Positions 1 through 64,000 of a stretch of DNA of 64,000 nt are shown piece by piece; position 1 is the first letter of the stretch; each line of letters starts with the position of its first letter. The notes below the pieces were generated by a model. That model was given only the letters and a program-made list of their open reading frames with translations. It did no database searches and had not been told where the DNA came from. The position numbers were made by a program, and so were the translations under genes. Source of the stretch: a virus; IMG/VR virus record IMGVR_UViG_3300012944_000025, positions 25,581 through 89,580 of that record; one strand, given 5' to 3'.

Positions 1-405
1 GGTCGTCACGGTGAGGTCGCCTCGCCCGATGATGGGGCGGCCGTCCGCGGTCGTGCCGTTGACCGTGATCTGCGCGTCACCCAGCTTGCCGGTCGTCGCG
101 ACGTCGGCGTTGCTGCCGTCGGTGCTCACCGACACGGTGACGATCGTGTCGTCCGAGGTGGTCCACACCGGCGGGGTGGGGAAGTCGAACGGGACAGTGT
201 TGCCGGCGGCGTCCTTTTCGGCGAGGGTGACGGAGACGTGCTGGATGTCGGTGATGGTCTTGGCCATGTTCGGTGTTCCTTGCGGTAGGTTGGTGCGGGT
301 CTTCGGCAGCCCGAAGACCAGCAGGACCTCGCCGGGAACCAACGACAGCAACAACTTTACGTTGCGGTCGAGGCGCTCGAGTATGGTCCGCTTGGTCTCG
401 GTCAT
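1..405 (-). CDS. Ig-like beta-sandwich protein, runs off the window edge (alternative start at 267)
   Basis: Own translation: MTETKRTILE...MAKTITDIQHVSVTLAEKDAAGNTVPFDFPTPPVWTTSDDTIVTV...GKLGDAQITV. The 'WTTSD..IVTV' pattern resembles Big-2/Ig-like domains. AAGGA precedes the ATG at 267. Confidence 0.55.
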   Translation of the reverse strand, partial: MTETKRTILERLDRNVKLLLSLVPGEVLLVFGLPKTRTNLPQGTPNMAKTITDIQHVSVTLAEKDAAGNTVPFDFPTPPVWTTSDDTIVTVSVSTDGSNADVATTGKLGDAQITVNGTTADGRPIIGRGDLTVTT

Positions 406-439
406 CGCGGGGAACCTACCAGCACAGAGCGTCCTAGCG

Positions 440-1045
440 CTAGTCCTGGATGAACTCCTCCACGGGAATTTCATCCTCACCTTCGAACCGGCCGGGTGGG
501 TTTCGCGGATGGCTGGCAATGCTTCCTCCACCGCGAGACCAGATACCCGGATTGGGCATCCACTTTATCGACGCCGTCCATCCCATCGCCTCCAACTTCT
601 CACGGCAGTGGTGCTTCGAGTCGCTGCGTCCGGTCGCCAGGCAGCTCATGCAGTCGACATCCCGGCCGCGGGACTCCAGCCACTTTTGGTCCTTCTTGGA
701 AACGCGGTACGCCTTGCACCAGGATGGTGTCCGCTTGCCCCCGCTGTTCCGGTCCATCATGTGGGTGATGCCGTTGATCAGCAGCGGCCAGGAGGTCCGG
801 CGCAGCAGCCCTCGGTTGATGTACCCCTCACGTTCCCACGAGGTCATCCGTGCCTGGGCTAGCACGGTCTGGCCACCCTCCCACAGACGCAGCGTGAACC
901 CCGGGCGGCTCATCAGGTGTCCGATGCCCAGGTTGGCGCGCTCCATGGCGAGCGGGAACCACGCCCAGGCTTCCTCGAGCGACAAGATGTCGGGCACGTG
1001 CCCACCCTGCGCGGCGGTCAGGTACTCCTCTCCACAGAAATTCAT
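440..1045 (-). CDS. H-C-CxxC zinc-finger family protein (GITH...C...VDCMSCL)
   Basis: Contains INGITH...SWC...VDCMSCL, shared with about 13 other ORFs in the window. Confidence 0.65.
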   Translation of the reverse strand: MNFCGEEYLTAAQGGHVPDILSLEEAWAWFPLAMERANLGIGHLMSRPGFTLRLWEGGQTVLAQARMTSWEREGYINRGLLRRTSWPLLINGITHMMDRNSGGKRTPSWCKAYRVSKKDQKWLESRGRDVDCMSCLATGRSDSKHHCREKLEAMGWTASIKWMPNPGIWSRGGGSIASHPRNPPGRFEGEDEIPVEEFIQD

Positions 1046-1052
1046 AAATCCC

Positions 1053-1478
1053 CTATCGAAGTCGCCGAATGCGCGCGACCATCGCGCGGATCGCCGGCGT
1101 CCTCGTCAGCTGTTCGAGCATTCTCGGCAACGTCTCGGGTCGCGGGATAAAGATTCCGAGGGACGACGCCGTCTCCATCCACATCGTGTTCGACCAGGCC
1201 GTCAGATCGTGCGGCACGTCGTGGGACACGCAGATCACGTGCTCGACCGCTCGGGCCTTCAGCTCGAAGCCGACCAATCGCTCGCGCTCGTGCTCCGGCT
1301 CGTTCTCGACGATATCGGTGATTGCCTGGTGGATTCGCGTCCGCGTCCATGGCGGCTCGAGGTGAACGTCCAGCGCGTGACACGCCTCGTGGGCCGCGTC
1401 TCGAAGGTCTCGAGCGTCCGAGCCCCGGGCGCGGACCGCGGCGAGCAGGCCTACGCGTCCCGCCGGCGCAGTAGCCAC
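1053..1478 (-). CDS. Hypothetical protein with HExxH (possible zinc metallopeptidase) motif
   Basis: AAHEACHAL with a downstream Glu (GFELKARAVE); start uncertain. Confidence 0.45.
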   Translation of the reverse strand: MATAPAGRVGLLAAVRARGSDARDLRDAAHEACHALDVHLEPPWTRTRIHQAITDIVENEPEHERERLVGFELKARAVEHVICVSHDVPHDLTAWSNTMWMETASSLGIFIPRPETLPRMLEQLTRTPAIRAMVARIRRLR

Positions 1479-1876
1479 GCTCGGATCGCCGGGTAATGGA
1501 GGTAGAACGCCGGCGAGCAGGGGAGCCGCTCGACCACGTAGGCCGGGTCCCACCACGCCACGTCGTCGTGGTCGAGCATCTCGAGCGAACCCGTGTCGAG
1601 ATTGACGTGATACAGCTCGACGACGAACTGCACCTCGAGGTCCAGGATCGGCGTCGTCGCGATCCAATCGCCGACGACGACGCCGAGGTTCAGCTCCTCC
1701 TTCCACTCCCTGGTGAGGGCATCCTGCGACGTCTCGCCCTCCTCGACCTTTCCGCCGGGAAGCTCCCAGAGACCGGGCCGCTTCCCCACGCCCCGCCGCT
1801 TCCCCATCAAGACTCGGCCATCCTTGTTGACAGCCATCCCGGAAACCACGCACATCGGTCTCGTTGCGATCTTCAT
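1451..1876 (-). CDS. Nudix hydrolase (MutT-like)
   Basis: Nudix box GGKVEEGETSQDALTREWKEELNL preceded by GLWELP. Confidence 0.9.
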   Translation of the reverse strand: MKIATRPMCVVSGMAVNKDGRVLMGKRRGVGKRPGLWELPGGKVEEGETSQDALTREWKEELNLGVVVGDWIATTPILDLEVQFVVELYHVNLDTGSLEMLDHDDVAWWDPAYVVERLPCSPAFYLHYPAIRAWLLRRRDA

Positions 1877-1945
1877 GCCCTGCAGCCTTTCGCACGTTCG
1901 CTTTTGTTGACACACGAATCACCCACGTGTGACCGTGGGCACCTC

Positions 1946-2314
1946 ATGAATCCACAGATCCACAAGGGAAACTACGCCATCATCGGCATCGTTCTCACCG
2001 ACTACGATGGGAACGTCGACAGCACGACGGCCATCACGATGTCGGCACCTGGTTCGCTTGTCGTCGAGCCTGCCGCACCGGGTGCTGCAAACCGTATTTT
2101 CTATGTCAGTGTTCCGGTGTCGGCTACGACAAGCTCCCCCGGACAGCAGGTCGGCTTGTTGGCCACGATCCCCGCCTCGGGGTCTGGCGCCGGGGCCCCG
2201 AACGTGATCAAGTCCGTGACTTTCATTTTCGACACGGTGGTTCCGATCGACCACCGGGCAGCCGCAGCTGCGCCCGGCACCCCGGGTGCGGAGCAGCCCC
2301 TTCCGCACCCGTAG
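1946..2314 (+). CDS. Hypothetical beta-rich protein, possibly a virion accessory
   Basis: MNPQIHKGNYAIIGIVLTDYDG...; coding-like GC3 bias; isolated plus-strand gene. Confidence 0.5.
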   Translation: MNPQIHKGNYAIIGIVLTDYDGNVDSTTAITMSAPGSLVVEPAAPGAANRIFYVSVPVSATTSSPGQQVGLLATIPASGSGAGAPNVIKSVTFIFDTVVPIDHRAAAAAPGTPGAEQPLPHP

Positions 2315-2317
2315 GCG

Positions 2318-2605
2318 CTACCGGTCTGTGTCTTTGGCAAGCTGAGTTCTCCTGCGACGCGCCGCGTCCCCTGCACGGATAAGCGCGTCGAGGCAATCGA
2401 GGCAGTCCGTGTCGGCGACCGCGGTTCCGACCTTCAACGAGACCCGCCCGCACCAGGTCTCGTCGGACATTCGTCCAGTGTCGAGGCGCTTTCCGCGCGT
2501 CAGGTGGCGCACGCCGAGAGCGTACACCGGTGGCACTCCCGCCGCACTCTGCTGTAGTATTCCTGGTCGATACAAATCACCTCGCCGGAGCCGTGACCGC
2601 ACCAC
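2318..2605 (-). CDS. H-C-CxxC zinc-finger family protein
   Basis: LGVRH...TWCG...DTDCLDCL; start uncertain. Confidence 0.5.
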   Translation of the reverse strand: MVRSRLRRGDLYRPGILQQSAAGVPPVYALGVRHLTRGKRLDTGRMSDETWCGRVSLKVGTAVADTDCLDCLDALIRAGDAARRRRTQLAKDTDR

Positions 2606-2790
2606 GTCAACCGTGCGGCGCGTACCAGACAGCCCATGCAATCGACTTGTCGCCGCCAGCTTGCCGGCAACAGGTTCCGATAGCAAAGCCGGTCACCGTA
2701 GTCCTCGACGCCGCACAAGGTAACCAAGCTCGCGAAGCCGATTACGTTGTAGTGGACGACGCGCCTTCGGTCCGTGACCTTGTGAATCAC
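2500..2790 (-). CDS. H-C-CxxC zinc-finger family protein
   Basis: DRRRVVH...TLCG...VDCMGCLV. Confidence 0.55.
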   Translation of the reverse strand: MIHKVTDRRRVVHYNVIGFASLVTLCGVEDYGDRLCYRNLLPASWRRQVDCMGCLVRAARLTWCGHGSGEVICIDQEYYSRVRRECHRCTLSACAT

Positions 2791-3023
2791 CCGACGCGCT
2801 CCGCCGCGAGGCACGTCATGCAGTCGACAAGATTCTCGGGCTTGCGCAGATGCGACAGCGCGCCACCGTGCTTGTCGATCAGCAGCCGACGACAGTGAAA
2901 GTGGAGCACGATGTCGTCGTACGACCCGATGCGCAGCTGCGCCTTGTGCGTGACCCCGTCGTCGGTCGCCGCGTGCACCGCGTAGATGCCTGTGTTGACC
3001 GTTAGCACGAAGCCTTTACGCAT
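2787..3023 (-). CDS. H-C-CxxC zinc-finger family protein
   Basis: DDGVTH...FHC...VDCMTCL. Confidence 0.65.
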   Translation of the reverse strand: MRKGFVLTVNTGIYAVHAATDDGVTHKAQLRIGSYDDIVLHFHCRRLLIDKHGGALSHLRKPENLVDCMTCLAAERVG

Positions 3024-3985
3024 CACGGTGCTTATTGAACGCGGCGACCAGCTCCTCGTTGCGCTCGGCGGCGCGCTTCTTCGCGCGCTGGAGAAGCTCG
3101 ACCATCCGGTCGACATCGGCCTCCGATGCGAACAGCAGGCTGTCGTTGGTGTCGATCCGGACCTGCCACCGGGACATCCCGAGCGCGACGTCGACCATGA
3201 ACGGCTTGCCGCCGACGAGCAGGCCGTCGATGTTCTCTTCGCCCCGGGGCATCAGCGGGGCTCGGCCTGGTTGCGTTGCATGATGAACGCGGTCATCGCA
3301 TCCCGTGCCTTCTCGGAGGCCTCCGCCCGGCGACGAGCGATGTCCTCGACGCGACGGATGACCTCCTCGCACAGCGACCACAATGCGGCCTCGAGGGTCT
3401 CACCCTGCGTGCTCGTCGTGTGGTCCTGACCGAGAATCTTTGTCGAGACCACGAAGCCCCATGTGCGGTCGCTCAGGTGCGAGTCGTCCTGGTCGTCGTA
3501 GATGCGCTGCCGCTTGAAGCCGACGTCCACGGACAGACTCTGATCGCCCCACCCGGTGAGCTGGCCGAGCAGGGTCAACAGCTCGGGCGTCGTCGGATGA
3601 ACTCCGCCGTGCGCGGGACAACGGCCTCTCCAGGTCGCGTTCTCCGCGCAAACCGAGGCGGGCGGAGCGCCCATCGAATGCGTGCATCTCATGGCATCAC
3701 GTGCTTTCTCTCGGCTCGACCGCGGAGCGGCTGCGTCTCCGGGACGTGCGCTCGAACCATCGCGAGCGCGTCCGCATCCCCGACGCCGGTCCGCTCCCGG
3801 ATCATGTCGATGATGGTGTCGAACTGGAGCTTCTCGCCCGAGTCCAGCCCCTTGCGGATGGTGTCCCGCCGGGTCAGCTCCTCGGACAGGGCTTTCTCGA
3901 GAGCCTGCAGTAGGTCGCCATCGAGACGCAATGCGTCCGCAACAAGTTGTCGGATTTCAGGATGATAGTAGGGGTCTTGGCTCAT
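3016..3985 (-). other. Three tightly packed hypothetical CDSs (3016-3252, 3252-3692, 3689-3985)
   Basis: Overlapping start/stop codons and coding-like composition; no recognised motifs. Confidence 0.55.
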
Positions 3986-3994
3986 TTTCCCTTT

Positions 3995-4011
3995 TGCTCA
4001 TTACATAAGCG
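3995..4011. promoter_or_regulatory. Palindromic operator-like site TGCTCA-N5-TAAGCG
   Basis: Matches the six-site consensus TGyTyA-N5-TrArCA; lies in a divergent intergenic region 10 bp upstream of the 3985 start. Confidence 0.5.
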
Positions 4012-4114
4012 TGACGCAGGCGCCCGTCGAGCTTTCGCGGCCGTGCGGATTCGCTCGCGCTGAAAACGACGCGCCAGTCTTGTGTCAATAGCCGAGACAG
4101 GCGCAAAACAAGGC

Positions 4115-4474
4115 ATGTCCAACGTGCTTATCGTTGACGACGTCCCGGACATCACGCACACGATGTCCATTCTGCTCCAGCTTCGCGGGCATCGAACCGC
4201 CGAGGCGTTCACGGGCGCCCAGGCGATACAGCTGATGAGGACCCGCTGCTTCGACGCCTTTCTGCTCGACGTCAGCCTTCCTGACATCAGCGGGATCGAG
4301 GTCGCTCGCGCGGTCCGCCAAAGGTACGGTCAGAAGCCGAAGATACTCGCGGTTACCGGGTGGGGACACCGCGAGATGCGGACGCGCTGCCTCGGCGCGG
4401 GCTTCGACTATCATGTGACGAAGCCGGCGGACGGGCGCCGTATCATCGCGCTCATCGAGCGTGACAAGTCATAG
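4115..4474 (+). CDS. Single-domain response regulator (CheY-like receiver)
   Basis: VLIVDD acidic pocket, FLLDVSLPDISG phosphoacceptor, AVTG Thr and GFDYHVTKP Lys are all present. Confidence 0.92.
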   Translation: MSNVLIVDDVPDITHTMSILLQLRGHRTAEAFTGAQAIQLMRTRCFDAFLLDVSLPDISGIEVARAVRQRYGQKPKILAVTGWGHREMRTRCLGAGFDYHVTKPADGRRIIALIERDKS

Positions 4475-4550
4475 CGACCAGGCAGGTCATGCAGTCGATC
4501 TCGCCGAACGCGAGGTCTCCATCTCGCACTTGCCAGCGCCGATCAGGCAC
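4452..4550 (-). pseudogene. Truncated remnant of the zinc-finger family (IDCMTCLV half only)
   Basis: Own translation VPDRRWQVRDGDLAFGEIDCMTCLVAMTCHAR*; an upstream in-frame stop removes the GxTH half. Confidence 0.4.
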
Positions 4551-4659
4551 GACGCCTCTTGTACGCGCTCACCGCAACGGCGCCCCGACGCCGTGTGTGG
4601 GCCTGCACCCCGGCACCGACGCGTAGCAGTCGGAGCAGGATCCGCAGAAGCGCCTTCAT
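4543..4659 (-). CDS. Small basic protein (38 aa)
   Basis: Own translation MKALLRILLRLLRVGAGVQAHTRRRGAVAVSAYKRRRA*; ATGA overlap with the upstream gene. Confidence 0.4.
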   Translation of the reverse strand: MKALLRILLRLLRVGAGVQAHTRRRGAVAVSAYKRRRA

Positions 4660-5048
4660 CGGCGCCTTCCACGGATCCAGAACTTCCGCCTCTTGTCGTC
4701 AAAGATCGCTGTCGACTTTCCCGTTGTTCGTGGCGTGCTGATCAGAATCGTGCCGCTCGACCGCGACGACATTCGCCCGGTGCTCGTGCGGAACGGTGGT
4801 AGCGGCGCGCCCGGCGGGCGAACCAAGCACGCCATGCAGTCCACCTCCTTGCCTGGCGCCGCCGGCGTGTTCGCGGGGATGTAGCTCCCCGTGCACCACC
4901 AGCTGCTGCCCTCCTGCGTGACATAGTGGCCCCGTTTCGCGGGGTTGCGCCGACGCTTTTGCTTCGCGGTCTTGACGAACCTGACGGTGCCGCGGACGTG
5001 GTGGGTGACGCCGTGCTCGTCGGTCGCCTCGCTGATCCCCCTGGTCAC
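4656..5048 (-). CDS. H-C-CxxC zinc-finger family protein
   Basis: DEHGVTH...WWC...VDCMACLV. Confidence 0.65.
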   Translation of the reverse strand: MTRGISEATDEHGVTHHVRGTVRFVKTAKQKRRRNPAKRGHYVTQEGSSWWCTGSYIPANTPAAPGKEVDCMACLVRPPGAPLPPFRTSTGRMSSRSSGTILISTPRTTGKSTAIFDDKRRKFWIRGRRR

Positions 5049-5233
5049 TTCTTGTTCTTGTAGAATATCGCGATCGTCACGCAGTGATACTCGTTGTCCG
5101 AGGACTGCGTGAGCCGCACGTCGGTGATGACGAACGTCGGGTTGCGCTTGCGCCACGCGGTCACGTCGTCACCCATCTTCTCGCGATCCACATGCTTCGA
5201 TACGCTGAACATCGCCATTCCATCGAAATCCAT
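5045..5233 (-). CDS. Small conserved protein of a myxobacterial-type family (TQSSDNEYHC motif)
   Basis: FS...REKMGDDVTAW...TQSSDNEYHCVTIAIFY matches, from memory, a ~60 aa family common in Myxococcota; strong SD (AGGAG). Confidence 0.65.
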   Translation of the reverse strand: MDFDGMAMFSVSKHVDREKMGDDVTAWRKRNPTFVITDVRLTQSSDNEYHCVTIAIFYKNKK

Positions 5234-5576
5234 GTCTGTTCTCCTGTTGCCGTGTCCTGACGCTGCGTTGCGTCGCGCCCTCGTCCTCCGCGCGATGTCC
5301 CACCGGCCGTTGCCGGGCAGGGACGGAGCGACTGTGGAGGCCGCCGTTCGTCCTTGCCCGGGGCAGCCTGTCGGCTACTTCAGGGGTTTGACGTCCACGG
5401 CGGTCTCCTTTCCGAGGTGCTCAACGGGTGCTGCTTCGCGCGGATCTACGGGATGGTCTTCAGGAAGCCCTCGAGGGTGATCGTGACCTCCGCCTTGTCG
5501 TAGGCGTACTTAGCCGAGGAGCGCTCGGCCGACCGCTGGATTCCGTAGGTCACTTGCGTGGTCTTCATCGTTGTCA

Positions 5577-6014
5577 CTACCTTCTCGGCGCCGGGCGCCG
5601 GGGTGTCATCAGCGGCCCCACGATGGTATGGCCTCCGATGTCGTCGTCATCGTCGATTTCGTTGCGGATCTCGTCGGGCGTCGGCACGGGGTGCCGCGGC
5701 TTGATCGCGGGCCCCTTCAACGTGGAGGTCCGCGCGGGCTTGAGCACCGGCGCCGGCCCCCTCGGGGAGAACAGCGGCCCGATGATCGTCTTGCCGTTCG
5801 GGTCGGTGTCCTCTTCGCCGCTGAAGTCGGTCCGTGCGAGCGGAACTTCCTGCTCGAAGCCCTCACGGTCCTCGAGCGCGCCGCGCATGATGATCTCGTC
5901 GTCGGCGTCCAGGTACACGTAGGTCCCTGGCACCAGCTCGGCCACGCCCAGCGTGATCGTCAGCCGCTCGCCGCCGTTGGCGAACAGCGTCTCGTCGTCC
6001 ATATCCCAGTCCAT
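5577..6014 (-). CDS. Acidic, Pro-rich hypothetical protein
   Basis: GAGGAGG SD; very Asp/Glu-rich. Confidence 0.55.
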   Translation of the reverse strand: MDWDMDDETLFANGGERLTITLGVAELVPGTYVYLDADDEIIMRGALEDREGFEQEVPLARTDFSGEEDTDPNGKTIIGPLFSPRGPAPVLKPARTSTLKGPAIKPRHPVPTPDEIRNEIDDDDDIGGHTIVGPLMTPRRPAPRR

Positions 6015-6099
6015 GCGTCCTCCTCTCGGGCTTGCGATACCGATTGCCCTGACGCCAGTGGCGTCATCTCCTCCTCGCCTCTCGCCGCCTGCTCGCCCG

Positions 6100-6393
6100 C
6101 TACTCGACCGCGGGGGGCCACTCTTCCGGCTTGGGCGCCGCGTGCATCGCCTGGATGGCTCCCTTGTACCCGTTGCGCTGAGCGATCACGACGTTGAACG
6201 CCGCGAACGCGTCCTTCGAGGTGCCCGACGGATCCACGCCCCGGGTTCCCGCGACGTACACGAACCGCCACATCTCGTCGGTACTCAGCTTCGCGATCTC
6301 GGGATCCATCCGGTCGGCGAGCCCCGGGTCGTTCCCCGGGGTTCCCTGCGCGAACGCCTCGAACAGCTGGTCTGCAAGCTCTTTTCCAGTCAT
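6100..6393 (-). CDS. Hypothetical protein
   Basis: AAGGAG SD before MTGKELAD. Confidence 0.55.
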   Translation of the reverse strand: MTGKELADQLFEAFAQGTPGNDPGLADRMDPEIAKLSTDEMWRFVYVAGTRGVDPSGTSKDAFAAFNVVIAQRNGYKGAIQAMHAAPKPEEWPPAVE

Positions 6394-6419
6394 CGATTTC
6401 TCCTTCGTGGTTGTCTCGG

Positions 6420-6665
6420 TCACATTAGCCTGATGCAGGCCATGCACGTCACGCTGGTAATTAGCGTCGACACGCGCTTGACTTGGTTGACGTGTGGGTT
6501 TGGGCACTTCCAGCCTTCGCAGGCCAGGGAGAGCTTCGGCTTACCGGCTTTCTGCAGCTCGCGGACGATGTTGCGCCCGGAATCGTTCGCCTTGCCGTGC
6601 GTCTCGGAGTACGGCGCCCAGTGGGTGATGCCGACGCCGTCTCGGACTGCGATACCTACGGCCAT
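6420..6665 (-). CDS. H-C-CxxC zinc-finger family protein
   Basis: DGVGITH...LAC...VTCMACI. Confidence 0.6.
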   Translation of the reverse strand: MAVGIAVRDGVGITHWAPYSETHGKANDSGRNIVRELQKAGKPKLSLACEGWKCPNPHVNQVKRVSTLITSVTCMACIRLM

Positions 6666-6904
6666 TATCGGATGCCTTCCATCTCAATCTCGATGGTCAC
6701 GGCGCCGTCTGGGTGGACGGAGATGACCCTGCCGATCATGTTCTTGTTCGTGTCGAACAAACATCGACGAGCCTCGGCGACGAGGCACGACATGCAGTCC
6801 ACGACCGCGTCGTCCGCCGGGCGAGGGTCCATCGGCTCGAGGTTGATCCCGCACCAGGTCCGGCGGAGGTCGTCCATGAACTCGTCGACGCCGTGAGTGA
6901 TCAC
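6665..6904 (-). CDS. H-C-CxxC zinc-finger family protein
   Basis: ITH...TWCG...VDCMSCLV. Confidence 0.65.
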   Translation of the reverse strand: MITHGVDEFMDDLRRTWCGINLEPMDPRPADDAVVDCMSCLVAEARRCLFDTNKNMIGRVISVHPDGAVTIEIEMEGIR

Positions 6905-7491
6905 GGCCCCCTCCCGACGAGCGTCATGCACGTCATGCAGTCGACCATCGCACTCTCATAGGTCGCGCGGGCCTTGCTGAGCCTGTCGAAGTTGACGGCG
7001 CTCGCGCCCGCGAGCGGGTGTATCCCGAGCAGGTGCGCGCCACAGACCCCGCGCAGGCGCCTGCCGGCTGGCAGCCTCGCGTGCGTGATCCCCTGGTCGT
7101 CGACCCACGGCGTGGGCGTCCCGAGGTCCAGCGACAGCAGGAGACCGCGGGGCGTGATTACGCCGTTCGTCTCGATCAGGTCGCGGGTGAGCAGCGCGCT
7201 GCGCGAATTCGGCTGCGCCATGCGCTCGTTGACCAGCACGTTCACCCACGTGTTGGGATCGAATGGCACCGCCCCCGTGGCGAACGGGTCATCGAGCTTG
7301 CGGCACCTGTCGCACGTTGCCTGGCGACCGTTCGCGGGGGTTACAGGCCTGTCGAACGGCTTGCTGCACAGCGCGATCACGGTGGTCGGACTCGACCGCG
7401 TCAGGTTCGCCACGTGAACCGCGGTGCCCTGCGAGGCCACGAAAGCCCAGCTCAGCACGGTCACGATCGCCTTGCTGCTCGGACGAGGCAC
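6901..7491 (-). CDS. Protein with two H-C-CxxC zinc fingers
   Basis: AVH...ALC...ATCDRC and DQGITH...GVCG...VDCMTCM. Confidence 0.65.
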   Translation of the reverse strand: MPRPSSKAIVTVLSWAFVASQGTAVHVANLTRSSPTTVIALCSKPFDRPVTPANGRQATCDRCRKLDDPFATGAVPFDPNTWVNVLVNERMAQPNSRSALLTRDLIETNGVITPRGLLLSLDLGTPTPWVDDQGITHARLPAGRRLRGVCGAHLLGIHPLAGASAVNFDRLSKARATYESAMVDCMTCMTLVGRGP

Positions 7492-7727
7492 GCCATGCAG
7501 TCGATCGGCTTGTCGCTGACGATCGGGTAGAGGGGGATGCCAAACAGCCTACAAGGCCAGCCCCAGTCGTGCGTCACGCCGTTCTCGTCGATGGTCGTCG
7601 CGCCGTGCGGCGCGCAGAGCCCGCAAGGAATGCCGTCGCTTCTCGGTGCCGTCCGATGACAGCGCGAGCAGCGGTCTCCTGTACAGGGGCGCCGTTCACC
7701 CGGACGGGCTGGCATCGTCTCGATCAC
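7461..7727 (-). CDS. H-C-CxxC zinc-finger family protein with extra N-terminal CxxC pairs
   Basis: DENGVTH...WPC...IDCMACLV. Confidence 0.6.
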   Translation of the reverse strand: MIETMPARPGERRPCTGDRCSRCHRTAPRSDGIPCGLCAPHGATTIDENGVTHDWGWPCRLFGIPLYPIVSDKPIDCMACLVRAARRS

Positions 7728-8750
7728 TCCGCGTCCGGCCCCGCGAGGAGCCAGTAGAGGGCAACGTCAATTTCGGTATCGCCTTGCTTGGCGAACGTTG
7801 TGACCAGGTCCCACTTTTCCACTCCTCGGGCATCCTTCCCTCGCTTCTCTATAATCATGGGGCTGCTGTTGACAAAGAACCTGTTTCCCTTCTGTGTACC
7901 ACCTGGCGCCACAACGCGGTAATCCCCCGTGCTCGATCGAATGCGATGGTCGACCGACCTCGTGAGAACGCAGTCCCCCGGCTCGGGCGCTTCGAGCATT
8001 CGTGGGACCCTGCGGTCGTTCGGGTCTTTGTTCTCAGGCATGTTGTCTCCTTACTTCGAGGTTTGCATCGACCCCGGTTTGGTCAGCTCCACGATCTTGG
8101 CCCAGGCGCGGAGCAGGTTCATGTCCGTGTAGTGACTATCGGCCATTCGCAGGACCTCGCCCATCGCGAAGACCTGGATATCCTCGACGGTGATGTGCGA
8201 CTTGGCTGCGCTGACCTGGTCGAGAACGATGAGCCACACGTTCTCGGTGATGATGTCGGATGCGGCGCTTGCGAACCCGTCAGACCCCGTCGCGGCCCGG
8301 GTGTGCAGCAGCGCGAGGCGCTTCTTCGCCTTCTTGGTGACGTCGGCCAGCCGCGCGTCGAGACGCTTCCGGTCGACGCAGTCGTACATCGCCTGCGGCA
8401 CGTCAGGCCGCCTTGAGGGCCTTGAGCGTCATGCGGTGCGCCTTGCGCATCGACTTGTCGAGCACCGACCAGTCGGTGACGTGCAGGCCAACGTTGCGCG
8501 CGTACTCCTTGAGTCGCAGCACGTCCCACGCTCCCCTGGTCAGCCGCATCCTGCGGCTGGTGAGGACCTTGGCCCCGTCGTCGAGCGGCGTGTAGCCGCT
8601 GACGAAGATCAGCTGGTCCTCGGTTTGGCTGAGCAACACGACGACCTCGTCGTGGCGCAACGAGAAGCGGGTGCCCTGCTTGACGATGTGATCGAACGAC
8701 GTCTGTTCCGACAGGCGGAACGAGACCTTCTCCAGCATCTTGAATTTCAT
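7724..8750 (-). other. Three hypothetical CDSs (7724-8041, 8051-8401, 8403-8750)
   Basis: Packed ORFs with SD-like elements; no recognised motifs. Confidence 0.55.
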
Positions 8751-9124
8751 TTGGAATCCTCCAACCATTTCATCCGACGTGTGAACAGCCTGTCCTTCGC
8801 AGCCGGCGACAGCCCCTCCATGCAGGGTCCGCCGGCCCTCATGTCCGAGAAGAAGTTCTCCTCGATCTGCGACCACAGCTCGAGGTAGGTCCAGCCCTCC
8901 TCGCAGCCGAAGTGATTCCGGATCTCGACGCACGACAAGCACGTCTTGAACTCCGACCACGACCCGTCCCACAGGCCCTTGACGTGCTCGTACTTCGTAC
9001 CCTTGGGGATCGTCTCGTTACACTCGGTACAGCGATGGTCCTTGGCCGCCTTGCGCGTGTGCACGTTGCTCACCGACGGGTGGTCGCCGTGCTCGCTGCT
9101 GAGGGGGCAGCACGTGAATGTCAC
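8747..9124 (-). CDS. Phage zinc-binding protein
   Basis: RKAAKDHRCTEC...IPKGTKYE...KTCLSC, a pattern common in small phage proteins. Confidence 0.6.
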   Translation of the reverse strand: MTFTCCPLSSEHGDHPSVSNVHTRKAAKDHRCTECNETIPKGTKYEHVKGLWDGSWSEFKTCLSCVEIRNHFGCEEGWTYLELWSQIEENFFSDMRAGGPCMEGLSPAAKDRLFTRRMKWLEDSK

Positions 9125-9513
9125 GCGTCCTCGAGCGCGACGTCGTACTCGTCGTCGTCCCAGTGCGCGGATTCGCCGCAGCGCGGGCACGTCCAGAACC
9201 AGTCCGGACGGTTCAGCTGACGCAAGTACTGCTCCTCGGTGAGGAACTGCTGGCCGTGATCGTCGCAGAGCACCGCGAACGGCGTGCGCCGGGCCACCAG
9301 GCACGACATGCAATCGACGGGATCGTCGGTGGTCGGTCCGGTTCCGTCGGGGGCGAGTCGCGCGCGGACCACGCGGAAGCCCATCGCGGCGAGGTTCACG
9401 CCCGGCGGCTCGTCGAACACGATGACGCCGCACGCCGTGGTCGCCGTCCGCCAGACGCGGACGTCGTGCACCAGGCCGTCGACGCAGCGCACGTTCGCCC
9501 GGTGCGCCGTCAC
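9121..9513 (-). CDS. H-C-CxxC zinc-finger family protein fused to a C-terminal CxxH...CPRC module
   Basis: DGLVH...TACG...VDCMSCLV...CDDH...TCPRCG. Confidence 0.6.
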   Translation of the reverse strand: MTAHRANVRCVDGLVHDVRVWRTATTACGVIVFDEPPGVNLAAMGFRVVRARLAPDGTGPTTDDPVDCMSCLVARRTPFAVLCDDHGQQFLTEEQYLRQLNRPDWFWTCPRCGESAHWDDDEYDVALEDA

Positions 9514-10253
9514 TCGGTGATCCCCTTGGCAGCGAGGTAGTCCTTCTGCGGGATGTACGCGCCGGTGGCCTTGTCCCGGAACCCCCACCCACCGGTCTTG
9601 CGTCCCGCCACGAACAGCGACCAGCTGCCCACGGCGGGGTTCAGCAGGTCCACGCGGTGGAAGTCGTCCCCGCGGATGACGTTGACGGTTCCGGGCATCA
9701 CCACCCGCGTCTCCCCGCCCCGCTCCTCGCGATACCCGCCGGCCAGGACGATCGCCACGGCCAGGTCCCATGGGTGGTTGTGCTGATCGCGATCGGCGTC
9801 CCCGCGGTGGAACTTGTGTAGGAACACAGCGAACGGGAGATCGCTGCCCTCGTCGTCGACGTCGCGCGGTCCCTCGGGCCACAGGTACCATCGCGTGAGG
9901 TACGGATCTCCGTTGGTCGAGATCGTCCGGTTGGGTAGCTTCTCGGTGACCGCCTCGAGCTTGCGAACCACGGTGATCTCGTCGTGCGCGATCAGCCCGA
10001 GTAGCCCTGCGACCCGGTTCGAGGCGAGGACCAGAAGCTCGGCGGCCGAGGACGGCATGGCCTCCTCGATGGCCGCGAGGCGCTGTTGCAGCGCGGGAAC
10101 GTTGACCACGCCGTCCTCGACCGAGCCGTTGGCGATTATCGTTTCAAGGTTGTCGATTCGGCGCTCGAGGACTCGGAGGTCTCGTTCGCGGTCGCTCTTG
10201 ACGAGTTCAAACGCCAATTTCAGGCGCTCGTGGTCCCGTTTCAATGCGTCCAT
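9510..10253 (-). CDS. Coiled-coil plus cupin-like (metal-binding) phage protein
   Basis: PYLTRWYL...FLHKF...D.D...HNHPW...GGYREE...FHRV...WSLF...WGF. Confidence 0.7.
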   Translation of the reverse strand: MDALKRDHERLKLAFELVKSDRERDLRVLERRIDNLETIIANGSVEDGVVNVPALQQRLAAIEEAMPSSAAELLVLASNRVAGLLGLIAHDEITVVRKLEAVTEKLPNRTISTNGDPYLTRWYLWPEGPRDVDDEGSDLPFAVFLHKFHRGDADRDQHNHPWDLAVAIVLAGGYREERGGETRVVMPGTVNVIRGDDFHRVDLLNPAVGSWSLFVAGRKTGGWGFRDKATGAYIPQKDYLAAKGITE

Positions 10254-10254
10254 C

Positions 10255-11710
10255 TCATGCCAGCTCACGTGTCCTTGCCTTTCTCGCGCGGTGCCGCGCG
10301 TATGAAATTCCTGCGATGACAGGCCAGACGGGCCACGCCGCGCAGCCGAGCGCGACACGCCACCATGGGCCGGTCTTGCGCATCAGTCCGCCGAGCGCCG
10401 CGGTGATGGCCGCCCATACGACCACGATCGTCACCGCAACCTCACGTACAACCCCATCCTGTGGGCGCCATCGTGTCCCTTCGGCAGCTCGCAATACGAG
10501 TCCTCGCAGTGAGGTGGCTTGATGGTCTCGGCCAGGCCTGACCCGCCGCAAGCCTGACACGATTGCCAGCCATGCCCCCATCCGACGAAGGTCATCCCAA
10601 CGGGATGATTCACCTCCTCAGTGTCCGGCGCGCACGATGGGCACAGCTCTCGTCCGGCGCCGTCGAGAGTGATCTTGCTCATGGGTCGATCTTCCAGTGC
10701 CCGACGGCAACGCCATCCTGGCCTCGAATGTCGCCCTCCTTGGTCTCGATCGAGATGAACTTGTTGTGCCCGACGGACAGCAGGTACAGGTACAGCGCGA
10801 CGAGCTTGCGCCCCTTCTCGTCGTCGACGACATCAGGGATGTCGATAACCGCGGTCAGGCGCACGTCTTCCTCGCCTTCTTGCGCCGGGGTGTCCGGGCG
10901 AGCGTCCGGGCCGTGGCCTCGGCTCGCTCCCGTTCCTCGGTCGCGAGCCGCTCCTGGTGGAGTTTGTGGTACTTCATGAAGTCACTCCTGACGCGGTTCA
11001 GGTCCTCCACCTGGCCGGTGAAGGTGCTGAGGACGTACCAAGACCGGCCGGGCATCAGCGGGTGACTGCCGTACTGCAGGCGGCAGAACCGGATCTGAAT
11101 GGCCTTGGCCTCCTCGATGGTGTCGACGCTGAACACGGGCAGCGCCCTGCCGTTGAACACCTTCTCCTTGGTGACGGTGTCCCGATAGGTCACCGTGCCG
11201 TCCGCGCAGACGTGGATCATGTAGCGCCGCTTGAACGCGGCGTTGATTTCCTCGTTGGTTATGGTCATTTGACCCCGCTGCATCGCGGGCATCGCAGCTT
11301 GTCCTTCGGGCGGGCGGTCAACGTCCAGCCGTGAGGCAGCGCGTCCTCTTCGATGGTGAAGGTTGCCAGCGTACGCCCCAGTCCTTGGGATTCGTAGCTG
11401 TTGTACCGAGCCGTCGCCGGTAGGATCACCGACTGCGTCTCCTTGCACTCGTCGCAGCGCAGCGTGCACGGTATCTCGAGCATCCTCGTTCTCCTCCGGT
11501 CGACAGGTTACCCGACAGCTAGCCGTGCAGCCCGTTGCGCACGCGCTGGATGCGAACGAGCGCGTTGCTGTACGCTTTCTTGTCCGTCTCGTCCGCCTGC
11601 TTGTTTTGACCGAGCTTGTGGATTCGCTCCTCCGCCTGTGACAGCACCTCGCTGACCTTGGTTAGGCATTCGCTAAGCTCGATGTCGATGAAACCTTCAG
11701 CCCTGCTCAT
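10255..11710 (-). other. Run of small hypothetical CDSs (10255-10434 membrane, 10431-10682, 10679-10864, 10855-11268, 11265-11483 Zn ribbon, 11519-11710)
   Basis: Mostly overlapping start/stop codons; CxxC pairs in some. Confidence 0.5.
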
Positions 11711-11922
11711 GTGTTGTCGCTTTCTTGCCGTACGAGGCAGGTCATGCAATCGACATCGGCGCTGCGGGGACGGTCCTTGTCGTCCCAGCAGCTCCGCAAC
11801 CGACGACTGGCCCCGCAGGGAGCCCGCGCCGTGTACCAGCCGGCGTGGCGGTTGTCGCGACGCTGGTCGGAAAGGGGTAACCAGGCATGCGTGATGCCCG
11901 TCTTGTCGCGCCACGCGCTCAC
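11707..11922 (-). CDS. H-C-CxxC zinc-finger family protein
   Basis: DKTGITH...APCG...VDCMTCLV. Confidence 0.7.
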   Translation of the reverse strand: MSAWRDKTGITHAWLPLSDQRRDNRHAGWYTARAPCGASRRLRSCWDDKDRPRSADVDCMTCLVRQESDNT

Positions 11923-12069
11923 GGCGGCCTCCGGCAGCTGACGACCATCGATCCGCCGATCGTGACTGGCCGCATATCACCACAAAGCGGGACGGACCTC
12001 GGTCTCGAAGGTCGCACGATCGCCGCGCCACCCGCGATCGCAACCAACAGAAGGACTACTAGACCCGCG

Positions 12070-12977
12070 TTAGTCGGCGGCGGGGGTCTCATTGGGCATG
12101 ACCTCGACGCCGGCAATGATCTCCGCGATGACGCCCATGATCGCCTCGAAGGCTTCACTGCCGGGCGTCTGCCACTCCTTGGCGTCCCAGACGGTGACCT
12201 CGACCCATGGCAGAGTCAGGTTCTTCCGATGAAGCAGGTTGACCTGCTCCATCAGCGGGCGCTCCTCTGTCGGCATCCAGTCGACCGACACGCGGTTTGT
12301 TTCGGTCTCGATGACAACGAACGCAGTGCCGTCCTTGAAGTTCGCTCTGGTCGGCCCCGGCACCTTGGCGAACTTCGCTGTGCACTCGGTCACCATCGTG
12401 AGCGCCCGGTTGACCGCTTTGAGCACGATCTTCGCCTCGTTCCCTGGGATCTTGGTGAGGTGGTGCTTCGCGGGCACAAGGATGTTCGGCAGACTGTGGA
12501 ACATGCCCACCGCGACCTCGTGCGCGGTCTTGGGGATCCACTCCTCGACGGTGCCGTCGGCGGGCTCTTCTTTCTTGCTCATGATTCTCCTTTCAGCGCG
12601 GCTATCAGAGCGTCCGCGCGGGCGAGCGCGCCCTCGCGCTGTGTGATGAGATCGTCGATCTGGCTCGCTACGCTGGCGAGCAGCCGCTCGACGCTCAGCT
12701 GCGCGAACACCTCCGTGCGTCGCTCGCGTGAGCACGACGCGAGCACCACTTCGCCCGCGTCGCTCTCGACGATCAGTCGCCACTGCCCTCCGGTCTTGCC
12801 GAACACCAGCTTCTCGTTGTCGGTCAGGCCGACGGAGACGCGCACGCTGATGTGCAGGCGGAGGGCCTCCTCGATCTCGCCGATCAGCGTCGAGAGCTTC
12901 GAGTCCAACTCCTGAATTCTCCTGTTCTTCGATCCGACCGCGGCCAACACGTCGGGAAGTTTGGCGTTATCTGGCAT
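12070..12977 (-). other. Two hypothetical CDSs (12070-12582; 12579-12977 coiled-coil)
   Basis: SD-like AAGGA elements and an ATGA overlap. Confidence 0.55.
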
Positions 12978-12980
12978 GCT

Positions 12981-13004
12981 TATCCTTCGAGCGCCTCGCG
13001 CTCC
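12981..13004. repeat. Direct repeat, copy 1 (TATCCTTCGAGCGCCTCGCGCTCC)
   Basis: 23/24 identical to 13245-13268, the 3' end of the mazG-like gene; flanks the peptide precursor gene. Confidence 0.85.
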
Positions 13005-13009
13005 GCGCC

Positions 13010-13231
13010 TTACGGAGTCTGTCCCGTCGGTGGGACGACGGTCGCGGTGCCGCAGGTGTCCGTGTCATTGCAGGTCGCGCTGGCGCAGCCGACCGTGCAG
13101 TTGCGCCGCGTCACGCAACCGATGCTTGCCGGGCAACCAGCGACGGAACCTCCGCCGACGCGGGCGAGCTGCACGCTCCCGAGGTGAAGAATCGTCTCAC
13201 GCGCCAACACCAGACGTTTTGACTTGATCAT
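13010..13231 (-). CDS. RiPP (lanthipeptide-like) precursor peptide with double-glycine leader
   Basis: Leader KRLVLARETILHL...QLARVGG, then a core with 6 Cys, 9 Thr and 3 Ser. Confidence 0.72.
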   Translation of the reverse strand: MIKSKRLVLARETILHLGSVQLARVGGGSVAGCPASIGCVTRRNCTVGCASATCNDTDTCGTATVVPPTGQTP

Positions 13232-13243
13232 GTTGCTTCGTTC

Positions 13244-13630
13244 CTATCCTTCGAGCGCCTTGCGCTCCTCTTCCAGGTTGCGATTGAGGGCCTTGTGCGA
13301 GTCGAACTTGTCGCCGTACCGCACCTTGAGCTTCGCGATGTTCCGCTCGTGCGCCTCGGAGATGGAGCGCTTGATCGCGTGAAGCATCACGGCCTGGTAC
13401 CAGGACAGGTCCCCGTTCTCCTCGAGGATGTTGACCTCGTCGAGCGCCTTGCCGTAGATGATGTGCTTCTTCAGCGCGTCGGCCAGCTCGCCGACCTCGC
13501 TCGACATGCCGAGCACGGCGTGGATCAGACGGGCGACGACGACGTCGTGATCATGATCCCCTCCGAGCCTGACGAAGTCCGGGGTACTTTCGGTGCGCAG
13601 GGCGTCCTCTTGGTACTGGTTGTCGTTCAT
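13244..13630 (-). CDS. MazG-like nucleotide pyrophosphohydrolase
   Basis: LIHAVLGMSSEVGELADALKK...EENGDLSWY...NIAKLKVRY. Confidence 0.88.
   Translation of the reverse strand: MNDNQYQEDALRTESTPDFVRLGGDHDHDVVVARLIHAVLGMSSEVGELADALKKHIIYGKALDEVNILEENGDLSWYQAVMLHAIKRSISEAHERNIAKLKVRYGDKFDSHKALNRNLEEERKALEG
13245..13268. repeat. Direct repeat, copy 2 (TATCCTTCGAGCGCCTTGCGCTCC)
   Basis: Encodes the ERKALEG end of MazG; matches 12981-13004. Confidence 0.85.
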
Positions 13631-13634
13631 GCGA

Positions 13635-13651
13635 TGTTTATCCCATGAGCA
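13635..13651. promoter_or_regulatory. Palindromic operator-like site TGTTTA-N5-TGAGCA
   Basis: Directly upstream of the mazG ATG; matches the consensus. Confidence 0.55.
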
Positions 13652-13678
13652 AAGCACCCCGTCACATGCTTATGCCAA

Positions 13679-15594
13679 CTATTCGAGGTCGTCCTCGGGT
13701 CCGAGCGGGCCCTGGTTGTGGCGATGCGCAGCTCGCGTCGCGGCTGCCATCGCATCGTTGGTCTGCCGGGTCAGCTTGCTGACGTGCGCCTGCAGCTCGG
13801 ACATGCTGGTTCTCGCGGCGTCGAGGTTTGCCTTGGCGATCGCGTTGCGCCGATCGTCGGCGTACCTCGCGTCCGTCCAGTCCCGGATTAGCTCGAGCAT
13901 GCCGATCACCTGGACCTGATCGAGCACGTGCCCGCCGCGGACGCGCTTGACCAGTCCGTCGATGAACTGGCTCCTGCCGGTGTTCAAGGCGATCGCGACC
14001 TCCCCAGGGACCGCATAGGTCACGGGGCTGTCGGACACGGTCGGCGTCTCAGTCTTCTCCTGCTTCTTCCTGCTCATCTCTTGTCGTCGACTTTCCGCGG
14101 GGAACCCGCGTTGGTTATTTCGATGTCCATCGGGCGAGGATCAGCTGTTCGAACGCCTTGGCGGTCGCTGGGTCCGCGCCCGCGTCGCGCAACATGCGCT
14201 TGATCTCGGCACGCGGCACGCCGTTGGGGTTGTCGTAAAGCTGGTGGAATTTCTCGTTCCATCCGACGAGCGGCTCGTACGTCAGGCTTGCCTTCACGCG
14301 CTTCTCGCACTCGCCCTTGCACTCGTCGCAGAGCGCCATCGCGCCCTTGCGGCCGTCGGGACCGGCTTCGACCTCGCGGGCGTACCAGGTCGGCTTCTTG
14401 GTGCAGCGGCCCCACTTCCCGCCGACGTCACCGCCCATGACCCAGGGGTTGTACGCTGACTTGATGTCGGCCTGGCACCGCTCGTGGTCGACGGGCTCGA
14501 GGGGCTTGGCCTTCTTGTCGTTCTTCGTCACTTGGTCTCCTCGTACGCGCGAAGCGCGGTCCACGCCGCAGCCTCAACGCCCTCCTGCGAGCCACCCAGC
14601 CGGCTGAGGGCTCGGAAGATCGCGAGCCATCGGCGGTTTCTCCGTGTGTTCTCCAGGCCCAGTTCCGGGACCAGCAGCTCAGGCATCGTCCATGTCCGAC
14701 GCTCCGATCGTCTCCTCCATCGTCCCCTCGTGCAGCTCATCGCCCTTGCCGCACTCGCAGGTCACCTTGTAGGTGAGGCTCGCGCCGAGGCGGGGCCGCT
14801 TGCCGCCCTCCTCGACCTGCTCGGGATCGTCACAGGTCGCGGTCAGCTCGCAGCCCTCCTTCCAGGTCCAGCCGCCGCCCTTCTTCTCGACGAGGTGCGC
14901 CTCGAGCTTGTCGTGATCAAGGGTGAACTCCTCCGACATCTCGAGCGACGCTTCCTTCATGGTCTCGCCGCAGCACTCGCTGTTCCGAGTAATCTGCACG
15001 GTCGCGTGGACGTTCCCAGTGACGGTTCCATCCTCCAGCACGAGGTCGAGGTGCTCGACCTCGAACGACTCCTCCTCGGGCTCCTGGAACTCCAGCGACG
15101 CGAACTTGTTGCAGCCGGGGCACTTGTTGGCCATCAGGCTTCCTTGTCGGGCTCGGGGTTGACCGCCGCCTTGTACGCCTCGCGCTCCTCCTTGGTGAGC
15201 GCGCTGAATGCCGGCGCGGCGATGCCGCTTCGGGCTCCATGCTCCGCGGCGCACAACGCGAACACCAGTGCGGCCTTCTCGAGGTCGTCGACCGCGGCGT
15301 CGTGGTTGGGCTTGTTCTTCGGCGTGTTCTTGGTGTGCGCGTGCTTGTGCGACGCGGCGCGCAGGGCTCGCCGCGCTGCCTGCAGGCGGAAGTACGGATC
15401 ATCGAGCTTCATGTCTTGCCCTTTCTGTGCTTGCTTCGGGCTCGAATCGCCGCGACGCGCTCTCCGATGTAGGCCACCGCGTTGAGTGAGCCGATCTTCG
15501 ACGGGTCGCGGCCGTCGCTCCAGTCCGTGTCGAGATAGGTGTCTATCGCCTCGACGAGGTGCTTGGGCAGGCGAATGGTCACGGTGTTGGGCAT
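13679..15594 (-). other. Run of hypothetical CDSs (13679-14077, 14115-14531, 14679-15134, 15134-15412, 15409-15594 possible RHH)
   Basis: Packed ORFs with Cys motifs; TVTIRLPKHLVEAID is RHH-like. Confidence 0.5.
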
Positions 15595-15595
15595 G

Positions 15596-15970
15596 TCATT
15601 CCTCCATGTCCCGAATGAACGGCCCGTGCTGCGCCTCGGTCCAGAAGCCGAGCCTTCGTCCGCCTTCGACGACGAACTCGACGCGTTGGCCCCTTCCGGA
15701 CTTCCGTGCCTTGGCGCTTACGACACGGGCCGCGAGCATCTCGGTTCTTCCGCCCACAGCGTCGATCTGGAACACGCGCAAGATGTACTCCCCGACGGTC
15801 TCCGCCCCCACCACCTCTATGGTGATTGGCGCCAGGCCATCAAGCACGAACAAGCTTTCCTTCAGTTCGACACCGACAAACCACACGCAGGTCGCGACTG
15901 TCTCCTGAATGGCGTTGATGGTCATCGGCGGGCCGCCGCTCTTCAGACGTACGGAATCGCCGGGCTTCAC
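15596..15970 (-). CDS. YodC/DUF2158-like N-terminal domain protein
   Basis: KPGDSVRLKSGGPPMTI...CVWF. Confidence 0.7.
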   Translation of the reverse strand: MKPGDSVRLKSGGPPMTINAIQETVATCVWFVGVELKESLFVLDGLAPITIEVVGAETVGEYILRVFQIDAVGGRTEMLAARVVSAKARKSGRGQRVEFVVEGGRRLGFWTEAQHGPFIRDMEE

Positions 15971-16175
15971 GAGGATGCCTTGTATTCGATCGTATCAGGA
16001 GCCACGACCATCGTGTATTCACCCGGACCGAGGCTTGTCGGGCGAACACGAAGGTCGTGACCGACCTGCCCTTCGTCTTTTCGACGCGTCGGGCCGTAAA
16101 CCCAGACTTCGACCAAGTCCCTAGTGTTGCCAGGGCCGATGCTACGAATCCAGTTTGCAAGTCTAGGTTTGTTGC

Positions 16176-16946
16176 TCATTGTCGCTTTCCTTGCAGCTGA
16201 ATCAACGGAGGCCCCGCAACTCTCTTCTCTGAAGAGAAGCAGAACCTGCACGCCGCGCACGCGCCTTCGTGCTCGGCGCCGTCGCGGGCGGTGGCCGGGC
16301 AGGCGCGCGGCTCAGGATCCCACTGCGCCCGCCTGGACATCTTGTGCTCCTCGAACACGACGGACACCCAGCGCGGGACCTTGTCCTCCGGGCTCCTGCG
16401 CGCCCACGCCGCATAGAACTGCGGCCTGTTCTTCAGGACGAGCAGCCGTGTGGCCTCGGTGTTCGTCCGTGTCGTCGTGGAGTCCAAGCTGAGCATGACG
16501 TGCAGGTTCGGTAGGTTTGGTAACAAACCTGCCAGCTCGAGCTTCCGGGTCGCCACCCACACGGCCAACTCCGGGAACTCGACGGCGATGCACGTCGTGA
16601 AGAACACCGATCCCGGTTGGAGGTCGCCGACGCCGAACATCCGTACGAAGTTCTGTTTTTTCAAAACAGCTCTGGCGATGCGCCGGGCCTCGTGCCGGAG
16701 TACGGCCTTGTCGGCGGACGCGAAGAACGCCGCGTTGCGCGCCTGCGACGCGAGGGCCGCGTCGTACGTCAGGCGACCGAGGAGGCCGTAGCAGTACTCG
16801 GCGCAACCCTTGGTCGGCCTGCACGTCCGCGCGATGGCGACGTTGATCGAGCAGCCGGTCTTGGAGTTGGTGGAGAGGGACACCTCGAACGCGTCGGCGA
16901 GACCGAGCCGCGGCGTTCGACCGCGGATGACGGACAGACGGCTCAT
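16176..16946 (-). CDS. GP88-like (radical-SAM-related Fe-S) phage protein
   Basis: NSKT...TCRPTKGCAEYCY Cys triad; VRMFGVGD; C-terminal CP...CAACRFC. Confidence 0.6.
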   Translation of the reverse strand: MSRLSVIRGRTPRLGLADAFEVSLSTNSKTGCSINVAIARTCRPTKGCAEYCYGLLGRLTYDAALASQARNAAFFASADKAVLRHEARRIARAVLKKQNFVRMFGVGDLQPGSVFFTTCIAVEFPELAVWVATRKLELAGLLPNLPNLHVMLSLDSTTTRTNTEATRLLVLKNRPQFYAAWARRSPEDKVPRWVSVVFEEHKMSRRAQWDPEPRACPATARDGAEHEGACAACRFCFSSEKRVAGPPLIQLQGKRQ

Positions 16947-17136
16947 TGCACCGGCTCCCGGGTCACGATGTACGCCGTGCAGCTGGACACGATGTTCACG
17001 GCGAAGATTTCCTCCTTCCCTGCCTCCTCGATGCTCGCGAGCTTCTCGGCGAGGTTGAGGTGCATGATGTTGCCACTGTCATAGCCGACGGTTCCAACGG
17101 GCTTGCCTGATACGTCGTAGGTTCGCCACTTGAATT

Positions 17137-17337
17137 TCATCGAAAGACCAATTGCCGGACCTGTCCTTTTTTGTTCTCAACCAAAACCGAACCGCCTGAT
17201 TCCTTTACTTCCTGTAGGTACATTTCTGTACCAATACCCTGACGAATTACTTCGGTCATGGTGATGCTCCGCTTGGAAGCCAATCGCTTCAGTGTCCTGA
17301 AGGTTTCAATATCGATGTTGAACGTAAGTTTGGTCAT
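17137..17337 (-). CDS. Ribbon-helix-helix (CopG-like) DNA-binding protein, low GC
   Basis: KLTFNIDIETFRTLKRLASKRSITMTEVIRQGI. Confidence 0.7.
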   Translation of the reverse strand: MTKLTFNIDIETFRTLKRLASKRSITMTEVIRQGIGTEMYLQEVKESGGSVLVENKKGQVRQLVFR

Positions 17338-20051
17338 AGTGGTTTTTGTCCGCGAGGCCCCCAGCGCGTGCCGGCCGCGCGAGACGCGGCCATTGAGCTG
17401 TCCAAGACGCGCCACGTCTCTTCCGGCGAGACCCCAGCAGCCTCGTTGGCTGTCAAGGCCGCCCTGCGCGCCGCCGTCCACGTACCGACGGGCTTGGCCT
17501 CGTCGATCGCATAGCCCGCCACGCCCTCCTGCACCACCGCGACGCCCCACCGGTCCTGGGTCAGCGCGACCGGGACCCACGCCGCTGCGTTAGACATTGC
17601 CGTCCCAGTACGCGTGCACGTCGTGTTTGCACGCGGCGCACTGCACCCTCGCCGTGCTCGCGACGCGCAGGTTGCTCGGCAGGCGCTGCTGGTCTCTCTC
17701 GCCCTTGATCTCGTCGCTGTCCTTGGTCAGGTGCCCGTTCCAGAAGTTGAGCAGCAGGTCCGCGCAGAGCAGCGCCTGCGGCTGCCGCAGGTCCGCCCGG
17801 CAGGACGGGCACCTTGCCGGCACGGCTATCCTCGTCTCCGTGATCGTGACGCGGGAGACGGTCACCGCGTGCTGGGGTCCTCTCAACGGCGTGATCTTCG
17901 TGTCCTCCTTGATGGCGTCGATTCGACCGGGGAACACCGACAGCCCGATGACGACGCCCTCGGCCTCGCGATACGCGGCGGCCTTCGCGGCCACGCCGTC
18001 GATCGCATGCACCTGGGTCACGTAGGCCTCCTTGGTGTCGGCGTACGCGCCCACGACGGTGAACCACTCGTGTGATTGGTCAGCCAAGCGCGTACGCTTT
18101 CTGCAGCATCCACCCGTTCCACGGCAGGCGGACGAGCGCGGTCATGCGGACGAGCGGGACGCAGGCGCACTCCGGGCAGGCGGCCTTCCGCATCTGTGGG
18201 ACGACCTCCGCGCCCTCGGGCGCGGCCTCCCTGATCTGCTCGAGTGCCGCGAACTGGCTGGTGTCGAGGTGATCCACGGGCAGCACGAACATCTGGACGC
18301 TGCCGGTGCAGCCCTTGTCGCAGTCGCACGCCTGGTACGCCTTGATCGTCGTGTACTCCTCCTCGGGAATGTTGAAGATTTGATCCATTGCCTCTTCGAT
18401 GATTTCCTCGTCCTTGAGGAACCCTTCTCGCCGCCGCTCGACCATGTCCGGGTCGCAAGTATCCTCGATCCACTTCGTGATGGCCTCGGCGTGTCGGGCC
18501 TTGGCCTGTCCTTCCTTGCGTCGACGGACGGCCTCTTCCTGGATGACCCGCGCGGCTGCGGCCTCGGCCTCGACGCGAGCCGCCTCCTCCGCGGCCAGCT
18601 CCACGCCTCGCCGCGCGGCTCGCGCCTCGAGACCACGGAGCACGGAGCCGAACGTCGCGTCGACCACGCCCGGACCCTCGAGGGTCTCGTCCGCCGCCAC
18701 CACCTGCGCGATCTGGTCGAGCGCGTCCTCCGGGACGTCCACGAGGTCCTCGTCCGCCACGGAGACCTTCACGACGCCGACCGTCGTCTTCCGCGCCAGG
18801 ATCGCGTCGCGTGCGGCTATCCGAAGGCGGATCTCGACGCTCACGTTCGATGCTCCGCGCACGTCACCTCGTCGGTCGGCCTGGTGTCGCCATCGACCAC
18901 GGCGGGCTTGTCGCAGTACGCACACGTGAGCGCGGCCTGCTTGACCCACGCGACGAGCTTCGCGGGCGTGGCCTTGTTGTACTCGGCAACCGCGGCCTCG
19001 ATCGCGGCCTCGCTTCCCCCGCGCTCTATGATCGCGGTCTGGTGGTCCTCGTACGCGCTGAGGTATGTGGGCATTCTGCTAGCCTTCCTCGTTTTCGATG
19101 CTCCAAGCAAGCGCTCTCGCGTCCTGCGCTTTTTGATGTCGCTTGCGGAGGTTCATCAGACGCTCCACGAGCGGGAACTTTGCGTGCACGGTGGGCAAGT
19201 AATAGTTGATCCCGACGGCGTCGTTAGTCTTGGCCAGCTCGACTTCCATGATCGCGCTGGAGCACAGCGGACAGAGACCGAATCCGTCAGAGGGCAGCCG
19301 CTCGTCTCTGAACTCGTTGATTTGGCAGTCTACGATCACCGTGTCGTCACCGAGGCGCATGGCCGCCATGCCGCAGCAGTCGAACCGCCACCCCGTGCCC
19401 GACTTGCCCGTGAGGCACGACATATTGATCGGGCACGTCGCGCAGTCCACGGGGGTGATGTCCGTGTCGGGCGTGTCGGGGATCTGGAGGAACGGAATCA
19501 CCTCAGTACTCCACGATGTCCGCGGGCACGTCGTGGTCCCCGAGGGGCTGCTGCGCCCGGACGGTCACGCGACCCGACGGCGTCACGCGGATCAGCGTGA
19601 CCGTCTGCCTCTTGTCGACCCAGCCCTTGACGGGACCCGACAGGATGTCGACGCACTGCTCCGGGCTGCTCAGGCTCTCCGCGATGCAAGACATGCTGCG
19701 CGGGCACCCCTCGCAGATTCGACCGGGCTCGTCGACGGGGACCAGCGCCCGCGTCGGAACGAGCACCTGCTTGCCCTCGAGCTGGAGTTTGCGCAGGTAG
19801 ACCCTCAGGGCCCCGGCGTTGACCTCCGTGCGGATGGCATCCCGGAGTTCCGGGTCCGGGATCAGCGCGTTCTGTTGGGCGGCCCCGAGACGCCACATCA
19901 CGGGGTGCTTGATGGCGTCGATCGCGTAGATGAGGCGGGCGACCGCCTGAATGGGCAGGTCGAACATGCGCGCCAGAACCTCGGCGAGGTCCTTCTCCAC
20001 CCCCGCGACGTTGGTCTCGCGGAGGGCTTGCTTGAGTCTCTCGGTGGGCAT
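17334..20051 (-). other. Run of hypothetical CDSs (17334-17597, 17590-18087, 18080-18844, 18841-19074, 19079-19501, 19503-20051), several Cys-rich
   Basis: Overlapping start/stop codons; CxxC motifs. Confidence 0.55.
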
Positions 20052-20068
20052 AGCGTCTCCTGGTCGGT

Positions 20069-20085
20069 TGATTATAAGATAAACA
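20069..20085. promoter_or_regulatory. Operator-like site TGATTA-N5-TAAACA overlapping a minus-strand TATAAT
   Basis: In the divergent gap between 20051 (-) and thyX (+). Confidence 0.55.
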
Positions 20086-20096
20086 GCGGAGGAAAC

Positions 20097-20930
20097 ATGT
20101 ACTCGACACGCGTCTTGAAGGACTCGCTCGCACCCTGCGGCAAGCGGCTGACCACCTGGGAGCTTACCTACCCTCGGTTCGTTCACGCCGAGCTGATGAC
20201 GCACCGGATGTTCAGCCGAAACAGCGCGTCCAGCCGCGCGATCCCCACCGAGAAGCTGATGGCTCGGGTCCGGGAGGACCCCGCGCTGCCCCAGTGGTGG
20301 GGCAGGAACCAGTCTGGCATGCAGGCGAACGAGGAGCTGGACGGCGCCTCGCGGGCCGAGGCCGAGCGCCTCTGGCTGGCCGCACGGGACCAGATGCTCG
20401 TGGCCGTCGAGCAGCTCGGCAAGGTCGGGCTTCACAAGCAGCTCGCGAACCGGCTCATCGAGCCGTGGATGTTCATCACGGTCCTCGTCTCCTCGACTGA
20501 GTACAGCAACTGGTTTCACCTGCGCAACCACCGCATGGCCCAGCCGGAGATTGCCTGGGTTGCCAGGGCCATGTGGCAGCACTACCAGGAGCACCGACCG
20601 ACCGAGATTCCCGAGGGTGGGTGGCATCTTCCGCTGGTCCAGCCCGAGGAGGTCACCGCCCTCGGCGAAGTGATGGCGAAGAAGGTGTCCACCGGGCGCT
20701 GCGCCCGCGTGTCGTACCTGACCCACGAGGGTGTTCGCGATCCGGACAAGGACGTCGAGCTGCACGACAGGCTGTGCTCGGGGCCGGCGACCGGCGAGCC
20801 CGGCCACTGGTCCCCGTTCGAGCACGTCGCAATGGCGCTCGTGGAACCCGTGCGCAGCGGCAACTTTTTGGGTTGGGCTCAGTACCGAAAAGCGTTCGAC
20901 ACGGAGCACTTCGGCGATCGGATGCCCTAA
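20097..20930 (+). CDS. thyX: Flavin-dependent thymidylate synthase (phage ThyX-like)
   Basis: YPRFVHAELMTHRMFSRNSASSRAIP, HKQLANRLIEPW, RCARVSY, HWSPFEH; GGAGG SD. Confidence 0.88.
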   Translation: MYSTRVLKDSLAPCGKRLTTWELTYPRFVHAELMTHRMFSRNSASSRAIPTEKLMARVREDPALPQWWGRNQSGMQANEELDGASRAEAERLWLAARDQMLVAVEQLGKVGLHKQLANRLIEPWMFITVLVSSTEYSNWFHLRNHRMAQPEIAWVARAMWQHYQEHRPTEIPEGGWHLPLVQPEEVTALGEVMAKKVSTGRCARVSYLTHEGVRDPDKDVELHDRLCSGPATGEPGHWSPFEHVAMALVEPVRSGNFLGWAQYRKAFDTEHFGDRMP

Positions 20931-21260
20931 CGCTCGGCTAGCGTGAAGTGGAACGGCCAGTCGACCTCGACACCTAGGCCGTCCCCGCAGGTCCCCCGAT
21001 CCCCGATCCGCTCCCACTCCTCGAACGCGTGCGCCATGGTGTCGATTCGATACCGGGCGACGTTGGTCAGGTAGGCCTCGAGATCCCTGATTCGAGGCCC
21101 CGCCAGGGTCTTCACCGTGTGAACCGCGAGCACGCACGCCGCGCACGCAGGTGACCACGTCTCGATCCAGATCCTCCCGTGCGGGCACGTGCGGCATGGC
21201 AGGCAGTACGCGGACGCGCCCACCGTCTCGAGGTCCTCGACGTTGCCGCATCGGAGGCAC

Positions 21261-22628
21261 TCAGGCTCCCTGGTCGGCCTCCGTCTTCGCGACATTCGCC
21301 GAAGAATATCTTTCCGCGTCAGCTCGCGCCAGCGCCCCATCTTCGGTGTCGAGCAGCGCGCTGGCGAGCACCGCGGCCTCGCCGCGGGCGGTGCGCGCGG
21401 CCTCGCCCTTGGCCACGGCGAGGACCACCTGGAACGCCGCGAGGGTGAGCAGTCGACGGTCGATGCCGATCATCTTGTTGTCGTCGATAGGGCGGCACGC
21501 GGACTTTCCCGCGAACTCGACGACAACGTACTCGCGCGTGACCAGATTGACGACCTTCAGGACGCCGCGCTCGACCTCCGTGAGCTGCGAGGGCAGGAAC
21601 CGCGCTCGAACCTGACCCTCGAGCGACGCCTTGGCGTGCTCGGGCGACAATCCCGTCTTCGCCAGCAACTCCCGCAGCGTCGCGTTGACCATCGTGGGCT
21701 TGGCGCCGAGGCTGGTGATCTCGTCCGCCTCGGCCATGGTCGACACGGGCACCGCGTTGTCGCCGTGCTCGGCCACGAACTGCGCCTTCATGTGACCCAC
21801 GAGACGCTCGTCGGTGCGCCAGCGGAAGTGGCGGGACTCGTCCGCGTTGCTCTTCGCGAGGTCGTACGCGCGGCGGGCCAGCGCCTCTCCGGCGTGCTGG
21901 ACGTCCTTTCGCCCGCTCAGCACGCTGGCCCAGAGGTCGGACAGCGCGGTCCCCAGCGTCCACTCGTCGATCATCTGGCGATCTCGGTCGAGCTGGATGT
22001 CGCGCAGGTCGTACCCGCAGTCGAGCCGCTCGAACCTGCGGACGAACACCCCGCGGGCGTAGACCATTCCGCGCCGATCCTCCGAGAGGATCAGGGACCC
22101 CTGGTCCACCGCGACGACCTCGTCCGGGGGCGGCGGCGTCAGGAAGAGGAACAGCGGGCGCAGGGCGTCCCACACCTCCTTGGTGACGTTGTCGATGGTG
22201 ACGACGAAGTCCGGGGTCGGCGTGATCGCGCGCGAGTAGAACGTCAGCAGCTCCTGCCCGGACAGCGGGCCGTCCTCGACCCGGTCGAACGTGCACTTCC
22301 AGCTCGTGTCCGCGTTGCGAAACGCCACGGGATGCCCGGCCCGGGTGAGCGCCATGCACCCGATCGCGAAGCCCTCGCCGAAGCGCCCGCGGACGTCGCG
22401 TCCCCGCTTGCCGCTCTTGCCGAGCACCAGCAGGGTGGCGGGGTCCACGATCGTCTCGCGCGTCTTGATGACGAGCTGCGACCTCTCCTTCGAGTGCTTG
22501 ATCTCCATGGCGTTGCGCGGGTTCAGTTCCTCGGCGTCTTTGGCGTTGGAGATAAGCTCGCGGATCCCCTCCCACACGCCCCATGACCCGCAGTACTCGG
22601 TGTCGATCGTCAGCTGAATCTTCGACAT
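21261..22628 (-). CDS. GHKL (HATPase) ATPase domain protein
   Basis: WGVWEGIRELISNAKDA (N box), LLVLGKSGK, GRFGEGF (G2 box). Confidence 0.78.
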   Translation of the reverse strand: MSKIQLTIDTEYCGSWGVWEGIRELISNAKDAEELNPRNAMEIKHSKERSQLVIKTRETIVDPATLLVLGKSGKRGRDVRGRFGEGFAIGCMALTRAGHPVAFRNADTSWKCTFDRVEDGPLSGQELLTFYSRAITPTPDFVVTIDNVTKEVWDALRPLFLFLTPPPPDEVVAVDQGSLILSEDRRGMVYARGVFVRRFERLDCGYDLRDIQLDRDRQMIDEWTLGTALSDLWASVLSGRKDVQHAGEALARRAYDLAKSNADESRHFRWRTDERLVGHMKAQFVAEHGDNAVPVSTMAEADEITSLGAKPTMVNATLRELLAKTGLSPEHAKASLEGQVRARFLPSQLTEVERGVLKVVNLVTREYVVVEFAGKSACRPIDDNKMIGIDRRLLTLAAFQVVLAVAKGEAARTARGEAAVLASALLDTEDGALARADAERYSSANVAKTEADQGA

Positions 22629-22671
22629 TTGAATCTCCTGGTTTGCTTGATTGACTCAAGCTTCGGACTGT

Positions 22672-22688
22672 TGTTTGCTGGGTAAACA
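22672..22688. promoter_or_regulatory. Operator-like site TGTTTG-N5-TAAACA
   Basis: Divergent gap 22628(-)/22711(+); a second palindrome GCTTGA-N5-TCAAGC lies at 22645-22661. Confidence 0.55.
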
Positions 22689-22710
22689 CCTCCAGGACGG
22701 AGGGCACCCG

Positions 22711-22908
22711 ATGGCACGACCGATGAATGTCGACAAGAGAGTGGCCGCGATCGCTCAGATCACGCGGCGCACGCGGCTCAACGCCGCGAAGGCTCGGCGC
22801 ATGGCGGACGAGCTGACTCGGTTCCCCCGCGGCGGCAAGGCGCAGCGCGCGGCCGAGCGCGCCAGGGTCCTCGCCGACGGTCTCGAGCAGGCCATCAAGG
22901 CCGCCTGA
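22711..22908 (+). CDS. Small basic helical protein
   Basis: GGAGG SD; Arg/Ala-rich. Confidence 0.55.
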   Translation: MARPMNVDKRVAAIAQITRRTRLNAAKARRMADELTRFPRGGKAQRAAERARVLADGLEQAIKAA

Positions 22909-23303
22909 TGTTCCGACCCGTCAGCGCGCTGCCGTATCGCCTGGTGTCGCGGAACGCCCAGGCGCTGCTCATCCGGAGGCCGCCGGGCGGCCTGCTGGCC
23001 GACGACCTGTCGGCCTGGGACGGCCGCGTGGCCGCGTGCCTGGCCGACGTCGCCGCGCACGACCTTCGGGGCGTCGTGCGGGACGTCCTGAACAACCCCC
23101 AGATCCGGGCGATCGTGTTCGCCCACGCGCCCCGCTGCCGAGAGACCTACGCCGCGTTCTGGGCCGGGTCCGACGGGCTCGAGGGCATCGACGACGAGCA
23201 CGTCACGACGGTCCGGCAGTTCGTGGATTTGTACGACGACGACTTCGCGCTGCGCGGACCGCAGCAGCCGTTCTCTCCCACCAGAGTCATGTACCTCCGT
23301 TGA
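22908..23303 (+). CDS. Protein with a degenerate MtrA-like segment
   Basis: LRGVVRDVLNNPQIRAIV...GIDDEHVTTVRQFV resembles the MtrA-type 'I.NvlaNPnIR.l' motif. Confidence 0.4.
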   Translation: MFRPVSALPYRLVSRNAQALLIRRPPGGLLADDLSAWDGRVAACLADVAAHDLRGVVRDVLNNPQIRAIVFAHAPRCRETYAAFWAGSDGLEGIDDEHVTTVRQFVDLYDDDFALRGPQQPFSPTRVMYLR

Positions 23304-23314
23304 AAGGACGTCAG

Positions 23315-24058
23315 ATGCAGCGCAACGTCATCGGCATCTTCGGCAAGTCGAAGTCCGGCAAGAACACCGTCGGGGACATGATCGCGTCGACGTGCAAGGG
23401 CACGGTGCAGATCGCGTTCGCCGACAAGCTCAAGTCGGTGTGCATGGAGCTGTTCGGGCTCACGAGCCAGGACCTCAACACCGACGAGGGCAAGGCCAAG
23501 CCGACCTCGCTGCCCTGCCCGACCTGTCCGATGTGCAGGAGCATCAACGTGGTCGCCGCGCCGACGATGCTCGCGTTCGCATCGTTCTATGACCAGCCGG
23601 TGGTGAACCACAAGGGCCCGCGCCAGGCCGAGTGCAAGGCGTGCGGCGCGGTGGGGTCTCCCGATTCGTTCGTCGGGTTCTGGACCCCGCGGATGATCCT
23701 GCAGCACGTTGGCACGGAGGGCATCCGCCGCGTGGATCCCCTGGCCTGGGCCCGATTCACAATGAAGACCGCCGTGACCGCTCTCGACCGAGGCGTCGAA
23801 CGTATCATGGTGGTTACCGATGGGCGATTCCGATCCGAGCTGGACGCGGTTCGCGCGGCCGGCGGCATCGCGTGGCGGCTCCGCAGGCCGGAGACCGATG
23901 ACGCGACGACGGGCATCGCGGGCCACGTCTCCGAGGTCGAGATCGACGGGATCCCGGACGGGGACTTCGACGAGGTGATCACGAACGACGGCTCGCTCGA
24001 CGACCTGTTGCACGCGGTCAAGGCAGCGCTGGCGCCTGCTCCCCCGCGCGCGGCCTGA
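23315..24058 (+). CDS. Deoxynucleoside monophosphate kinase with inserted Zn ribbon
   Basis: IGIFGKSKSGKN P-loop, FADKLK, TPRMILQHVGTE, VTDGRFRSE, HVSE; insert CPMC...CKAC. Confidence 0.85.
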   Translation: MQRNVIGIFGKSKSGKNTVGDMIASTCKGTVQIAFADKLKSVCMELFGLTSQDLNTDEGKAKPTSLPCPTCPMCRSINVVAAPTMLAFASFYDQPVVNHKGPRQAECKACGAVGSPDSFVGFWTPRMILQHVGTEGIRRVDPLAWARFTMKTAVTALDRGVERIMVVTDGRFRSELDAVRAAGGIAWRLRRPETDDATTGIAGHVSEVEIDGIPDGDFDEVITNDGSLDDLLHAVKAALAPAPPRAA

Positions 24059-25518
24059 CTATCTCAAGACGATCGTTACGATGCCCTTGCAGGGCTTGTT
24101 CTTGTCGTCTCGTCGCTGAACAGTCCCGCAGCAGGCGCACGAGTTGAAGTCGTCGTCGCGGAACTTGAACCAGCAGTGCTGGCCGGGATATCGCGCTACC
24201 CACTCGGTTTGCGACGCGCAATCCCCCGCCAGAAGGGCTTCGGCCATTCTGGCCTTCCAGACCTCGGAAGACATTACTTGTCGCTGTCGTAGTGAGCCTG
24301 GGCCTCGCGGCAAATCTCGTCAAACCGATCCACGCCGCCGGGGAACGTTCGCCGCATGTGGATGGTGGCGACGGCGACGGCGAACACCTGCTGCTCGACG
24401 GAGAGCCCGCGGTTCGCCCCGTCGGTTCCCACGCGCTCCAGCAGAGCGCGGCTGAATTCGTCAGCGTTGTCGAGGTGATCGACGCTGTTGAACACCTTGG
24501 CGGCCACTGCGAGGCCCCGCGCGATCTGTTCGGGCGAGGCCGTTTGGCCGTCGCTGTACTTGACGTACTCGGATGGGATTGGGTCGAACTTGTTCACGGC
24601 TTGTCCCTCCTCAGGGTGCACAGCTTGACGACGCCGGCGCCGGTCACGATGTGTGGCTTGGCCAGCTCGCCAGGCTCGGCCCGGCGGACACCGTCGGGGA
24701 ACGTCTGTCCCGGATGCTCGACGTTGGGATAGATCGACTGGGCGGCGCACCATCCGTGGCGCCCTTCCTTTCGATTTCCGCCGACGACGATGGGGTCGTA
24801 GTGCGCGCACGTCGTGCAGGGCTTGTCGCTCATGTGGTCCTCAGCATGGGTGTGACTCCGTTGGCTCGCAGTATCGGCGCGAGCTTGGCGTCGCGTCCAG
24901 CGGTCATGAGGGCTCGAGCCAGCACCAGCGTCCCCTGGTTCAAAGTCATGCTGGCGAACGACACGGTGTACCGACCGCAGGACAGCGCGGCGGCCGGCTC
25001 GTCCTTGGGTAGCATGTCGTCCTGGGTGTACACCGCGCTGAGCAAGCGTTGTGCCCGGGGGAGCGAGGCCGTGGCCTTCTTGAGCGCGGTCACGCACCGG
25101 GCAAGGCGTCCGAGCGCGTCCTCCGGCTTGTTCACGTCGGTTCCGACGATCTCGATCGAGCACGAGCGGAACCGCAGGATGCAGGCCCGCGACGGACGCA
25201 GGTCCGCGTCCATGTCCTTGTCCGACAAGTCGATTCGACCCTTCGGGGGCTCGACGGGAACCGCCCGCAGTGGATCCACGATGCGCCACGGATCCTTCAC
25301 GTCCTGATTAGCATACCGGACAACGAGGTGTTTATGCAATCGATGTGGGCCAGCTCGAACTCATCGCCGATCAGGGCGTCGATGCTCTTGGTGCTCGGGT
25401 TGCGTCCGATGCCCTGCACGATCATCGCCATCTGCACGCGGTCCCCCGGAGAAAGCAGCTTCCTGCATCGCGCACAGGTGGTGGCGGGGACGCGTTGCTT
25501 GAGGATGTCGAGGGTCAC
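24059..25518 (-). other. Small hypothetical CDSs (24059-~24277, 24274-24597, 24594-24833, 24830-~25300, 25297-25518)
   Basis: Packed, overlapping ORFs with Cys motifs. Confidence 0.5.
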
Positions 25519-25519
25519 G

Positions 25520-26206
25520 CTACTCCTCCATGCCAGGGATGGGACCACGCGAGGCTCGAACCGGCCCGAACGTCCTGCGATGAACCTGGTCGAGCAGGCC
25601 GTCGCGTTGCAGCTGGTCGAGGTGCTTCGGCGTGGGATACCCGCGATTCTTGTCGAATCCCCACCCCGGATACTCGCCCGCGATTCGCGTGACATGGCGG
25701 TCATGGCACGCCTTGGCCACGATCGACGCCGCGCCGATGCGCCAGTCGAGCGCGTCGCCGCCGGGAACCATGCGAACGGGGCAGGGGACGTCTGGCCTCG
25801 CGAGGTCCCCGTCAACCAGAACGAGAATCGCGTCCTTCTCGATATGGAACTTTCCGGGGTTGACCGTCATTACCAATTGCTCGACGCAGCGCTGGATGGC
25901 GAGTCGCAGAGCCTCGGGAAACACCTCCCGCAGAAGCCTGGCGTCGATCTCCGCCGCGGAACGCTCGATGATCGCGTGCGCCACCGCGGCAGCCCGGATC
26001 GCGAGGTCGAGCGCCCCGCGCTGCTCGGGTACCTTGATCTTTTTCGAGTCGTCGGCCGCCAGCGTCTTGACGCCGCGCACGCCGCGCCACGCCGTTGTCA
26101 CGCGGGGCGCGTCCGCGCGGAACGCGACCGCGGCGACCACGAGAGGGCCCGCGATCGCGCCGCACCCGACTTCGTCGACGCCAATTACATAGCGGGGTTC
26201 ACTCAC
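25520..26206 (-). CDS. rnhB: Ribonuclease HII
   Basis: IGVDEVGCGAIAGPLVVAAV, DSKK, VDG, IGAASIVAK, GYPT..H, HRRTF. Confidence 0.92.
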   Translation of the reverse strand: MSEPRYVIGVDEVGCGAIAGPLVVAAVAFRADAPRVTTAWRGVRGVKTLAADDSKKIKVPEQRGALDLAIRAAAVAHAIIERSAAEIDARLLREVFPEALRLAIQRCVEQLVMTVNPGKFHIEKDAILVLVDGDLARPDVPCPVRMVPGGDALDWRIGAASIVAKACHDRHVTRIAGEYPGWGFDKNRGYPTPKHLDQLQRDGLLDQVHRRTFGPVRASRGPIPGMEE

Positions 26207-26427
26207 TTGCGAAGCCCAAGGTGTTGCATTATTGCTGCATCCATTCCGTGCTTGAATGCGAGATTCTCGGCCTTGAGGGGACTAATACCGACAAGACATG
26301 TCATGCAATTTATTTCAGCGTCTGTTTCCACGCCTACCTTATAGGCACTACATACGGTTCCCCAGGGCGCCGCTTCGTGAACTATGCCGTCTTGCTCAAT
26401 GTGTAAGCTACTTGTCGAGGTACCCAT
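26203..26427 (-). CDS. H-C-CxxC zinc-finger family protein, low GC
   Basis: QDGIVH...TVC...INCMTCLV. Confidence 0.6.
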   Translation of the reverse strand: MGTSTSSLHIEQDGIVHEAAPWGTVCSAYKVGVETDAEINCMTCLVGISPLKAENLAFKHGMDAAIMQHLGLRK

Positions 26428-26583
26428 TGAACACCTTCCTCGGAGGGCTTCGTCTGCTGGTTAGCTTGACGGTTTTTCCGCACGGGCACGTTGCCGTCTT
26501 CTGGCCGCGCTTGGCCGCGACGCGGCGCCCGCAGGAGCAGGTGCGCACGCGCAGCCCCCGCGGCCGGCCCTGCCTGCGCGACG

Positions 26584-26832
26584 TCACGTGTCTTCTCGAA
26601 CCACGCGATCCGCGCGCGGGCATCCCGGGTGGCCGATCACCCAGTGAACGTCGAGGGCGATCGCCAGGTTGTGCACGTGCCGAAAGCTTGCGGTCGACCT
26701 GCCGTGCTCGATCGCGGCGTACTGCGGTCGGGACAATCGAATTCTCTTAGCGAGCTGCTCCTGCGAGAGCCCGCGCGCCTCCCGAACGGCCTTCAGCTGC
26801 TTGATGAAAGTCTCGTACGGGTTCGCGCTCAT
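26584..26832 (-). CDS. XRE/Cro-family HTH transcriptional regulator
   Basis: LKAVREARGLSQEQLAKRIRLSRPQYAAIEHGR. Confidence 0.88.
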   Translation of the reverse strand: MSANPYETFIKQLKAVREARGLSQEQLAKRIRLSRPQYAAIEHGRSTASFRHVHNLAIALDVHWVIGHPGCPRADRVVREDT

Positions 26833-26833
26833 G

Positions 26834-28897
26834 TCAGACCGCCTTGCGTGCGAAGTGCTTCGCGAAGAGAGGGAGATACCGCTCGCACATCTCGATGTCG
26901 GTAGTCACGAGCCCTCGAGACCAGGGGAGAGCTTGGAGCACCATGCCGCCGTACCGCTTGGTCCAGATCCTGTTGTCGAGGATGGCCAGGCAGCCCCTGT
27001 CGCCCTTCGACCTAATCAGCCGGCCGCTGCCCTGCCGGAGGTCGATCAGCATGTCCGTCATCTGTACTTCGACGAACGGGTTCGTCGACAGCTTCTCTCG
27101 CGCCTTGACGATTGGATCGTTGAGCTGCGGGAACGGCAACTTCGCGATGATGACCAGACGCAGCGCGCCGCCGACGACGTCGACGCCCTCCCAGAACGAC
27201 TTGCTTCCCACGAGGATCGAATTATCCACGCTCCGGAACTTGTCCAACGCCGCCGGCGGGTCCCCGTCCCACTCGTTGTTCCGATGGCCCTGCGCGAACG
27301 TTCGCCCGGGGAAGCGGGCCTTCAGTGCGCGCGCGAACGCGTCCAGCTCCTCGTTGGCCGTGGTCAGCACGAACGCGCCGCCGTCGGACAGCTCGACCAG
27401 GCGGACGGCGCGCTCAACGCGAAGTTTGAGCGCGTCGAGGTAGGGTCGATTCTCGTCGTCGGTGGCGTTGCGCGCCGCGCGGTTCACCTGCGCCGCATCC
27501 TTGGGCACGTACACGAATCCCTGCGCGTCGTAGTCGAACGGGCTGGCGAGCACGTCTACGATGTCCGGCTTGATGCCCGTCATCTCCTCGAGGTGCTCGA
27601 ACGACCCGTTGATCGCCAGGGTCGCGCTGGTCAGGATCTTGGTCTTCACGCCGCTGAAGAACGAGCCCATGATGCCCGCGAGGCTGACCGGCGAGCAGTA
27701 CAGCTGGAAGCCGAAGCGCTCCTCGTTGCTGCCGTAGATCGCCGTAGACCTCAGGATCTTCGCCTTGCGTTGCTCGTACTCCGCATCCTCCTCGGTCTTC
27801 CTCCTCGGCACCCGGCCCTGCGCGAGCTGGAGCCCCCGCGTCAGGTCGTCGAGCTTGCGACGCGAGCGGATCATCACCGACAGGTCCTTCTGCAGGTCAG
27901 GGCTGTAGTCGTCGATCTCGGCCTCGTCCTGGTCCTCCCCGAGGCCGAACCGCTCGAGAGTCCCGTCGACCTCGGTCCGCGCCTCGTCGAGCGCAACGAA
28001 CACCGCGTTGGTGGCCTCCTCGTCGTCGCCGAACACGGGGACCTCGCGGAGGTGCGGCTCGCGCCAGTGCGTGTTGGGGACCCGGTCGAACAGCTCGCCC
28101 CAGACGCGGACGAGCGCCGCGTTACGCGGGAACGTACTGAACGTTCCGTTCAGCTGCTCGCTGATCTGCTCGACCACCTTGCGGGACATTCGCGTGGTGA
28201 AGGCCCCGCGCACGCCGTCGGCGAGCTTGTGCGCCTCGTCAACGATCAGCACGTCGTAGGGTCCGCCCACGAGCCGGCCTTGGCCGAATCGCATCTCCAC
28301 GCCGAGCACGTGGTGGTTGATCACCACGATCTTCGACTGGGCCATCTCCTTCTTCATCCGCATGTAGCCGCAGTCCCCCGCCTGGGGGCACCTGCGCCCG
28401 ACGCAATCCTCCGCGGAGGCCTCCGGCCACCACGTCGGCGTCGCGCCGTCGTAATCGGCTCGATCACCGTGTCGGCTGTCGGCCAGGAACCGCATGTAGC
28501 CCGGGCCAGGGTTGCGCTCCTGCGCGAGCACGCGGCACGCGTAGTTGCCGTTGCCCTTGCGCGAGGTCGACACGATTTGCGGGCGCCCCTCGGCGTCGAT
28601 GAGCACCGTCTGAAGGTCCTGGCCGATCGCCTGGGCGAGCGCCGGGATGTCCTTGGTGACGATCTGGTCCTGCAACTGCTTCTTTGCCGTGGCGATGACG
28701 ATGCGACGGCGAGGCTCGAGCAGCGCCGGCAGCATGTACGCGAAGGTCTTTCCCGTGGCCACGCCAGCCTCGACGAAATAGGCGAGGCCCTCCTGGAGGG
28801 CGCGGGTGACGTTGTTGGCCATGTGGATCTGCGGGGGGCGGATCTCCCGCACGAGCCCCTGCGACGGATCCGACAGCAGGGCTATGGCGTCGCGCAT
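26834..28897 (-). CDS. DinG/YoaA-family SF2 helicase
   Basis: RPPQ Q-motif, EAGVATGKT, Fe-S Cys residues, DEAH, TSATL, FWEGVD, RQGSGRLIR. Confidence 0.92.
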   Translation of the reverse strand: MRDAIALLSDPSQGLVREIRPPQIHMANNVTRALQEGLAYFVEAGVATGKTFAYMLPALLEPRRRIVIATAKKQLQDQIVTKDIPALAQAIGQDLQTVLIDAEGRPQIVSTSRKGNGNYACRVLAQERNPGPGYMRFLADSRHGDRADYDGATPTWWPEASAEDCVGRRCPQAGDCGYMRMKKEMAQSKIVVINHHVLGVEMRFGQGRLVGGPYDVLIVDEAHKLADGVRGAFTTRMSRKVVEQISEQLNGTFSTFPRNAALVRVWGELFDRVPNTHWREPHLREVPVFGDDEEATNAVFVALDEARTEVDGTLERFGLGEDQDEAEIDDYSPDLQKDLSVMIRSRRKLDDLTRGLQLAQGRVPRRKTEEDAEYEQRKAKILRSTAIYGSNEERFGFQLYCSPVSLAGIMGSFFSGVKTKILTSATLAINGSFEHLEEMTGIKPDIVDVLASPFDYDAQGFVYVPKDAAQVNRAARNATDDENRPYLDALKLRVERAVRLVELSDGGAFVLTTANEELDAFARALKARFPGRTFAQGHRNNEWDGDPPAALDKFRSVDNSILVGSKSFWEGVDVVGGALRLVIIAKLPFPQLNDPIVKAREKLSTNPFVEVQMTDMLIDLRQGSGRLIRSKGDRGCLAILDNRIWTKRYGGMVLQALPWSRGLVTTDIEMCERYLPLFAKHFARKAV

Positions 28898-28918
28898 CGC
28901 TGGCTCCTTTCTAGATCA

Positions 28919-28935
28919 TGTTTATTCGGTAAACA
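28919..28935. promoter_or_regulatory. Perfect inverted repeat TGTTTA-TTCGG-TAAACA (operator-like)
   Basis: In the divergent gap between the helicase and the tail operon. Confidence 0.65.
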
Positions 28936-28999
28936 AGCTGGGCGTCGTGATAGGATCCGGCTCACCGATGCTTCTACCAAAGGGGAGCGAGGATTCACG

Positions 29000-29626
29000 A
29001 TGGATGACCTGAAGATTGGCGACTTCTCCAAGCCCGTGACTCCTCAGCCATCTTCCGCGCCGCCGAGGCCCCCGACGCGGGTCGCCACGCCCCCGAGCAC
29101 GAGGATCCCGAGCAGTCCCGACGAAGCCGCGCTCAGCGCGGAGGCCTCCGCGGTCGAGGCCGAGCTTGCGCCGATGCGCACCTATGAGGACACGCTCCGC
29201 GAGGCGAAGATCTCGCGCGAGGAGGCGGCGAAAGTCGTCGACTCCGTCATGGAGAAAGGGTTCTGGTCCGAGACGGTCCAGATCACGAAGTCGACGATCG
29301 CGAGGCTCCGGACGAGATCGTCGAGGGACCGCACGCGCGCGATGGATCGGATCGAAACCGCGCGCCCCTCGTTCGACGCCCACTACTACGACCTGATGAA
29401 CAAGCTACTACTCGCCGCGTCTCTCGAGTCGTTCGGCCGCATCAAGTTCGAGCACCCCGCGCCTGGTGCCAAGACTGAGGATGTGGAGAGGGCGTTCGAG
29501 GCCCGCTTCAACTACGTCGACGCGGTGATGGCCGAGCCCGCTTACGCGCTCCTTCTCCGCGCGTTCCTCAAGTTTGACGAAAAAATCCGGGTCGTGACGG
29601 CGGAGGGCGTCGTCGAAAATTTCTAG
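29000..29626 (+). CDS. Tail assembly chaperone (gpG-like)
   Basis: Lies upstream of the tape measure gene; ends ...VENF* on slippery heptamer A AAT TTC. Confidence 0.7.
   Translation: MDDLKIGDFSKPVTPQPSSAPPRPPTRVATPPSTRIPSSPDEAALSAEASAVEAELAPMRTYEDTLREAKISREEAAKVVDSVMEKGFWSETVQITKSTIARLRTRSSRDRTRAMDRIETARPSFDAHYYDLMNKLLLAASLESFGRIKFEHPAPGAKTEDVERAFEARFNYVDAVMAEPAYALLLRAFLKFDEKIRVVTAEGVVENF
29617..29623 (+). other. Programmed -1 ribosomal frameshift site AAATTTC
   Basis: Canonical X XXY YYZ just before TAG; the -1 frame is open into ORF 29674-30078; GC-rich potential stem downstream. Confidence 0.75.
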
Positions 29627-30078
29627 GTCACCCGGGGGCCAACGCGCGGGCGGTCGCCTTCGCGCGCGGGCAGATGCTTCCCCCGATCGGCTCGGTCGAG
29701 GATCGCGTCATGCGCGAGATGGTGTTCCGGGAGCGCTCCGAGCGCGTGGCGCACGTGCGCGCGATCGCGGCCATCGTAGCGCGGGTCGTGGGCCGGGACG
29801 CGGACAAACTCCTCGGAGACGTCGTATCCGAGTACGCGTCGGAGGTATTCCAGGAATCCTACGATCCCGTCGCGCTCGCGCGGAAGGCCCAGCGTCTGCG
29901 CGACGCGCAGGCTCAAATCCGGCGCCGGCGCGTGGAGGACGAGAACACGCTCAGGCGTCTCGACCGCATGGAGTTGCTCGGTCAGGATTTCGATCGCGTG
30001 AAGGGCCGAGAATTTGATAGCAATTCCAAGCCGATACAGCATAGCCTAAGATCTGAACGTGGCCGACGGGACCAGTAA
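29620..30078 (+). CDS. Tail assembly chaperone frameshift extension (gpT-like)
   Basis: -1 frame reads FLGHPGANARAVAFARGQMLPP...; no clear SD before the ATG at 29674. Confidence 0.65.
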   Translation, partial: FLGHPGANARAVAFARGQMLPPIGSVEDRVMREMVFRERSERVAHVRAIAAIVARVVGRDADKLLGDVVSEYASEVFQESYDPVALARKAQRLRDAQAQIRRRRVEDENTLRRLDRMELLGQDFDRVKGREFDSNSKPIQHSLRSERGRRDQ

Positions 30079-33000
30079 CGAGACCCTTCGCCAGATGCTG
30101 GCGGGGTTCAACAGCATGCAGTCGGCGCTGGGCTTGCTCCCGGTCGCGTCCGGATCACCGACGGTCGGAGTGGGCCAGCCCGTCGGCTCAGCCCCGATGC
30201 CGCCGCCTCCGCCGCACCCGTCCGAGGCCGCCATCGCGGCCATGCAGCGCCATAACGACATGACGCAGCAGACGCTGCAGGCGGCGCAGCAGACGCGCTA
30301 CCAGCCGCCACCGTCCGCGCCGACACCCTCGAGCGGCGGGCTCGGACAGTTCAACCCGTTCGTCGCCAATGCCCTCGGCGGCGGGGGCTCGGGCTACGGC
30401 CTCCCGAGCCCGGCGACGATGACGTCACCCGCTTACGGCATGTTCCGCCCGCCGCCGGCGATGGGCGGGATGCCGTTCGGCGGCCCGATGCGCCTGCCGT
30501 CCATCTTCAACCCGCTGGCCCCCGCCCTGTCGTCACCGCACTTCTCGACCCCGGGGATGCGATCGCTGCAGGTCATGCAGGGCCACGAATCGCAGGCGAT
30601 GGGCACGCTCGCCGGCGCGACAGAGTTCGGACTCGGGCTGGCGGGGTCCGTGGCGGGCGGCGCGCTGGGCTCACTGCTCGGGCCCGTCGGTGCGGTCGCG
30701 GGCTCGTGGCTGGGCGGGAAGCTCGGGCACGCCGCGAGCAACGTCATGGTGGGCACGACGGTGCAGGACGCGGCCCGCGCGAGGATGATCCAGAACACGA
30801 CCGCTCCGTTCATGGTCACCGGGTCCAGCCTCGGCCCGACGGGCCAGGGCATGAGCACCGACTCGGCGCTCCGCACGGCCCGCGGCGTCCGGCACATGGC
30901 GCACGACCTGGACTTCGAGCGGACCGGGTTCAACACCCAGGACGCCATGCGGATCATGGGTGGCGCGGCGCAGCACGGCCTGTTGACTGGCGCCCAGTCG
31001 CCCGAGGAGATCGTTCGCCGCGTAAAGGACGTCAGCAAGACCGTCAAGCTGCTGATGCAGGTGACCGGGGACCCCGACGTGCGATCGGCCCTCGCGTCCC
31101 TGGGCCAGATGCGAGACCTCGGCTTCCAGGGCCTGGGGTCTCAGTCGGCGGCGGTTGCCAACCGCGCCGCGTTTGCTCGCATGGCCGGCGTGTCGCAGGC
31201 GGCGATGCACGAGTCCTTCGGTCTGCCGGGCGCCATGATGGCCCAGCAGGTCGGCCTCGCGGGGTCCACCGGCTACGCCGCGGGCATGTCGGGCGGCGCG
31301 CTCGCGAACATCGCTGCGTCGTCCGGCTCGCTCAACGATCTCCAACTCGCTCGCGCGGGCGGTCGGTCGGGGCTCGGCCAGATCAACGCGCTCGCCCAGA
31401 TTTCCTCGATGCAGAGCGACGTGTACCTCGCCGCATCCCTTCGCAAAGGTAGCAAGGGCCTCGAGGTCGACATGGACGCCTACCGCAAGGCGCAGAGCAT
31501 GTCGGTGGGCGACGTCGCGCGCGAGGCGGCCGAGCGCATCCACAAAATGGGAGCGGAGGGCATCTTCGAGTGGCGGACGCGGCGCCAGGAGTTCAAGGAT
31601 CAGGTCGCGCAGAAGCTCTCGCCCCTCGAGATGGGGATGAACGTGGTGCGCCAGGCGCAGGGCCTCCAGCGGCAGGTGCCGGGCATGAACCTCGGCTCCG
31701 CGCTGTTCGCCACCGTGCAGTCGACCGCCGTTGGCGCCGGGATGAGCGAGGAGCAGGCCGAGCAAACCGCGCGGTCCCTCGAGCTGCAGTTCACCGACCG
31801 GAAGTACTGGGAGGGTCAGAAGCAGCAGCTGAGAGCGCAACGACGGACCGCGATCGATGAGCAGCGCAGCCGCTTTGGGCAGTTCGCGACCCAGGACTTC
31901 GGGGACCGCGTGGACCGCCTGGGGCGGATGGGCATGCTTCGCGCCTCCGACAGGATCGCCTCGCCGTTCCAGCGCCTCGCCGACGGGTTCCGCAGGGTTC
32001 GCGAGGGCGAGGAGGCCGCGGGCTACGGCGAGCACATCTCGCGGCTCTCGGGCGTGGCGGTCATCGGCGACGACGCGGATCGGCGGATGATGCACGCGGC
32101 CGGCGGGCGTGGGTTCAGCGCGGCCTACGCGTCCGGCCTGGGTGACGACCCCCTCGGACGGGATCAGGGTCCGCTGGGCGCCTCCTGGTCGCGCCAGATG
32201 AATCGGATGGGCGGGGCCCTGGGGCTCACCGGAACCAGCGGGGCGAATCGCGTCGCCGCCCTGGCCAGCGAATCGAGGGGCATGTTCGCGACGCCGTTCG
32301 GCATCCACCCGTTCAAGTCGTTCGGCAACGTCGACGACGCGTTCGCGCGCGTGCAGGACGTGGCGGCCGCGGGCTCCGCGGTCCTGGCCTCCGACAGCTT
32401 CGACCTGGGCAAGCGCAAGGCGCTCATCGCGCGGATGGGCGCTCACTCAGGCGGCGTCAGCGCGGGCGCGGTGCTGCAGTCCGCGACCAGTGCGCTCGTT
32501 ACGCGGATCGACGGCCTGGCCGCGAGCGTGGCAGGTCCCGAGACCGGCGCGGCGCTCTCACAGAGCGATCTCAAGAACGCGTTCATCAAGGGCGCCGCGG
32601 ACCGCGGGATGAACGCCCAGGAGGCCGCGAAGATGTTTGACTCCAACCCGGGCATCGCCGCCGACATGGTCAAGGCCGTGATGTCGTCCGGGACCGCGAA
32701 GCAGAAGGAGGTGCTCGGCAAGTCGGTCGAGATCGGCACCAAGCTCGGTGCGGTCAACATGACGAGGACTCGTGAGGGCCTACGGGACGCGGTGAGGAAT
32801 CGGCTGTCCGCGGCGGGGCTCAACGAGCAGTACGCCAGCTTCAACGAGCACGGATTCCGCGGCGGAGGATACGCCGCAAGCGACAAGACCCTGACGGAGC
32901 TGGGCTCGGTCGTCGCGCACCACTCGCAGGAGGAGGTGGCCGTCGCCGCGGCGCTGGCGGCGCAGGCGTCGGGGGACCCCGCGCAGCGAAAGAAGGGCGA

Positions 33001-33673
33001 CCAGGCGCTCACCGCCCTGCGCACCCAGCTCGGCGACAAGCGCGTGGACGAGCTGACCTCGACCGCGCAGGACACGATTCTCAAGGGCGCGTCGGGGGAT
33101 CTGAAGACCGCGCTGGTGCGGGTCGCCGCGGAGGGCCAAGGCGGCAACGTGACCAAGCGTGTCGGCGCCGTGTACGAGGCGATCGGCATGAAGAAGCGCG
33201 GGGCGGCCACGGACGCGCTGATGGACAGGCTGGGCTCCATCAGCTCGAACAAAGACGTCGCGGGGATGGCCGATCCGCTCGAGGCGATTCGTGCCCTGAG
33301 CGGCTCCGACCTCGACCGCCTCGAGGAGGATGACCCGGAGACGGCGAAGCTCCTCCGGGCCGCTGCGGGCGGGGACAAGAAGGCGTACGAGGCGCTGCTC
33401 GACAGGTCCGCGCCCTCGCAGCGCGAGCACCGCGCCGGCAGTCGCGTGTCGGCCATCGACAAGCAGGTCGCCAAGGTCGACGAGATGATCGCCGCAACGT
33501 CCCCCGGCGACGACACCGCGGGCCTGCAGGCCGAGACCGGCAAGCTGTTCGCAGACTCGGTCAAGACGTTCGCGGACGCGGTCAAGGACTTCAAGGGCGC
33601 CGGCCAGGCCGACAACCTGAGCAAGAGCAGCCCGTGGTTCCAGTCGATGATTCCGGGCGCGGGAGGTCGTTGA
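30059..33673 (+). CDS. Tail tape measure protein
   Basis: 1204 aa, Ala/Gly/Gln/Met-rich helical protein with glycine-zipper segments, directly after the chaperone pair. Confidence 0.78.
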   Translation: MADGTSNETLRQMLAGFNSMQSALGLLPVASGSPTVGVGQPVGSAPMPPPPPHPSEAAIAAMQRHNDMTQQTLQAAQQTRYQPPPSAPTPSSGGLGQFNPFVANALGGGGSGYGLPSPATMTSPAYGMFRPPPAMGGMPFGGPMRLPSIFNPLAPALSSPHFSTPGMRSLQVMQGHESQAMGTLAGATEFGLGLAGSVAGGALGSLLGPVGAVAGSWLGGKLGHAASNVMVGTTVQDAARARMIQNTTAPFMVTGSSLGPTGQGMSTDSALRTARGVRHMAHDLDFERTGFNTQDAMRIMGGAAQHGLLTGAQSPEEIVRRVKDVSKTVKLLMQVTGDPDVRSALASLGQMRDLGFQGLGSQSAAVANRAAFARMAGVSQAAMHESFGLPGAMMAQQVGLAGSTGYAAGMSGGALANIAASSGSLNDLQLARAGGRSGLGQINALAQISSMQSDVYLAASLRKGSKGLEVDMDAYRKAQSMSVGDVAREAAERIHKMGAEGIFEWRTRRQEFKDQVAQKLSPLEMGMNVVRQAQGLQRQVPGMNLGSALFATVQSTAVGAGMSEEQAEQTARSLELQFTDRKYWEGQKQQLRAQRRTAIDEQRSRFGQFATQDFGDRVDRLGRMGMLRASDRIASPFQRLADGFRRVREGEEAAGYGEHISRLSGVAVIGDDADRRMMHAAGGRGFSAAYASGLGDDPLGRDQGPLGASWSRQMNRMGGALGLTGTSGANRVAALASESRGMFATPFGIHPFKSFGNVDDAFARVQDVAAAGSAVLASDSFDLGKRKALIARMGAHSGGVSAGAVLQSATSALVTRIDGLAASVAGPETGAALSQSDLKNAFIKGAADRGMNAQEAAKMFDSNPGIAADMVKAVMSSGTAKQKEVLGKSVEIGTKLGAVNMTRTREGLRDAVRNRLSAAGLNEQYASFNEHGFRGGGYAASDKTLTELGSVVAHHSQEEVAVAAALAAQASGDPAQRKKGDQALTALRTQLGDKRVDELTSTAQDTILKGASGDLKTALVRVAAEGQGGNVTKRVGAVYEAIGMKKRGAATDALMDRLGSISSNKDVAGMADPLEAIRALSGSDLDRLEEDDPETAKLLRAAAGGDKKAYEALLDRSAPSQREHRAGSRVSAIDKQVAKVDEMIAATSPGDDTAGLQAETGKLFADSVKTFADAVKDFKGAGQADNLSKSSPWFQSMIPGAGGR

Positions 33674-34632
33674 TGGCGGGACCCTACGGAAGCTACGTCA
33701 GCCAGAACAACGCGGCCGCGGATCCGGCGATCCGACGCCAGCAGGGCATCTTCGCGGACAACCCGCTGTCCACACCGAAGTACGCCCGCAACAGGGGTCC
33801 GCGCGACGCCGAGTTCCGCGACACCATGGCGCGGATGTTCATCAGCCTGGCGGACGCGGATCCCACGACGCAGACCGCCTACCTGGCGAGCCTTCCACAG
33901 GAGGCCAAGGCGCTGGCCCAAGTTCTCCTGGGAAACAACAACCACGGCTCCTCGGGGTATGTGGACTTCATCCTGACGCAGGCGATCGAGCCCCGGCAGG
34001 AGGTCGTCCAGGTCGAGAAGACCGTCGGCGACGGCTACGTCGCGTTCTTCTTCGGCGAGGCTCCGCCGACGTTCCAGTACTCCGGGTACCTGCTCAACTC
34101 ACTGCAGGACGATCAGCGCGTCGGGTTCGCCATCGCGTACTCGCAGATCCTGCGCGGCACCCAGCTCGCGCGGCGCGGCGCCCTGGCCCGGCTCCGCTAC
34201 GACTCGGTGATCGTTGAGGGCGCACTCACCGCGAAGCAGCAGACGCTCAACGCCGACAACGAGCTTGCGGTGCCGTTCGCGTTCAGCTTCCTCGTCAAGA
34301 GCTACGTGATCGTGCAGAACCCGCTGTTCCAGCGGACCTCGGCGGCCGACTACGTCGCCCTCGCCGCCGACAGCGCCGTCTCGAACCTCGGGCCCGTGGG
34401 CCGTCCGTCGGACGTGCGCGTCAGGTCCTCGATGGTGCTGCCACCTGACCTCGCATCCGTGAGCACGGCCGGCCAGGAGGAGCCCGGCGCGGTCGATCGC
34501 ACGCAAACCGCGCTCGCGCAGCTCATGTCCCGCGCGGTTGACTCCGTCCTCGGCTCGCGAACCAGCAACGTGCGGGGCGCGATAGACGGCACGCCGGTCA
34601 GCCCTCCGCCCGCGTTCGCAGGTGCGCTGTGA
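33673..34632 (+). CDS. Tail/baseplate protein (tube-initiator-like)
   Basis: Position after tape measure; beta-rich YVAFFFGEAPPTFQYSGYL. Confidence 0.5.
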   Translation: MAGPYGSYVSQNNAAADPAIRRQQGIFADNPLSTPKYARNRGPRDAEFRDTMARMFISLADADPTTQTAYLASLPQEAKALAQVLLGNNNHGSSGYVDFILTQAIEPRQEVVQVEKTVGDGYVAFFFGEAPPTFQYSGYLLNSLQDDQRVGFAIAYSQILRGTQLARRGALARLRYDSVIVEGALTAKQQTLNADNELAVPFAFSFLVKSYVIVQNPLFQRTSAADYVALAADSAVSNLGPVGRPSDVRVRSSMVLPPDLASVSTAGQEEPGAVDRTQTALAQLMSRAVDSVLGSRTSNVRGAIDGTPVSPPPAFAGAL

Positions 34633-35039
34633 TCGCCCTCGAGGTCGCCCTGGCGCGGGTGCTCGGCCCATACGGCATCGAGCAGCTGCGGACCCGGTTC
34701 CTATTCTCCGTGGTGGACAGTCGCAACGTCTCCGATGGCGTGCTGGTCGCCGCGCAGATGGCTCTCGAGACGGAGATCGGCGTGATTCTGACAAAGGTGA
34801 TCGCGCCGTCGCCGAGCGTCCGAGGTACCGTGATCACGTCTCGGCGCCGGTTTCTCGACGTCGACAACGACCTCCGTGCGAACAGGTTCCTCATCGAACC
34901 GGCTCTCGACGATCTCTCGGGCCTGGGTGCGCCCGATCCCTACGTGGGCCTCCTTCGACGGCACCTCGCCGGTGACTACCCGCGATACCGGGTGTGCGCC
35001 ACGGCGGCCGTGCTCTCCCTCGCGGCGGCATTGTCATGA
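34629..35039 (+). CDS. Hypothetical protein in the tail operon
   Basis: GTGA/ATGA coupled at both ends. Confidence 0.55.
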   Translation: MIALEVALARVLGPYGIEQLRTRFLFSVVDSRNVSDGVLVAAQMALETEIGVILTKVIAPSPSVRGTVITSRRRFLDVDNDLRANRFLIEPALDDLSGLGAPDPYVGLLRRHLAGDYPRYRVCATAAVLSLAAALS

Positions 35040-38000
35040 GCGAGTTCTCGTCCAGCCTCCCGCACGGCGCCGCCGCGCTCGTATATATCAACGGGATCGA
35101 AGTGCCCGTGGTCCGCGTCTCGCGGAGGTACGGTGTCTGGCAGGTGCCCGAGGTCCAGGTCTCGATGGTGCCCGACCCCGTGCTCACGCGACTCGGCGCC
35201 GAAGACCGCGTGCAGCTCGAAGTGTTCTACCTCGACGACACCGCCGTCGACCCGAGCGTCGTCCCCCAGTTCCGCCTGTGGTTCGACGGTGAGATCACCG
35301 GATGGGGATATCAGAGCCTGTCCTCCGGTCGCGTCATCACCCTGACCGCGGTCGCTCAGATCGCGATCTTCACGCAGCTGTTCGTCCAGTTCCTGACGAC
35401 GTTCGACGATCTGCTCGGACACAGCACGCTGCCCGGCGCGGACGCGACCGGCATCGGCGTCCCAACCAGCCAAATCGTGTTTCCGTTCTCGCTGTTCAAG
35501 CAGGGCTTGATCTCGGGAGGCGGGCTCGCGCAGGACGCCTCGTCCATCGTCCGCCCGTTCGACTTCCTGTACAACGTGATCCGCAACATGATCGGGGCTC
35601 AGGTCCCGCACGAGCAGCAGACGATCCCGGCGGCGAACTTCTTCTCCCGGTGGTCGCGTCTCACCAACTTCCACAACCGATTTGTTGCTTCGCCGTTCTT
35701 CGATGAGATAGTCGACAACCCCAACATCTTCCCGGTCCTTCGCGCCCTACAAAACGTCTCGGCCGTCGACACCATCGCCAGGAACCTCATTCCTAACGTG
35801 CAGAACTCCGGGTCCATATGGGACATGCTCCAGCTGGTCTTTCAGACCATGCTGTTCGAGATCGCGATGGTCCCGTCGATGCCGCTGGTCGCGACGTCTC
35901 TTGCGAGCGGCCTGGTGCAGCAGACCAACTTCTCCGATCACGTCCTCGCGTTCGACCCCGCGCGGATCCCGAACGGCGCGTTCGTCGCGGCCCTGGCCGG
36001 CGAGAGCCGGAAGGCCACGCCGCGCAGGATACCGAGTTACTTCCCCAAGCCGCAGACCCTGTTCGGCATCGCACCGAGCTGCAACGTGATCTTCCCGTCG
36101 CAGCTGGTCGCGCTCGCGTACGACGAGAACTACGCGACCCAACCGACAAGGCTCTACTTCAACGACGAGACGCTGCTCAACCTGCTCCGCATCCCGCGTG
36201 GCGGGTACAGGGAGACCGTGCACAACGCGCTGACGATCGCCTACCCGCCGGAGGCCGATGCGGCAATGCACGCGCGAGCGCGCGGGGGCGGCAAGCTCAA
36301 CGGAAAGAACCTGCTGCTGTGGCCCGAGGAATTCTTCAAGGGCCCCGTGCTCGACCGCAGGGACGTCCCACCGTGGCTGTTCTTTCTCAAGCAGAGCGAG
36401 CTGATGAGCACGCCGCCCACGGGTCGAACGGCGGACGGCGCGGTGGAGACGCCGCCGGCGCCCGCGCGCACGCCGCAGGTTCCAGCGCCGGCCGCGGTCT
36501 CCGTTCCCGCGGGCACGATGGTCACCGCGGGTCGCGTCGGCACGCAGGCACCCGACGGCACCCGCGTGTTCGGTCGCGCGGTCGAGAATCTTCGTCCCAA
36601 GGTCGCGCGGCTGAGCGTCGTGACCGGGATCCCCACCGACTTCCTGCTCGCCTGGATATCCCAGGAATCCGACGGGAGCATCCGCACCGTGACCCGCCTC
36701 AACGAGCGCGGCTTCTTCCAGATCATGGGTCCGCACGTCTCGGGCGGCACGGCGACGACGCTCAGGGAGTCCGAGGCGGGGATGATTGGGCTGGGGCTCG
36801 ACGCGACGGGCACGGGCCCCGACGACACAAACGCGCGCCTGTCGACAGATGAGGACTTCTCGCTGCAGTCCGGTGTTAAGCTCGTGCAGTTCTACCGTCG
36901 GTTCGCGAACCGGATAGCGATCGAGCAAGGCCTGTCCTGGACCGAGGCAGACATGTGGCGACTCACCAAGCTCGGCCACAACGGCGTCGGGTTCGCGAAG
37001 CAGACGGTTCAGGCCGCGAAGGCCGTGCTTGGCCGGGCCCCGATCTCGTGGGAGGAGATGTACAAAGCCGCGGTGCCGACCCTGTCGGCCGGCGTGGCCA
37101 ACGTCGTGAACGGGGCCACGGCTGTGGGCGGCGTGGTCGCGGGCGCCTCCGGAGCGATGATCACCAAGAGCGATCCCCGCCCGACGAGGGCTCCCGTCGC
37201 GACGACGGCGCCGAGAACATCGACGGACGTTGTGTCCACGCTCGTGGCGCCTCAGGTTCCCGCTGCGGCGCCGCAGGTCAGCGAATCCGTAACCGCGTCG
37301 CTCGAGAGCGCGGAGACGGTTTATCAGCTCTACGCCAAATACGAATTCTTTCGCGAGCGGTACGCCAAGCGGTCGGGCTCAGCGCAGATCGCGTGGAACC
37401 CGTACGTCGTCGCCGGCTTCCCCGCTGTTATCTTCGACCACCGATCGTCCCGCGTCGACATCGCGTGCTACGTGACGACCGTGCAGGACGTCATCGACCT
37501 CAGCGCGACCTCAGCGCGAAAGTCGACGACGATATCGTTCCTATACGGGCGCCAGCTGCAGGAGATGTTCGACCTCATGGCCCGGCAGTTCGCCGACGGC
37601 GAGGCGTCGGCGGGCTCGGCGCCGGCCGAGCCCATCCGGGACGTGCGCAAGGTCATCCAGTCATTCTCCCAGGCGGAGACCTACTACCAGCGGCTGTTCT
37701 ACGGCGGGCAGCCCTTGTTCAATAAGGACGCGGCATTCGACTTCCGCAAGATCATCGGATACGCGCCCGACGTCGCCGGCGGCTCTCCGGTCACAATATT
37801 CGTGGATGGTCCCGAAGAGGCTGATCAGGACGACCTCGCGACGGCGCAGGTCCAGCTTGCGCAGCTGACCAGCGATCGAGCGGACAAGACCGCGCAGCTG
37901 GCGAGCGTCAGCGCCGGGCTCTCCACGGCGTCCGCGCAGGCCGCCGCCCTGAACGCGACCGCGTCCAACACCGCAGCGACGCAGCTGGCCGCGCTGGGCA

Positions 38001-38614
38001 GGCTGGTGTCCGACGGCGCGACCATGGTCTCGCAGCTGCGCGCCGACCTGGTAGCCATCGACGCCAGGATCCAGAAGGCGCTCTCCGTGATTCAGTCCAC
38101 CCAGGACGTCACGCGCACCGCGCAGGTCACGCACAACCTGGTCGGCAATCGCGAGCTGGTCCCGCTGGCCTCCGCAGCGCCCCTGTTCAGCGGATACGAC
38201 GACGCGATGCGGTACGCGTGGCGACCGATATGCACACTCGACGAGTACGTCGTGTTCCACGACGCCGCGGGTGAGGGCTTGGTTTCCGCGGCCGGCGCCG
38301 CGGGTAGTCTCGGCGCGACCTACTACTCGAGGATTCGTCGGACGACCGCGCCGACGAGCGAGGAGCAAGCCTCGCTTCGCGCGCCCGGCGGCGCCGACGG
38401 CCTGACGCCGGCGCAGGCAGCGACGGATCCGCAGGTCGCGGCGCGGCTCGGAGCAACGGACGCGGTCACCGGCCAGTCAGCGCAGGTCCCGTCGATAGCG
38501 GCCACCGTTCCCGGCCTGACCAACGCGAGCTTCCCACAGGTCCGCGCGGACTGGGATCAGGCCCTCCTGGCCTACCGCGCCAACGTTCGCTCGGTAAAGG
38601 CGCCTCGCACATGA
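35036..38614 (+). CDS. Baseplate hub-like protein with internal lytic transglycosylase (SLT-like) domain
   Basis: Hub-like N-terminus (VYINGIEVPV); Pro-rich linkers flank FLLAWISQESDG...RGFFQIM. Confidence 0.7.
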   Translation: MSEFSSSLPHGAAALVYINGIEVPVVRVSRRYGVWQVPEVQVSMVPDPVLTRLGAEDRVQLEVFYLDDTAVDPSVVPQFRLWFDGEITGWGYQSLSSGRVITLTAVAQIAIFTQLFVQFLTTFDDLLGHSTLPGADATGIGVPTSQIVFPFSLFKQGLISGGGLAQDASSIVRPFDFLYNVIRNMIGAQVPHEQQTIPAANFFSRWSRLTNFHNRFVASPFFDEIVDNPNIFPVLRALQNVSAVDTIARNLIPNVQNSGSIWDMLQLVFQTMLFEIAMVPSMPLVATSLASGLVQQTNFSDHVLAFDPARIPNGAFVAALAGESRKATPRRIPSYFPKPQTLFGIAPSCNVIFPSQLVALAYDENYATQPTRLYFNDETLLNLLRIPRGGYRETVHNALTIAYPPEADAAMHARARGGGKLNGKNLLLWPEEFFKGPVLDRRDVPPWLFFLKQSELMSTPPTGRTADGAVETPPAPARTPQVPAPAAVSVPAGTMVTAGRVGTQAPDGTRVFGRAVENLRPKVARLSVVTGIPTDFLLAWISQESDGSIRTVTRLNERGFFQIMGPHVSGGTATTLRESEAGMIGLGLDATGTGPDDTNARLSTDEDFSLQSGVKLVQFYRRFANRIAIEQGLSWTEADMWRLTKLGHNGVGFAKQTVQAAKAVLGRAPISWEEMYKAAVPTLSAGVANVVNGATAVGGVVAGASGAMITKSDPRPTRAPVATTAPRTSTDVVSTLVAPQVPAAAPQVSESVTASLESAETVYQLYAKYEFFRERYAKRSGSAQIAWNPYVVAGFPAVIFDHRSSRVDIACYVTTVQDVIDLSATSARKSTTISFLYGRQLQEMFDLMARQFADGEASAGSAPAEPIRDVRKVIQSFSQAETYYQRLFYGGQPLFNKDAAFDFRKIIGYAPDVAGGSPVTIFVDGPEEADQDDLATAQVQLAQLTSDRADKTAQLASVSAGLSTASAQAAALNATASNTAATQLAALGRLVSDGATMVSQLRADLVAIDARIQKALSVIQSTQDVTRTAQVTHNLVGNRELVPLASAAPLFSGYDDAMRYAWRPICTLDEYVVFHDAAGEGLVSAAGAAGSLGATYYSRIRRTTAPTSEEQASLRAPGGADGLTPAQAATDPQVAARLGATDAVTGQSAQVPSIAATVPGLTNASFPQVRADWDQALLAYRANVRSVKAPRT

Positions 38615-39366
38615 CGCTCGACAGGATCGCTAGGCTGGCCAAAGCCGCCAACGAGACGAAGGCCGAGCGCGACATCGTGCTGTGGCGCGCGTGGAAGAAG
38701 AATCCCTCGGACGCCGCGGCCTCGGCGCTGCTTGCCCAAGTCTCGCCCCTGATCGCGCGCGAGGCGTCAAAGTGGGACCAGACGATGGCTCGCCCGCTGC
38801 TCGAGACCGAAGGCAAGCGCCTGGCGATGCAGGCGTTCCACGGCTACGACCCCGGAAAGGGCGCGGCCCTCGGCACCCATCTCGTTAACCAGCTTCAGCG
38901 GATGAGCCGGCTCGTGTACGCGAATCAGAACGTCGCCCGGCTGCCCGAAAACAAGATGCTGTGGTTCCACGCCTACCACAAGGCAAGCGCGCGCCTGGGG
39001 GACGAGCTTGGTCGCTCGCCGACCACCGACGAGATGGCGGACGAGCTGGGATGGTCGATCCCCCGCGTCGAGGAGTTCCGGCGATCGATCAGCCGGCGCG
39101 AGCTGCTCGAGTCCGGCGGTCACGACGACTCCGGCGCCTCCGGGCTGCACGAGGACGAGCGACAGGACCACACGTTGGACTTCGTGCACCACGGCCTGCC
39201 GCCGGTCCAGAAGGCAATCTTCGAGCATCTGACGGGGTACGCAGGATCGGAAATACTATCCAATCAAGGGATTCAAAAAAAGCTCGGCTTGACTCAAGGG
39301 ATTTACTCGTACCAGAAGGCGAAGTTGATCGAGCACGTCTCGAACGTGCAGAAGGGAAAGCGATGA
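38611..39366 (+). CDS. Phage sigma70-family RNA polymerase sigma factor
   Basis: Region 2 AFHGYDPGKGAALGTH; NVARLPE; region 3 LGRSPTTDEMADELGW; region 4 HTH. Confidence 0.82.
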   Translation: MTLDRIARLAKAANETKAERDIVLWRAWKKNPSDAAASALLAQVSPLIAREASKWDQTMARPLLETEGKRLAMQAFHGYDPGKGAALGTHLVNQLQRMSRLVYANQNVARLPENKMLWFHAYHKASARLGDELGRSPTTDEMADELGWSIPRVEEFRRSISRRELLESGGHDDSGASGLHEDERQDHTLDFVHHGLPPVQKAIFEHLTGYAGSEILSNQGIQKKLGLTQGIYSYQKAKLIEHVSNVQKGKR

Positions 39367-39581
39367 GCCTGCTTGGCCTGCTCAACTTCGTCGTGCTGCA
39401 GTGGTTCTGCGTGCGCCTCGAGGTGTCGTTCACAGGTGTATGTCCGCCGGGCGCGAAACATCGCTGGTGGGACCGTGAGATCGCCGTCGGTGACCCCAAC
39501 GTGTCGTTCTCGCTGCTCCGCTGGATCGTTCCGCTAACCGGCTGGTGGTCGTCGTACCGTCGGATCGGAGCGCGCCGATGA
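39363..39581 (+). CDS. Small Trp-rich/hydrophobic hypothetical protein
   Basis: MSLLGLLNFVVLQWFCVRL...; ATGA overlap at both ends. Confidence 0.5.
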   Translation: MSLLGLLNFVVLQWFCVRLEVSFTGVCPPGAKHRWWDREIAVGDPNVSFSLLRWIVPLTGWWSSYRRIGARR

Positions 39582-40675
39582 CCGCGTCACCGACCGACCG
39601 CAGCGCCGTCGCACCTGCAGAGCGCCCACAGGACGACGTCGCGCTTCGCTTGCAGCGCGCCGCCGCGACTCTGGCCGCCCGGAAGGGGACCGACCTTAAT
39701 CAGACGGTTCCCGCACTCGAGTACGATCCCACCACGGGTCGGCGATTCTTCGACACCACGCCCGTTCCCCTGCGTCGCCTGCTGGGCTCGCCGCTGGCCA
39801 AGACCGGCAAGTTCGCGCAGGGACCGGGACGCGAACGCAGGCTGTCCGGCGGCTGGGGCGACCCTCGATCGTTCTCGTACGATCCTCACGTCAGCACGAA
39901 TTCGCGACACCAGGGCCTCGACTTCATGGCACCCGCCGGCGAGGCGGTGCTCTCGTGCGGCGACGGCATCGTGTCGTTCGCTGGGTTCCAGTCGCGCAAG
40001 GGCGCGGTGGGCGTCGATGGCGCGCACGCCGACGCGAGCAACAACGTGCTCGATAAGACGGATAGCGTAATCGCTCTGATCGACCAGGTCGGGTTCGGAG
40101 GGATCGCCGTGCACGTCAAGCACAACGGCGACTTCGAGGGCTACCGCACTGAGTACTACCACCTGTCGAGCGTCACGGTTCGTGAGGGGCAGCGCGTCAG
40201 CGAGGGCCAGCAGATCGGCACGATTGGAAGCACCGGCGTGAGGGGCATCGGACCGCACCTTCACTTCCAGGTCGCGCTGGTCGCCGCGGGGACCTCGGCG
40301 CTGGTCAGGCCCACCGCGCTCGTCCCCAACTACTGGCCGGGGCACGCGGACGCGACCATCGCGGCGACGCCCGGGCAAGTCGCGCCACCGTCGCCGACCA
40401 TCGGGCTGGCGCCCGCGGGGTCGCAGATCGCCACAGGGGCCGCGACGGCGCAGACGCAGGCGTCGGACCGCGCCACCGCGATGCAGAACCAGGGCGTGGC
40501 GGATATCAAGCGCAACCAGGCGCGTCACGACGACATGATGGAGACGCGGCTGGGCGCGTACCAAGGCGGGCTGTACGCAACCGTGGCCGCCTTCCAGGGC
40601 GGCGGGGCCGTGGTGACCTCGCCGATGACGTTCAACTTCGACACCGGGACGTGGAGCGACGGGAGCCCCTTATGA
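39578..40675 (+). CDS. M23 family peptidoglycan endopeptidase
   Basis: HQGLD, YYHL and GPHLHF metal ligand motifs. Confidence 0.88.
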   Translation: MTASPTDRSAVAPAERPQDDVALRLQRAAATLAARKGTDLNQTVPALEYDPTTGRRFFDTTPVPLRRLLGSPLAKTGKFAQGPGRERRLSGGWGDPRSFSYDPHVSTNSRHQGLDFMAPAGEAVLSCGDGIVSFAGFQSRKGAVGVDGAHADASNNVLDKTDSVIALIDQVGFGGIAVHVKHNGDFEGYRTEYYHLSSVTVREGQRVSEGQQIGTIGSTGVRGIGPHLHFQVALVAAGTSALVRPTALVPNYWPGHADATIAATPGQVAPPSPTIGLAPAGSQIATGAATAQTQASDRATAMQNQGVADIKRNQARHDDMMETRLGAYQGGLYATVAAFQGGGAVVTSPMTFNFDTGTWSDGSPL

Positions 40676-40758
40676 AGCTAATTTGGCCCATCCTTATATT
40701 TATAATTGGCTTTGGCAGTATTGCTTTGAGCAGAATTATAGCTCGCCGTGGCGAATAG
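40672..40758 (+). CDS. 28-aa single-TM microprotein, AT-rich
   Basis: Own translation MKLIWPILIFIIGFGSIALSRIIARRGE*; GGGAG SD; overlaps both neighbours. Confidence 0.45.
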   Translation: MKLIWPILIFIIGFGSIALSRIIARRGE

Positions 40759-41203
40759 ATTCGACGTCAACATCCAGATCGTACCAGCCACGGCCTACCA
40801 GGGCATGGCGTTCTACTCGTTCGGCCAAAAAAGATCCCTCGGCGTTCGGGGCATCAATAAACTGGTGAACATGTTTGCGCGGTACCTCCTGACCCCGATC
40901 GGCACCGACTCGGTCGACTTGTCCTTCGGCACCGTGCTGCCAGGCCTGATCGGGTCCAACGTCGCACTCACCGACGCTCAGGAGGTCCTTCAGGCCTCCG
41001 TGACCGCCACGACCGACGCTATCCACGCGTTCCAGGCCGGACGCGGCAGCGTTCCCGACGACGAGCGGCTGGCCACCGCTGAGGTCACCCGGTTCATTTT
41101 GATCGAAGAGGCACCGGGGTTCGCCGCGCAGATCTTGATTCGCAACACGGCAAACGAGACGATGCCCCTCGTCCTACCCTCGCTATCGGTGGTGTCCCCA
41201 TGA
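40748..41203 (+). CDS. Baseplate wedge protein, gp25/GPW-like
   Basis: GINKLVNMFARYLLTPIGTD...FGT, DDERL; precedes baseplate J. Confidence 0.7.
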   Translation: MANRFDVNIQIVPATAYQGMAFYSFGQKRSLGVRGINKLVNMFARYLLTPIGTDSVDLSFGTVLPGLIGSNVALTDAQEVLQASVTATTDAIHAFQAGRGSVPDDERLATAEVTRFILIEEAPGFAAQILIRNTANETMPLVLPSLSVVSP

Positions 41204-43176
41204 CCCAGGTCGTAGTTGGATCAGCCGACGTCACGCTCGCGGCCAATTTTCTCGAACAGTTTCTGACTGACCAAGTGCCCGAGGGTGATTTTACACAGGG
41301 GACCGCGCTCCGGGATCTCACGGTCAAGGCCCTTGCCGCGGTTGTGGCCTTCATGCGCAAGGACGCCTCGCTCGGGCTCCAGCTCCGGTCGCTGGTCACG
41401 GTCAAGAACGCGATCGGTTCTGACGTCGACGCGGTGACCGACGCGGTGACCGCAATCCTGTCCAACTTCTTCGTCACACCCAAGGCTGGGCGGAAGTCCC
41501 GGGGTTTCGTCGTCGGGCACGCGTCGCGACAGGTCGATATCTTCGTTCCCACCACGACCCGATTCACCTACAGCCAAGGCTTGGTGTTCGTGGTCGACAG
41601 TGCCGACGTGCTCCTCGTGCCGGCGGCCCAGCTGGTGCCGATCATCGACGCCGACAATGCCGTGCTCGATTACGAGTTCCGCATCCCGCTGGTCGCCACG
41701 CAGACGGGCGCGGCGTACAACGTCGACCCGTCGTTGTTCTCGGACTTCGATCGGTTCAGCCCCTACGTCACGCGGATCGAGAGCACGGCGAAGTTCTCGG
41801 GCGGCAGCGGCCAGGAGACCGTCGACGAGATCCTGGAGCGCGCGCCCACCGCGGTGTCGGTCCGCAACCTCATCAACGACCGATCCATCGACGCGACCCT
41901 GAACGACAACTTCGACGGGATTGACAGCCTGATCGTGGTCGGGTTCGGGGACCCCGAGATGCAGCGCGACCTCATCCCGGGGATCGCGCCACACCTCCGG
42001 TTGCACGTCGGGGGAATGACCGACGTGTACCTGCGCACCGCGCTGACGGAGACCGAGTTCGTGGGCACCATCGGGGATCTGTTCGCGCGCCCTGACGGCG
42101 TGGCCTGCATGTTCCGCGACGCCTCGGCGGATTTCACCGACTCGCCGGCCGTGCAGCCCGGCGACATCGTTCGCGTCACGGCCGGGATCCCGACGACACC
42201 AAGCGAGTTTCTCATCATCGAGGTCTACGACGCGAACACGCTGATCGTTAGCGAGCGTTCGCCGTTTCCCCTGGCCACCGACGAGGCCAATCCCCCGACG
42301 ACTGTGTCGTACGTCATCGGACGCATCGGCCCGTCCTATAACGATATCCGTGCTGACGTGGGCGGCGCCCCGCTCGTCACCGGGGTGACGTCCCGTCGGA
42401 TAAATCGGCAAGGCCGAATCGTCTTGCCCGGTGGCCCTGTGATGGACGTGCTTGACGTTGCGATCACCAACCCTCCGATCGGCGAGGCGGCGTTCAAGAG
42501 CACCCTCGACGGCTTCGTTCACTTCCCGAACCAGGTGAACGTCGCGCCGTCCGACGTCGCCACTCCGGACGCCGGGCTCCAGTTCCAAACCATCGTGCAC
42601 GGACCCGCGTACGCCCAGAGCGCTCTGCAGTGGATGGACGTCGTGGTGGGCACCGATGACCAGCCGGCTCGATTCGACGGACTGCTTCTTCGGGTTCGCT
42701 ACCGGACCCTGGCGTCCTTCGCGGCGATCGACTCGTTCGTCCGCGGCCGCCGGGAGCGCGTGACCGCCGCGTTCCAGCTCCCGCGGGGACACCATCCCGT
42801 GGTCGTCCGCATGCACGTCCGCTACACGCTGAAGACCACGGCCATCGCCACCCTGAGCAACGACAACATCGCCCAGTCCATCGTTGACTTCGTCAACGGG
42901 TTCGACACCACGGCCAATCCGATCGATGTGTCCGCCGTGACGCAACTCGTGCGCAACACGTACCCCGACGTCGGCCCGATCGAGCCGATCACCATCGAGT
43001 ACGACCTTCGCGCCCCGACAGGAGACGTGATGTCCTACCAGACCACCGACGTCGTCAGGGCCGTCCCCGAGCGGCAAGTCTCGGGACCCGCGCTCGACCT
43101 AGATACGCTCGGCGTCACCAACCAGACGCTGCGCTACATCGCTAACTCCGCCGGCATCACGGTCGAGGCCCTGTGA
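41200..43176 (+). CDS. Baseplate J-like protein
   Basis: GTALRDL, ATQTGAAYNV, FSGGSGQETVDEILER. Confidence 0.78.
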   Translation: MTQVVVGSADVTLAANFLEQFLTDQVPEGDFTQGTALRDLTVKALAAVVAFMRKDASLGLQLRSLVTVKNAIGSDVDAVTDAVTAILSNFFVTPKAGRKSRGFVVGHASRQVDIFVPTTTRFTYSQGLVFVVDSADVLLVPAAQLVPIIDADNAVLDYEFRIPLVATQTGAAYNVDPSLFSDFDRFSPYVTRIESTAKFSGGSGQETVDEILERAPTAVSVRNLINDRSIDATLNDNFDGIDSLIVVGFGDPEMQRDLIPGIAPHLRLHVGGMTDVYLRTALTETEFVGTIGDLFARPDGVACMFRDASADFTDSPAVQPGDIVRVTAGIPTTPSEFLIIEVYDANTLIVSERSPFPLATDEANPPTTVSYVIGRIGPSYNDIRADVGGAPLVTGVTSRRINRQGRIVLPGGPVMDVLDVAITNPPIGEAAFKSTLDGFVHFPNQVNVAPSDVATPDAGLQFQTIVHGPAYAQSALQWMDVVVGTDDQPARFDGLLLRVRYRTLASFAAIDSFVRGRRERVTAAFQLPRGHHPVVVRMHVRYTLKTTAIATLSNDNIAQSIVDFVNGFDTTANPIDVSAVTQLVRNTYPDVGPIEPITIEYDLRAPTGDVMSYQTTDVVRAVPERQVSGPALDLDTLGVTNQTLRYIANSAGITVEAL

Positions 43177-43412
43177 TGATTGACTGCATGACATGCCTTT
43201 GTGTCGAAGCCCATTGCCCCTCCTCGTGGACGCACGTCGACAACGTCGGCATCACGCATGGGTTCGTCGAAGGGACGGCGAGCGACCCGAGTTTCTCGCT
43301 GTCATCCAAGCTTTGTGAATTGAATCTATACGAGGGTGAGCCGCTCCCTGTTTGGGGATTCCGGGCAGTGGATGAGGTGTTCGTCATAAGGACGTCTGAT
43401 GCCCATCGTTGA
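43173..43412 (+). CDS. Circularly permuted H-C-CxxC zinc-finger family protein
   Basis: IDCMTCL comes first, then DNVGITH...KLC; lower GC; overlaps both baseplate neighbours. Confidence 0.55.
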   Translation: MMIDCMTCLCVEAHCPSSWTHVDNVGITHGFVEGTASDPSFSLSSKLCELNLYEGEPLPVWGFRAVDEVFVIRTSDAHR

Positions 43413-45774
43413 CTATCCTTATTCGCTGTTGCGCGGCCTGTCCGACTTCTGGACCCGGTTCTTCGCCGACGCCGATCAGCTCGACGCCCTGTATCGGGGC
43501 ACGATCATCCAGCTCGGCCAGGCGTACCTGGACTTGCTGTCGAGCGTCCTCAGCGTGTCGTTCAAGGACGCGATCGTGCTAGACCGCGAGTACTACCAGC
43601 TGATCGCGATCCGCGAAGACGAGGTGTCGTTCTCCGCGCTCGACAACCGCTGGACGTTCAACCTGCCGGACCCCGTGGTCAGCTTCGCGTCGCTAGACAA
43701 CCGGGTCGTCGAGCCCACCGCGTCCCTCGAGCCGAACCTCGACTTCGAGGTCTCGAGCCGCGTGGTTCGCTTTCGCATTGATCCCACCGACCCAGCAGGG
43801 GACGGGTCGCCCCTGGTCGGGTTCGCGCGCCGGGCTCTCGACGTCGAGATCGGCGGCCGCTTCTTCGACCCTGGCGTATCCGACTGGCGGACGACCGGCG
43901 TGCGGAAGGGCGACACGGTCCGGATCCTTGACGTTGGCCCCGACGGAACCCAGCGGCGAAGGGCCGACTACCCAATCATCCTGGTCCGCCAAGAGGGCGT
44001 CTACGTGACGCCCGACACGCCCCTGCCGACCGGGGGGTCGCTGACGTCAATCAACTACGTGGTGCTCCGCGTCCCTCAGGCGCCGAATGTGATCGCGGAG
44101 TCGTTCACGCTGGCATCCTCCTCAGCCGAGCTGGCGCACACGCGGATCGACGTCGGATCCGTGCGCGTGTTCGCCAAGGCACCCGATGGCTCCGACGTGG
44201 TTGAGGGCGTCGACTACGTTGTCAACTACGAGCAGGGGCTGATCATCACCATCACGACGTGGATTGGAATGATCAGCGGCGCCGGAACGTTCTCGGCGGA
44301 CTACTCCTGGCGCACGGAGGTTCGTCCGGCCGGCGGACCATCTCCGCGCCTGGCGACCAACGGCTCGATCGGAGTCGTCGCAACTGCCCGCGTCCTACAG
44401 ATTGCGATGTGGGCCCCGGATGCCCGGGTGGACCGTCGAACGTTGGCCAACAACTTCGGCTCGCTGATCGGGCGCTCGCTGCCCAGCTCGGAGGCCTACC
44501 GCGCATTCCTCGCCGGCATCTTCCAGCTGTACGTGCTTGGCCCGGTGCTGGAGCGCATCGAGAGCGCGCTCAACGTCGTGCTCGGGTACCCAGTGATCCG
44601 CGACGACGGGGAGACGTTCCTGTCCGTGGACACGTCCGATCCGAAGTTCGACCGCGTGCTCACATCCCGACCGCCGGCGGGATTGGTCACGACCTACACC
44701 TTTCCCAAGGGAACCCCGTTCCGCGAGGACCTGGTCGCGGGCCTCACGCTCGAGTCGTTCGTGCCGCTTACCACCGTCGTGTCGGTCGTGGACTGGATCC
44801 AGTCCCCGAATTGGTGGCATGGGGCCGTCATCCCCGAGCAGCTTTTTGGAGCCGTCGACGGCGGCCGCCCGGCGGTCTCGAGACGCACTGCGAGCCCCTT
44901 CTACATCGAGAACATCTATGGCGCCGCAGACGGCGCGGTCTATGGTGATCCTGGCTTGATCTACGGCGGCGATGAGGACGGATTCATTCCACCGCCTGGC
45001 CATCCCGTGCTCCGTCACCGCCTGGCGTTCGTCTTGATGGATCGGTATCTGAAGTACCATACGTTCTCGATCAAGTTTAACGCCATCGAGCTGGCCTCGG
45101 CCATCGGGGTCGCGCTCCCGCAGAGCCTGAAGGACCTCAACGAGCTGGTGCTCACGGCGAGACCGTCCCACACGTTCCCGTTCACGACCCCCGAGACCTT
45201 CTTTAGCGACGAGATCCAAGTCACCGAGTCGACGCTCGCGTTCCATCGCCTGCTCGGGTCCCGCGTGTTCGGCCCTGACAAGGTCGTGTACACGGACACC
45301 AGTCCGACGTACGGTGAGGGGGTGTGGGCCTTCGGTGACTACTTCAAGTACGAGCTGTTCACCGTCAGCACCGCGTTCCCGTCGATAGGCGTCCCGGTGA
45401 CACTGGGCGGCACGCCTGTCGCTCCCCGTCACGGGCGTCTGGTTATCGTGCATTTGGCAGGAACCGCTGCGGGCCGCGCGCTCGTGGAGAACCTGGACTA
45501 CTCCGTCAACTACGCGAACAGGACCGTGACGCGTCTAACCGCGTGGGCCTCGAACACGATCAACGTCACGTACCGACAGCTCAACATCGGCAACCTCGCC
45601 GACGCCCCGAAGGGGACGGGCGACATGCAGGTCCTGTACAACGGCGTGGACCCTGCGCTCGTCACCGCTGCGTTCAACCCGTCGGCCGCCGGCTGGGACG
45701 GGACCGTCAACCCACTCACGGCCCCGCGCGACATCGGTATGGTCGAACGTGCCTTGATCGTTAATCCCCATTGA
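43399..45774 (+). CDS. Baseplate wedge/structural protein
   Basis: 791 aa, follows baseplate J; repeated 'VEGVDYVVNY'/'VENLDYSVNY' beta modules. Confidence 0.65.
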   Translation: MPIVDYPYSLLRGLSDFWTRFFADADQLDALYRGTIIQLGQAYLDLLSSVLSVSFKDAIVLDREYYQLIAIREDEVSFSALDNRWTFNLPDPVVSFASLDNRVVEPTASLEPNLDFEVSSRVVRFRIDPTDPAGDGSPLVGFARRALDVEIGGRFFDPGVSDWRTTGVRKGDTVRILDVGPDGTQRRRADYPIILVRQEGVYVTPDTPLPTGGSLTSINYVVLRVPQAPNVIAESFTLASSSAELAHTRIDVGSVRVFAKAPDGSDVVEGVDYVVNYEQGLIITITTWIGMISGAGTFSADYSWRTEVRPAGGPSPRLATNGSIGVVATARVLQIAMWAPDARVDRRTLANNFGSLIGRSLPSSEAYRAFLAGIFQLYVLGPVLERIESALNVVLGYPVIRDDGETFLSVDTSDPKFDRVLTSRPPAGLVTTYTFPKGTPFREDLVAGLTLESFVPLTTVVSVVDWIQSPNWWHGAVIPEQLFGAVDGGRPAVSRRTASPFYIENIYGAADGAVYGDPGLIYGGDEDGFIPPPGHPVLRHRLAFVLMDRYLKYHTFSIKFNAIELASAIGVALPQSLKDLNELVLTARPSHTFPFTTPETFFSDEIQVTESTLAFHRLLGSRVFGPDKVVYTDTSPTYGEGVWAFGDYFKYELFTVSTAFPSIGVPVTLGGTPVAPRHGRLVIVHLAGTAAGRALVENLDYSVNYANRTVTRLTAWASNTINVTYRQLNIGNLADAPKGTGDMQVLYNGVDPALVTAAFNPSAAGWDGTVNPLTAPRDIGMVERALIVNPH

Positions 45775-45778
45775 CCCC

Positions 45779-46339
45779 ATGCTGGAGCGAACCTTGCGCA
45801 CACAACGAACGAAGCAGGAAGGTCTCGACGGCGTACCCATGTGGGGACTCGTCGGGCTCACGATTCGAGACGCCCGCACGCGCGAGGTCCGCCGAACGTA
45901 CGAGATCCGAAACAAGATCACGTTCCTGACCGCCGACCTGCTGGTGGAGTTGATCGCGCAGCGAACGACCGACCCCGCGCCGGCCAGGAACCTTGTGTAC
46001 TCGATGCGGATGGGCAGCTCGAACACGGCCGCTCAGCGGTCCGACACGAACCTGGGGGCCTTCGTGATCGGCAAGGTGCTCGGAGACGTCGGAAAGGTCA
46101 CCGGCGCGCCGGGCGAGATCCAGTTCGTCACGACCTTGGACTCCGGCGACGCCAACGGGTCCACCATGCGGGAGGCGGGGCTATTCACTGCCGGCGCGGC
46201 CCAGTCAACCAGCGACACGCCGGGGACGACGCCTGGCGCGACGCGCCTGGTCGCGCGGCAGGTCCATCCCGACATCCTCAAGACGGTGGCGATCGTGATT
46301 GACTACTCTTGGACGATCGCGTTCACCGCGATTCCATGA
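45779..46339 (+). CDS. Tail collar/fibre-attachment protein
   Basis: NKIT...MGSSNTAAQRSDTNL...ANGSTMREAGLF...YSWTI pattern. Confidence 0.65.
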   Translation: MLERTLRTQRTKQEGLDGVPMWGLVGLTIRDARTREVRRTYEIRNKITFLTADLLVELIAQRTTDPAPARNLVYSMRMGSSNTAAQRSDTNLGAFVIGKVLGDVGKVTGAPGEIQFVTTLDSGDANGSTMREAGLFTAGAAQSTSDTPGTTPGATRLVARQVHPDILKTVAIVIDYSWTIAFTAIP

Positions 46340-46354
46340 ACGGAGGAGCGGACC

Positions 46355-48031
46355 ATGTCAGGAAGCGTGAAGCAGTTCGTCGATTTTACGGGCAACACCA
46401 ACAACGACACGGGCGCGAATACCGTGGCCTCCATCCAGCCGATCGCCAACGGGGAGGCCGTCGACGGGACCGTGTCCGGTCGACCGGGCGAGAGTCTGCG
46501 CCAGCGTACCGAGGCCATCCGCGACGTCATGGCGGATTCGCTGTACCTTCGCGATTCTGACCGCAACTTCATCGCGTTTTGTCTCGGCGGAATTACATGG
46601 CCGGGCAGCACAACGGTCTCTGCCAGTGGCATACCTGTACTTACCAACACACTCTATCTGGTGCCGATGCTCACGCCCGGAGCAATCCAATTCGGAGCCC
46701 CGCCCATCGCATCTGCATTCGGTGTCTTGCACCTCAAACGGTCAAGCGACAGCGCGAACGCGGTCTCAGTGACGAGCCGGCGCCGGAGTTACGCTGCGGG
46801 AGATCAGATCAACGTGACCGTCACGTCTGGCGGCTCGTTTTCATGCTCGCTCGACGTTGAAATTGGTTATCGCAGGACGATCAAGATCGTAGCCACCGGG
46901 TCCACTACACTGGGCGCTGTGATCACCGCGCTCAACGGGCTGATCCCTCCCGCGCCTGACAACACGCAACTTGTGACCGCAGCGCTTGAAGGCGGAGCGT
47001 CGTCAGGCGATCTTTTCCTTGCACCACAAGCCCGGCAGGTTGCCGTGGGAAATTACGACGCCGAGGGTCATCAGATCGCCGTTAGCACTCTGTCGAGCTT
47101 CTTTTCTAGTAACCCCACGCAGGCTCTCGCGGAAGGCGATTCGTTGTGTGTTCGTTACGATACGGTGACCGACCCCGCCTCTACAGGAGGACGCCGACAG
47201 TCGCTTGTCGAGAACAGCAATACCTCCGTGCCTGCGGGTTCATTGTTCAACAGCCGAGTGCACCCCGAATTCTTGGTTAACGCTCTACCCATCTGTAAGG
47301 TGTTCAACAACAGCCTAGTGTTCGGAACGGGTTGTGAAATCAGGCCAGGCTCTGTTGCCGGACGATTAGACGGGGGAGACGGGACAAATATTTCGTATGG
47401 CGGTGGCGCTGCATGGGCTGATGGGACCGCGAATCCGGCGACGACAGTTGAAGGTCAATTCGATAAAATCATCAATGACCTGGTGGGTGCAACTGGGTCT
47501 GCAAAAATTCAAGGTGTTGCCAATGCTGATTTGGCGGCAGGCACCGTTAAACAACAAATCGATCTTTTGTCGAGCGGTTGGCTTAAGGTAGGAAAGTTTG
47601 TCAATGCTACATGGCCCCTGGCCGGTTCAGCTTTCCTTTTAATATCGGGTGGCGCTGTTCCTGACGGCTCCAGCGGGTGGAATTTCCCTACCACGGGCGT
47701 CATTCAGGCGAATTTAGGTCTGCCCGCGAGCGCAGTACTTACTAAGTTGCGTGTCCGATACAATCGGAACGGCGCCAATGCTTTTCAAGTGCAAATGGGT
47801 TCGATAGATTTAACTACGGGCAGCGGCGGCTCTAGCTCCGTCTTCGACGATTTGATTAGCGTAGGAGACTCAGTGATTGACATCATTAATTTTGGAGTTA
47901 ACGGGTCAGGTGAGTTTAACGGGACGTCAGGGCCGTATACATTGTTGAGCAGTAGAATTTACTATATACAAGTATCATTCAACAGAGCTATTGGGACACC
48001 CCAATTCATTGGCGCGATAATCAACCCCTAG
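46355..48031 (+). CDS. Tail fibre / receptor-binding protein
   Basis: Last gene of the tail operon; Gly/Ser/Thr-rich; GC content drops towards the C-terminus. Confidence 0.65.
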   Translation: MSGSVKQFVDFTGNTNNDTGANTVASIQPIANGEAVDGTVSGRPGESLRQRTEAIRDVMADSLYLRDSDRNFIAFCLGGITWPGSTTVSASGIPVLTNTLYLVPMLTPGAIQFGAPPIASAFGVLHLKRSSDSANAVSVTSRRRSYAAGDQINVTVTSGGSFSCSLDVEIGYRRTIKIVATGSTTLGAVITALNGLIPPAPDNTQLVTAALEGGASSGDLFLAPQARQVAVGNYDAEGHQIAVSTLSSFFSSNPTQALAEGDSLCVRYDTVTDPASTGGRRQSLVENSNTSVPAGSLFNSRVHPEFLVNALPICKVFNNSLVFGTGCEIRPGSVAGRLDGGDGTNISYGGGAAWADGTANPATTVEGQFDKIINDLVGATGSAKIQGVANADLAAGTVKQQIDLLSSGWLKVGKFVNATWPLAGSAFLLISGGAVPDGSSGWNFPTTGVIQANLGLPASAVLTKLRVRYNRNGANAFQVQMGSIDLTTGSGGSSSVFDDLISVGDSVIDIINFGVNGSGEFNGTSGPYTLLSSRIYYIQVSFNRAIGTPQFIGAIINP

Positions 48032-48465
48032 AGGCCACAAGTAGTACGAGGCGCCATATGGTTGTCGTTGTATGCAAACCCGAGGGTGGCCACAGCTGTT
48101 AACGTGAGCAGCCCATCAACCACAAAGGGAGGAAGAGTATTAAGATACCCTTCACTAATCGGGTTGGGTATACGGTCCTCCCCCTGAGGAAGCACCATGA
48201 GTGCCGTAATCACACCCAAGTTGACGCCCAGGCCTCCGTACAACGCCAAGGCACTGGGCTGTTTCCCAAGCGCGGCGTTGGTTTCCACCTGGGGTCCGCC
48301 CGAATGAATCGCGGCGTTGGTCTGCATGGTGGAACATGCAGCCCCAACAGTTGCCAGGCCTGCCATGGTGTATTGGTAGGCCCTATGCTGTCCAGGAGAA
48401 CAACTGACCAATATCAGGGTTGAAATCATGATAACGATGACTATCAACGTACGTACCTTATCCAT
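48028..48465 (-). CDS. Predicted membrane lipoprotein, low GC
   Basis: Signal peptide MDKVRTLIVIVIMISTLILVS-C (lipobox-like) plus further hydrophobic segments. Confidence 0.6.
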   Translation of the reverse strand: MDKVRTLIVIVIMISTLILVSCSPGQHRAYQYTMAGLATVGAACSTMQTNAAIHSGGPQVETNAALGKQPSALALYGGLGVNLGVITALMVLPQGEDRIPNPISEGYLNTLPPFVVDGLLTLTAVATLGFAYNDNHMAPRTTCGL

Positions 48466-48494
48466 ACAGTCTTATACCTTACGAGGTTACTCAT

Positions 48495-48704
48495 TTAAGT
48501 GATCTCCATGCTCATTGCCTCCGTAGGCAACCATTGCTCGTAGGTATAGTCGCCGCCGGCGAGCCGGCGAACCACGATTTTTCCCACGCGAACATCCACA
48601 AGGCAAGCGCCGCACACCGTTGCGACTGTTCGGGCCTTATTGGTTACAACCAACCCCTGATTGGCTTCATTGAACGACTCACTGCAATTGCTGCATGTCT
48701 GCAT
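48495..48704 (-). CDS. Small Zn-binding hypothetical protein
   Basis: CSNC...CGAC. Confidence 0.45.
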   Translation of the reverse strand: MQTCSNCSESFNEANQGLVVTNKARTVATVCGACLVDVRVGKIVVRRLAGGDYTYEQWLPTEAMSMEIT

Positions 48705-48743
48705 CTGCCATGATTACCACGCAATCACGGCCCTCGTCACGCG

Positions 48744-51044
48744 TCACGCGATGGAGCAGGCGCCGCCCTGGCAGGCGATCTCGCCGGCGAGGTCGGTGCC
48801 GTCCTCGACCTCGACGATCGACAGGTAGTCGATCGGCTCGTACTTGGCGACCAGCTCGTTGAAGCGGCGCTCCTGGTCGTCGGTCACCACGGCCTCGAAC
48901 GGCATGAACGGCAGGACCGGGTCCTCGGGGAGCAGCGAGACGCCCGTGAAGCTGTCGCGATGGGTCCACAGATAGTCGGCGACTTGGTCCCACTCGTGAG
49001 GCGCGACGTTGACCGTGTTGCTGACGTTGTGGTTGAGGCCCGGAGATCTTCCGGAGTCGTCGGTTCCGGGAAGCACCCAGTTCTGCTGCGTTGAGCGCAC
49101 CATCTCGAGGAACTCGATTGCGCCGATGTCCTTCTTGATGATCGCACCGTCGGGCGCTTGGACTGGGAATTCGATCACGTACTTGCCATCGGGCTTACGC
49201 ACGCACATGTGCGGGTTCGCGGCCTTGAAGGCCTGGAACACCGTCTCGTACTCGTCGGCGGTCACGCGGCGGACGTAGCGCCGAGCGTGATGCGCGTGGT
49301 GGCCGCTGCCGACGCTACCCAGCTCGAGAGACGTCGTGCCGCTGGGCTTGACGCACGTGGTGCGCGCCGCCGGGTTGATGCCGATCTGGGCCGCGTAGTC
49401 GGCGTTCCACTCCTTGATGCGCCCGGCGATCGCGCGCTGGTACTCGGGATTGCACGAGATGTGAGGCGCGTCGAGCATGCCCGTCATGCCGATGCCGAGC
49501 AGCGCGTCGCGCCGCGCGATCAGCTCGCTGGCGAAGCCCAGGTACGGGAAGCTCGTGTAGCCCGCCTGGAGCGTGCCGATCAGCGTGGCCGCGCGAGCTG
49601 CCTCGACGAAGTCCTCGAACGAGGTCAGCTTTGCGGCGTTGATCTCGCAGAGGTTGCAGAACGCCCAACCGGTGACGAACAAGTCGCGCGTGCCGCGGAA
49701 CGCGTTCGCGATGCTCGGCATGTTGGTCTCCGCCCAGGCGATGACCGAGTCGTCGATCTTCAGCCGAGGGTCGAGCCCGATCTCGGCGCACGGGTTCGTC
49801 CCGTAGTGGCTCTGCTCGAGGAACACGAAGCCCGGCTCGCCGAACTCGCGGATCATCTCGAACACGCGCTTGAACTGCGCTTCCTTCGTCTCGTGACGCA
49901 GCAGCGCCACAGAGTTGTTGGCGTAGGCGAAGTACGGCTCGCGATCCTCCTTCCACCAGTCGCCCGTCTTACACACCATCATCTCGCCGTCGTCGGGTGA
50001 GAACAGCGCAATCATGGCGCTGCGGCGAATCCCGCCGGACAGCACGGCGCCGGCTGCGTGGCACAGGATGCGGTGGCACTCGATCGGGCGGAGCTTGCGG
50101 CCCTGCGCACCGTGCAACACCCTACGGATCGCTTCGAGAGCCGCCTTGAGCTTGATGTGTCCAGGCGCGCGGCCGCCTGACGTCTTGAGCGGAGACCCCG
50201 CCGGACGGATCAGGTGGTACGAAAACTCGACGTGCGTACCTTCGACGAAACTTTCGACCAGTGCGTCAACCGCGTCGGCCCAGCCCTCGATCGTGTCCGC
50301 GATGACGTGGTGCACGACGCGCTTTTCGTCGACGTAGCCGATTCGAGGGAGCTTGCCGACGTGCTCGAACTGCACCGAGTAGCCCACGCCACAGCCCGAC
50401 AGGAGCAGAAACATCGCCTCGGCGAACGCGCGGGCCCTGTCGATGAGCGTGAACGAGCAGTTGTACATCCTGTTATGGTTGGTCTCGATCGCCGCGCCGC
50501 CGAACTGCATCGAGCGCATCGACGGCAGGACGCGCTTGTCGCGAACCAGGCCGAACGCCCACGCGATCTCCTCGCGCAGTCCCTTCACGCTCGCGTACCT
50601 GCGCTGGTGCATGTCCTCGGCGCGAGCGACGGTCTCGTCGTAGACCTCACGGCGAAGCAGGGACGGCTGATAGCGCGCGTACTTGCTCGCGTGGATGTAG
50701 TTGGCGATCGCGCTAGGGTCCAGGGCACGCCGGGCACGCCGGGCGTCCGTCCTACGCTGCCGATAGATGATGTACGCCTTGGCGACCGCGAACTCCCGAA
50801 ATGACATCAACGCGATTTCGACCGCGTCCTGGACGTCTTCCACGGTGACCTCGACGTCGCCGAGGGCTCTCGACGCCTTCATCGCCACGCTGCGAAGCGT
50901 CGCGTCCTTCGGCGGCGGGCCCTTCACCTCGATCCACGCCTTGCGCACGGCGTCCTCTATCTTGGCGACGCTGAACGGTTGCGTGGTCACGCCATCGCGC
51001 TTTCGCACCGTGGGCGGTGAGGTGAACAGGGCGAGTTCTTCCAT
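48744..51044 (-). CDS. nrdJ: Class II (B12-dependent) ribonucleotide reductase with N-terminal ATP cone
   Basis: VRKRDG ATP cone, PSMRSMQFGG, NCSF, GGIRRSA, TNPCAEI, CNLCE, TTCVKPSGT, C-terminal ACQGGAC. Confidence 0.92.
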   Translation of the reverse strand: MEELALFTSPPTVRKRDGVTTQPFSVAKIEDAVRKAWIEVKGPPPKDATLRSVAMKASRALGDVEVTVEDVQDAVEIALMSFREFAVAKAYIIYRQRRTDARRARRALDPSAIANYIHASKYARYQPSLLRREVYDETVARAEDMHQRRYASVKGLREEIAWAFGLVRDKRVLPSMRSMQFGGAAIETNHNRMYNCSFTLIDRARAFAEAMFLLLSGCGVGYSVQFEHVGKLPRIGYVDEKRVVHHVIADTIEGWADAVDALVESFVEGTHVEFSYHLIRPAGSPLKTSGGRAPGHIKLKAALEAIRRVLHGAQGRKLRPIECHRILCHAAGAVLSGGIRRSAMIALFSPDDGEMMVCKTGDWWKEDREPYFAYANNSVALLRHETKEAQFKRVFEMIREFGEPGFVFLEQSHYGTNPCAEIGLDPRLKIDDSVIAWAETNMPSIANAFRGTRDLFVTGWAFCNLCEINAAKLTSFEDFVEAARAATLIGTLQAGYTSFPYLGFASELIARRDALLGIGMTGMLDAPHISCNPEYQRAIAGRIKEWNADYAAQIGINPAARTTCVKPSGTTSLELGSVGSGHHAHHARRYVRRVTADEYETVFQAFKAANPHMCVRKPDGKYVIEFPVQAPDGAIIKKDIGAIEFLEMVRSTQQNWVLPGTDDSGRSPGLNHNVSNTVNVAPHEWDQVADYLWTHRDSFTGVSLLPEDPVLPFMPFEAVVTDDQERRFNELVAKYEPIDYLSIVEVEDGTDLAGEIACQGGACSIA

Positions 51045-51058
51045 CGGCTCGGTCTCCT

Positions 51059-51625
51059 TCAGACGGGGTTTTCCACGAGCCGACGAGGCCGGGGCCTCGA
51101 CTTCTTGCGTGGCGGACTCGTGATGCTGCGAATCACCTCGAGCTTGGACCTCTGTCGAGGTCGTGTCTCAGGGCTATCGTCGGACAGTGCCAGCGCGATG
51201 CGCGCCAGAAAGTAAGCGTCCGCTTGGTTGTGGTCGCCGGGGCGCGCTCCGTCCGCGATCGCCGCCGCGACCATCTCATCCTTGTCGGCCTCGGTGCGCC
51301 CGGTGGCCCACTTTTTCAGGTTGACCGGCGGCACATCGACGCGGGGGACACCACACTCGTGAACGAGCAGGCGAAGCACCCCGCCGATCTCACCCAAGGA
51401 GAACGCCTGGTTGATCGCGCCAAAGGCGTAGCCCTCGACCGCGGCGTAGACAACATCCATGCCATCCACGAACGCGGCCGTAACCGTCTTGATCATGGCG
51501 AGCCGCGCCATGTCCCGGAGGCCGGCGGGAAGCACCGTCGTGGACCGCAGAACGAGTCCGACGCCGGACACCAGGCAGAGCCCGGTCCCTTCCAGCGAGG
51601 CGTCGATCCCTAGGTACGATGGCAT
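51059..51625 (-). CDS. ruvC: Holliday junction resolvase, RuvC-like
   Basis: YLGIDASLEGTG, AVEGY, LKKWATG...ADK, NQADA. Confidence 0.85.
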   Translation of the reverse strand: MPSYLGIDASLEGTGLCLVSGVGLVLRSTTVLPAGLRDMARLAMIKTVTAAFVDGMDVVYAAVEGYAFGAINQAFSLGEIGGVLRLLVHECGVPRVDVPPVNLKKWATGRTEADKDEMVAAAIADGARPGDHNQADAYFLARIALALSDDSPETRPRQRSKLEVIRSITSPPRKKSRPRPRRLVENPV

Positions 51626-51705
51626 GGCGCCGTGATGGATTCCCACGCTACTATTGCCTTGGGATCTATGCAATTGAATCTAACGTTTTGTTTGATTGGA
51701 GGACC

Positions 51706-52089
51706 ATGTCGGCCGTGTCTCTAACGCTTCATCAGACGACCTCGGTGACGCAGAACGACAACGGGGCATCCTACCAGGCGACCAATGTCATCGAGGCTGC
51801 TCGGGGGATCGAGCGCGAGGTGTTCGTCTACCGGACGGATACCAAAGGGTTCGATCATTACGCCACGCCTGCTGACCTGGCCACCGTTCCGGTGTCCTTC
51901 GAGCTTGCCGTCGTGGACCGCCTACCCTTCTATCGACAGGACAGCCTCACTCGAAAGTGGCCGACGCTCGGCCTGATGCAGGACGATCTCGCGGTGACCG
52001 AGGCGCGTCTTCGTGGGCTGGCCCGCGAGGTGTCGCAGCGAGGCTCTGCGGCGGTGATCGACAAGACCATCGACATCGAGGTCGGCTGA
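51706..52089 (+). CDS. Hypothetical (possibly virion) protein
   Basis: GGAGG SD; plus strand like the structural genes. Confidence 0.6.
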   Translation: MSAVSLTLHQTTSVTQNDNGASYQATNVIEAARGIEREVFVYRTDTKGFDHYATPADLATVPVSFELAVVDRLPFYRQDSLTRKWPTLGLMQDDLAVTEARLRGLAREVSQRGSAAVIDKTIDIEVG

Positions 52090-53078
52090 TGGCGACGTTT
52101 GACCAAACGCGACACGTCGAGCTAGTCGCCGGCGGTGATCAGGCCTTCGTGATCGAGAACGAGATGAAGGCGGCCGCGATCCCAGTCGAGCTTCCTCACC
52201 TCAGTGTGTTCCTGGTGAACGTCGTCGACCCCTTCGATCCCAAGCAGGACTCGCTCGCTCGCGTCGCGACCCTCGCCGATCTGACTCTCGTGCCCATCGG
52301 AAGGGACGCGGGAATCGCGACGCCCGGCGCCGATGGCGTCCAGTTCCTGTCTGCCTCGTGGATCGCCTCGTACAGCACGCTGGAGACGGGATTGAACGCG
52401 GCGCAAGCGTTTCGCGACCGTGTCAACAAGCTGGTCGTCGACTGGCAGACGTTCCGCACGCAGTTCAACGCGCCGAGCCCTACGTCGGCAGTTTATACGT
52501 TCCCCGCGACGGACACTTCGCCTCGAACGACGCTGATCAACGCGTACAAGGTAGCCAAGCAAGATCGCTACCAGAAGCAGCTCGCGAAGACCGCGGCGGA
52601 TACCGCGCTCACCGCGGCGCAAGCGGACAACACATACAAGCAGGGCCTGCTCTCAACCCTCGCGCCGGTCGTCGCCGCGGTCACGACAAACCAGTCGGAG
52701 ATGACGCAAGTCATCGGGTTCCTCACGTCGCTGCAGGCGGCGGGAACCACGTTCGCAGGCGCCAATCCGAGTGGAACGGGGATCGCGGCCTTCCAGACAG
52801 CGTTGACACTGGCTGCCTCGCAAGGCGCGCAAGCCGTGGCGTTCAGCGCTGACGCCAGCACCCTGCTGGGACTCGTCGGAACCTACCAGAACGTGAGGCA
52901 GAGCGACGCCTCGACGGCGGCAACCACCATCACGACCGCCACGATCGATCAGATCGCCAAGACGCAGGCGCTGTCCGCCGCGGTCGCGATTGAGACTGCG
53001 GCGCTGTCCGCCGTCCTCGCGGTGTGCCCGGACTTCAACAAGCACTCGATTCCGTTCGTCGACGACACCGAGCCGTAG
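52089..53078 (+). CDS. Ala/Thr-rich coiled-coil (possibly virion) protein
   Basis: TGATG coupling; helical C-terminal half. Confidence 0.6.
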   Translation: MATFDQTRHVELVAGGDQAFVIENEMKAAAIPVELPHLSVFLVNVVDPFDPKQDSLARVATLADLTLVPIGRDAGIATPGADGVQFLSASWIASYSTLETGLNAAQAFRDRVNKLVVDWQTFRTQFNAPSPTSAVYTFPATDTSPRTTLINAYKVAKQDRYQKQLAKTAADTALTAAQADNTYKQGLLSTLAPVVAAVTTNQSEMTQVIGFLTSLQAAGTTFAGANPSGTGIAAFQTALTLAASQGAQAVAFSADASTLLGLVGTYQNVRQSDASTAATTITTATIDQIAKTQALSAAVAIETAALSAVLAVCPDFNKHSIPFVDDTEP

Positions 53079-53083
53079 GGGCC

Positions 53084-53122
53084 AAAAAAAGGAACCGCGT
53101 CAGTCGGTTGGCGCGGTTCCTT
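53084..53122 (-). terminator. Intrinsic terminator between convergent genes
   Basis: Stem GGAACCGCG...CGCGGTTCC with A7 on its left side (U-tract on the minus strand). Confidence 0.8.
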
Positions 53123-53170
53123 CCGAAGGAGCCCAGGGCCGCCTTCGCTTCCACGGTCAAGCCTACTGGA

Positions 53171-54361
53171 TCAAGCCGCGACGGTCTCGGGCTTCGCAAC
53201 CTTCGGTTCCATGATGATCCCGGCGGCGCGCTCCAGCTCCAGTCGCCGCTCGGGCGCCGCGGACTGGGCCAGCCACGCCACGGCCTGCGACATGCGGGCG
53301 ACGCTCGTCCCACGTGGCAGGACCGTGATGTCGCCGTTGTTAAAGGTCTCGCGGGTCGAGTCGATCTCCGCGCGGGTCAGCTTGAGCTTCTCCAGCTCGC
53401 CGCCCTTGTCGAAGAATTTCTTCGGGTCGACCGAGGTCTCCATCGCGGTCTCGAGCGTGGCGACCGCCTCGTCGATCTTCGGGGGCGACAGGATTCCGCG
53501 GACGTGGTCGCGCACCATCAGCGCCATCGCGTTGGTGTCCGCGGCGTACGTCTCCTGGGCGTACTCGATGTTCTCGGCGAGGCGCTTCCCCAGGTGAACT
53601 TTGCGCAGGCTGTCCTCGCGGGTGGCGGTGTTGCTGCACCAGATCCGCCACAGGAAGAATTGCAGGCTGAGGGCGCCGCAGCCGAAGTCGCTGTTGCTGA
53701 GGGACACGCCGAAGGCGAAGATCTCCTCGTTGCCCTGCTGCTTGCCAATCACGTAGGTCTTGGGGATCAGCGCCTTGACGCTGAAGCGAAGCTCGCCGCC
53801 GATACCCTCGATGGGCACTGCGCCGATGTCGTGGCACGTTCTGGCGAACGCGTCGAGGATCGGGCCGCTGTCCATGCGCCGGTACGTGTCCGACAGGACG
53901 CCGCGGATCTCCTCGTCGCTGGACCGGACCAGGAACTTCTCCTCGCCCCGGTGCTTGTACACGGTGTTGAGGGCGTCCGTGATCAGCTCGCCCCCGTACT
54001 CCTCACCGAGGAACCGGTTGACGAACGTGACAGGGATGTCCACGCGGGACGCAGCCTGCTCGAGAGCGTGCTTGTGCAGCGGCTCGGAGAACGCGCTCTC
54101 GCCGCGACCCTTCGTGCCCATGATCACGCGGTGAACCTTGCGGTCGCCGTCGGTCTCGGTCTTCGTCTTCGCCTTGACCACGTCGGTGCGGAACGAGAAC
54201 TGAACCTTCTTGGTCGGGACGACCCGATCGATCAGCTGCGTGTCGCGGACTCGCGTGATGACGTCGACGGCGGACGCCGACTTGAGGGCGATCTGCTGCT
54301 GAAGATGCGCCTCGGCGTCCTTGAGGGCGACGCCGTACGCGCGCTTGTCGTGGTGATACAT
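53171..54361 (-). CDS. DUF932-like phage/plasmid protein
   Basis: IRGVLSDTYRRMD, GVSLSNSDFGCGAL, RIWCSN; AGGAG SD. Confidence 0.7.
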   Translation of the reverse strand: MYHHDKRAYGVALKDAEAHLQQQIALKSASAVDVITRVRDTQLIDRVVPTKKVQFSFRTDVVKAKTKTETDGDRKVHRVIMGTKGRGESAFSEPLHKHALEQAASRVDIPVTFVNRFLGEEYGGELITDALNTVYKHRGEEKFLVRSSDEEIRGVLSDTYRRMDSGPILDAFARTCHDIGAVPIEGIGGELRFSVKALIPKTYVIGKQQGNEEIFAFGVSLSNSDFGCGALSLQFFLWRIWCSNTATREDSLRKVHLGKRLAENIEYAQETYAADTNAMALMVRDHVRGILSPPKIDEAVATLETAMETSVDPKKFFDKGGELEKLKLTRAEIDSTRETFNNGDITVLPRGTSVARMSQAVAWLAQSAAPERRLELERAAGIIMEPKVAKPETVAA

Positions 54362-54369
54362 GATTGCTC

Positions 54370-55764
54370 CTAGTTGTCGCTGAAGATCTCGGGCTCGGGA
54401 TGAAGGCTTCGGTGCGCGGGATCGCACACGATGATCTCCCCCAGGCCGTCGAAGTTCGACGCGTGCTGCGGGGTTACCAGCCAGATGACAGGGATGTGGA
54501 TGGGCGGTCGGTTCTCCTCGGATACGGGCGGCGCATACCCGTCGGTGTGGACGATGATGATGTCGGGCTCGGTGGACTCGTTGCCGTAGTACTGCAGCAA
54601 GTGCTCGAATGGCGCGTCGAAGTCTGTGCCGCCTCGCCCCACGATGTTGGTCGGGATCTTGTCCCCGGGGCGCAGCAGAAGATCGCGCTGTACGGCTGCG
54701 TCGAAGTCGATCGAGCGGACCTCCATGGCCTCGTCCACCATGAGCATGTGGTGCAGCTCGTTGATCGCGATCCGGGCCTCTTCCGACGGCACCGATCCCG
54801 AGGTGTCGCGCGCGAACACGACCTTCCAGCTGCGGTCCTTCGTGCGGCCCGGGGACGCGATGATCGCGTCGTCCTGCTCCGACAACGCCATGAGGGCCCG
54901 GTTGGGCACCGAGACCGACCTGCGCGCCTTGGCGAGCTTCGTCGCCTTGGCTCTCGACGCGAACACCTCCCACCACGGGACGACGGGCTCGGCGAGGTAG
55001 CTGATCAGGAACTCCTCGACGGACCCCGGCAGCAGGCCGCGCCCCCTGCCTCCGTCCGCCGCCAGCGCCTGGCGGAGCAGCGGCTTGATCTGATCTCGCA
55101 GGTGATGTGCTAGGCCGACCCTGGACTCGGAGAGTCGACCCTTACCGGCGCCGTCCCTGTTGCCCTTTCCGTCTTTGGCGTCCCCCTCCTCGTCTTCCGA
55201 CGGGTCGCCGTCCCACAAGCTGTGGTTGCTGAGCGGAATCTTGATGATGTCGACCATCTTCATGAGCCGCTCGACGTAGTCCTCGAAGGCCAGGTCGTTG
55301 GGCATGTCGAAGTGCTCGGGCATGTGGAGGCCCTCCTTGGCGTCCATGACCTGCCCGGGCTCGAGGTGGTCGAGAATCCACTTCCGCTGGAACGCAACCG
55401 CGTACCCCCGGTTGGGGTTGTTCCGCAGGAGCGAGTTCACGGCGAGGTCCGCGGCGATGCCCATGACGAAATCCGCCTTGTCCCGGTCGTCGTCCGAGTA
55501 CCGGGACAGCAGCTCGATGTACCGGGGCACGTGGTCCAGCGCCAGGTGCAGCAGCTCATGTTCGATCATGTACATCGCGGCGGCCATGTCGATCGCCTCG
55601 ACGTACTCGGGGTCATAGAACAGCGTGAGTCGGCCGCCGCGAACCCCGACCGCGAGCGCGCCGAGACCCGGCCGAGGCACGCGGCTCAACGAGGAGGCAA
55701 GGCGTCCGTAGAACCCCCGCTTCTTCAGCAGGTGAACGACGAACTCCGATATGTTCAGCTTCAT
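54370..55764 (-). CDS. DUF2201-type metallopeptidase plus VWA domain protein
   Basis: HELLH, AADLAVN, DTSGS MIDAS, GGTDF, TDGY. Confidence 0.85.
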   Translation of the reverse strand: MKLNISEFVVHLLKKRGFYGRLASSLSRVPRPGLGALAVGVRGGRLTLFYDPEYVEAIDMAAAMYMIEHELLHLALDHVPRYIELLSRYSDDDRDKADFVMGIAADLAVNSLLRNNPNRGYAVAFQRKWILDHLEPGQVMDAKEGLHMPEHFDMPNDLAFEDYVERLMKMVDIIKIPLSNHSLWDGDPSEDEEGDAKDGKGNRDGAGKGRLSESRVGLAHHLRDQIKPLLRQALAADGGRGRGLLPGSVEEFLISYLAEPVVPWWEVFASRAKATKLAKARRSVSVPNRALMALSEQDDAIIASPGRTKDRSWKVVFARDTSGSVPSEEARIAINELHHMLMVDEAMEVRSIDFDAAVQRDLLLRPGDKIPTNIVGRGGTDFDAPFEHLLQYYGNESTEPDIIIVHTDGYAPPVSEENRPPIHIPVIWLVTPQHASNFDGLGEIIVCDPAHRSLHPEPEIFSDN

Positions 55765-55785
55765 GGTGTCCTATACTTGTGGGTG

Positions 55786-56784
55786 ATGGTGATCGACCAA
55801 TTTCACGATCCAGTCCTGGGAACGCTCGCGAAGATTGCTGCCGAGCGGCCAAAGCTGGCCGCGGCTGTGATGCGTTTCGACGTCGACGTGTCAGAGCTGG
55901 ATACCTTGCCGGACGACGCCTTCGCGTGGCCGGAGAAGCGAGCCTACCCCGTGCACTCGCGTGAGCACGCGACGCTCTCGCAGGCCTATCGGGTGGGGAT
56001 GGGCGGACGCGTGCCGGCGCACGTGGACGCGACCATCAAGGAAGCGCTCCAGGTCTACGGCGTCGACGAGGCCACCTTCGCTCGCACCAAGGTGGCCTCG
56101 TCGACGCCGACGGACGACGCCTCCGACTACCTCCTGCCTGACATCAAGCGCCTCCGCGTGACCGAGGCCGGTCATGTCAAGACGGCCGCGGATCGCCTGG
56201 TCGAGGAGGGCGGTCGACTCTCGCCGGGGCATCGAGTGCTCGCCGGGGCCCGTCTCGTGGAGAAGGCCGCGTTCTTCGGCGTACGCGTCAGCGACGAGGT
56301 GCGGAAGATGGCTGGCCTGGTGGCGACGTCCACGCCGGTCCTCGCCGACTGGCTCGAGGCGCGCAGCCAAGCGGCTTCCGGGCCCTTCCGCGAGGGCTAC
56401 GTCAAGCTCGCCGCGGAGGTCCGCCGGTTGCCTCACGAGCTTCGCGACCGCGCGGTCCAGGCCCGACTAGCCTCCGCGATCGAGGAGTTGGACGGGCTCG
56501 CTGGGCTCGACCGCCTATGGGGTCGCCGGCTGCCGGACCCCCACGCGTCGGTGTTCAACACGACCAAGGTCGCGGGCCCCGGCGTGACGCTCGCGGGCCG
56601 GTTCATCCCGATGGAACACATGGCCGCCTACCCCACCAGCTTCTACTCGGACGCGCTGGGCCCGGACATCGTCCGGGAGGCAACCGACCGCAGCGGCCAG
56701 CTCGATGTCGAGAGGCTGGCCGCGGTACTCGGAACGCTACCCGTTGACATGCAGCGGGTACTTGTGTCCTGCATGGGAGCATGA
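55786..56784 (+). CDS. Probable head-associated protein with DUF6582-like N-terminal motif
   Basis: LDTLPDDAFAWPEKRAYPVHSREHA; recurrent KVA/KTA/KLA motifs. Confidence 0.55.
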   Translation: MVIDQFHDPVLGTLAKIAAERPKLAAAVMRFDVDVSELDTLPDDAFAWPEKRAYPVHSREHATLSQAYRVGMGGRVPAHVDATIKEALQVYGVDEATFARTKVASSTPTDDASDYLLPDIKRLRVTEAGHVKTAADRLVEEGGRLSPGHRVLAGARLVEKAAFFGVRVSDEVRKMAGLVATSTPVLADWLEARSQAASGPFREGYVKLAAEVRRLPHELRDRAVQARLASAIEELDGLAGLDRLWGRRLPDPHASVFNTTKVAGPGVTLAGRFIPMEHMAAYPTSFYSDALGPDIVREATDRSGQLDVERLAAVLGTLPVDMQRVLVSCMGA

Positions 56785-57431
56785 CGCCTGCCAAGGACCT
56801 GCTGTCGAGCAGGGCCACCTCCGCGGTTGCCTTGTGCCGGGCGGCCGAGATCGTGCTCGGCGACCACGTCACGTGGGAACCCGAGTCGATATGGGTCGAG
56901 CTGGAGCACCAGGACGTGGTAGTTCCCGCGGGGACTCGGGATCAGCTGATGGCCGCGATAGCGCTGCGTCTGGTCCCCGCCTTCTACTGGGACGCAGTAG
57001 TGCTGGCCAACACAGCAGTGGCGTTCGACGGCCGGGTCGTTCACGTCGAGATCCTCGAGGAGGCCACACCGGCGACCTTGGCGTGGGCCATGGTCGAGGC
57101 AGCCTGGATTCGACGGCGTCACGACCTCGAGGCGCTACGGCCCGAGCACGAGCCGATCGCGTACGTCGCGGTCATCCTCGACCGCGCGGGCTTCGTGCTC
57201 GCGCCGGAGCAGCTGGCATTCGCGCAGGACGCGCTCGACGACCGACGGTCCAAGTCCGGACTGCTCGAGGACGTCCGGCAGCGCTGGTCCGGGATCGACA
57301 AGAGCAAGCTCACCGACCTCGCTTTGCAGGAGACCCCGGTCGATGTCCAGATCGCGCGCCTAGCCGCCGTTGAGCTTCACGTGCGGACACGCCTGGCCGC
57401 GGCGGAGGCGGAGCTTGCCCGGCTTACCTGA
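56781..57431 (+). CDS. Hypothetical protein
   Basis: ATGA coupled to the previous gene. Confidence 0.6.
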   Translation: MTPAKDLLSSRATSAVALCRAAEIVLGDHVTWEPESIWVELEHQDVVVPAGTRDQLMAAIALRLVPAFYWDAVVLANTAVAFDGRVVHVEILEEATPATLAWAMVEAAWIRRRHDLEALRPEHEPIAYVAVILDRAGFVLAPEQLAFAQDALDDRRSKSGLLEDVRQRWSGIDKSKLTDLALQETPVDVQIARLAAVELHVRTRLAAAEAELARLT

Positions 57432-58692
57432 CGCCCGCCTCCTTGGCCTCCTTCTCTGCCTTGGCGCTCGCCTGCGTGTACGCCCGGATCATCTTGGCGA
57501 AGTTCGGGTTCCCGACCAGGGCCCCGTTGATACCCTGGCGCCACCAGGTCTCCGCAGCACCGCCACTGCGCTCAGCGTTGTCGACGCCGGCGTTCATGAA
57601 CGACATCACGATGTCTGCCGGGATATCACCGAGGAACAGCGCGAGGCTATCGACGAACTCGCCGGGCACCCGACGCTCCTCGGGCAGGTTCACCACGCGA
57701 ACCGCCAGGCCTGCGACGAGGTCCGTGATCCGGTCCAGCCGCTCGTCCTTGATGAGCTTCTGCACGCGCGACCGCACCTGGCTGTAACGGTACAGGACGT
57801 CGTCCGGCGCCACCGTGGTCGTCCGGTCCTTGACGTACTCCAGGAACGTCTGCGTTGTCGCGGTGCCGATGATCCCCGCGTACGCCGCGCGTGCCACGGC
57901 TCCCGTGAGCGACTCATTGGCCGCCGCCAACGCGAAGCACACGCGGGACACCGCTTCCCACGTGGCAGGACACGCGAAGACCTTGCCAGCCTTGGCAGCG
58001 GTCTCATCGTAGAAGTGGCTGACGTGGGCCCGCAGATACCCGAGAACCTCGTCGTGAAACTCGCTGCGCTCGGCGTACGCCATGAAGTCCGCGTAGTCCG
58101 CCGCGAGGTACACCATCATGGTGCGCCGGCGCATCGCGGGGTCCTTCTCGTACTCGTTGACCGAGAAACCCTGCCCAGAGGGGTTCATCGTCGCAATGAT
58201 CTGGATACCGTCCGGGATCTTCGTGTCGCCGATCATCCGGTCCCCGATGAGCACGAAGGCGGAGCGCGTGGTGCTCTTGTCCGGCGCGCGGTTCAGCTCC
58301 TCGATCACCAGCACAGCCTTGCGGTGCGCGGGGATTCTGCGATTGGGGTGGTTGGGCGCCTCATCCTCCACGTAACGAAGAAGGTCCTCGAACGTTCGCG
58401 GGATCTTTTGGTCGAAGAACGGCGAGCCGTCCTTGGGCAGGGTGGGCAACTGGAAGCTCTCGGGCGCCGCCGTCGGCATGTGGATCTGCGCGTACGGGAC
58501 GAGACGGCGCTCGGCGATCTGCTTCGGGATGGCGGTCTTGCCGATCCCCGACTGACCCATCACGGTCAGGACCAGGTTCTGGTCGGCGATCACACCGATC
58601 ATGCGCTCCAGCACGCGCGGCGTGACGGTGTCGATTCCGAGCTGCGTGGCCGCGGTTTCTTCGACGTGGTAGCTTGCTTGAGGCTTGGACAT
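57424..58692 (-). CDS. MoxR-like AAA+ ATPase
   Basis: GQSGIGKT Walker A, VLVIEELNRA Walker B, ATMNP, DPAMRRR, CPATWE. Confidence 0.85.
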   Translation of the reverse strand: MSKPQASYHVEETAATQLGIDTVTPRVLERMIGVIADQNLVLTVMGQSGIGKTAIPKQIAERRLVPYAQIHMPTAAPESFQLPTLPKDGSPFFDQKIPRTFEDLLRYVEDEAPNHPNRRIPAHRKAVLVIEELNRAPDKSTTRSAFVLIGDRMIGDTKIPDGIQIIATMNPSGQGFSVNEYEKDPAMRRRTMMVYLAADYADFMAYAERSEFHDEVLGYLRAHVSHFYDETAAKAGKVFACPATWEAVSRVCFALAAANESLTGAVARAAYAGIIGTATTQTFLEYVKDRTTTVAPDDVLYRYSQVRSRVQKLIKDERLDRITDLVAGLAVRVVNLPEERRVPGEFVDSLALFLGDIPADIVMSFMNAGVDNAERSGGAAETWWRQGINGALVGNPNFAKMIRAYTQASAKAEKEAKEAGVR

Positions 58693-58742
58693 GTAGACTC
58701 TCCTGTTGTGTGTTGTTTCGGTTCGACGGTCGGCGGTGCCGC

Positions 58743-60365
58743 GTGACTGCGGTCGCCGGGGAAGTGATCAGCGGATACAGGTCGGACATCGCGCAGGCGC
58801 TGTTCCATGTCGAGGGCAGTCCGTTCAGCCTCGAGGACTACCCGACGCACCTGGCGATATACGACGGCGACTACGCGAAGCTCCTGCTCAAGATGGCGAG
58901 GCAGACCGCCAAGAGCACGGCCATCGCGTGCTTCATGATCGCGGAGTGCGTCGGCACTCCGCACTTCAAGTGCTACTACATCAGCCCGAGCAAGGAGCAG
59001 ACCTGCAAATTCTCGAACTCGAGAATCGGGAAGATCCTGTCCTACAGCCCGGACCTGAAGCGCACGTTCGTGGGCCCGGAGTCCGTTGACAACGTCCTTC
59101 ATCGGATGCTGCGCAACGGCTCGGAGATGGCATTCAGCTACGCCTGGGACGACCCGGATCGGACGCGCGGAATCTCGGCCGATCGCACCGCGTTCGACGA
59201 GGTCCAAGACATCCTCTACGACGAGGTCATCCCCGTTATCGAAGAGTCGATGGGCAACTCGAAGTTCGGCCCGTTCTCGATATACGCGGGCACGCCCAAG
59301 ACGAGCGAGAACACCATCGAGCTGCTGTGGCAGTGGTCGTCGCAGACCGAGTGGTGCATGCGGTGCACGGGCTGCGCGAAGTTCACGTACATCGATAGTA
59401 CCAAGGCGCTCGGCAAGCACGGCCCAATCTGTCTCTCGTGCGGCAAGAATCTCAACCCGAGGGATGGGCGCTGGGTAGATCTCTGCTCGGGGAAGACGAT
59501 CAAGGGCTTCCACGTCAGCCAGCCGATGATGCCGCGGAACGTGCCAGCGGCCTGGCCGACGTCGAGCCCGATGCACGCCAAGGCGGTCAAGCACTGGGAC
59601 GAGATGCTCGGGAAGATGGAGCCGTACGGCGAGACCAAGTTCCTCAACGAGTGCATCGCCGTCAGCACCTCAACGGGCGTGAAGCTCCTGACCAAGGAGA
59701 TCCTCGAGGGCCTGTGCGACGAGCGGCGCACCATGACGCGCCTTCCGATGCCGCGGGCCAAGGACGGGATCGTCAGGGTCGCCGCCGGCGTGGACTGGTC
59801 GGGCGGCGGTGGCGAGGTGAAGGGCAGCGAAGGCTTGTTCAAGTCGCGAACCGTGTTTCACATCTGGGGTCAGACCGAGGACGGCCGGCTCAGGACGTTG
59901 TTTTACAAGATATTCCCCAACGCCCACGCGACGGGCTGGGTCGACGAGATCGTCGAGCTGTGCAATGCGTGGGGCGTCCAGATGATCGTCGGCGACGAGG
60001 GCGAGGGCGCTCTCGCGAACTCGATCCTGCGGCAGAAGCTCGGCGAACATCGAGTCATACAGATTCGATACATGCACCTCAGCAAGCCCGTCGACTGGCG
60101 TCCCGACAAGCAGACCTACCACGTTGACCGCACGACCATGATCGACAACTTCGCCCGCTTCCTGATGCTGAAGCAGGCGATCTACGTCTCGAAGACCCAG
60201 ATGAAGCCGGCGATCGACGACATCCTGAGTGTGTACGAGAACGTCACACGCACGGGTCACAAGGTCTGGCAGCACCCGCCCAACGTGCCCGACGACTCGC
60301 TGCACGCTCAGCTGTTCGGCTGGTTCGGGTGGCGCCTGCTGTGCAAGGACCTGACGTTCTACTGA
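58743..60365 (+). CDS. terL: Terminase large subunit (GpA-like)
   Basis: MARQTAKST Walker A variant, RGISAD..FDEVQD, GTPKT, CxxC pairs, GFHVSQ, nuclease GVDW...DDSLHA. Confidence 0.85.
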   Translation: MTAVAGEVISGYRSDIAQALFHVEGSPFSLEDYPTHLAIYDGDYAKLLLKMARQTAKSTAIACFMIAECVGTPHFKCYYISPSKEQTCKFSNSRIGKILSYSPDLKRTFVGPESVDNVLHRMLRNGSEMAFSYAWDDPDRTRGISADRTAFDEVQDILYDEVIPVIEESMGNSKFGPFSIYAGTPKTSENTIELLWQWSSQTEWCMRCTGCAKFTYIDSTKALGKHGPICLSCGKNLNPRDGRWVDLCSGKTIKGFHVSQPMMPRNVPAAWPTSSPMHAKAVKHWDEMLGKMEPYGETKFLNECIAVSTSTGVKLLTKEILEGLCDERRTMTRLPMPRAKDGIVRVAAGVDWSGGGGEVKGSEGLFKSRTVFHIWGQTEDGRLRTLFYKIFPNAHATGWVDEIVELCNAWGVQMIVGDEGEGALANSILRQKLGEHRVIQIRYMHLSKPVDWRPDKQTYHVDRTTMIDNFARFLMLKQAIYVSKTQMKPAIDDILSVYENVTRTGHKVWQHPPNVPDDSLHAQLFGWFGWRLLCKDLTFY

Positions 60366-60547
60366 GGTTGCTCACAACACATATGCCGAGTCGCACATGT
60401 GTTGCAGATGTCCTCTGTTGCCCACGCGTGCATCGTACGGCCAGTCGTCACGGTACAGTACTGACACTTCGTGTCGTATCTTCGACGAGGAAATACGTAC
60501 CAGCGAAACCGCCAGTACAACATCCTCCACCACGAGAACGGATTCAT
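60359..60547 (-). CDS. Small Trp/Cys-rich hypothetical protein, low GC
   Basis: AAAGGAAG SD; CQYC...CNTC. Confidence 0.4.
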   Translation of the reverse strand: MNPFSWWRMLYWRFRWYVFPRRRYDTKCQYCTVTTGRTMHAWATEDICNTCATRHMCCEQPQ

Positions 60548-60556
60548 ATCTTCCTT

Positions 60557-61147
60557 TCAGGAACGTGACGCGGCGTACGCGTCGATGGCAGGTTCCAGGA
60601 TGTCCTGCATCGCCAGGTAGACCGCCCGACAGGTCCTCGCGTCGGGAAGCGCCCGGTGCCCGTCGTTGTGCTCGACGCCGAAGTAGCGCGCCAGGGTCTC
60701 GAGCTTAACGTTGTCGACCAGGCCCCTGCGTAGAAACGGCTGCGCGATCGAAACCGTGCAGAGCGTGTGGTATCGACCCGTCCATCGTTGTTGGCAGGCC
60801 GCTAGCGCCGCCTCCACGAACGCCTTGTCGAACGGCGCGTTGTGGCAGCACATGACCGCCTGACGGGCCATCCCGAGCATCTTGACCATCGCGGTCGCCA
60901 ACGGCACGCCCTCGGCGGCCCACTTCTCGGCATTGTAGCCGTTGATCCGAGCCGCGTCGGGCTCCACAGGCCGCGTGGGGATGACGAGCGCCTCCCACTC
61001 CTCGATCACCTCGCGGCCCGACGGATCCGTCAGCACGCAGCCGATCTCGATGATGTCCGTCCTGGCCGCCGAGAGCCCGCCGGTCTCGGTGTCCAGGAAC
61101 AGAATGTTGGCGTCCTTCACGTGGGGAAGCGATGGTCGAGTGAACAT
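60557..61147 (-). CDS. DEDDh 3'-5' exonuclease (DnaQ-like)
   Basis: FLDTETGG, HNAPFD, HRALPDA. Confidence 0.92.
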   Translation of the reverse strand: MFTRPSLPHVKDANILFLDTETGGLSAARTDIIEIGCVLTDPSGREVIEEWEALVIPTRPVEPDAARINGYNAEKWAAEGVPLATAMVKMLGMARQAVMCCHNAPFDKAFVEAALAACQQRWTGRYHTLCTVSIAQPFLRRGLVDNVKLETLARYFGVEHNDGHRALPDARTCRAVYLAMQDILEPAIDAYAASRS

Positions 61148-61165
61148 GGATGCTCCTTCGACTAT

Positions 61166-61182
61166 CGCTTATACCGTAAGCA
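61166..61182. promoter_or_regulatory. Operator-like site CGCTTA-N5-TAAGCA
   Basis: Upstream of the exonuclease SD; matches the consensus. Confidence 0.55.
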
Positions 61183-61197
61183 ATGGGTCCAGTTCGA

Positions 61198-61839
61198 CTA
61201 CGACGACGGGCTTTCGTCGTCGGTCGACTTCCCGGCGTAGATGTCTACCGCGTCGGGCTCCACCGCGGGCTCGGCGACGGGTTCGACACTGGGTGGCGCA
61301 TCCACGATCGGCGCCTCGTGCGGCATAGCCTGCTCGACGTGAGCCGTCGACCGAGCGAACGAGTAGTCACCGGCCGCGATCTTCGCGAAGTAGTCCTCGT
61401 ACGCCGGGATGAGGGCCTGCGGCACGGGGGACCGGCCGAACGGCGTCTCCGTGGAGAGGTCCAGGTACGTCTCGATCAGCGCGATCGGCTGGAACGTCAC
61501 CGAGTACTGGGCGACGAACGCGCCCGGCTGCCCGGGCTGGAATCCCATGCGAATAGCCGCGGGCGCCCACATCCGAATGTCGAACGAGCCGACGCCCGAC
61601 CCCTTGGTCTTCTCCACGCGCCCGATGATCGGGCCTATCGTGGTGTGGAACAGCATGATCGGGAGGGCCTGCGCCCGCACGTGCCACGCAGCCTCCACGG
61701 GCTTGGTCTTCGCGGTCTTCGACGCCTTCTGTGTTTGCTTCTTCATTGCGGTCCTCTTGACTCGTTGCTTGCGTGACGCCTTTTGCGCGTCGGGGTTGTA
61801 GTCGGGATCGTGTTGATCCCCTCCGAAGTTATTCGGCAT
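61198..61839 (-). CDS. Hypothetical protein
   Basis: Basic N-terminus, acidic/Pro C-terminus; start uncertain. Confidence 0.55.
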   Translation of the reverse strand: MPNNFGGDQHDPDYNPDAQKASRKQRVKRTAMKKQTQKASKTAKTKPVEAAWHVRAQALPIMLFHTTIGPIIGRVEKTKGSGVGSFDIRMWAPAAIRMGFQPGQPGAFVAQYSVTFQPIALIETYLDLSTETPFGRSPVPQALIPAYEDYFAKIAAGDYSFARSTAHVEQAMPHEAPIVDAPPSVEPVAEPAVEPDAVDIYAGKSTDDESPSS

Positions 61840-61850
61840 GCTGGCCTCTT

Positions 61851-64000
61851 TCATGACGCCTTGGCACCTAGGGCCTCCTCGATTTGCTCCCGCTCCCTCG
61901 CCTCGTCCTCGTCCTCGCGCAGCTCGATGAGCGCCTCCTCGTCGATCTCGGCGAAGAACTCCTGCTCCGGCGTGGCCGGGGTCGGCGCGTTCTTCGCGAT
62001 GTATTCCTGGATGGTCGACTTGGCTTCTCCGTAGCTCGAGCCCACGGTCAAGTCGCACGCGAACGCGACGGGCAACCAGGGGTACTTCTCGCTGACGCGG
62101 TCCACACAGTACTTCTGGAAGAACGCCTCGGCGAGGTGCAGGTACTTCTTCTTGATGGTGCCAACGATCGAGTCGTGCACCGTGATACATAGCCGCCCGC
62201 CCAGCTCGTGGATGTGCTCCGCGATCTCGATCAGCTGTCCGATCACGATGTCGGAGCTGGTTGACTGGATCTTCATGTTCTTGCCGCGGCGCTCGGCCTG
62301 CCCGGCGAAGAAGCGGTTGACCCGGACGAGCGGGAAGCGCCGACGCCGGCCGAAGAACGTCTCGACGAATCCGTGCTTGTGGATCGACGCAACGACCTCG
62401 TCCATGTACCCCTTGAGGCTGGGGAACCGGGCGAACAGCTTGTCGATGACCTCCTGAGCGCGCTCCTCGGAGATGCCGGCGGTCTCGGCGATCTTCTTCG
62501 CCATGGCGCCATACAGGATTCCGAACACAACGCGCTTCACGGTGGTGCGGACCTCTTTGTGGACGTCCTCCTTGCCGCGCTCAACCTCGTCATACGGGAT
62601 CCCGAAGATTTCCTGCGTGAACCAGCTGTGAACGTCGAGGCCGTCGTTGATCGCCTTCTCGAGCTGCTCGTCGCGGGCGTACGCCGTGAACACCCGGATC
62701 TCGGCGCCCTTCCAGTCGACGTTGAAGATCACCTCCTCCTCGGGGTCGTCGGGGATGAACAGCTTCTTGATGTTCAATCCCGCGATCGACTTGATCGGGA
62801 GATTCTGCATGTTGATGTTCCGGCTGGCGAGCCGGCCCGTCGACGTGCCGTGCTGAAGAAACGACGTGTGAACCCGGCCGTCGTAGTCGGAGAGCACCCG
62901 AATCTCGACGATGAAGCCGGTGAGCGCCTTGTGCGCGGCTCGGTACTCGAGCAGCGTCTTGGCGAACGGGCACTTCGTCTTCTCGGCGATCGCCTTCAGG
63001 GTCTTCTTGTCGACCTTGAACTGCTGGCTCTTCTTGTTGATCTCGCACCACGGGCCTTGGCGGGTCGCAGGTCGAGGTGCGCCGTTGACATCGGGGACCG
63101 GGTTCTCGGGGTCCATGACGCCAGCGGTGAACAGCAGCCACGCCACCTGCTGTGTCGAATTCGGGTTGAACTCCTCGTTCTTCTTGTCCGGGTAGAACCG
63201 TGCGGTCGAGGCCCACAGACTCCGCAGCGCGGACATCTTTTCGTCGACGATTCGACCAAGCTGCACCTCGAGGTGATCGAGGTAGTTCCGGTCGACCGGG
63301 AACCCGTCGAACTCCATCTTACCCAGGGCGCGGGACCCCGGGATGCAGTGCGTGCGCATCAAGGACAGCGCGCCCTTGCAACCCTCCTCGTTGACGCGAG
63401 CGGTCTGGTTTCGCAGGAGCCGCCGCGTCAGGTCGGTATCGACCGCCGCGTACGGCAGCAGGATGTCGAGCGGGACGCGCGAGTACCCATTGTCGTTCGC
63501 CTGCTTCTTGCGGTGCTTCTTGTCCCCGTAGAGGTACGCCTCGAGCTGCGATTTGCTCATCTCGATCGACATCCCCTCGTCGAAGCCAGGGGACTTGATC
63601 TTGCGCTTGCGGATGTCCTTGAGGAGCTTGGAGACACCTTCTTCCTCAACGGTCAGCTTCGCGGCCAGCTCGCCGACCTTGTCCGCGTAGTTCGCGAACT
63701 GCGGGAAGTAGCTCCGCCCGAGGATCTTGAGCGAGTACGCGCCGCTCATGTCCTCGCGCAGGAGGTGCTCACCGAGCAGCGTGTCCCACGCGACGTTCGC
63801 GACGCGCAGCCCGTGTCGAAGCTCCAGCATGCGGAGGTCGAATCCACCGTTGTGGAACACCTTGGGCTTTGGACACTCGAGGACTCGACGAACGTGGCCG
63901 ACCACCGCCTCCAGCTCCTCGGGCGTCCAGGGCGCCAACGGGTGCCACAGTGGGATGGCGGTGGCCCTCCCGTTGTCCCACGCGAACGACACGCACAGAA
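61851..64000 (-). CDS. polA: Family A DNA polymerase (5' part outside the window)
   Basis: Exo FHNGGFD, YAAVD; TGRLAS..NMQN; motif A DWKGAEIR; motif B RTTVKRVVFGILYG; motif C VHDS. Confidence 0.95.
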   Translation of the reverse strand, partial: LCVSFAWDNGRATAIPLWHPLAPWTPEELEAVVGHVRRVLECPKPKVFHNGGFDLRMLELRHGLRVANVAWDTLLGEHLLREDMSGAYSLKILGRSYFPQFANYADKVGELAAKLTVEEEGVSKLLKDIRKRKIKSPGFDEGMSIEMSKSQLEAYLYGDKKHRKKQANDNGYSRVPLDILLPYAAVDTDLTRRLLRNQTARVNEEGCKGALSLMRTHCIPGSRALGKMEFDGFPVDRNYLDHLEVQLGRIVDEKMSALRSLWASTARFYPDKKNEEFNPNSTQQVAWLLFTAGVMDPENPVPDVNGAPRPATRQGPWCEINKKSQQFKVDKKTLKAIAEKTKCPFAKTLLEYRAAHKALTGFIVEIRVLSDYDGRVHTSFLQHGTSTGRLASRNINMQNLPIKSIAGLNIKKLFIPDDPEEEVIFNVDWKGAEIRVFTAYARDEQLEKAINDGLDVHSWFTQEIFGIPYDEVERGKEDVHKEVRTTVKRVVFGILYGAMAKKIAETAGISEERAQEVIDKLFARFPSLKGYMDEVVASIHKHGFVETFFGRRRRFPLVRVNRFFAGQAERRGKNMKIQSTSSDIVIGQLIEIAEHIHELGGRLCITVHDSIVGTIKKKYLHLAEAFFQKYCVDRVSEKYPWLPVAFACDLTVGSSYGEAKSTIQEYIAKNAPTPATPEQEFFAEIDEEALIELREDEDEAREREQIEEALGAKAS

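What the first reader, a model, noticed from the sequence alone, without database searches (positions are those of the whole stretch)
440..11922. Large paralogous expansion of a small H-C-CxxC ('GITH...C...VDCMTCL') zinc finger
Seen: the motif [D]xxG[IV][TV]H-x(n)-C-x(n)-[VI]DCM[TSAG]CL, with variants, occurs in ORFs 440-1045, 2318-2605, 2500-2790, 2787-3023, 4656-5048, 6420-6665, 6665-6904, 6901-7491 (two fingers), 7461-7727, 9121-9513 and 11707-11922. It also occurs at 26203-26427 and 43173-43412, with a remnant at 4452-4550. The four ligands and the DCM..CL cap are conserved, while the loops between them differ completely in length and sequence. Synonymous codon variation (GAC/GAT, TGC/TGT, ACG/ACC/ACA) points to selection on the protein. 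Known: the His-Cys3 ligand order resembles zf-HC3-type fingers. Inference: a fixed zinc scaffold displaying hypervariable loops, possibly a repertoire of host-protein binders such as anti-defence or takeover effectors, in the early region.
Basis: partly seen in the sequence, partly recalled or inferred. Interest (0 to 1): 0.78.

Follow-up and report, generated by a model that had tools for sequence, protein, structure and literature searches.

The report
Phage multigene family of His-Cys3 mini-proteins
An uncultured large soil phage carries about sixty very diverged copies (fourteen in this window) of one tiny, uncatalogued, probably zinc-binding protein, an unusually large gene family for a phage whose function has not been tested.

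Summary
The whole 89.6-kb viral contig, which CheckV rates 48% complete, holds 60 such ORFs. The strict motif [DN]CMxCL occurs 44 times against 0.03 expected.

His, Cys and CxxC are invariant in 102 of 102 aligned members. Twelve copies are circularly permuted, with CxxC first. Codons vary synonymously. Orthologues in related phages give dN/dS of 0.22 in the core and 0.54 in the loops. AlphaFold2 gives a confident model (pLDDT 86.6) with no match to a solved fold.

No Pfam, PHROG or NCBIfam family reaches threshold. Pfam zf-HC3 is the nearest, at 17.3 bits against a 25-bit cut-off.

The loops differ between paralogues but are conserved between orthologues. These are therefore old, individually maintained genes, not fast-changing ones.

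My best reading is a set of zinc-stapled small binders made from tightly packed gene arrays. The targets and the timing of expression are untested.

This scan had already noted the family on this contig and in at least six other phage genomes.

The parts
440..1045 (-). 201-aa ORF with one type-A His-Cys-CxxC domain (residues about 89-144) between N- and C-terminal extensions
   Evidence: Profile A3, E 4e-9; independent E 1.6e-11 with filters off. GC3 is 0.82.
2318..2527 (-). Type-A copy with a divergent cap (DCLDCL).
   Evidence: A3 E 4e-7. Candidate starts are listed. An orthologue on metagenome locus L059 is 86% identical, dN/dS 0.16.
2500..2790 (-). Type-A copy (96 aa) with a Cys-rich C-terminal extension
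   Evidence: A3 E 1e-7. Orthologue on L059, 60% identical, dN/dS 0.27. Overlaps the next gene by 4 nt.
2787..3023 (-). Type-A copy (78 aa)
   Evidence: A3 E 2e-9. Orthologue on L059, 71% identical.
4452..4550 (-). Remnant that keeps only the CxxC cap (32-aa ORF). Its 3' end overlaps the end of the convergent receiver-domain gene at 4082-4474.
   Evidence: A3 matches profile positions 49-68 only, E 1e-5. The receiver-domain gene is identified.
4656..5048 (-). Type-A copy (130 aa) with a long H-to-C loop and a basic C-terminal tail; pI 11.5
   Evidence: A3 E 4e-7. pI. Orthologues: P0052, 60% identical, and L080, dN/dS 0.33.
6420..6665 (-). Type-A copy (81 aa) with cap TCMACI
   Evidence: A3 E 1e-4. 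Orthologue on L030, 84% identical, dN/dS 0.22.
6665..6904 (-). Type-A copy (79 aa) with a C-terminal extension
   Evidence: A3 E 7e-13.
6901..7491 (-). 196-aa ORF with one supported type-A domain at its C-terminus. An N-terminal H..C..CxxC stretch is not significant.
   Evidence: Domain at residues 129-193, independent E 6.8e-9. First stretch at residues 22-49, independent E 0.099.
7461..7715 (-). Type-A copy (84 aa) with very short loops and an extra N-terminal Cys cluster
   Evidence: A3 independent E 1.1e-8. Orthologue on L076, 66% identical, dN/dS 0.27.
9121..9513 (-). Type-A copy (130 aa) with a C-terminal extension that carries a further CxxC
   Evidence: A3 E 2e-10 and 3e-13.
11707..11922 (-). 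Type-A copy (71 aa)
   Evidence: A3 E 1e-15. Orthologues: P0151, 65% identical, and L068, dN/dS 0.50.
26203..26427 (-). Type-A copy (74 aa, cap NCMTCL) within the replication-gene region
   Evidence: A3 E 2e-8. The neighbouring helicase is identified.
43176..43412 (+). Circularly permuted (type-B) copy with ligand order CxxC, then His, then Cys. It lies between the baseplate-J-like gene (41200-43176) and the 791-aa ORF at 43399-45774 (no Pfam match) and is the only copy on the + strand.
   Evidence: A2 profile E 7e-22. AlphaFold2 model: residues 1-54 have block-mean pLDDT 82-95, with helix 5-11 followed by three strands.

Best explanation
The window holds 14 members, 12 of them within 440-11922, of an uncatalogued phage-specific family of stand-alone mini-proteins, mostly 55-100 residues long.

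Each member is built on one invariant tetrad. A His sits in a beta-hairpin (G-[VI]-[TV]-H). A Cys is followed by Gly (T-x-C-G). A CxxC starts the C-terminal helix (V-D-C-M-x-C-L-V-x-E-A-R). The tetrad most likely holds one Zn2+ that staples an otherwise very small fold.

All conserved residues belong to this scaffold. The N-terminus, the two interior loops and any tail are specific to each paralogue, yet they are conserved between orthologues in related phages. I therefore read each copy as a separate small binder with its own target.

The genes are transcribed as tightly packed, translationally coupled arrays in the non-structural part of the genome. I infer that they act on different host or phage macromolecules during takeover of the cell.

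The permuted CxxC-first copies arose inside such arrays when gene boundaries moved by about a third of a repeat. Two-domain fusions are the likely intermediates.

Shown here: the family, the invariant residues, purifying selection, the age of the paralogues, the confident predicted fold, and the absence from catalogued families.

Inferred: zinc binding (probability about 0.85), the binder role (about 0.4), and the timing of expression.
For: Scale and reality:
- 60 ORFs with at least 62 domains lie on the 89.6-kb contig.
- The strict motif occurs 44 times against 0.03 expected.
- GC3 is 0.8-0.9 in the six window copies my gene list retained (440-1045, 2787-3116, 6420-6665, 6665-6931, 6901-7491 and 10855-11469).

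Ligands:
- H, C, C and C are invariant in 102 of 102 members. The Met of CMxC is present in 101 of 102.
- One type-B subfamily has Cys at the His position and 'PAH' where the Cys should be. That is the kind of exchange expected at a metal site.

Selection:
- Pooled dN/dS is 0.36.
- By region it is 0.22 in the core, 0.54 in the loops and 0.39 at the termini, from 13 orthologous pairs.

Age and individuality:
- The best hit outside the contig is usually 50-75% identical, against 25-45% for the best paralogue on the contig.
- Loop identity is 51-52% between orthologues and 18-19% between paralogues.
- Neighbouring genes stay neighbours on L059 and L071.

Fold:
- The type-A AlphaFold2 model has pLDDT 86.6 and pTM 0.73. 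It has a hairpin, a short helix plus strand, and a helix that starts at the CxxC.
- The type-B model has the helix first and then three strands.

Permutation by boundary shift:
- In type B the CxxC-to-His distance is about 21 residues. In type A the matching path is a tail of median 8 plus a head of median 14.
- In type B the distance from Cys across the gene boundary to the next CxxC is 24-32 codons. In type A the matching loop has a median of 25.
- Tandem and mixed A+B proteins exist: contig 8640-9173, and P0001, P0002, P0040 and P0051.

No common nucleic-acid-binding surface:
- pI runs from 4.1 to 11.5. Twelve of 44 copies are below 6 and 16 of 44 are above 8.
- No conserved basic positions lie outside the scaffold.

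Phage-specific:
- 270 representatives among 1.84 billion proteins score E<=1e-3. Of the 110 I read, 109 were small proteins of this pattern.
- Related contigs reach 183-204 kb.
- The only related IMG/VR contig found has 19 matches.
- 47 of 59 metagenome loci carry the family, and 30 of them carry two or more copies.
- The only hits among 185,579 species genomes were 5 isolated chance matches.

Arrays:
- Stops and starts commonly overlap by 4 nt, and a GAGG ribosome-binding site often sits inside the preceding gene's EAR codons.
Against: - No metal-binding data exist. I could not read model coordinates, so the geometry of the predicted site is unchecked.
- The alignment used for folding consists of the family alone.
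- No expression data were found, so 'early' is inferred only from strand and position.
- Loop dN/dS of 0.54 shows relaxed purifying selection, not the positive selection expected of an arms-race effector set. This test is crude: pooled Nei-Gojobori estimates on 13 pairs.
- Sixteen of 44 copies are basic and one has pI 11.5, so some may bind nucleic acid.
- The host is unknown and no target was identified.
- The first Cys codon is TGC in 54 of 54 copies against an 84% background. This leaves room for some constraint at the DNA level.
Confidence: 0.5

Rival explanations
1. The copies are nucleic-acid-binding proteins. They would be either specific transcription factors or structural DNA/RNA binders, as Iyer et al. 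proposed for the zinc-ribbon expansion of Bacillus phage G.
For: Small zinc modules often bind nucleic acids. Sixteen of 44 copies have pI above 8, and window 4656-5048 has pI 11.5 with a basic tail. The phage G analogy was read as a passage in PMC7824862. The Atlas gave a weak structural lead to the N-terminal tRNA-binding part of pyrrolysyl-tRNA synthetase, TM 0.52-0.54.
Against: Twelve of 44 copies are acidic, with pI down to 4.1. No conserved basic or aromatic surface positions lie outside the metal scaffold. Sixty or more regulators is far too many for a genome of about 185 kb. No solved DNA- or RNA-binding fold matched; the best Z was 2.5-2.6.
Confidence: 0.2
2. The tetrad binds a metal or cluster other than zinc (for example Fe, or a redox-active site), and the family acts in redox or metal handling and not as a set of binders.
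For: The ligand set of three Cys and one His is not specific to zinc. The invariant Met inside CMxC (101 of 102) is unexplained.
Against: Sixty diverged paralogues with paralogue-specific loops do not suit a single chemical job. No match to any Fe-S or redox family reached significance.
Confidence: 0.1
3. The array is a largely functionless by-product of unequal recombination at the conserved motif. The copies would persist by drift, or the motif would serve as a DNA-level site.
For: The 18-23-nt cap is the only long conserved DNA stretch and recurs every 200-250 nt. Boundary-shifted and fused copies show that the array does recombine. The first Cys codon is TGC in 54 of 54 copies against an 84% background. 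One remnant lies at 4452-4550.
Against: Other motif codons vary synonymously, close to background usage. His and Cys are invariant despite variable spacing. dN/dS is 0.16-0.64 in the 23 of 27 pairs with unsaturated dS. Orthologues and gene order are retained between phages. Only one clear remnant lies among the 14 window copies.
Confidence: 0.07

Closest known systems
Pfam zf-HC3 (PF16827), a short 'zinc-finger' family with no described function. According to the Atlas rows it occurs mostly in Actinomycetota.
   Same: Both are small stand-alone proteins. The family name implies one His and three Cys. It is the only Pfam family hit by more than one member (3 of 102). One contig copy aligns to profile positions 26-62 of 67, from the middle Cys through the CxxC. 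An Atlas cluster in which 23% of members carry zf-HC3 is the nearest by structure, TM 0.57.
   Different: All hits are below the curated cut-off: best 17.3 bits against 25, and 15.7 bits in the six-frame search. 99 of 102 members do not hit the family at all. The signature VDCMxCLV cap, the copy number, the phage setting and the permuted form are not features I could attribute to zf-HC3. I could not obtain zf-HC3 sequences for a profile-profile test.
Lineage-specific expansion of a zinc ribbon in Bacillus phage G, about 35 copies (Iyer et al. 2021, PMC7824862; I read the passage)
   Same: Both are many-copy small zinc-module families in a large phage with untested function. The authors call the phage G expansion 'unprecedented'.
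   Different: A zinc ribbon has two CxxC knuckles. This family has one CxxC at a helix start plus an isolated His and an isolated Cys. The copy number here is higher: 60 on a contig rated 48% complete. I made no sequence or fold comparison with the phage G proteins.
Pfam DUF3039 (PF11238), an actinobacterial single-copy protein. I recalled its motif as having the order His, Cys, CxxC, and an earlier scan note named it as closest.
   Same: Only the recalled ligand order and the small size.
   Different: It gave no match on the contig at E<=10, while one of the 14 control genomes scored over the cut-off. It is not among the 20 Pfam families hit by any of the 102 members.
Multigene families of large eukaryotic DNA viruses, such as the ankyrin, BTB-kelch and MGF families. 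This comparison is recalled, not tested here.
   Same: Both are arrays of diverged paralogues on one scaffold in the non-core part of a large viral genome, generally linked to host interaction.
   Different: The folds are unrelated, the proteins are much larger, and the hosts are eukaryotic.

Membership tests
Pfam zf-HC3 (PF16827) | Score at or above Pfam's curated cut-off (25 bits) | tested here: not met
   The best of 102 members scores 17.3 bits, E 0.0058. The six-frame search of the contig gave one hit at 15.7 bits. 99 of 102 members have no hit at E<=10.
Pfam zf-HC3 (PF16827) | Shared fold or metal site | tested here: inconclusive
   An Atlas cluster in which 23% of members carry zf-HC3 is nearest by structure (TM 0.57) and scores 0.84 by features. 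I could obtain no zf-HC3 structure or alignment for a direct comparison.
Pfam DUF3039 (PF11238) | Match to the family profile | tested here: not met
   No match on the contig at E<=10, while one of the 14 control genomes scored over the cut-off. It is absent from the families hit by the 102 members.
Zinc ribbon (as in the phage G expansion) | Two zinc knuckles (CxxC ... CxxC), each on a beta-hairpin | tested here: not met
   The consensus has a single CxxC, which lies at the start of a helix. The other two ligands are a lone His and a lone Cys 8-33 residues apart.
Zinc ribbon (as in the phage G expansion) | Structural match to solved zinc ribbons | tested here: inconclusive
   No zinc ribbon appears among the Foldseek or VIA-align rows. 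The best Z is 2.5-2.6, to unrelated proteins.
Treble-clef zinc finger | A zinc knuckle supplies two ligands and the N-terminus of a helix supplies two more (definition as quoted in the bioRxiv passage read) | tested here: not met
   The helix-start CxxC is present: C54 and C57 precede helix 55-63. There is no knuckle, because His19 and Cys35 sit on separate elements.
PHROGs and NCBIfam families | A significant hit to any catalogued family | tested here: not met
   PHROGs: 1 of 102 members hit one family at E 0.0025, and that family has no function assigned. NCBIfam: 0 of 32 members.

The most novel reading that the evidence does not exclude
A clade of soil phages of about 185 kb maintains a heritable 'library' of 60-80 or more zinc-stapled mini-binders on a fold that matches no solved structure. 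Each paralogue is tuned to a different host target, such as a defence, signalling or housekeeping protein. The array itself generates new architectures, including circular permutants, by shifting gene boundaries. That would make this the largest effector-type multigene family known in a bacteriophage and a natural minimal scaffold for protein binders.
Probability: 0.3. Interest if true: 0.85.

Novelty: new variant of a known kind. Interest (0 to 1): 0.7.

Why it matters
Phage genomes are compact and rarely tolerate large paralogous families. The one comparable case I found in print, about 35 zinc ribbons in phage G, was called unprecedented by its authors.

This contig is rated about half complete, yet it spends roughly 15% of its length on 60 copies of one mini-protein. 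That figure is my estimate: 60 ORFs at a mean of 77 residues. Each copy is kept by selection and has orthologues in related phages.

If the copies are binders, the family is a ready-made catalogue of small inhibitors or modulators of bacterial proteins, on a metal-stapled scaffold of about 50 residues with three freely variable segments. It also shows circular permutation arising within a gene array, with the fused intermediates still present.

The family is absent from Pfam, PHROGs and NCBIfam, so these genes are currently annotated only as hypothetical proteins.

Tried and rejected
Catalogued families. Pfam and PHROGs scans of 10 window ORFs gave only scattered hits at E>0.03. NCBIfam gave 0 of 32. 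PHROGs gave 1 of 102. DUF3039 gave nothing.

Solved structures by sequence. The only hit was a cytochrome heme-site look-alike at E 1.4. I rejected it because that motif there is CxxCH.

Fold searches.
- Type-A model against PDB with Foldseek: no hit at E<=1e-3.
- Against BFVD: no hit at E<=1e-3.
- VIA-align against 48,161 chains: best Z 2.5.
- Second look at 830 chains: best Z 2.6.
- Type-B model: no Z>=2.
These blanks do not prove a new fold, because the domain is very small.

Fused forms. No protein of 229-2000 residues carried the domain. This is weak evidence.

Named relatives. Megablast of window 1-12000 against the phage collection found no match. tblastn of P0001 against the same collection found no match. 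The polymerase is under 30% identical to anything in that collection, so the phage has no named relative that I could see.

Host. No tRNA genes and no family members in species genomes. The host is not identified.

Expression. No RNA holder was listed. Only small shares were found in soil metagenome DNA runs. I did not lay reads.

Regulatory signals. Promoter- and terminator-like sites in 1-13000 were at or below shuffle expectation.

Literature. No paper held DCMTCL, DCMxCL, CMTCLV or DCMSCL. A search for phage zinc-finger multigene families found nothing relevant among the 15 listed of 174 papers. zf-HC3 appears in one preprint, and only in passing.

An apparent motif. 'LHDLPG' upstream of many ORFs is the previous gene's cap read in another frame. 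It is not a separate motif.

Not attempted. Complex prediction was not used, because I claim no specific binding pair. A profile-profile test against zf-HC3 was not possible, because I had no way to obtain zf-HC3 sequences.

Full report
**What is there**

The window is bases 25581-89580 of a single 89,580-bp IMG/VR virus record. The record is linear, and CheckV rates it 48% complete. GC content is about 65%.

The record carries phage genes:
- a family-A DNA polymerase;
- a DinG-type helicase;
- a ThyX-like protein;
- a protein with a ribonucleotide-reductase-type ATP cone;
- a baseplate-J-like protein.

The polymerase is under 30% identical to anything in the phage collection. Megablast of window 1-12000 found nothing.

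**The observation**

A six-frame regex search finds the cap [DNE]C[ML]xC[LMIV] at 13 places in the window. A slightly wider pattern finds 54 places in the contig, one of which (window 8927-8944) belongs to an unrelated Cys-rich ORF.

The strict form [DN]CMxCL occurs 44 times in the contig and 11 times in the window. Thirty order-2 Markov simulations gave a mean of 0.03.

I built profiles from 32 type-A copies (A1) and from 102 sequences (A3). They find 60 ORFs on the contig at E<=0.01.

Two details need correcting. The site at 4452-4550 keeps only the cap. The claimed first finger of 6901-7491 is not significant (independent E 0.099).

**Protein or DNA motif?**

Codons at the cap vary synonymously, close to the usage of twelve long genes in the window. 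Leu is CTG 27, CTC 11, TTG 5, CTT 4. Val is GTC 18, GTG 13, GTT 6, GTA 3. The x position uses twelve different codons.

One oddity remains. The first Cys codon is TGC in 54 of 54 copies, against a background of 84%.

'LHDLPG', seen upstream of many ORFs, is simply the previous gene's cap read in another frame.

Of 44 copies on the contig, 27 had a partner covering at least 75% of their length in the metagenome or IMG/VR loci I had fetched. In 23 pairs dS was not saturated, and dN/dS ran from 0.16 to 0.64. Pooled over pairs with at least 50% identity, dS was 0.66 and dN 0.24, a ratio of 0.36.

I then split 13 type-A pairs by region. The core gives 0.22, the loops 0.54 and the termini 0.39. These are protein-coding genes under purifying selection, strongest around the ligands.

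**Anatomy**

In 102 of 102 aligned type-A sequences (27 from this contig, 75 from databases) one His and three Cys are invariant. The Met of CMxC is present in 101 of 102.

The local consensus is [DG]-G-[VI]-[TV]-H-A, T-x-C-G-[IVL], and [DP]-V-D-C-M-[TAS]-C-L-V-x-E-A-R.

Segment lengths in residues:

| Segment | Range | Median |
|---|---|---|
| His to Cys | 8-33 | 15 |
| Cys to CxxC | 14-35 | 25 |
| Head before His | 3-29 | 14 |
| Tail after CxxC | 4-42 | 8 |

AlphaFold2 on alignment A3 modelled contig copy 15612-15806. This copy lies outside the window but belongs to the same family. The model has pLDDT 86.6 and pTM 0.73. It shows a hairpin carrying His19, then Cys35, then a short helix and strand, and a terminal helix that starts at Cys54-x-x-Cys57. 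I could not read coordinates, so the geometry of the site is unchecked.

No solved or predicted viral structure matched:
- Foldseek against PDB and against BFVD gave no hit at E<=1e-3.
- VIA-align gave best Z values of 2.5 and 2.6.

**Circular permutation**

Twelve ORFs have the cap one to ten codons after the start, followed by G-I-T-H and then the Cys (alignment A2). They are nine consecutive genes at contig 1454-3515, plus contig 2-202, contig 5547-5777 and window 43176-43412. Eighty database proteins match this form.

The model of the window copy is confident for residues 1-54. It has the helix first and then three strands.

The spacings fit a shift of gene boundaries within a tandem array:
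- Type-B CxxC to His is about 21 residues. This matches the type-A tail (median 8) plus the next gene's head (median 14).
- Type-B Cys across the boundary to the next cap is 24-32 codons. This matches the type-A second loop (median 25).

Fused two-domain proteins exist: contig 8640-9173, P0001 and P0002. So do mixed A+B proteins: P0040 and P0051.

In one type-B subfamily the His position holds Cys and the Cys position reads PAH. This applies to contig 2801-3043 and 3264-3515, and to P0198. P0210 and P0228 keep His at both positions. His and Cys exchanging at exactly these columns is what a metal site predicts.

**Distribution**

The A1 profile, searched against 1.84 billion representative proteins, gave 270 hits at E<=1e-3. 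I read 110 of the 150 listed. Of these, 109 are proteins of 57-159 residues with the same pattern. One is a 2801-residue false positive.

The sources are Logan, ENA, JGI and NCBI contigs of up to 183-204 kb. The only name given is 'hypothetical protein', and no Pfam domains are recorded.

A degenerate DNA pattern for the cap found the following:
- In IMG/VR, one other contig. It is 156 kb long and has 19 profile matches.
- In metagenomes, 59 loci, of which 47 carry at least one family ORF and 30 carry two or more. There are 145 ORFs in all, and the densest locus has 13 in 5.3 kb.
- In one genome for each of 185,579 species, only 5 isolated hits. Just two drew any profile hit, and those covered only the cap and a seven-residue fragment, so I read all five as chance matches.

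DNA runs sharing part of the stretch are soil metagenomes, but the shares are small.

**Age and individuality of the copies**

For most copies the best database hit outside the contig is 50-75% identical over the full length. The best paralogue on the contig is 25-45% identical.

Twenty of the 32 type-A copies had a non-identical database partner at least 45% identical and covering at least 70% of their length. For these 20 pairs, identity by region was as follows:

| Comparison | Core | Loops |
|---|---|---|
| Orthologue pairs | 72% | 51-52% |
| All paralogue pairs | 44% | 18-19% |

The paralogue loop figure is close to what an optimised alignment of unrelated sequence gives.

Adjacent genes stay adjacent on L059 and L071.

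So the loops are not hypervariable over time. They are paralogue-specific and maintained.

**Mechanism**

Every conserved residue is a ligand or packs next to one. No conserved surface exists that would suggest one shared partner.

pI runs from 4.1 to 11.5. Twelve of 44 copies are below 6 and 16 of 44 are above 8.

The genes are co-oriented with the replication genes and opposite to most structural genes. They commonly overlap by 4 nt, and a GAGG ribosome-binding site often lies within the preceding gene's EAR codons.

I read this as a metal-stapled minimal scaffold that displays three variable segments. The proteins would be made from translationally coupled arrays, with each paralogue binding its own target. 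Zinc binding is an inference (about 0.85). The binder role, with host or phage proteins as the most likely targets, is weaker (about 0.4). 'Early' timing is not shown.

**Rivals**

- Nucleic-acid binders, as proposed for phage G. The acidic members and the sheer number of copies argue against this.
- Another metal or a redox role.
- A largely neutral product of recombination at the cap. Selection, orthology and synteny argue against this.

**Comparison with known families**

Pfam zf-HC3 is the nearest named family. It is hit by 3 of 102 members, and the best score is 17.3 bits against a cut-off of 25. The six-frame search of the contig gave one hit at 15.7 bits. An Atlas cluster in which 23% of members carry zf-HC3 is the nearest by structure, at TM 0.57. 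Membership is not met, and distant kinship remains open.

DUF3039 gives nothing. The ligand layout is neither a zinc ribbon nor a treble clef.

The closest biological analogue in print is the zinc-ribbon expansion of about 35 copies in phage G, which its authors called unprecedented (PMC7824862; passage read, supplement closed). The copy number here is higher.

**Earlier notes of this scan**

The scan had already described this family on the overlapping window of the same contig and in at least six other phage genomes. My tests agree with those notes on the family, the permutation and zf-HC3. They disagree with the one note that named DUF3039 as closest.

**Verdict**

The family is uncatalogued, the fold is confidently predicted but unmatched, and the function is unknown. 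I class it as a new variant of a known kind, namely expanded zinc mini-protein families in large phages. Interest is about 0.7.

Noticed in passing
window 4082-4474 (+): A stand-alone response-regulator receiver domain gene (Pfam Response_reg, E 5e-23) lies on the opposite strand inside the array. Its 3' end overlaps the family remnant at 4452-4550, as if its insertion had truncated a copy.
   Followed up: partly
window 1451-1915 (-): A NUDIX hydrolase gene (Pfam NUDIX, E 1e-14) sits among the mini-protein genes.
   Followed up: partly
window 8747-9121, 10431-10682 and 11265-11483 (all -): Three further small Cys-rich ORFs that are not members of the family (profile E 0.4-2). Their motifs are CTEC...CLSC, then CPSC...CQACGGSG, then CxxxCxxC...CPRC. 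None has a Pfam hit.
   Followed up: partly
whole contig, cap motif: The first Cys codon of the cap is TGC in 54 of 54 copies, although TGC is only 84% of Cys codons in twelve long genes. The second Cys is TGC in 49 of 54. This may be a small constraint at the DNA level, or inheritance from a common ancestor.
   Followed up: partly
contig arrays, e.g. contig 1454-3515 and 4098-5018; window 2500-3023 and 6420-7491: Successive genes mostly overlap by 4 nt (RTGA) or by 1 nt. The conserved C-terminal E-A-R codons of one gene often supply the GAGG ribosome-binding site of the next. This would partly explain why the tail after the cap is conserved.
   Followed up: partly
window 7461-7715 (-), 2500-2790 (-) and 9121-9513 (-): Some copies carry extra Cys clusters outside the core: CxxxCxxC...CxxC at the N-terminus of 7461-7715, and CxxC-containing C-terminal extensions in the other two. 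These may be second metal sites.
   Followed up: no
window 19206-20930 (+): A 574-aa ORF in which only residues 317-465 match ThyX (E 4e-12). The long N-terminal part has no Pfam match.
   Followed up: no
window 9510-10358 (-): A 282-aa ORF immediately upstream of a family copy, with only a sub-threshold cupin hit (17.3 bits against a cut-off of 27.2).
   Followed up: no

What the first reader, a model, noticed from the sequence alone, without database searches (positions are those of the whole stretch)
13010..13231. Orphan phage-encoded RiPP (lanthipeptide-like) precursor peptide
Seen: a 73-aa ORF with leader MIKSKRLVLARETILHLGSVQLARVGG and core GSVAGCPASIGCVTRRNCTVGCASATCNDTDTCGTAT... (6 Cys, 9 Thr, 3 Ser). 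Known: KxLxLxxETI/LxxL resembles class I lanthipeptide leaders, and LxxVxGG is the double-glycine cleavage motif processed by C39 peptidase ABC exporters. No LanB/C/M, recognisable maturase or exporter is present in this window. Inference: the phage may supply only the substrate and use host maturation and export machinery to make a secreted modified peptide (signal or antimicrobial), or may use it as a decoy to titrate host RiPP enzymes.
Basis: partly seen in the sequence, partly recalled or inferred. Interest (0 to 1): 0.85.

Follow-up and report, generated by a model that had tools for sequence, protein, structure and literature searches.

The report
Lone lanthipeptide-type precursor gene in phage
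A large uncultivated soil phage carries a small, real-looking gene for a peptide built like the precursor of a ring-stitched bacterial antibiotic (lanthipeptide), but the assembled half of its genome has none of the enzymes needed to modify, cut or export it, so it probably depends on or interferes with host machinery; this is untested.

Summary
The 73-codon ORF at 13010-13231 (-) exists exactly as described. It sits in a same-strand operon just after a MazG-like gene of a large phage (IMG/VR record of 89,580 bp, CheckV 48% complete). Its leader is the only six-frame match to NCBIfam NF038153 (class I lanthipeptide leader L1a) in the record, but below the curated cut-off (14.7 vs 22 bits). An exhaustive HMMER search of 1.84 billion proteins gave one true homologue, an 85-aa metagenome peptide. 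That peptide passes NF038153 (29.8 bits) and shares the leader, the GG site and the first ten core residues. The leader has LxLxRx5L, then GGG with V-4, L-7 and L-12, the pattern read by C39 exporter peptidases. Each of the six Cys has Ser/Thr at -3 or -4. No LanB, LanC, LanM, rSAM, YcaO, C39, ABC or kinase gene is in the record. A near-identical phage contig from another sample keeps the gene (one conservative change) while the gene downstream is missing. The Myxococcota host, use of host enzymes and the decoy idea are untested, and half the genome is unseen. This scan has already noted similar lone precursors in at least eight other phage genomes. Verdict: a likely real new instance, of moderate interest.

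The parts
13010..13231 (-). 73-codon precursor-like ORF (ATG 13231-13229, TAA 13012-13010)
   Evidence: GC3 is 0.77, the highest of the open frames here (neighbouring genes 0.83-0.88). A variant 72 of 73 identical (V65I) lies on a second, 111,323-bp contig.
13148..13231 (-). Leader, aa 1-28: LxLxRx5L (L7-L17), then GGG with V-4, L-7, L-12, I-15
   Evidence: NF038153 match over aa 4-28 to profile 8-32 of 32: 13.7 bits and 14.7 bits, cut-off 22. Motif as in Walker 2020. Positions -4, -7 and -12 as in Bobeica 2019. Residue positions read by hand.
13013..13147 (-). Core, aa 29-73: six [S/T]-x2-3-C units, then a Thr/Pro-rich tail
   Evidence: Hand count. The first ten core residues and Cys 33, 39, 45 and 49 are invariant against P0003.
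13241..13245 (-). AGGAA Shine-Dalgarno-like site 9 nt before the ATG, overlapping the mazG stop codon
   Evidence: sequence; by inspection only
13244..13657 (-). MazG-like pyrophosphatase gene directly upstream (likely true start ATG 13630)
   Evidence: PHROG 229, E 2e-37. Pfam MazG 19.8 bits, below the cut-off of 22. Relatives start at the equivalent of 13630.
13245..13268 (.). Direct repeat, copy 1 (3' end of mazG)
   Evidence: family D2, 23 of 24 identical to copy 2, spacing 264 nt
12981..13004 (.). Direct repeat, copy 2 (non-coding remnant of a mazG 3' end, just before the 132-aa ORF)
   Evidence: absent from the related contig
12584..13010 (.). 427-nt segment (repeat copy 2 plus 132-aa ORF 12579-12977) missing from a near-identical phage contig and replaced there by 6 nt
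   Evidence: joint 12583->13011 in runs X1, X2 and X3 (one soil study)

Best explanation
The ORF is a real accessory gene of a large, probably virulent soil phage. It encodes a member of the L1a (LxLx[K/R]x5L...GG) class of lanthipeptide-type precursor peptides.

Shown: the ORF and its leader and core architecture; one true homologue that passes the curated leader model; retention of the gene in a second phage variant; and the absence of maturase or exporter genes in the 89.6 kb available.

Inferred: it is co-transcribed with mazG in a same-strand gene string. After translation in the infected cell, the N-terminal LxLxRx5L box would recruit a host class I dehydratase and cyclase pair (LanB/LanC). 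These would dehydrate Ser/Thr and link them to the Cys 3-4 residues downstream, giving up to six small rings. A host C39-peptidase ABC exporter, reading V-4, L-7, L-12 and GG, would cut after G28 and export a 45-residue product, or lysis would release it. What the product does (antimicrobial, signal or interference) is unknown.
For: - ORF, frame and context. The gaps to the neighbouring same-strand genes are 12 and 32 nt, and no promoter- or terminator-like site lies on that strand.
- NF038153 lant_leader_L1a is the only NCBIfam hit (E 0.053). It is also the only six-frame hit in the record (E 0.0048, 14.7 bits). 0 of 5 related phage records hit at E<=1.
- phmmer against 1,835,955,588 proteins gave 6 hits at E<=1e-3: the ORF itself, P0003 (85 aa, E 2.9e-9, 62% identity over aa 3-54) and 4 long repetitive proteins.
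- P0003 passes NF038153 (29.8 bits against 22, E 4.8e-7). Its precomputed Pfam hit is PF28317, which the Atlas names Lant_leader_dom.
- Alignment A1: 18 of 28 leader residues, the GG site, the first 10 core residues and 4 Cys are identical.
- Walker 2020 (passages read): class I LanAs of Bacteroidetes carry LxLxKx5L leaders that often end in GG, with a C39 protease often in the cluster.
- Variant P0007 (V65I) lies on a 111-kb contig that keeps mazG and the peptide gene but lacks the next gene. A 325-bp contig from a freshwater study covers 12979-13303 with 8 differences.
- No LanC, LanB-N, LanB-C, LanM, rSAM, YcaO, C39, ABC_tran or Pkinase in the record. The two ~1200-aa proteins of unknown family have no PDB relative.
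Against: - The ORF itself is below the curated NF038153 cut-off (13.7-14.7 against 22 bits) and has no hit in the Pfam copy used here.
- Only one homologue exists, on a 1,298-bp contig whose context could not be fetched.
- Atlas look-alikes score 0.83-0.86, below the 0.9 level the tool treats as more than a lead, and only 4 of the 10 best named hits share the family.
- The record is 48% complete, so maturases could lie in the unseen half.
- The LanB, LanC and LanM searches had no positive control in the 14 control genomes.
- The host is unknown. No host LanBC or PCAT was shown. NF038153 was found in 0 of 301 Gemmatimonadota genomes searched (no positive control).
- GC3 (0.77) is lower than in neighbouring genes.
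- The related contig is about 98-99% identical here, so its intact ORF says little about selection.
- The six Cys could form disulfides instead of thioethers.
Confidence: 0.5

Rival explanations
1. It is a double-glycine-leader peptide that a host peptidase-containing ABC transporter cuts and exports but that carries no lanthionine rings. It would be a disulfide-rich bacteriocin-like or signalling peptide.
For: GG with V-4, L-7 and L-12 fits C39 recognition. Walker 2020 notes that GG leaders are common in several RiPP classes. The ORF's own score on the lanthipeptide leader model is sub-threshold. An even number of Cys (6) allows three disulfides.
Against: The best and only family match is the class I lanthipeptide leader, and the homologue passes it. 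The rSAM GG-leader model TIGR04149 scored only E 1.2 on P0003 and nothing on this ORF. Every Cys has Ser/Thr at -3 or -4 (hand count), which is not needed for disulfides. The N-terminal LxLxRx5L box is the motif Walker 2020 describes in class I LanA leaders.
Confidence: 0.15
2. It is a decoy or jammer. The phage makes a precursor mimic that occupies a host RiPP synthetase or exporter, for example a lanthipeptide-based anti-phage system, and no useful product is formed.
For: Class I lanthipeptide clusters acting inside the cell against phages are reported in Actinobacteria (bioRxiv 10.1101/2024.06.26.600839, passages read; review PMC12360287). The gene sits among non-structural genes next to mazG, and the record has no enzymes of its own.
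Against: The first ten core residues are fully conserved between the two family members, more so than the leader (18 of 28). That is not expected if only leader binding matters. The reported anti-phage lanthipeptides are restricted to Actinobacteria, and nothing links this phage to that phylum.
Confidence: 0.1
3. It is not a lone precursor: the cognate maturase and exporter genes lie in the roughly half of the phage genome that is not in this record.
For: CheckV completeness is 48%. Phage-borne complete bacteriocin clusters exist, for example sublancin on SPbeta (bioRxiv 10.1101/2020.10.01.322628, passages read).
Against: RiPP precursors are normally adjacent to their enzymes, and here the neighbours are MazG and small unknown proteins. 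The distant complete relative G003 (184,915 bp) and four other relatives have no LanC or C39, though they also lack the peptide. Per, phage BGCs are mostly in temperate phages; no integrase was found in this record or in G003.
Confidence: 0.1
4. It is a captured fragment or chance ORF with no function: not translated, or neutral cargo at a mosaic junction.
For: The ORF lies at a recombination-prone junction: a 24-nt duplication of the mazG 3' end, a 427-nt indel next to it, and a variable slot in relatives. GC3 is lower than in neighbours. There are no expression data. Cys-rich ORFs are not rare in this GC-rich DNA: 6 of 579 pass the GG+Cys+Ser/Thr filter.
Against: Homology to P0003 at E 2.9e-9 at the protein level. 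Leader and core architecture are both intact. The ORF is kept when the adjacent gene is lost. It has an SD-like site and tight same-strand packing. The antisense frames contain stops or have lower GC3.
Confidence: 0.12

Closest known systems
Class I lanthipeptide precursors (LanA) with LxLxKx5L...GG leaders: NCBIfam NF038153 lant_leader_L1a / Pfam PF28317 Lant_leader_dom. Walker 2020 describes the motif in class I LanAs of Bacteroidetes (PMC7268733).
   Same: The leader box (with R for K), the GG end, a Cys plus Ser/Thr-rich core and a length of about 70 aa. The homologue P0003 passes the model.
   Different: This ORF is below the model's cut-off. It is encoded by a large phage, and no LanB, LanC or C39 transporter is nearby or anywhere in the 89.6 kb. 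The DNA is high-GC, unlike most Bacteroidetes. No chemistry has been shown.
Double-glycine leader peptides processed by C39 peptidase-containing ABC transporters (PCAT/AMS; LahT150, ComA; Bobeica 2019, PMC6363468)
   Same: GG at -2/-1 and hydrophobic V-4, L-7 and L-12.
   Different: Gln rather than Glu at -8 of the ComA consensus. No transporter gene in the record.
Phage-borne bacteriocin clusters such as sublancin on SPbeta (bioRxiv 10.1101/2020.10.01.322628)
   Same: A phage carries a gene for a precursor of a modified peptide.
   Different: Those are complete clusters (precursor, enzymes, immunity, transporter), mostly on temperate phages. Here a lone precursor sits on a phage with no integrase found.
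Precursors encoded away from a shared, substrate-tolerant synthetase (ProcM/prochlorosin type, as mentioned in PMC11118758)
   Same: A precursor without a neighbouring enzyme that must be served in trans.
   Different: There the enzyme is in the same genome. Here it would have to be in another organism's genome (the host).
Anti-phage class I lanthipeptides of Actinobacteria ('lanthiphages', bioRxiv 10.1101/2024.06.26.600839)
   Same: Class I lanthipeptide biology is linked to phage infection and acts inside cells.
   Different: Those are host-encoded full clusters that act against phages. This is a phage-encoded precursor only, and no link to Actinobacteria was shown.

Membership tests
Class I lanthipeptide precursor, L1a leader (NF038153 / PF28317) | Scores at or above the curated NF038153 cut-off (22 bits) | tested here: not met
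   13.7 bits and 14.7 bits. The only true homologue, P0003, scores 29.8 bits.
Class I lanthipeptide precursor, L1a leader (NF038153 / PF28317) | LxLxKx5L box in the leader (Walker 2020) | tested here: met
   L7-x-L9-x-R11-x5-L17, with R for K, the same as in P0003. It is 1 of 579 ORFs in the record with this motif.
Class I lanthipeptide precursor, L1a leader (NF038153 / PF28317) | Core with Cys and Ser/Thr placed to form (methyl)lanthionine rings | tested here: met
   6 Cys, each with Ser/Thr at -3 or -4 (hand count). Four of these units are conserved in P0003. This shows compatibility only; no chemistry was done.
Class I lanthipeptide precursor, L1a leader (NF038153 / PF28317) | Encoded with LanB dehydratase and LanC cyclase | tested here: not met
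   PF04738, PF14028 and PF05147 were absent in six-frame searches of the 89,580-bp record. Caveats: no positive control for these models, and the record is 48% complete.
Class I lanthipeptide precursor, L1a leader (NF038153 / PF28317) | Dehydrated residues and thioether rings in the product | not testable with these tools
   Needs mass spectrometry of the peptide made with candidate enzymes.
Double-glycine (PCAT/C39) leader peptides | GG/GA/GS at -2/-1 with hydrophobic residues at -4, -7 and -12 | tested here: met
   G27-G28, V25, L22 and L17. P0003 has I, L and L.
Double-glycine (PCAT/C39) leader peptides | C39-peptidase ABC transporter in the locus | tested here: not met
   PF03412 and PF00005 were absent from the record, and both models rang in the control genomes.
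Nisin/gallidermin-type lipid II binders | SxxxCTP(G/S)C motif at the core N-terminus (as quoted in Walker 2020) | tested here: not met
   The core starts S-x3-C-P-A-S-x2-C. The ring sizes are similar but the motif is absent (for the motif).
Bacterial lipoprotein (lipobox V-A-G-C at aa 30-33) | Positively charged n-region followed by an uninterrupted hydrophobic h-region before the lipobox | tested here: not met
   By inspection: R11, E12, H16, Q21 and R24 interrupt the stretch between K5/R6 and C33. No signal-peptide predictor was available.

The most novel reading that the evidence does not exclude
Large lytic soil phages carry lone LanA-type genes as a distinct class of accessory gene. During infection the phage peptide would take over the host's class I lanthipeptide synthetase and its C39 exporter. 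The result would be either a phage-specified ring peptide (a weapon or signal released from the infected cell) or a block on a host RiPP pathway that would otherwise hinder the phage. This ORF would be one member of a recurrent, undescribed phage strategy. This scan has noted similar lone precursors in at least eight other phage genomes (unchecked notes), and five literature searches found no description.
Probability: 0.3. Interest if true: 0.8.

Novelty: new variant of a known kind. Interest (0 to 1): 0.5.

Why it matters
RiPP precursors are thought of as parts of self-contained bacterial gene clusters. A virus that carries only the substrate would mean that natural-product pathways can be reprogrammed in trans by an infecting genome. 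It would also add a new kind of phage accessory gene. In practice, it could give a way to find promiscuous LanB/LanC/PCAT systems and new ring-peptide scaffolds. If instead the peptide blocks a host pathway, it would be a counter-measure against chemical (RiPP-based) anti-phage defence. On the present evidence this instance is a plausible but unproven member of that picture.

Tried and rejected
Searches for relatives that found nothing
- Word-indexed protein search: only the ORF itself. With alignment A1: only the ORF and P0003, out of 208 candidates.
- Pattern scans with A1 in genome contigs, metagenome contigs and viral contigs found no relative. The same held with P0003 alone in viral and metagenome contigs. 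The context of P0003 therefore stays unknown.
- tblastn against 50,697 phage records gave only chance-level hits at E>=4. P0003 against 72,556 plasmids gave nothing.
- blastn of 4 kb around the ORF against phage records: no match.
- Peptide against 5 related phage records: 0 of 5. tblastn of P0001 and P0003 against all 11 stored loci gave real hits only on the two loci from the phage's own record; the best other hit was E 0.009 over 30 aa.
- In one search I listed only ORFs with GC3>0.7. That hid every ORF of the low-GC loci L007 and L008. One search covers them.

Other family and structure searches
- Pfam and PHROGs had nothing for the ORF.
- Rfam had nothing in 12400-13800.
- A PDB profile search with A1 gave only chance hits.

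Host
- TerL matches isolated phages at 28.5% identity or less.
- No tRNA genes in the window.
- The RNR hit lies on a Gemmatimonadaceae MAG contig whose flanks do not match the phage. The first tblastx listing was noise.
- NF038153 was found in 0 of 301 Gemmatimonadota genomes, with no positive control.
- I could not obtain a genome handle in Myxococcota or Bacteroidota.

Expression
- No RNA holder was listed among the 11 runs.

Readings considered and rejected
- Lipoprotein signal: the VAGC lipobox lacks a hydrophobic h-region in front of it.
- Zn-finger kinship with the phage's CxxC mini-genes: there is no CxxC spacing.
- Plus-strand ORFs 12852-13187 and 12961-13227: lower GC3 and antisense to the operon.
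- The 264-bp cassette as a self-contained mobile unit: the related contig keeps the peptide gene but lacks the second repeat copy and the next gene. The repeat therefore looks like a mosaic recombination scar.

Papers
- Supplementary files of papers were not opened. The supplementary leader-motif figures and family tables of Walker 2020 could bear on how typical this leader is.

Full report
**What is there**

The window is bases 25581-89580 of an IMG/VR virus record of 89,580 bp. The record has 64.8% G+C and a CheckV completeness of 48%. It is a tailed phage. It encodes a gpA-type large terminase, a baseplate-J-like protein, a family A DNA polymerase, a DinG-type helicase, an ATP-cone reductase and an M23 peptidase. 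No tyrosine integrase was found in it or in a complete distant relative of 184,915 bp. The best TerL matches among 50,697 isolated phages are 28.5% identical or less, to phages of about 180-187 kb. A large, probably virulent phage of unknown host is therefore the best description.

It lies 12 nt after the stop of a MazG-like gene (PHROG 229, E 2e-37) and 32 nt before the next same-strand ORF. An AGGAA sits 9 nt before its ATG. No promoter- or terminator-like site lies on that strand. Its GC3 is 0.77, the highest among the open frames at this place but lower than the 0.83-0.88 of its neighbours.

**Is it a member of a known family?**

Against NCBIfam the only hit is NF038153, lant_leader_L1a ('class I lanthipeptide'). 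It covers aa 4-28 against profile positions 8-32 of 32 and scores 13.7 bits, with a curated cut-off of 22. In a six-frame search of the whole record this ORF is the only match at E<=10 (E 0.0048, 14.7 bits). Five related phage records had none at E<=1. The Pfam copy used here and PHROGs gave nothing.

An exhaustive phmmer search of 1.84 billion representatives returned six proteins at E<=1e-3. These were the ORF itself, four long repetitive proteins that match by composition, and one true homologue, P0003. P0003 is 85 aa, from a JGI metagenome contig of 1,298 bp, with E 2.9e-9 and 62% identity over aa 3-54. P0003 passes NF038153 (29.8 bits, E 4.8e-7). Its precomputed Pfam hit is PF28317, which the Atlas names Lant_leader_dom.

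The pairwise alignment shows 18 of 28 leader residues identical. The GG and all ten residues that follow it are identical, and so are four Cys with their upstream Ser/Thr. After that the tails diverge. The Atlas look-alikes (PF28317-bearing clusters at 0.83-0.85) fall below the level the tool treats as more than a lead.

**Anatomy**

The leader contains L7-x-L9-x-R11-x5-L17. Walker et al. 2020 (PMC7268733, passages read) describe LxLxKx5L as the leader motif of many class I LanAs of Bacteroidetes. They add that such leaders often end in Gly-Gly and that a C39 protease is often encoded in the cluster.

Alignment with P0003 implies cleavage after G28. The leader then has V at -4, L at -7, L at -12 and I at -15. 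Bobeica et al. [quoted passage not shown] The Glu at -8 of the ComA consensus is Gln here.

In the core every Cys has Ser or Thr three or four residues upstream: S29/C33, S36/C39, T41/C45, T46/C49, S51/C54 and T57/C60. This spacing is what small lanthionine rings need. It is not the SxxxCTP(G/S)C lipid II motif quoted by Walker 2020. The V-A-G-C that resembles a lipobox is not preceded by a hydrophobic stretch.

**Lone or not?**

Six-frame searches of the 89,580 bp found none of the following:
- LanC (PF05147)
- LanB N or C domain (PF04738, PF14028)
- LanM (PF13575)
- radical SAM
- YcaO
- C39 peptidase
- ABC ATPase
- protein kinase

The C39, rSAM, ABC, YcaO and kinase models all rang in control genomes. 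The LanB, LanC and LanM models had no control hit above cut-off, so those blanks are weaker. Two proteins of about 1,200 aa and unknown family, in the tail/baseplate block, have no PDB relative. Five related phage records, two of them complete, lack LanC and C39, but they also lack the peptide. Half of this phage's genome is unseen, so 'lone' is shown for the available half only.

**Population and evolution**

The 90% cluster of the peptide has a second member, P0007 (V65I), on a 111,323-bp Logan contig. I laid the contigs of four runs on 11800-14800. That contig is present in three runs of one soil study. It carries mazG and the peptide gene contiguously, with few differences: one is a synonymous third-position change at 13148 and another is the change behind V65I. 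It skips 12584-13010, which is replaced by 6 nt. The skipped segment holds the second copy of a 24-nt direct repeat (23 of 24 identical) and the 132-aa ORF. In that phage the peptide gene therefore runs straight into the next gene, which starts at 12582. A 325-bp contig from a freshwater study covers 12979-13303 with 8 differences.

The downstream repeat copy would read as the last seven codons and stop of a mazG. I read it as the scar of a recombination that joined a 'mazG-peptide' genome to a 'mazG-132-aa gene' genome, not as the end of a mobile cassette.

Distant relatives (43-63% identical MazG) keep the backbone order of GP88-family gene, mazG and a small membrane protein. Between mazG and the membrane protein they hold unrelated small ORFs. 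The peptide gene thus occupies a variable accessory slot. The two variants are about 98-99% identical here, so the intact ORF in both says little about selection. The protein-level match to P0003 is the better argument that it codes.

**What it most likely does**

The most economical reading is a real L1a-type precursor that can only be matured in trans. The steps would be:
- leader recognition by a host LanB/LanC pair;
- dehydration and ring closure;
- cutting after GG by a host C39 exporter, or release at lysis.

None of these steps was or could be tested here. The rivals are:
- an exported but unmodified disulfide peptide;
- a decoy for a host RiPP enzyme or exporter, an idea made more interesting by reports of class I lanthipeptides acting inside Actinobacteria against phages, but disfavoured by the strong conservation of the core start;
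- maturases in the missing half of the genome;
- a non-functional passenger.

I could not obtain a genome handle in that phylum. The one bacterial lead, a Gemmatimonadaceae MAG contig, matches only in the reductase gene. 0 of 301 Gemmatimonadota genomes had the leader family (no positive control).

**Known or new**

Complete bacteriocin clusters on phages, mostly temperate ones, are known, for example sublancin on SPbeta (bioRxiv 10.1101/2020.10.01.322628, passages read). Five full-text searches surfaced no paper describing lone lanthipeptide-type precursors in phage genomes. Only the listings and the named passages were read, and supplements were closed.

This scan itself has noted similar lone precursors in at least eight other phage genomes (further notes). 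Those are unchecked AI notes and not independent evidence. One of them pairs such a peptide with a Ser/Thr kinase, and no kinase is present here. This instance is therefore a further, somewhat weaker example of a recurring and apparently undescribed pattern. It is weaker because the score is sub-threshold, there is only one homologue, the genome is half-assembled and the host is unknown.

Noticed in passing
window 12584-13010: A 427-nt segment (a remnant of a mazG 3' end plus the 132-aa ORF 12579-12977, no family hit) is replaced by 6 nt in a near-identical 111-kb phage contig from three soil runs. This is a fresh mosaic junction right next to the peptide gene.
   Followed up: partly
window 13635-13651: The palindrome TGCTCA-N5-TAAACA lies 5 nt upstream of ATG 13630. 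That ATG, not GTG 13657, is the likely mazG start, because relatives begin there. The site fits the 17-bp motif that another note (e1-6116558) reports at several gene starts.
   Followed up: partly
window 11919-13657; L002 and L004 4400-5200: The slot between mazG and a conserved small membrane-protein gene (11919-12158) holds different, unrelated small ORFs in each related phage. It is a hot spot for accessory genes.
   Followed up: partly
window 16176-16946: A GP88-family protein (Pfam PF17338, E 4e-15) is conserved at 48-55% identity and in the same order in three distant relatives. It is a useful backbone marker of this phage group.
   Followed up: no
window 30059-33670 and 34994-38611: Two proteins of about 1,200 aa in the tail/baseplate block have no Pfam or PDB relative. 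One has a short match to a PHROG of unknown function and the other has no PHROG hit.
   Followed up: partly
window 48747-51044: An ATP-cone ribonucleotide reductase-like protein is 46% identical to one on an 8.5-kb contig of a Gemmatimonadaceae MAG. The flanks there do not match the phage, so it gives no host call.
   Followed up: yes
window 15599-15970: A small protein with a DUF2158 domain (PF09926, E 2e-7; PHROG 3261) in the same operon string.
   Followed up: no
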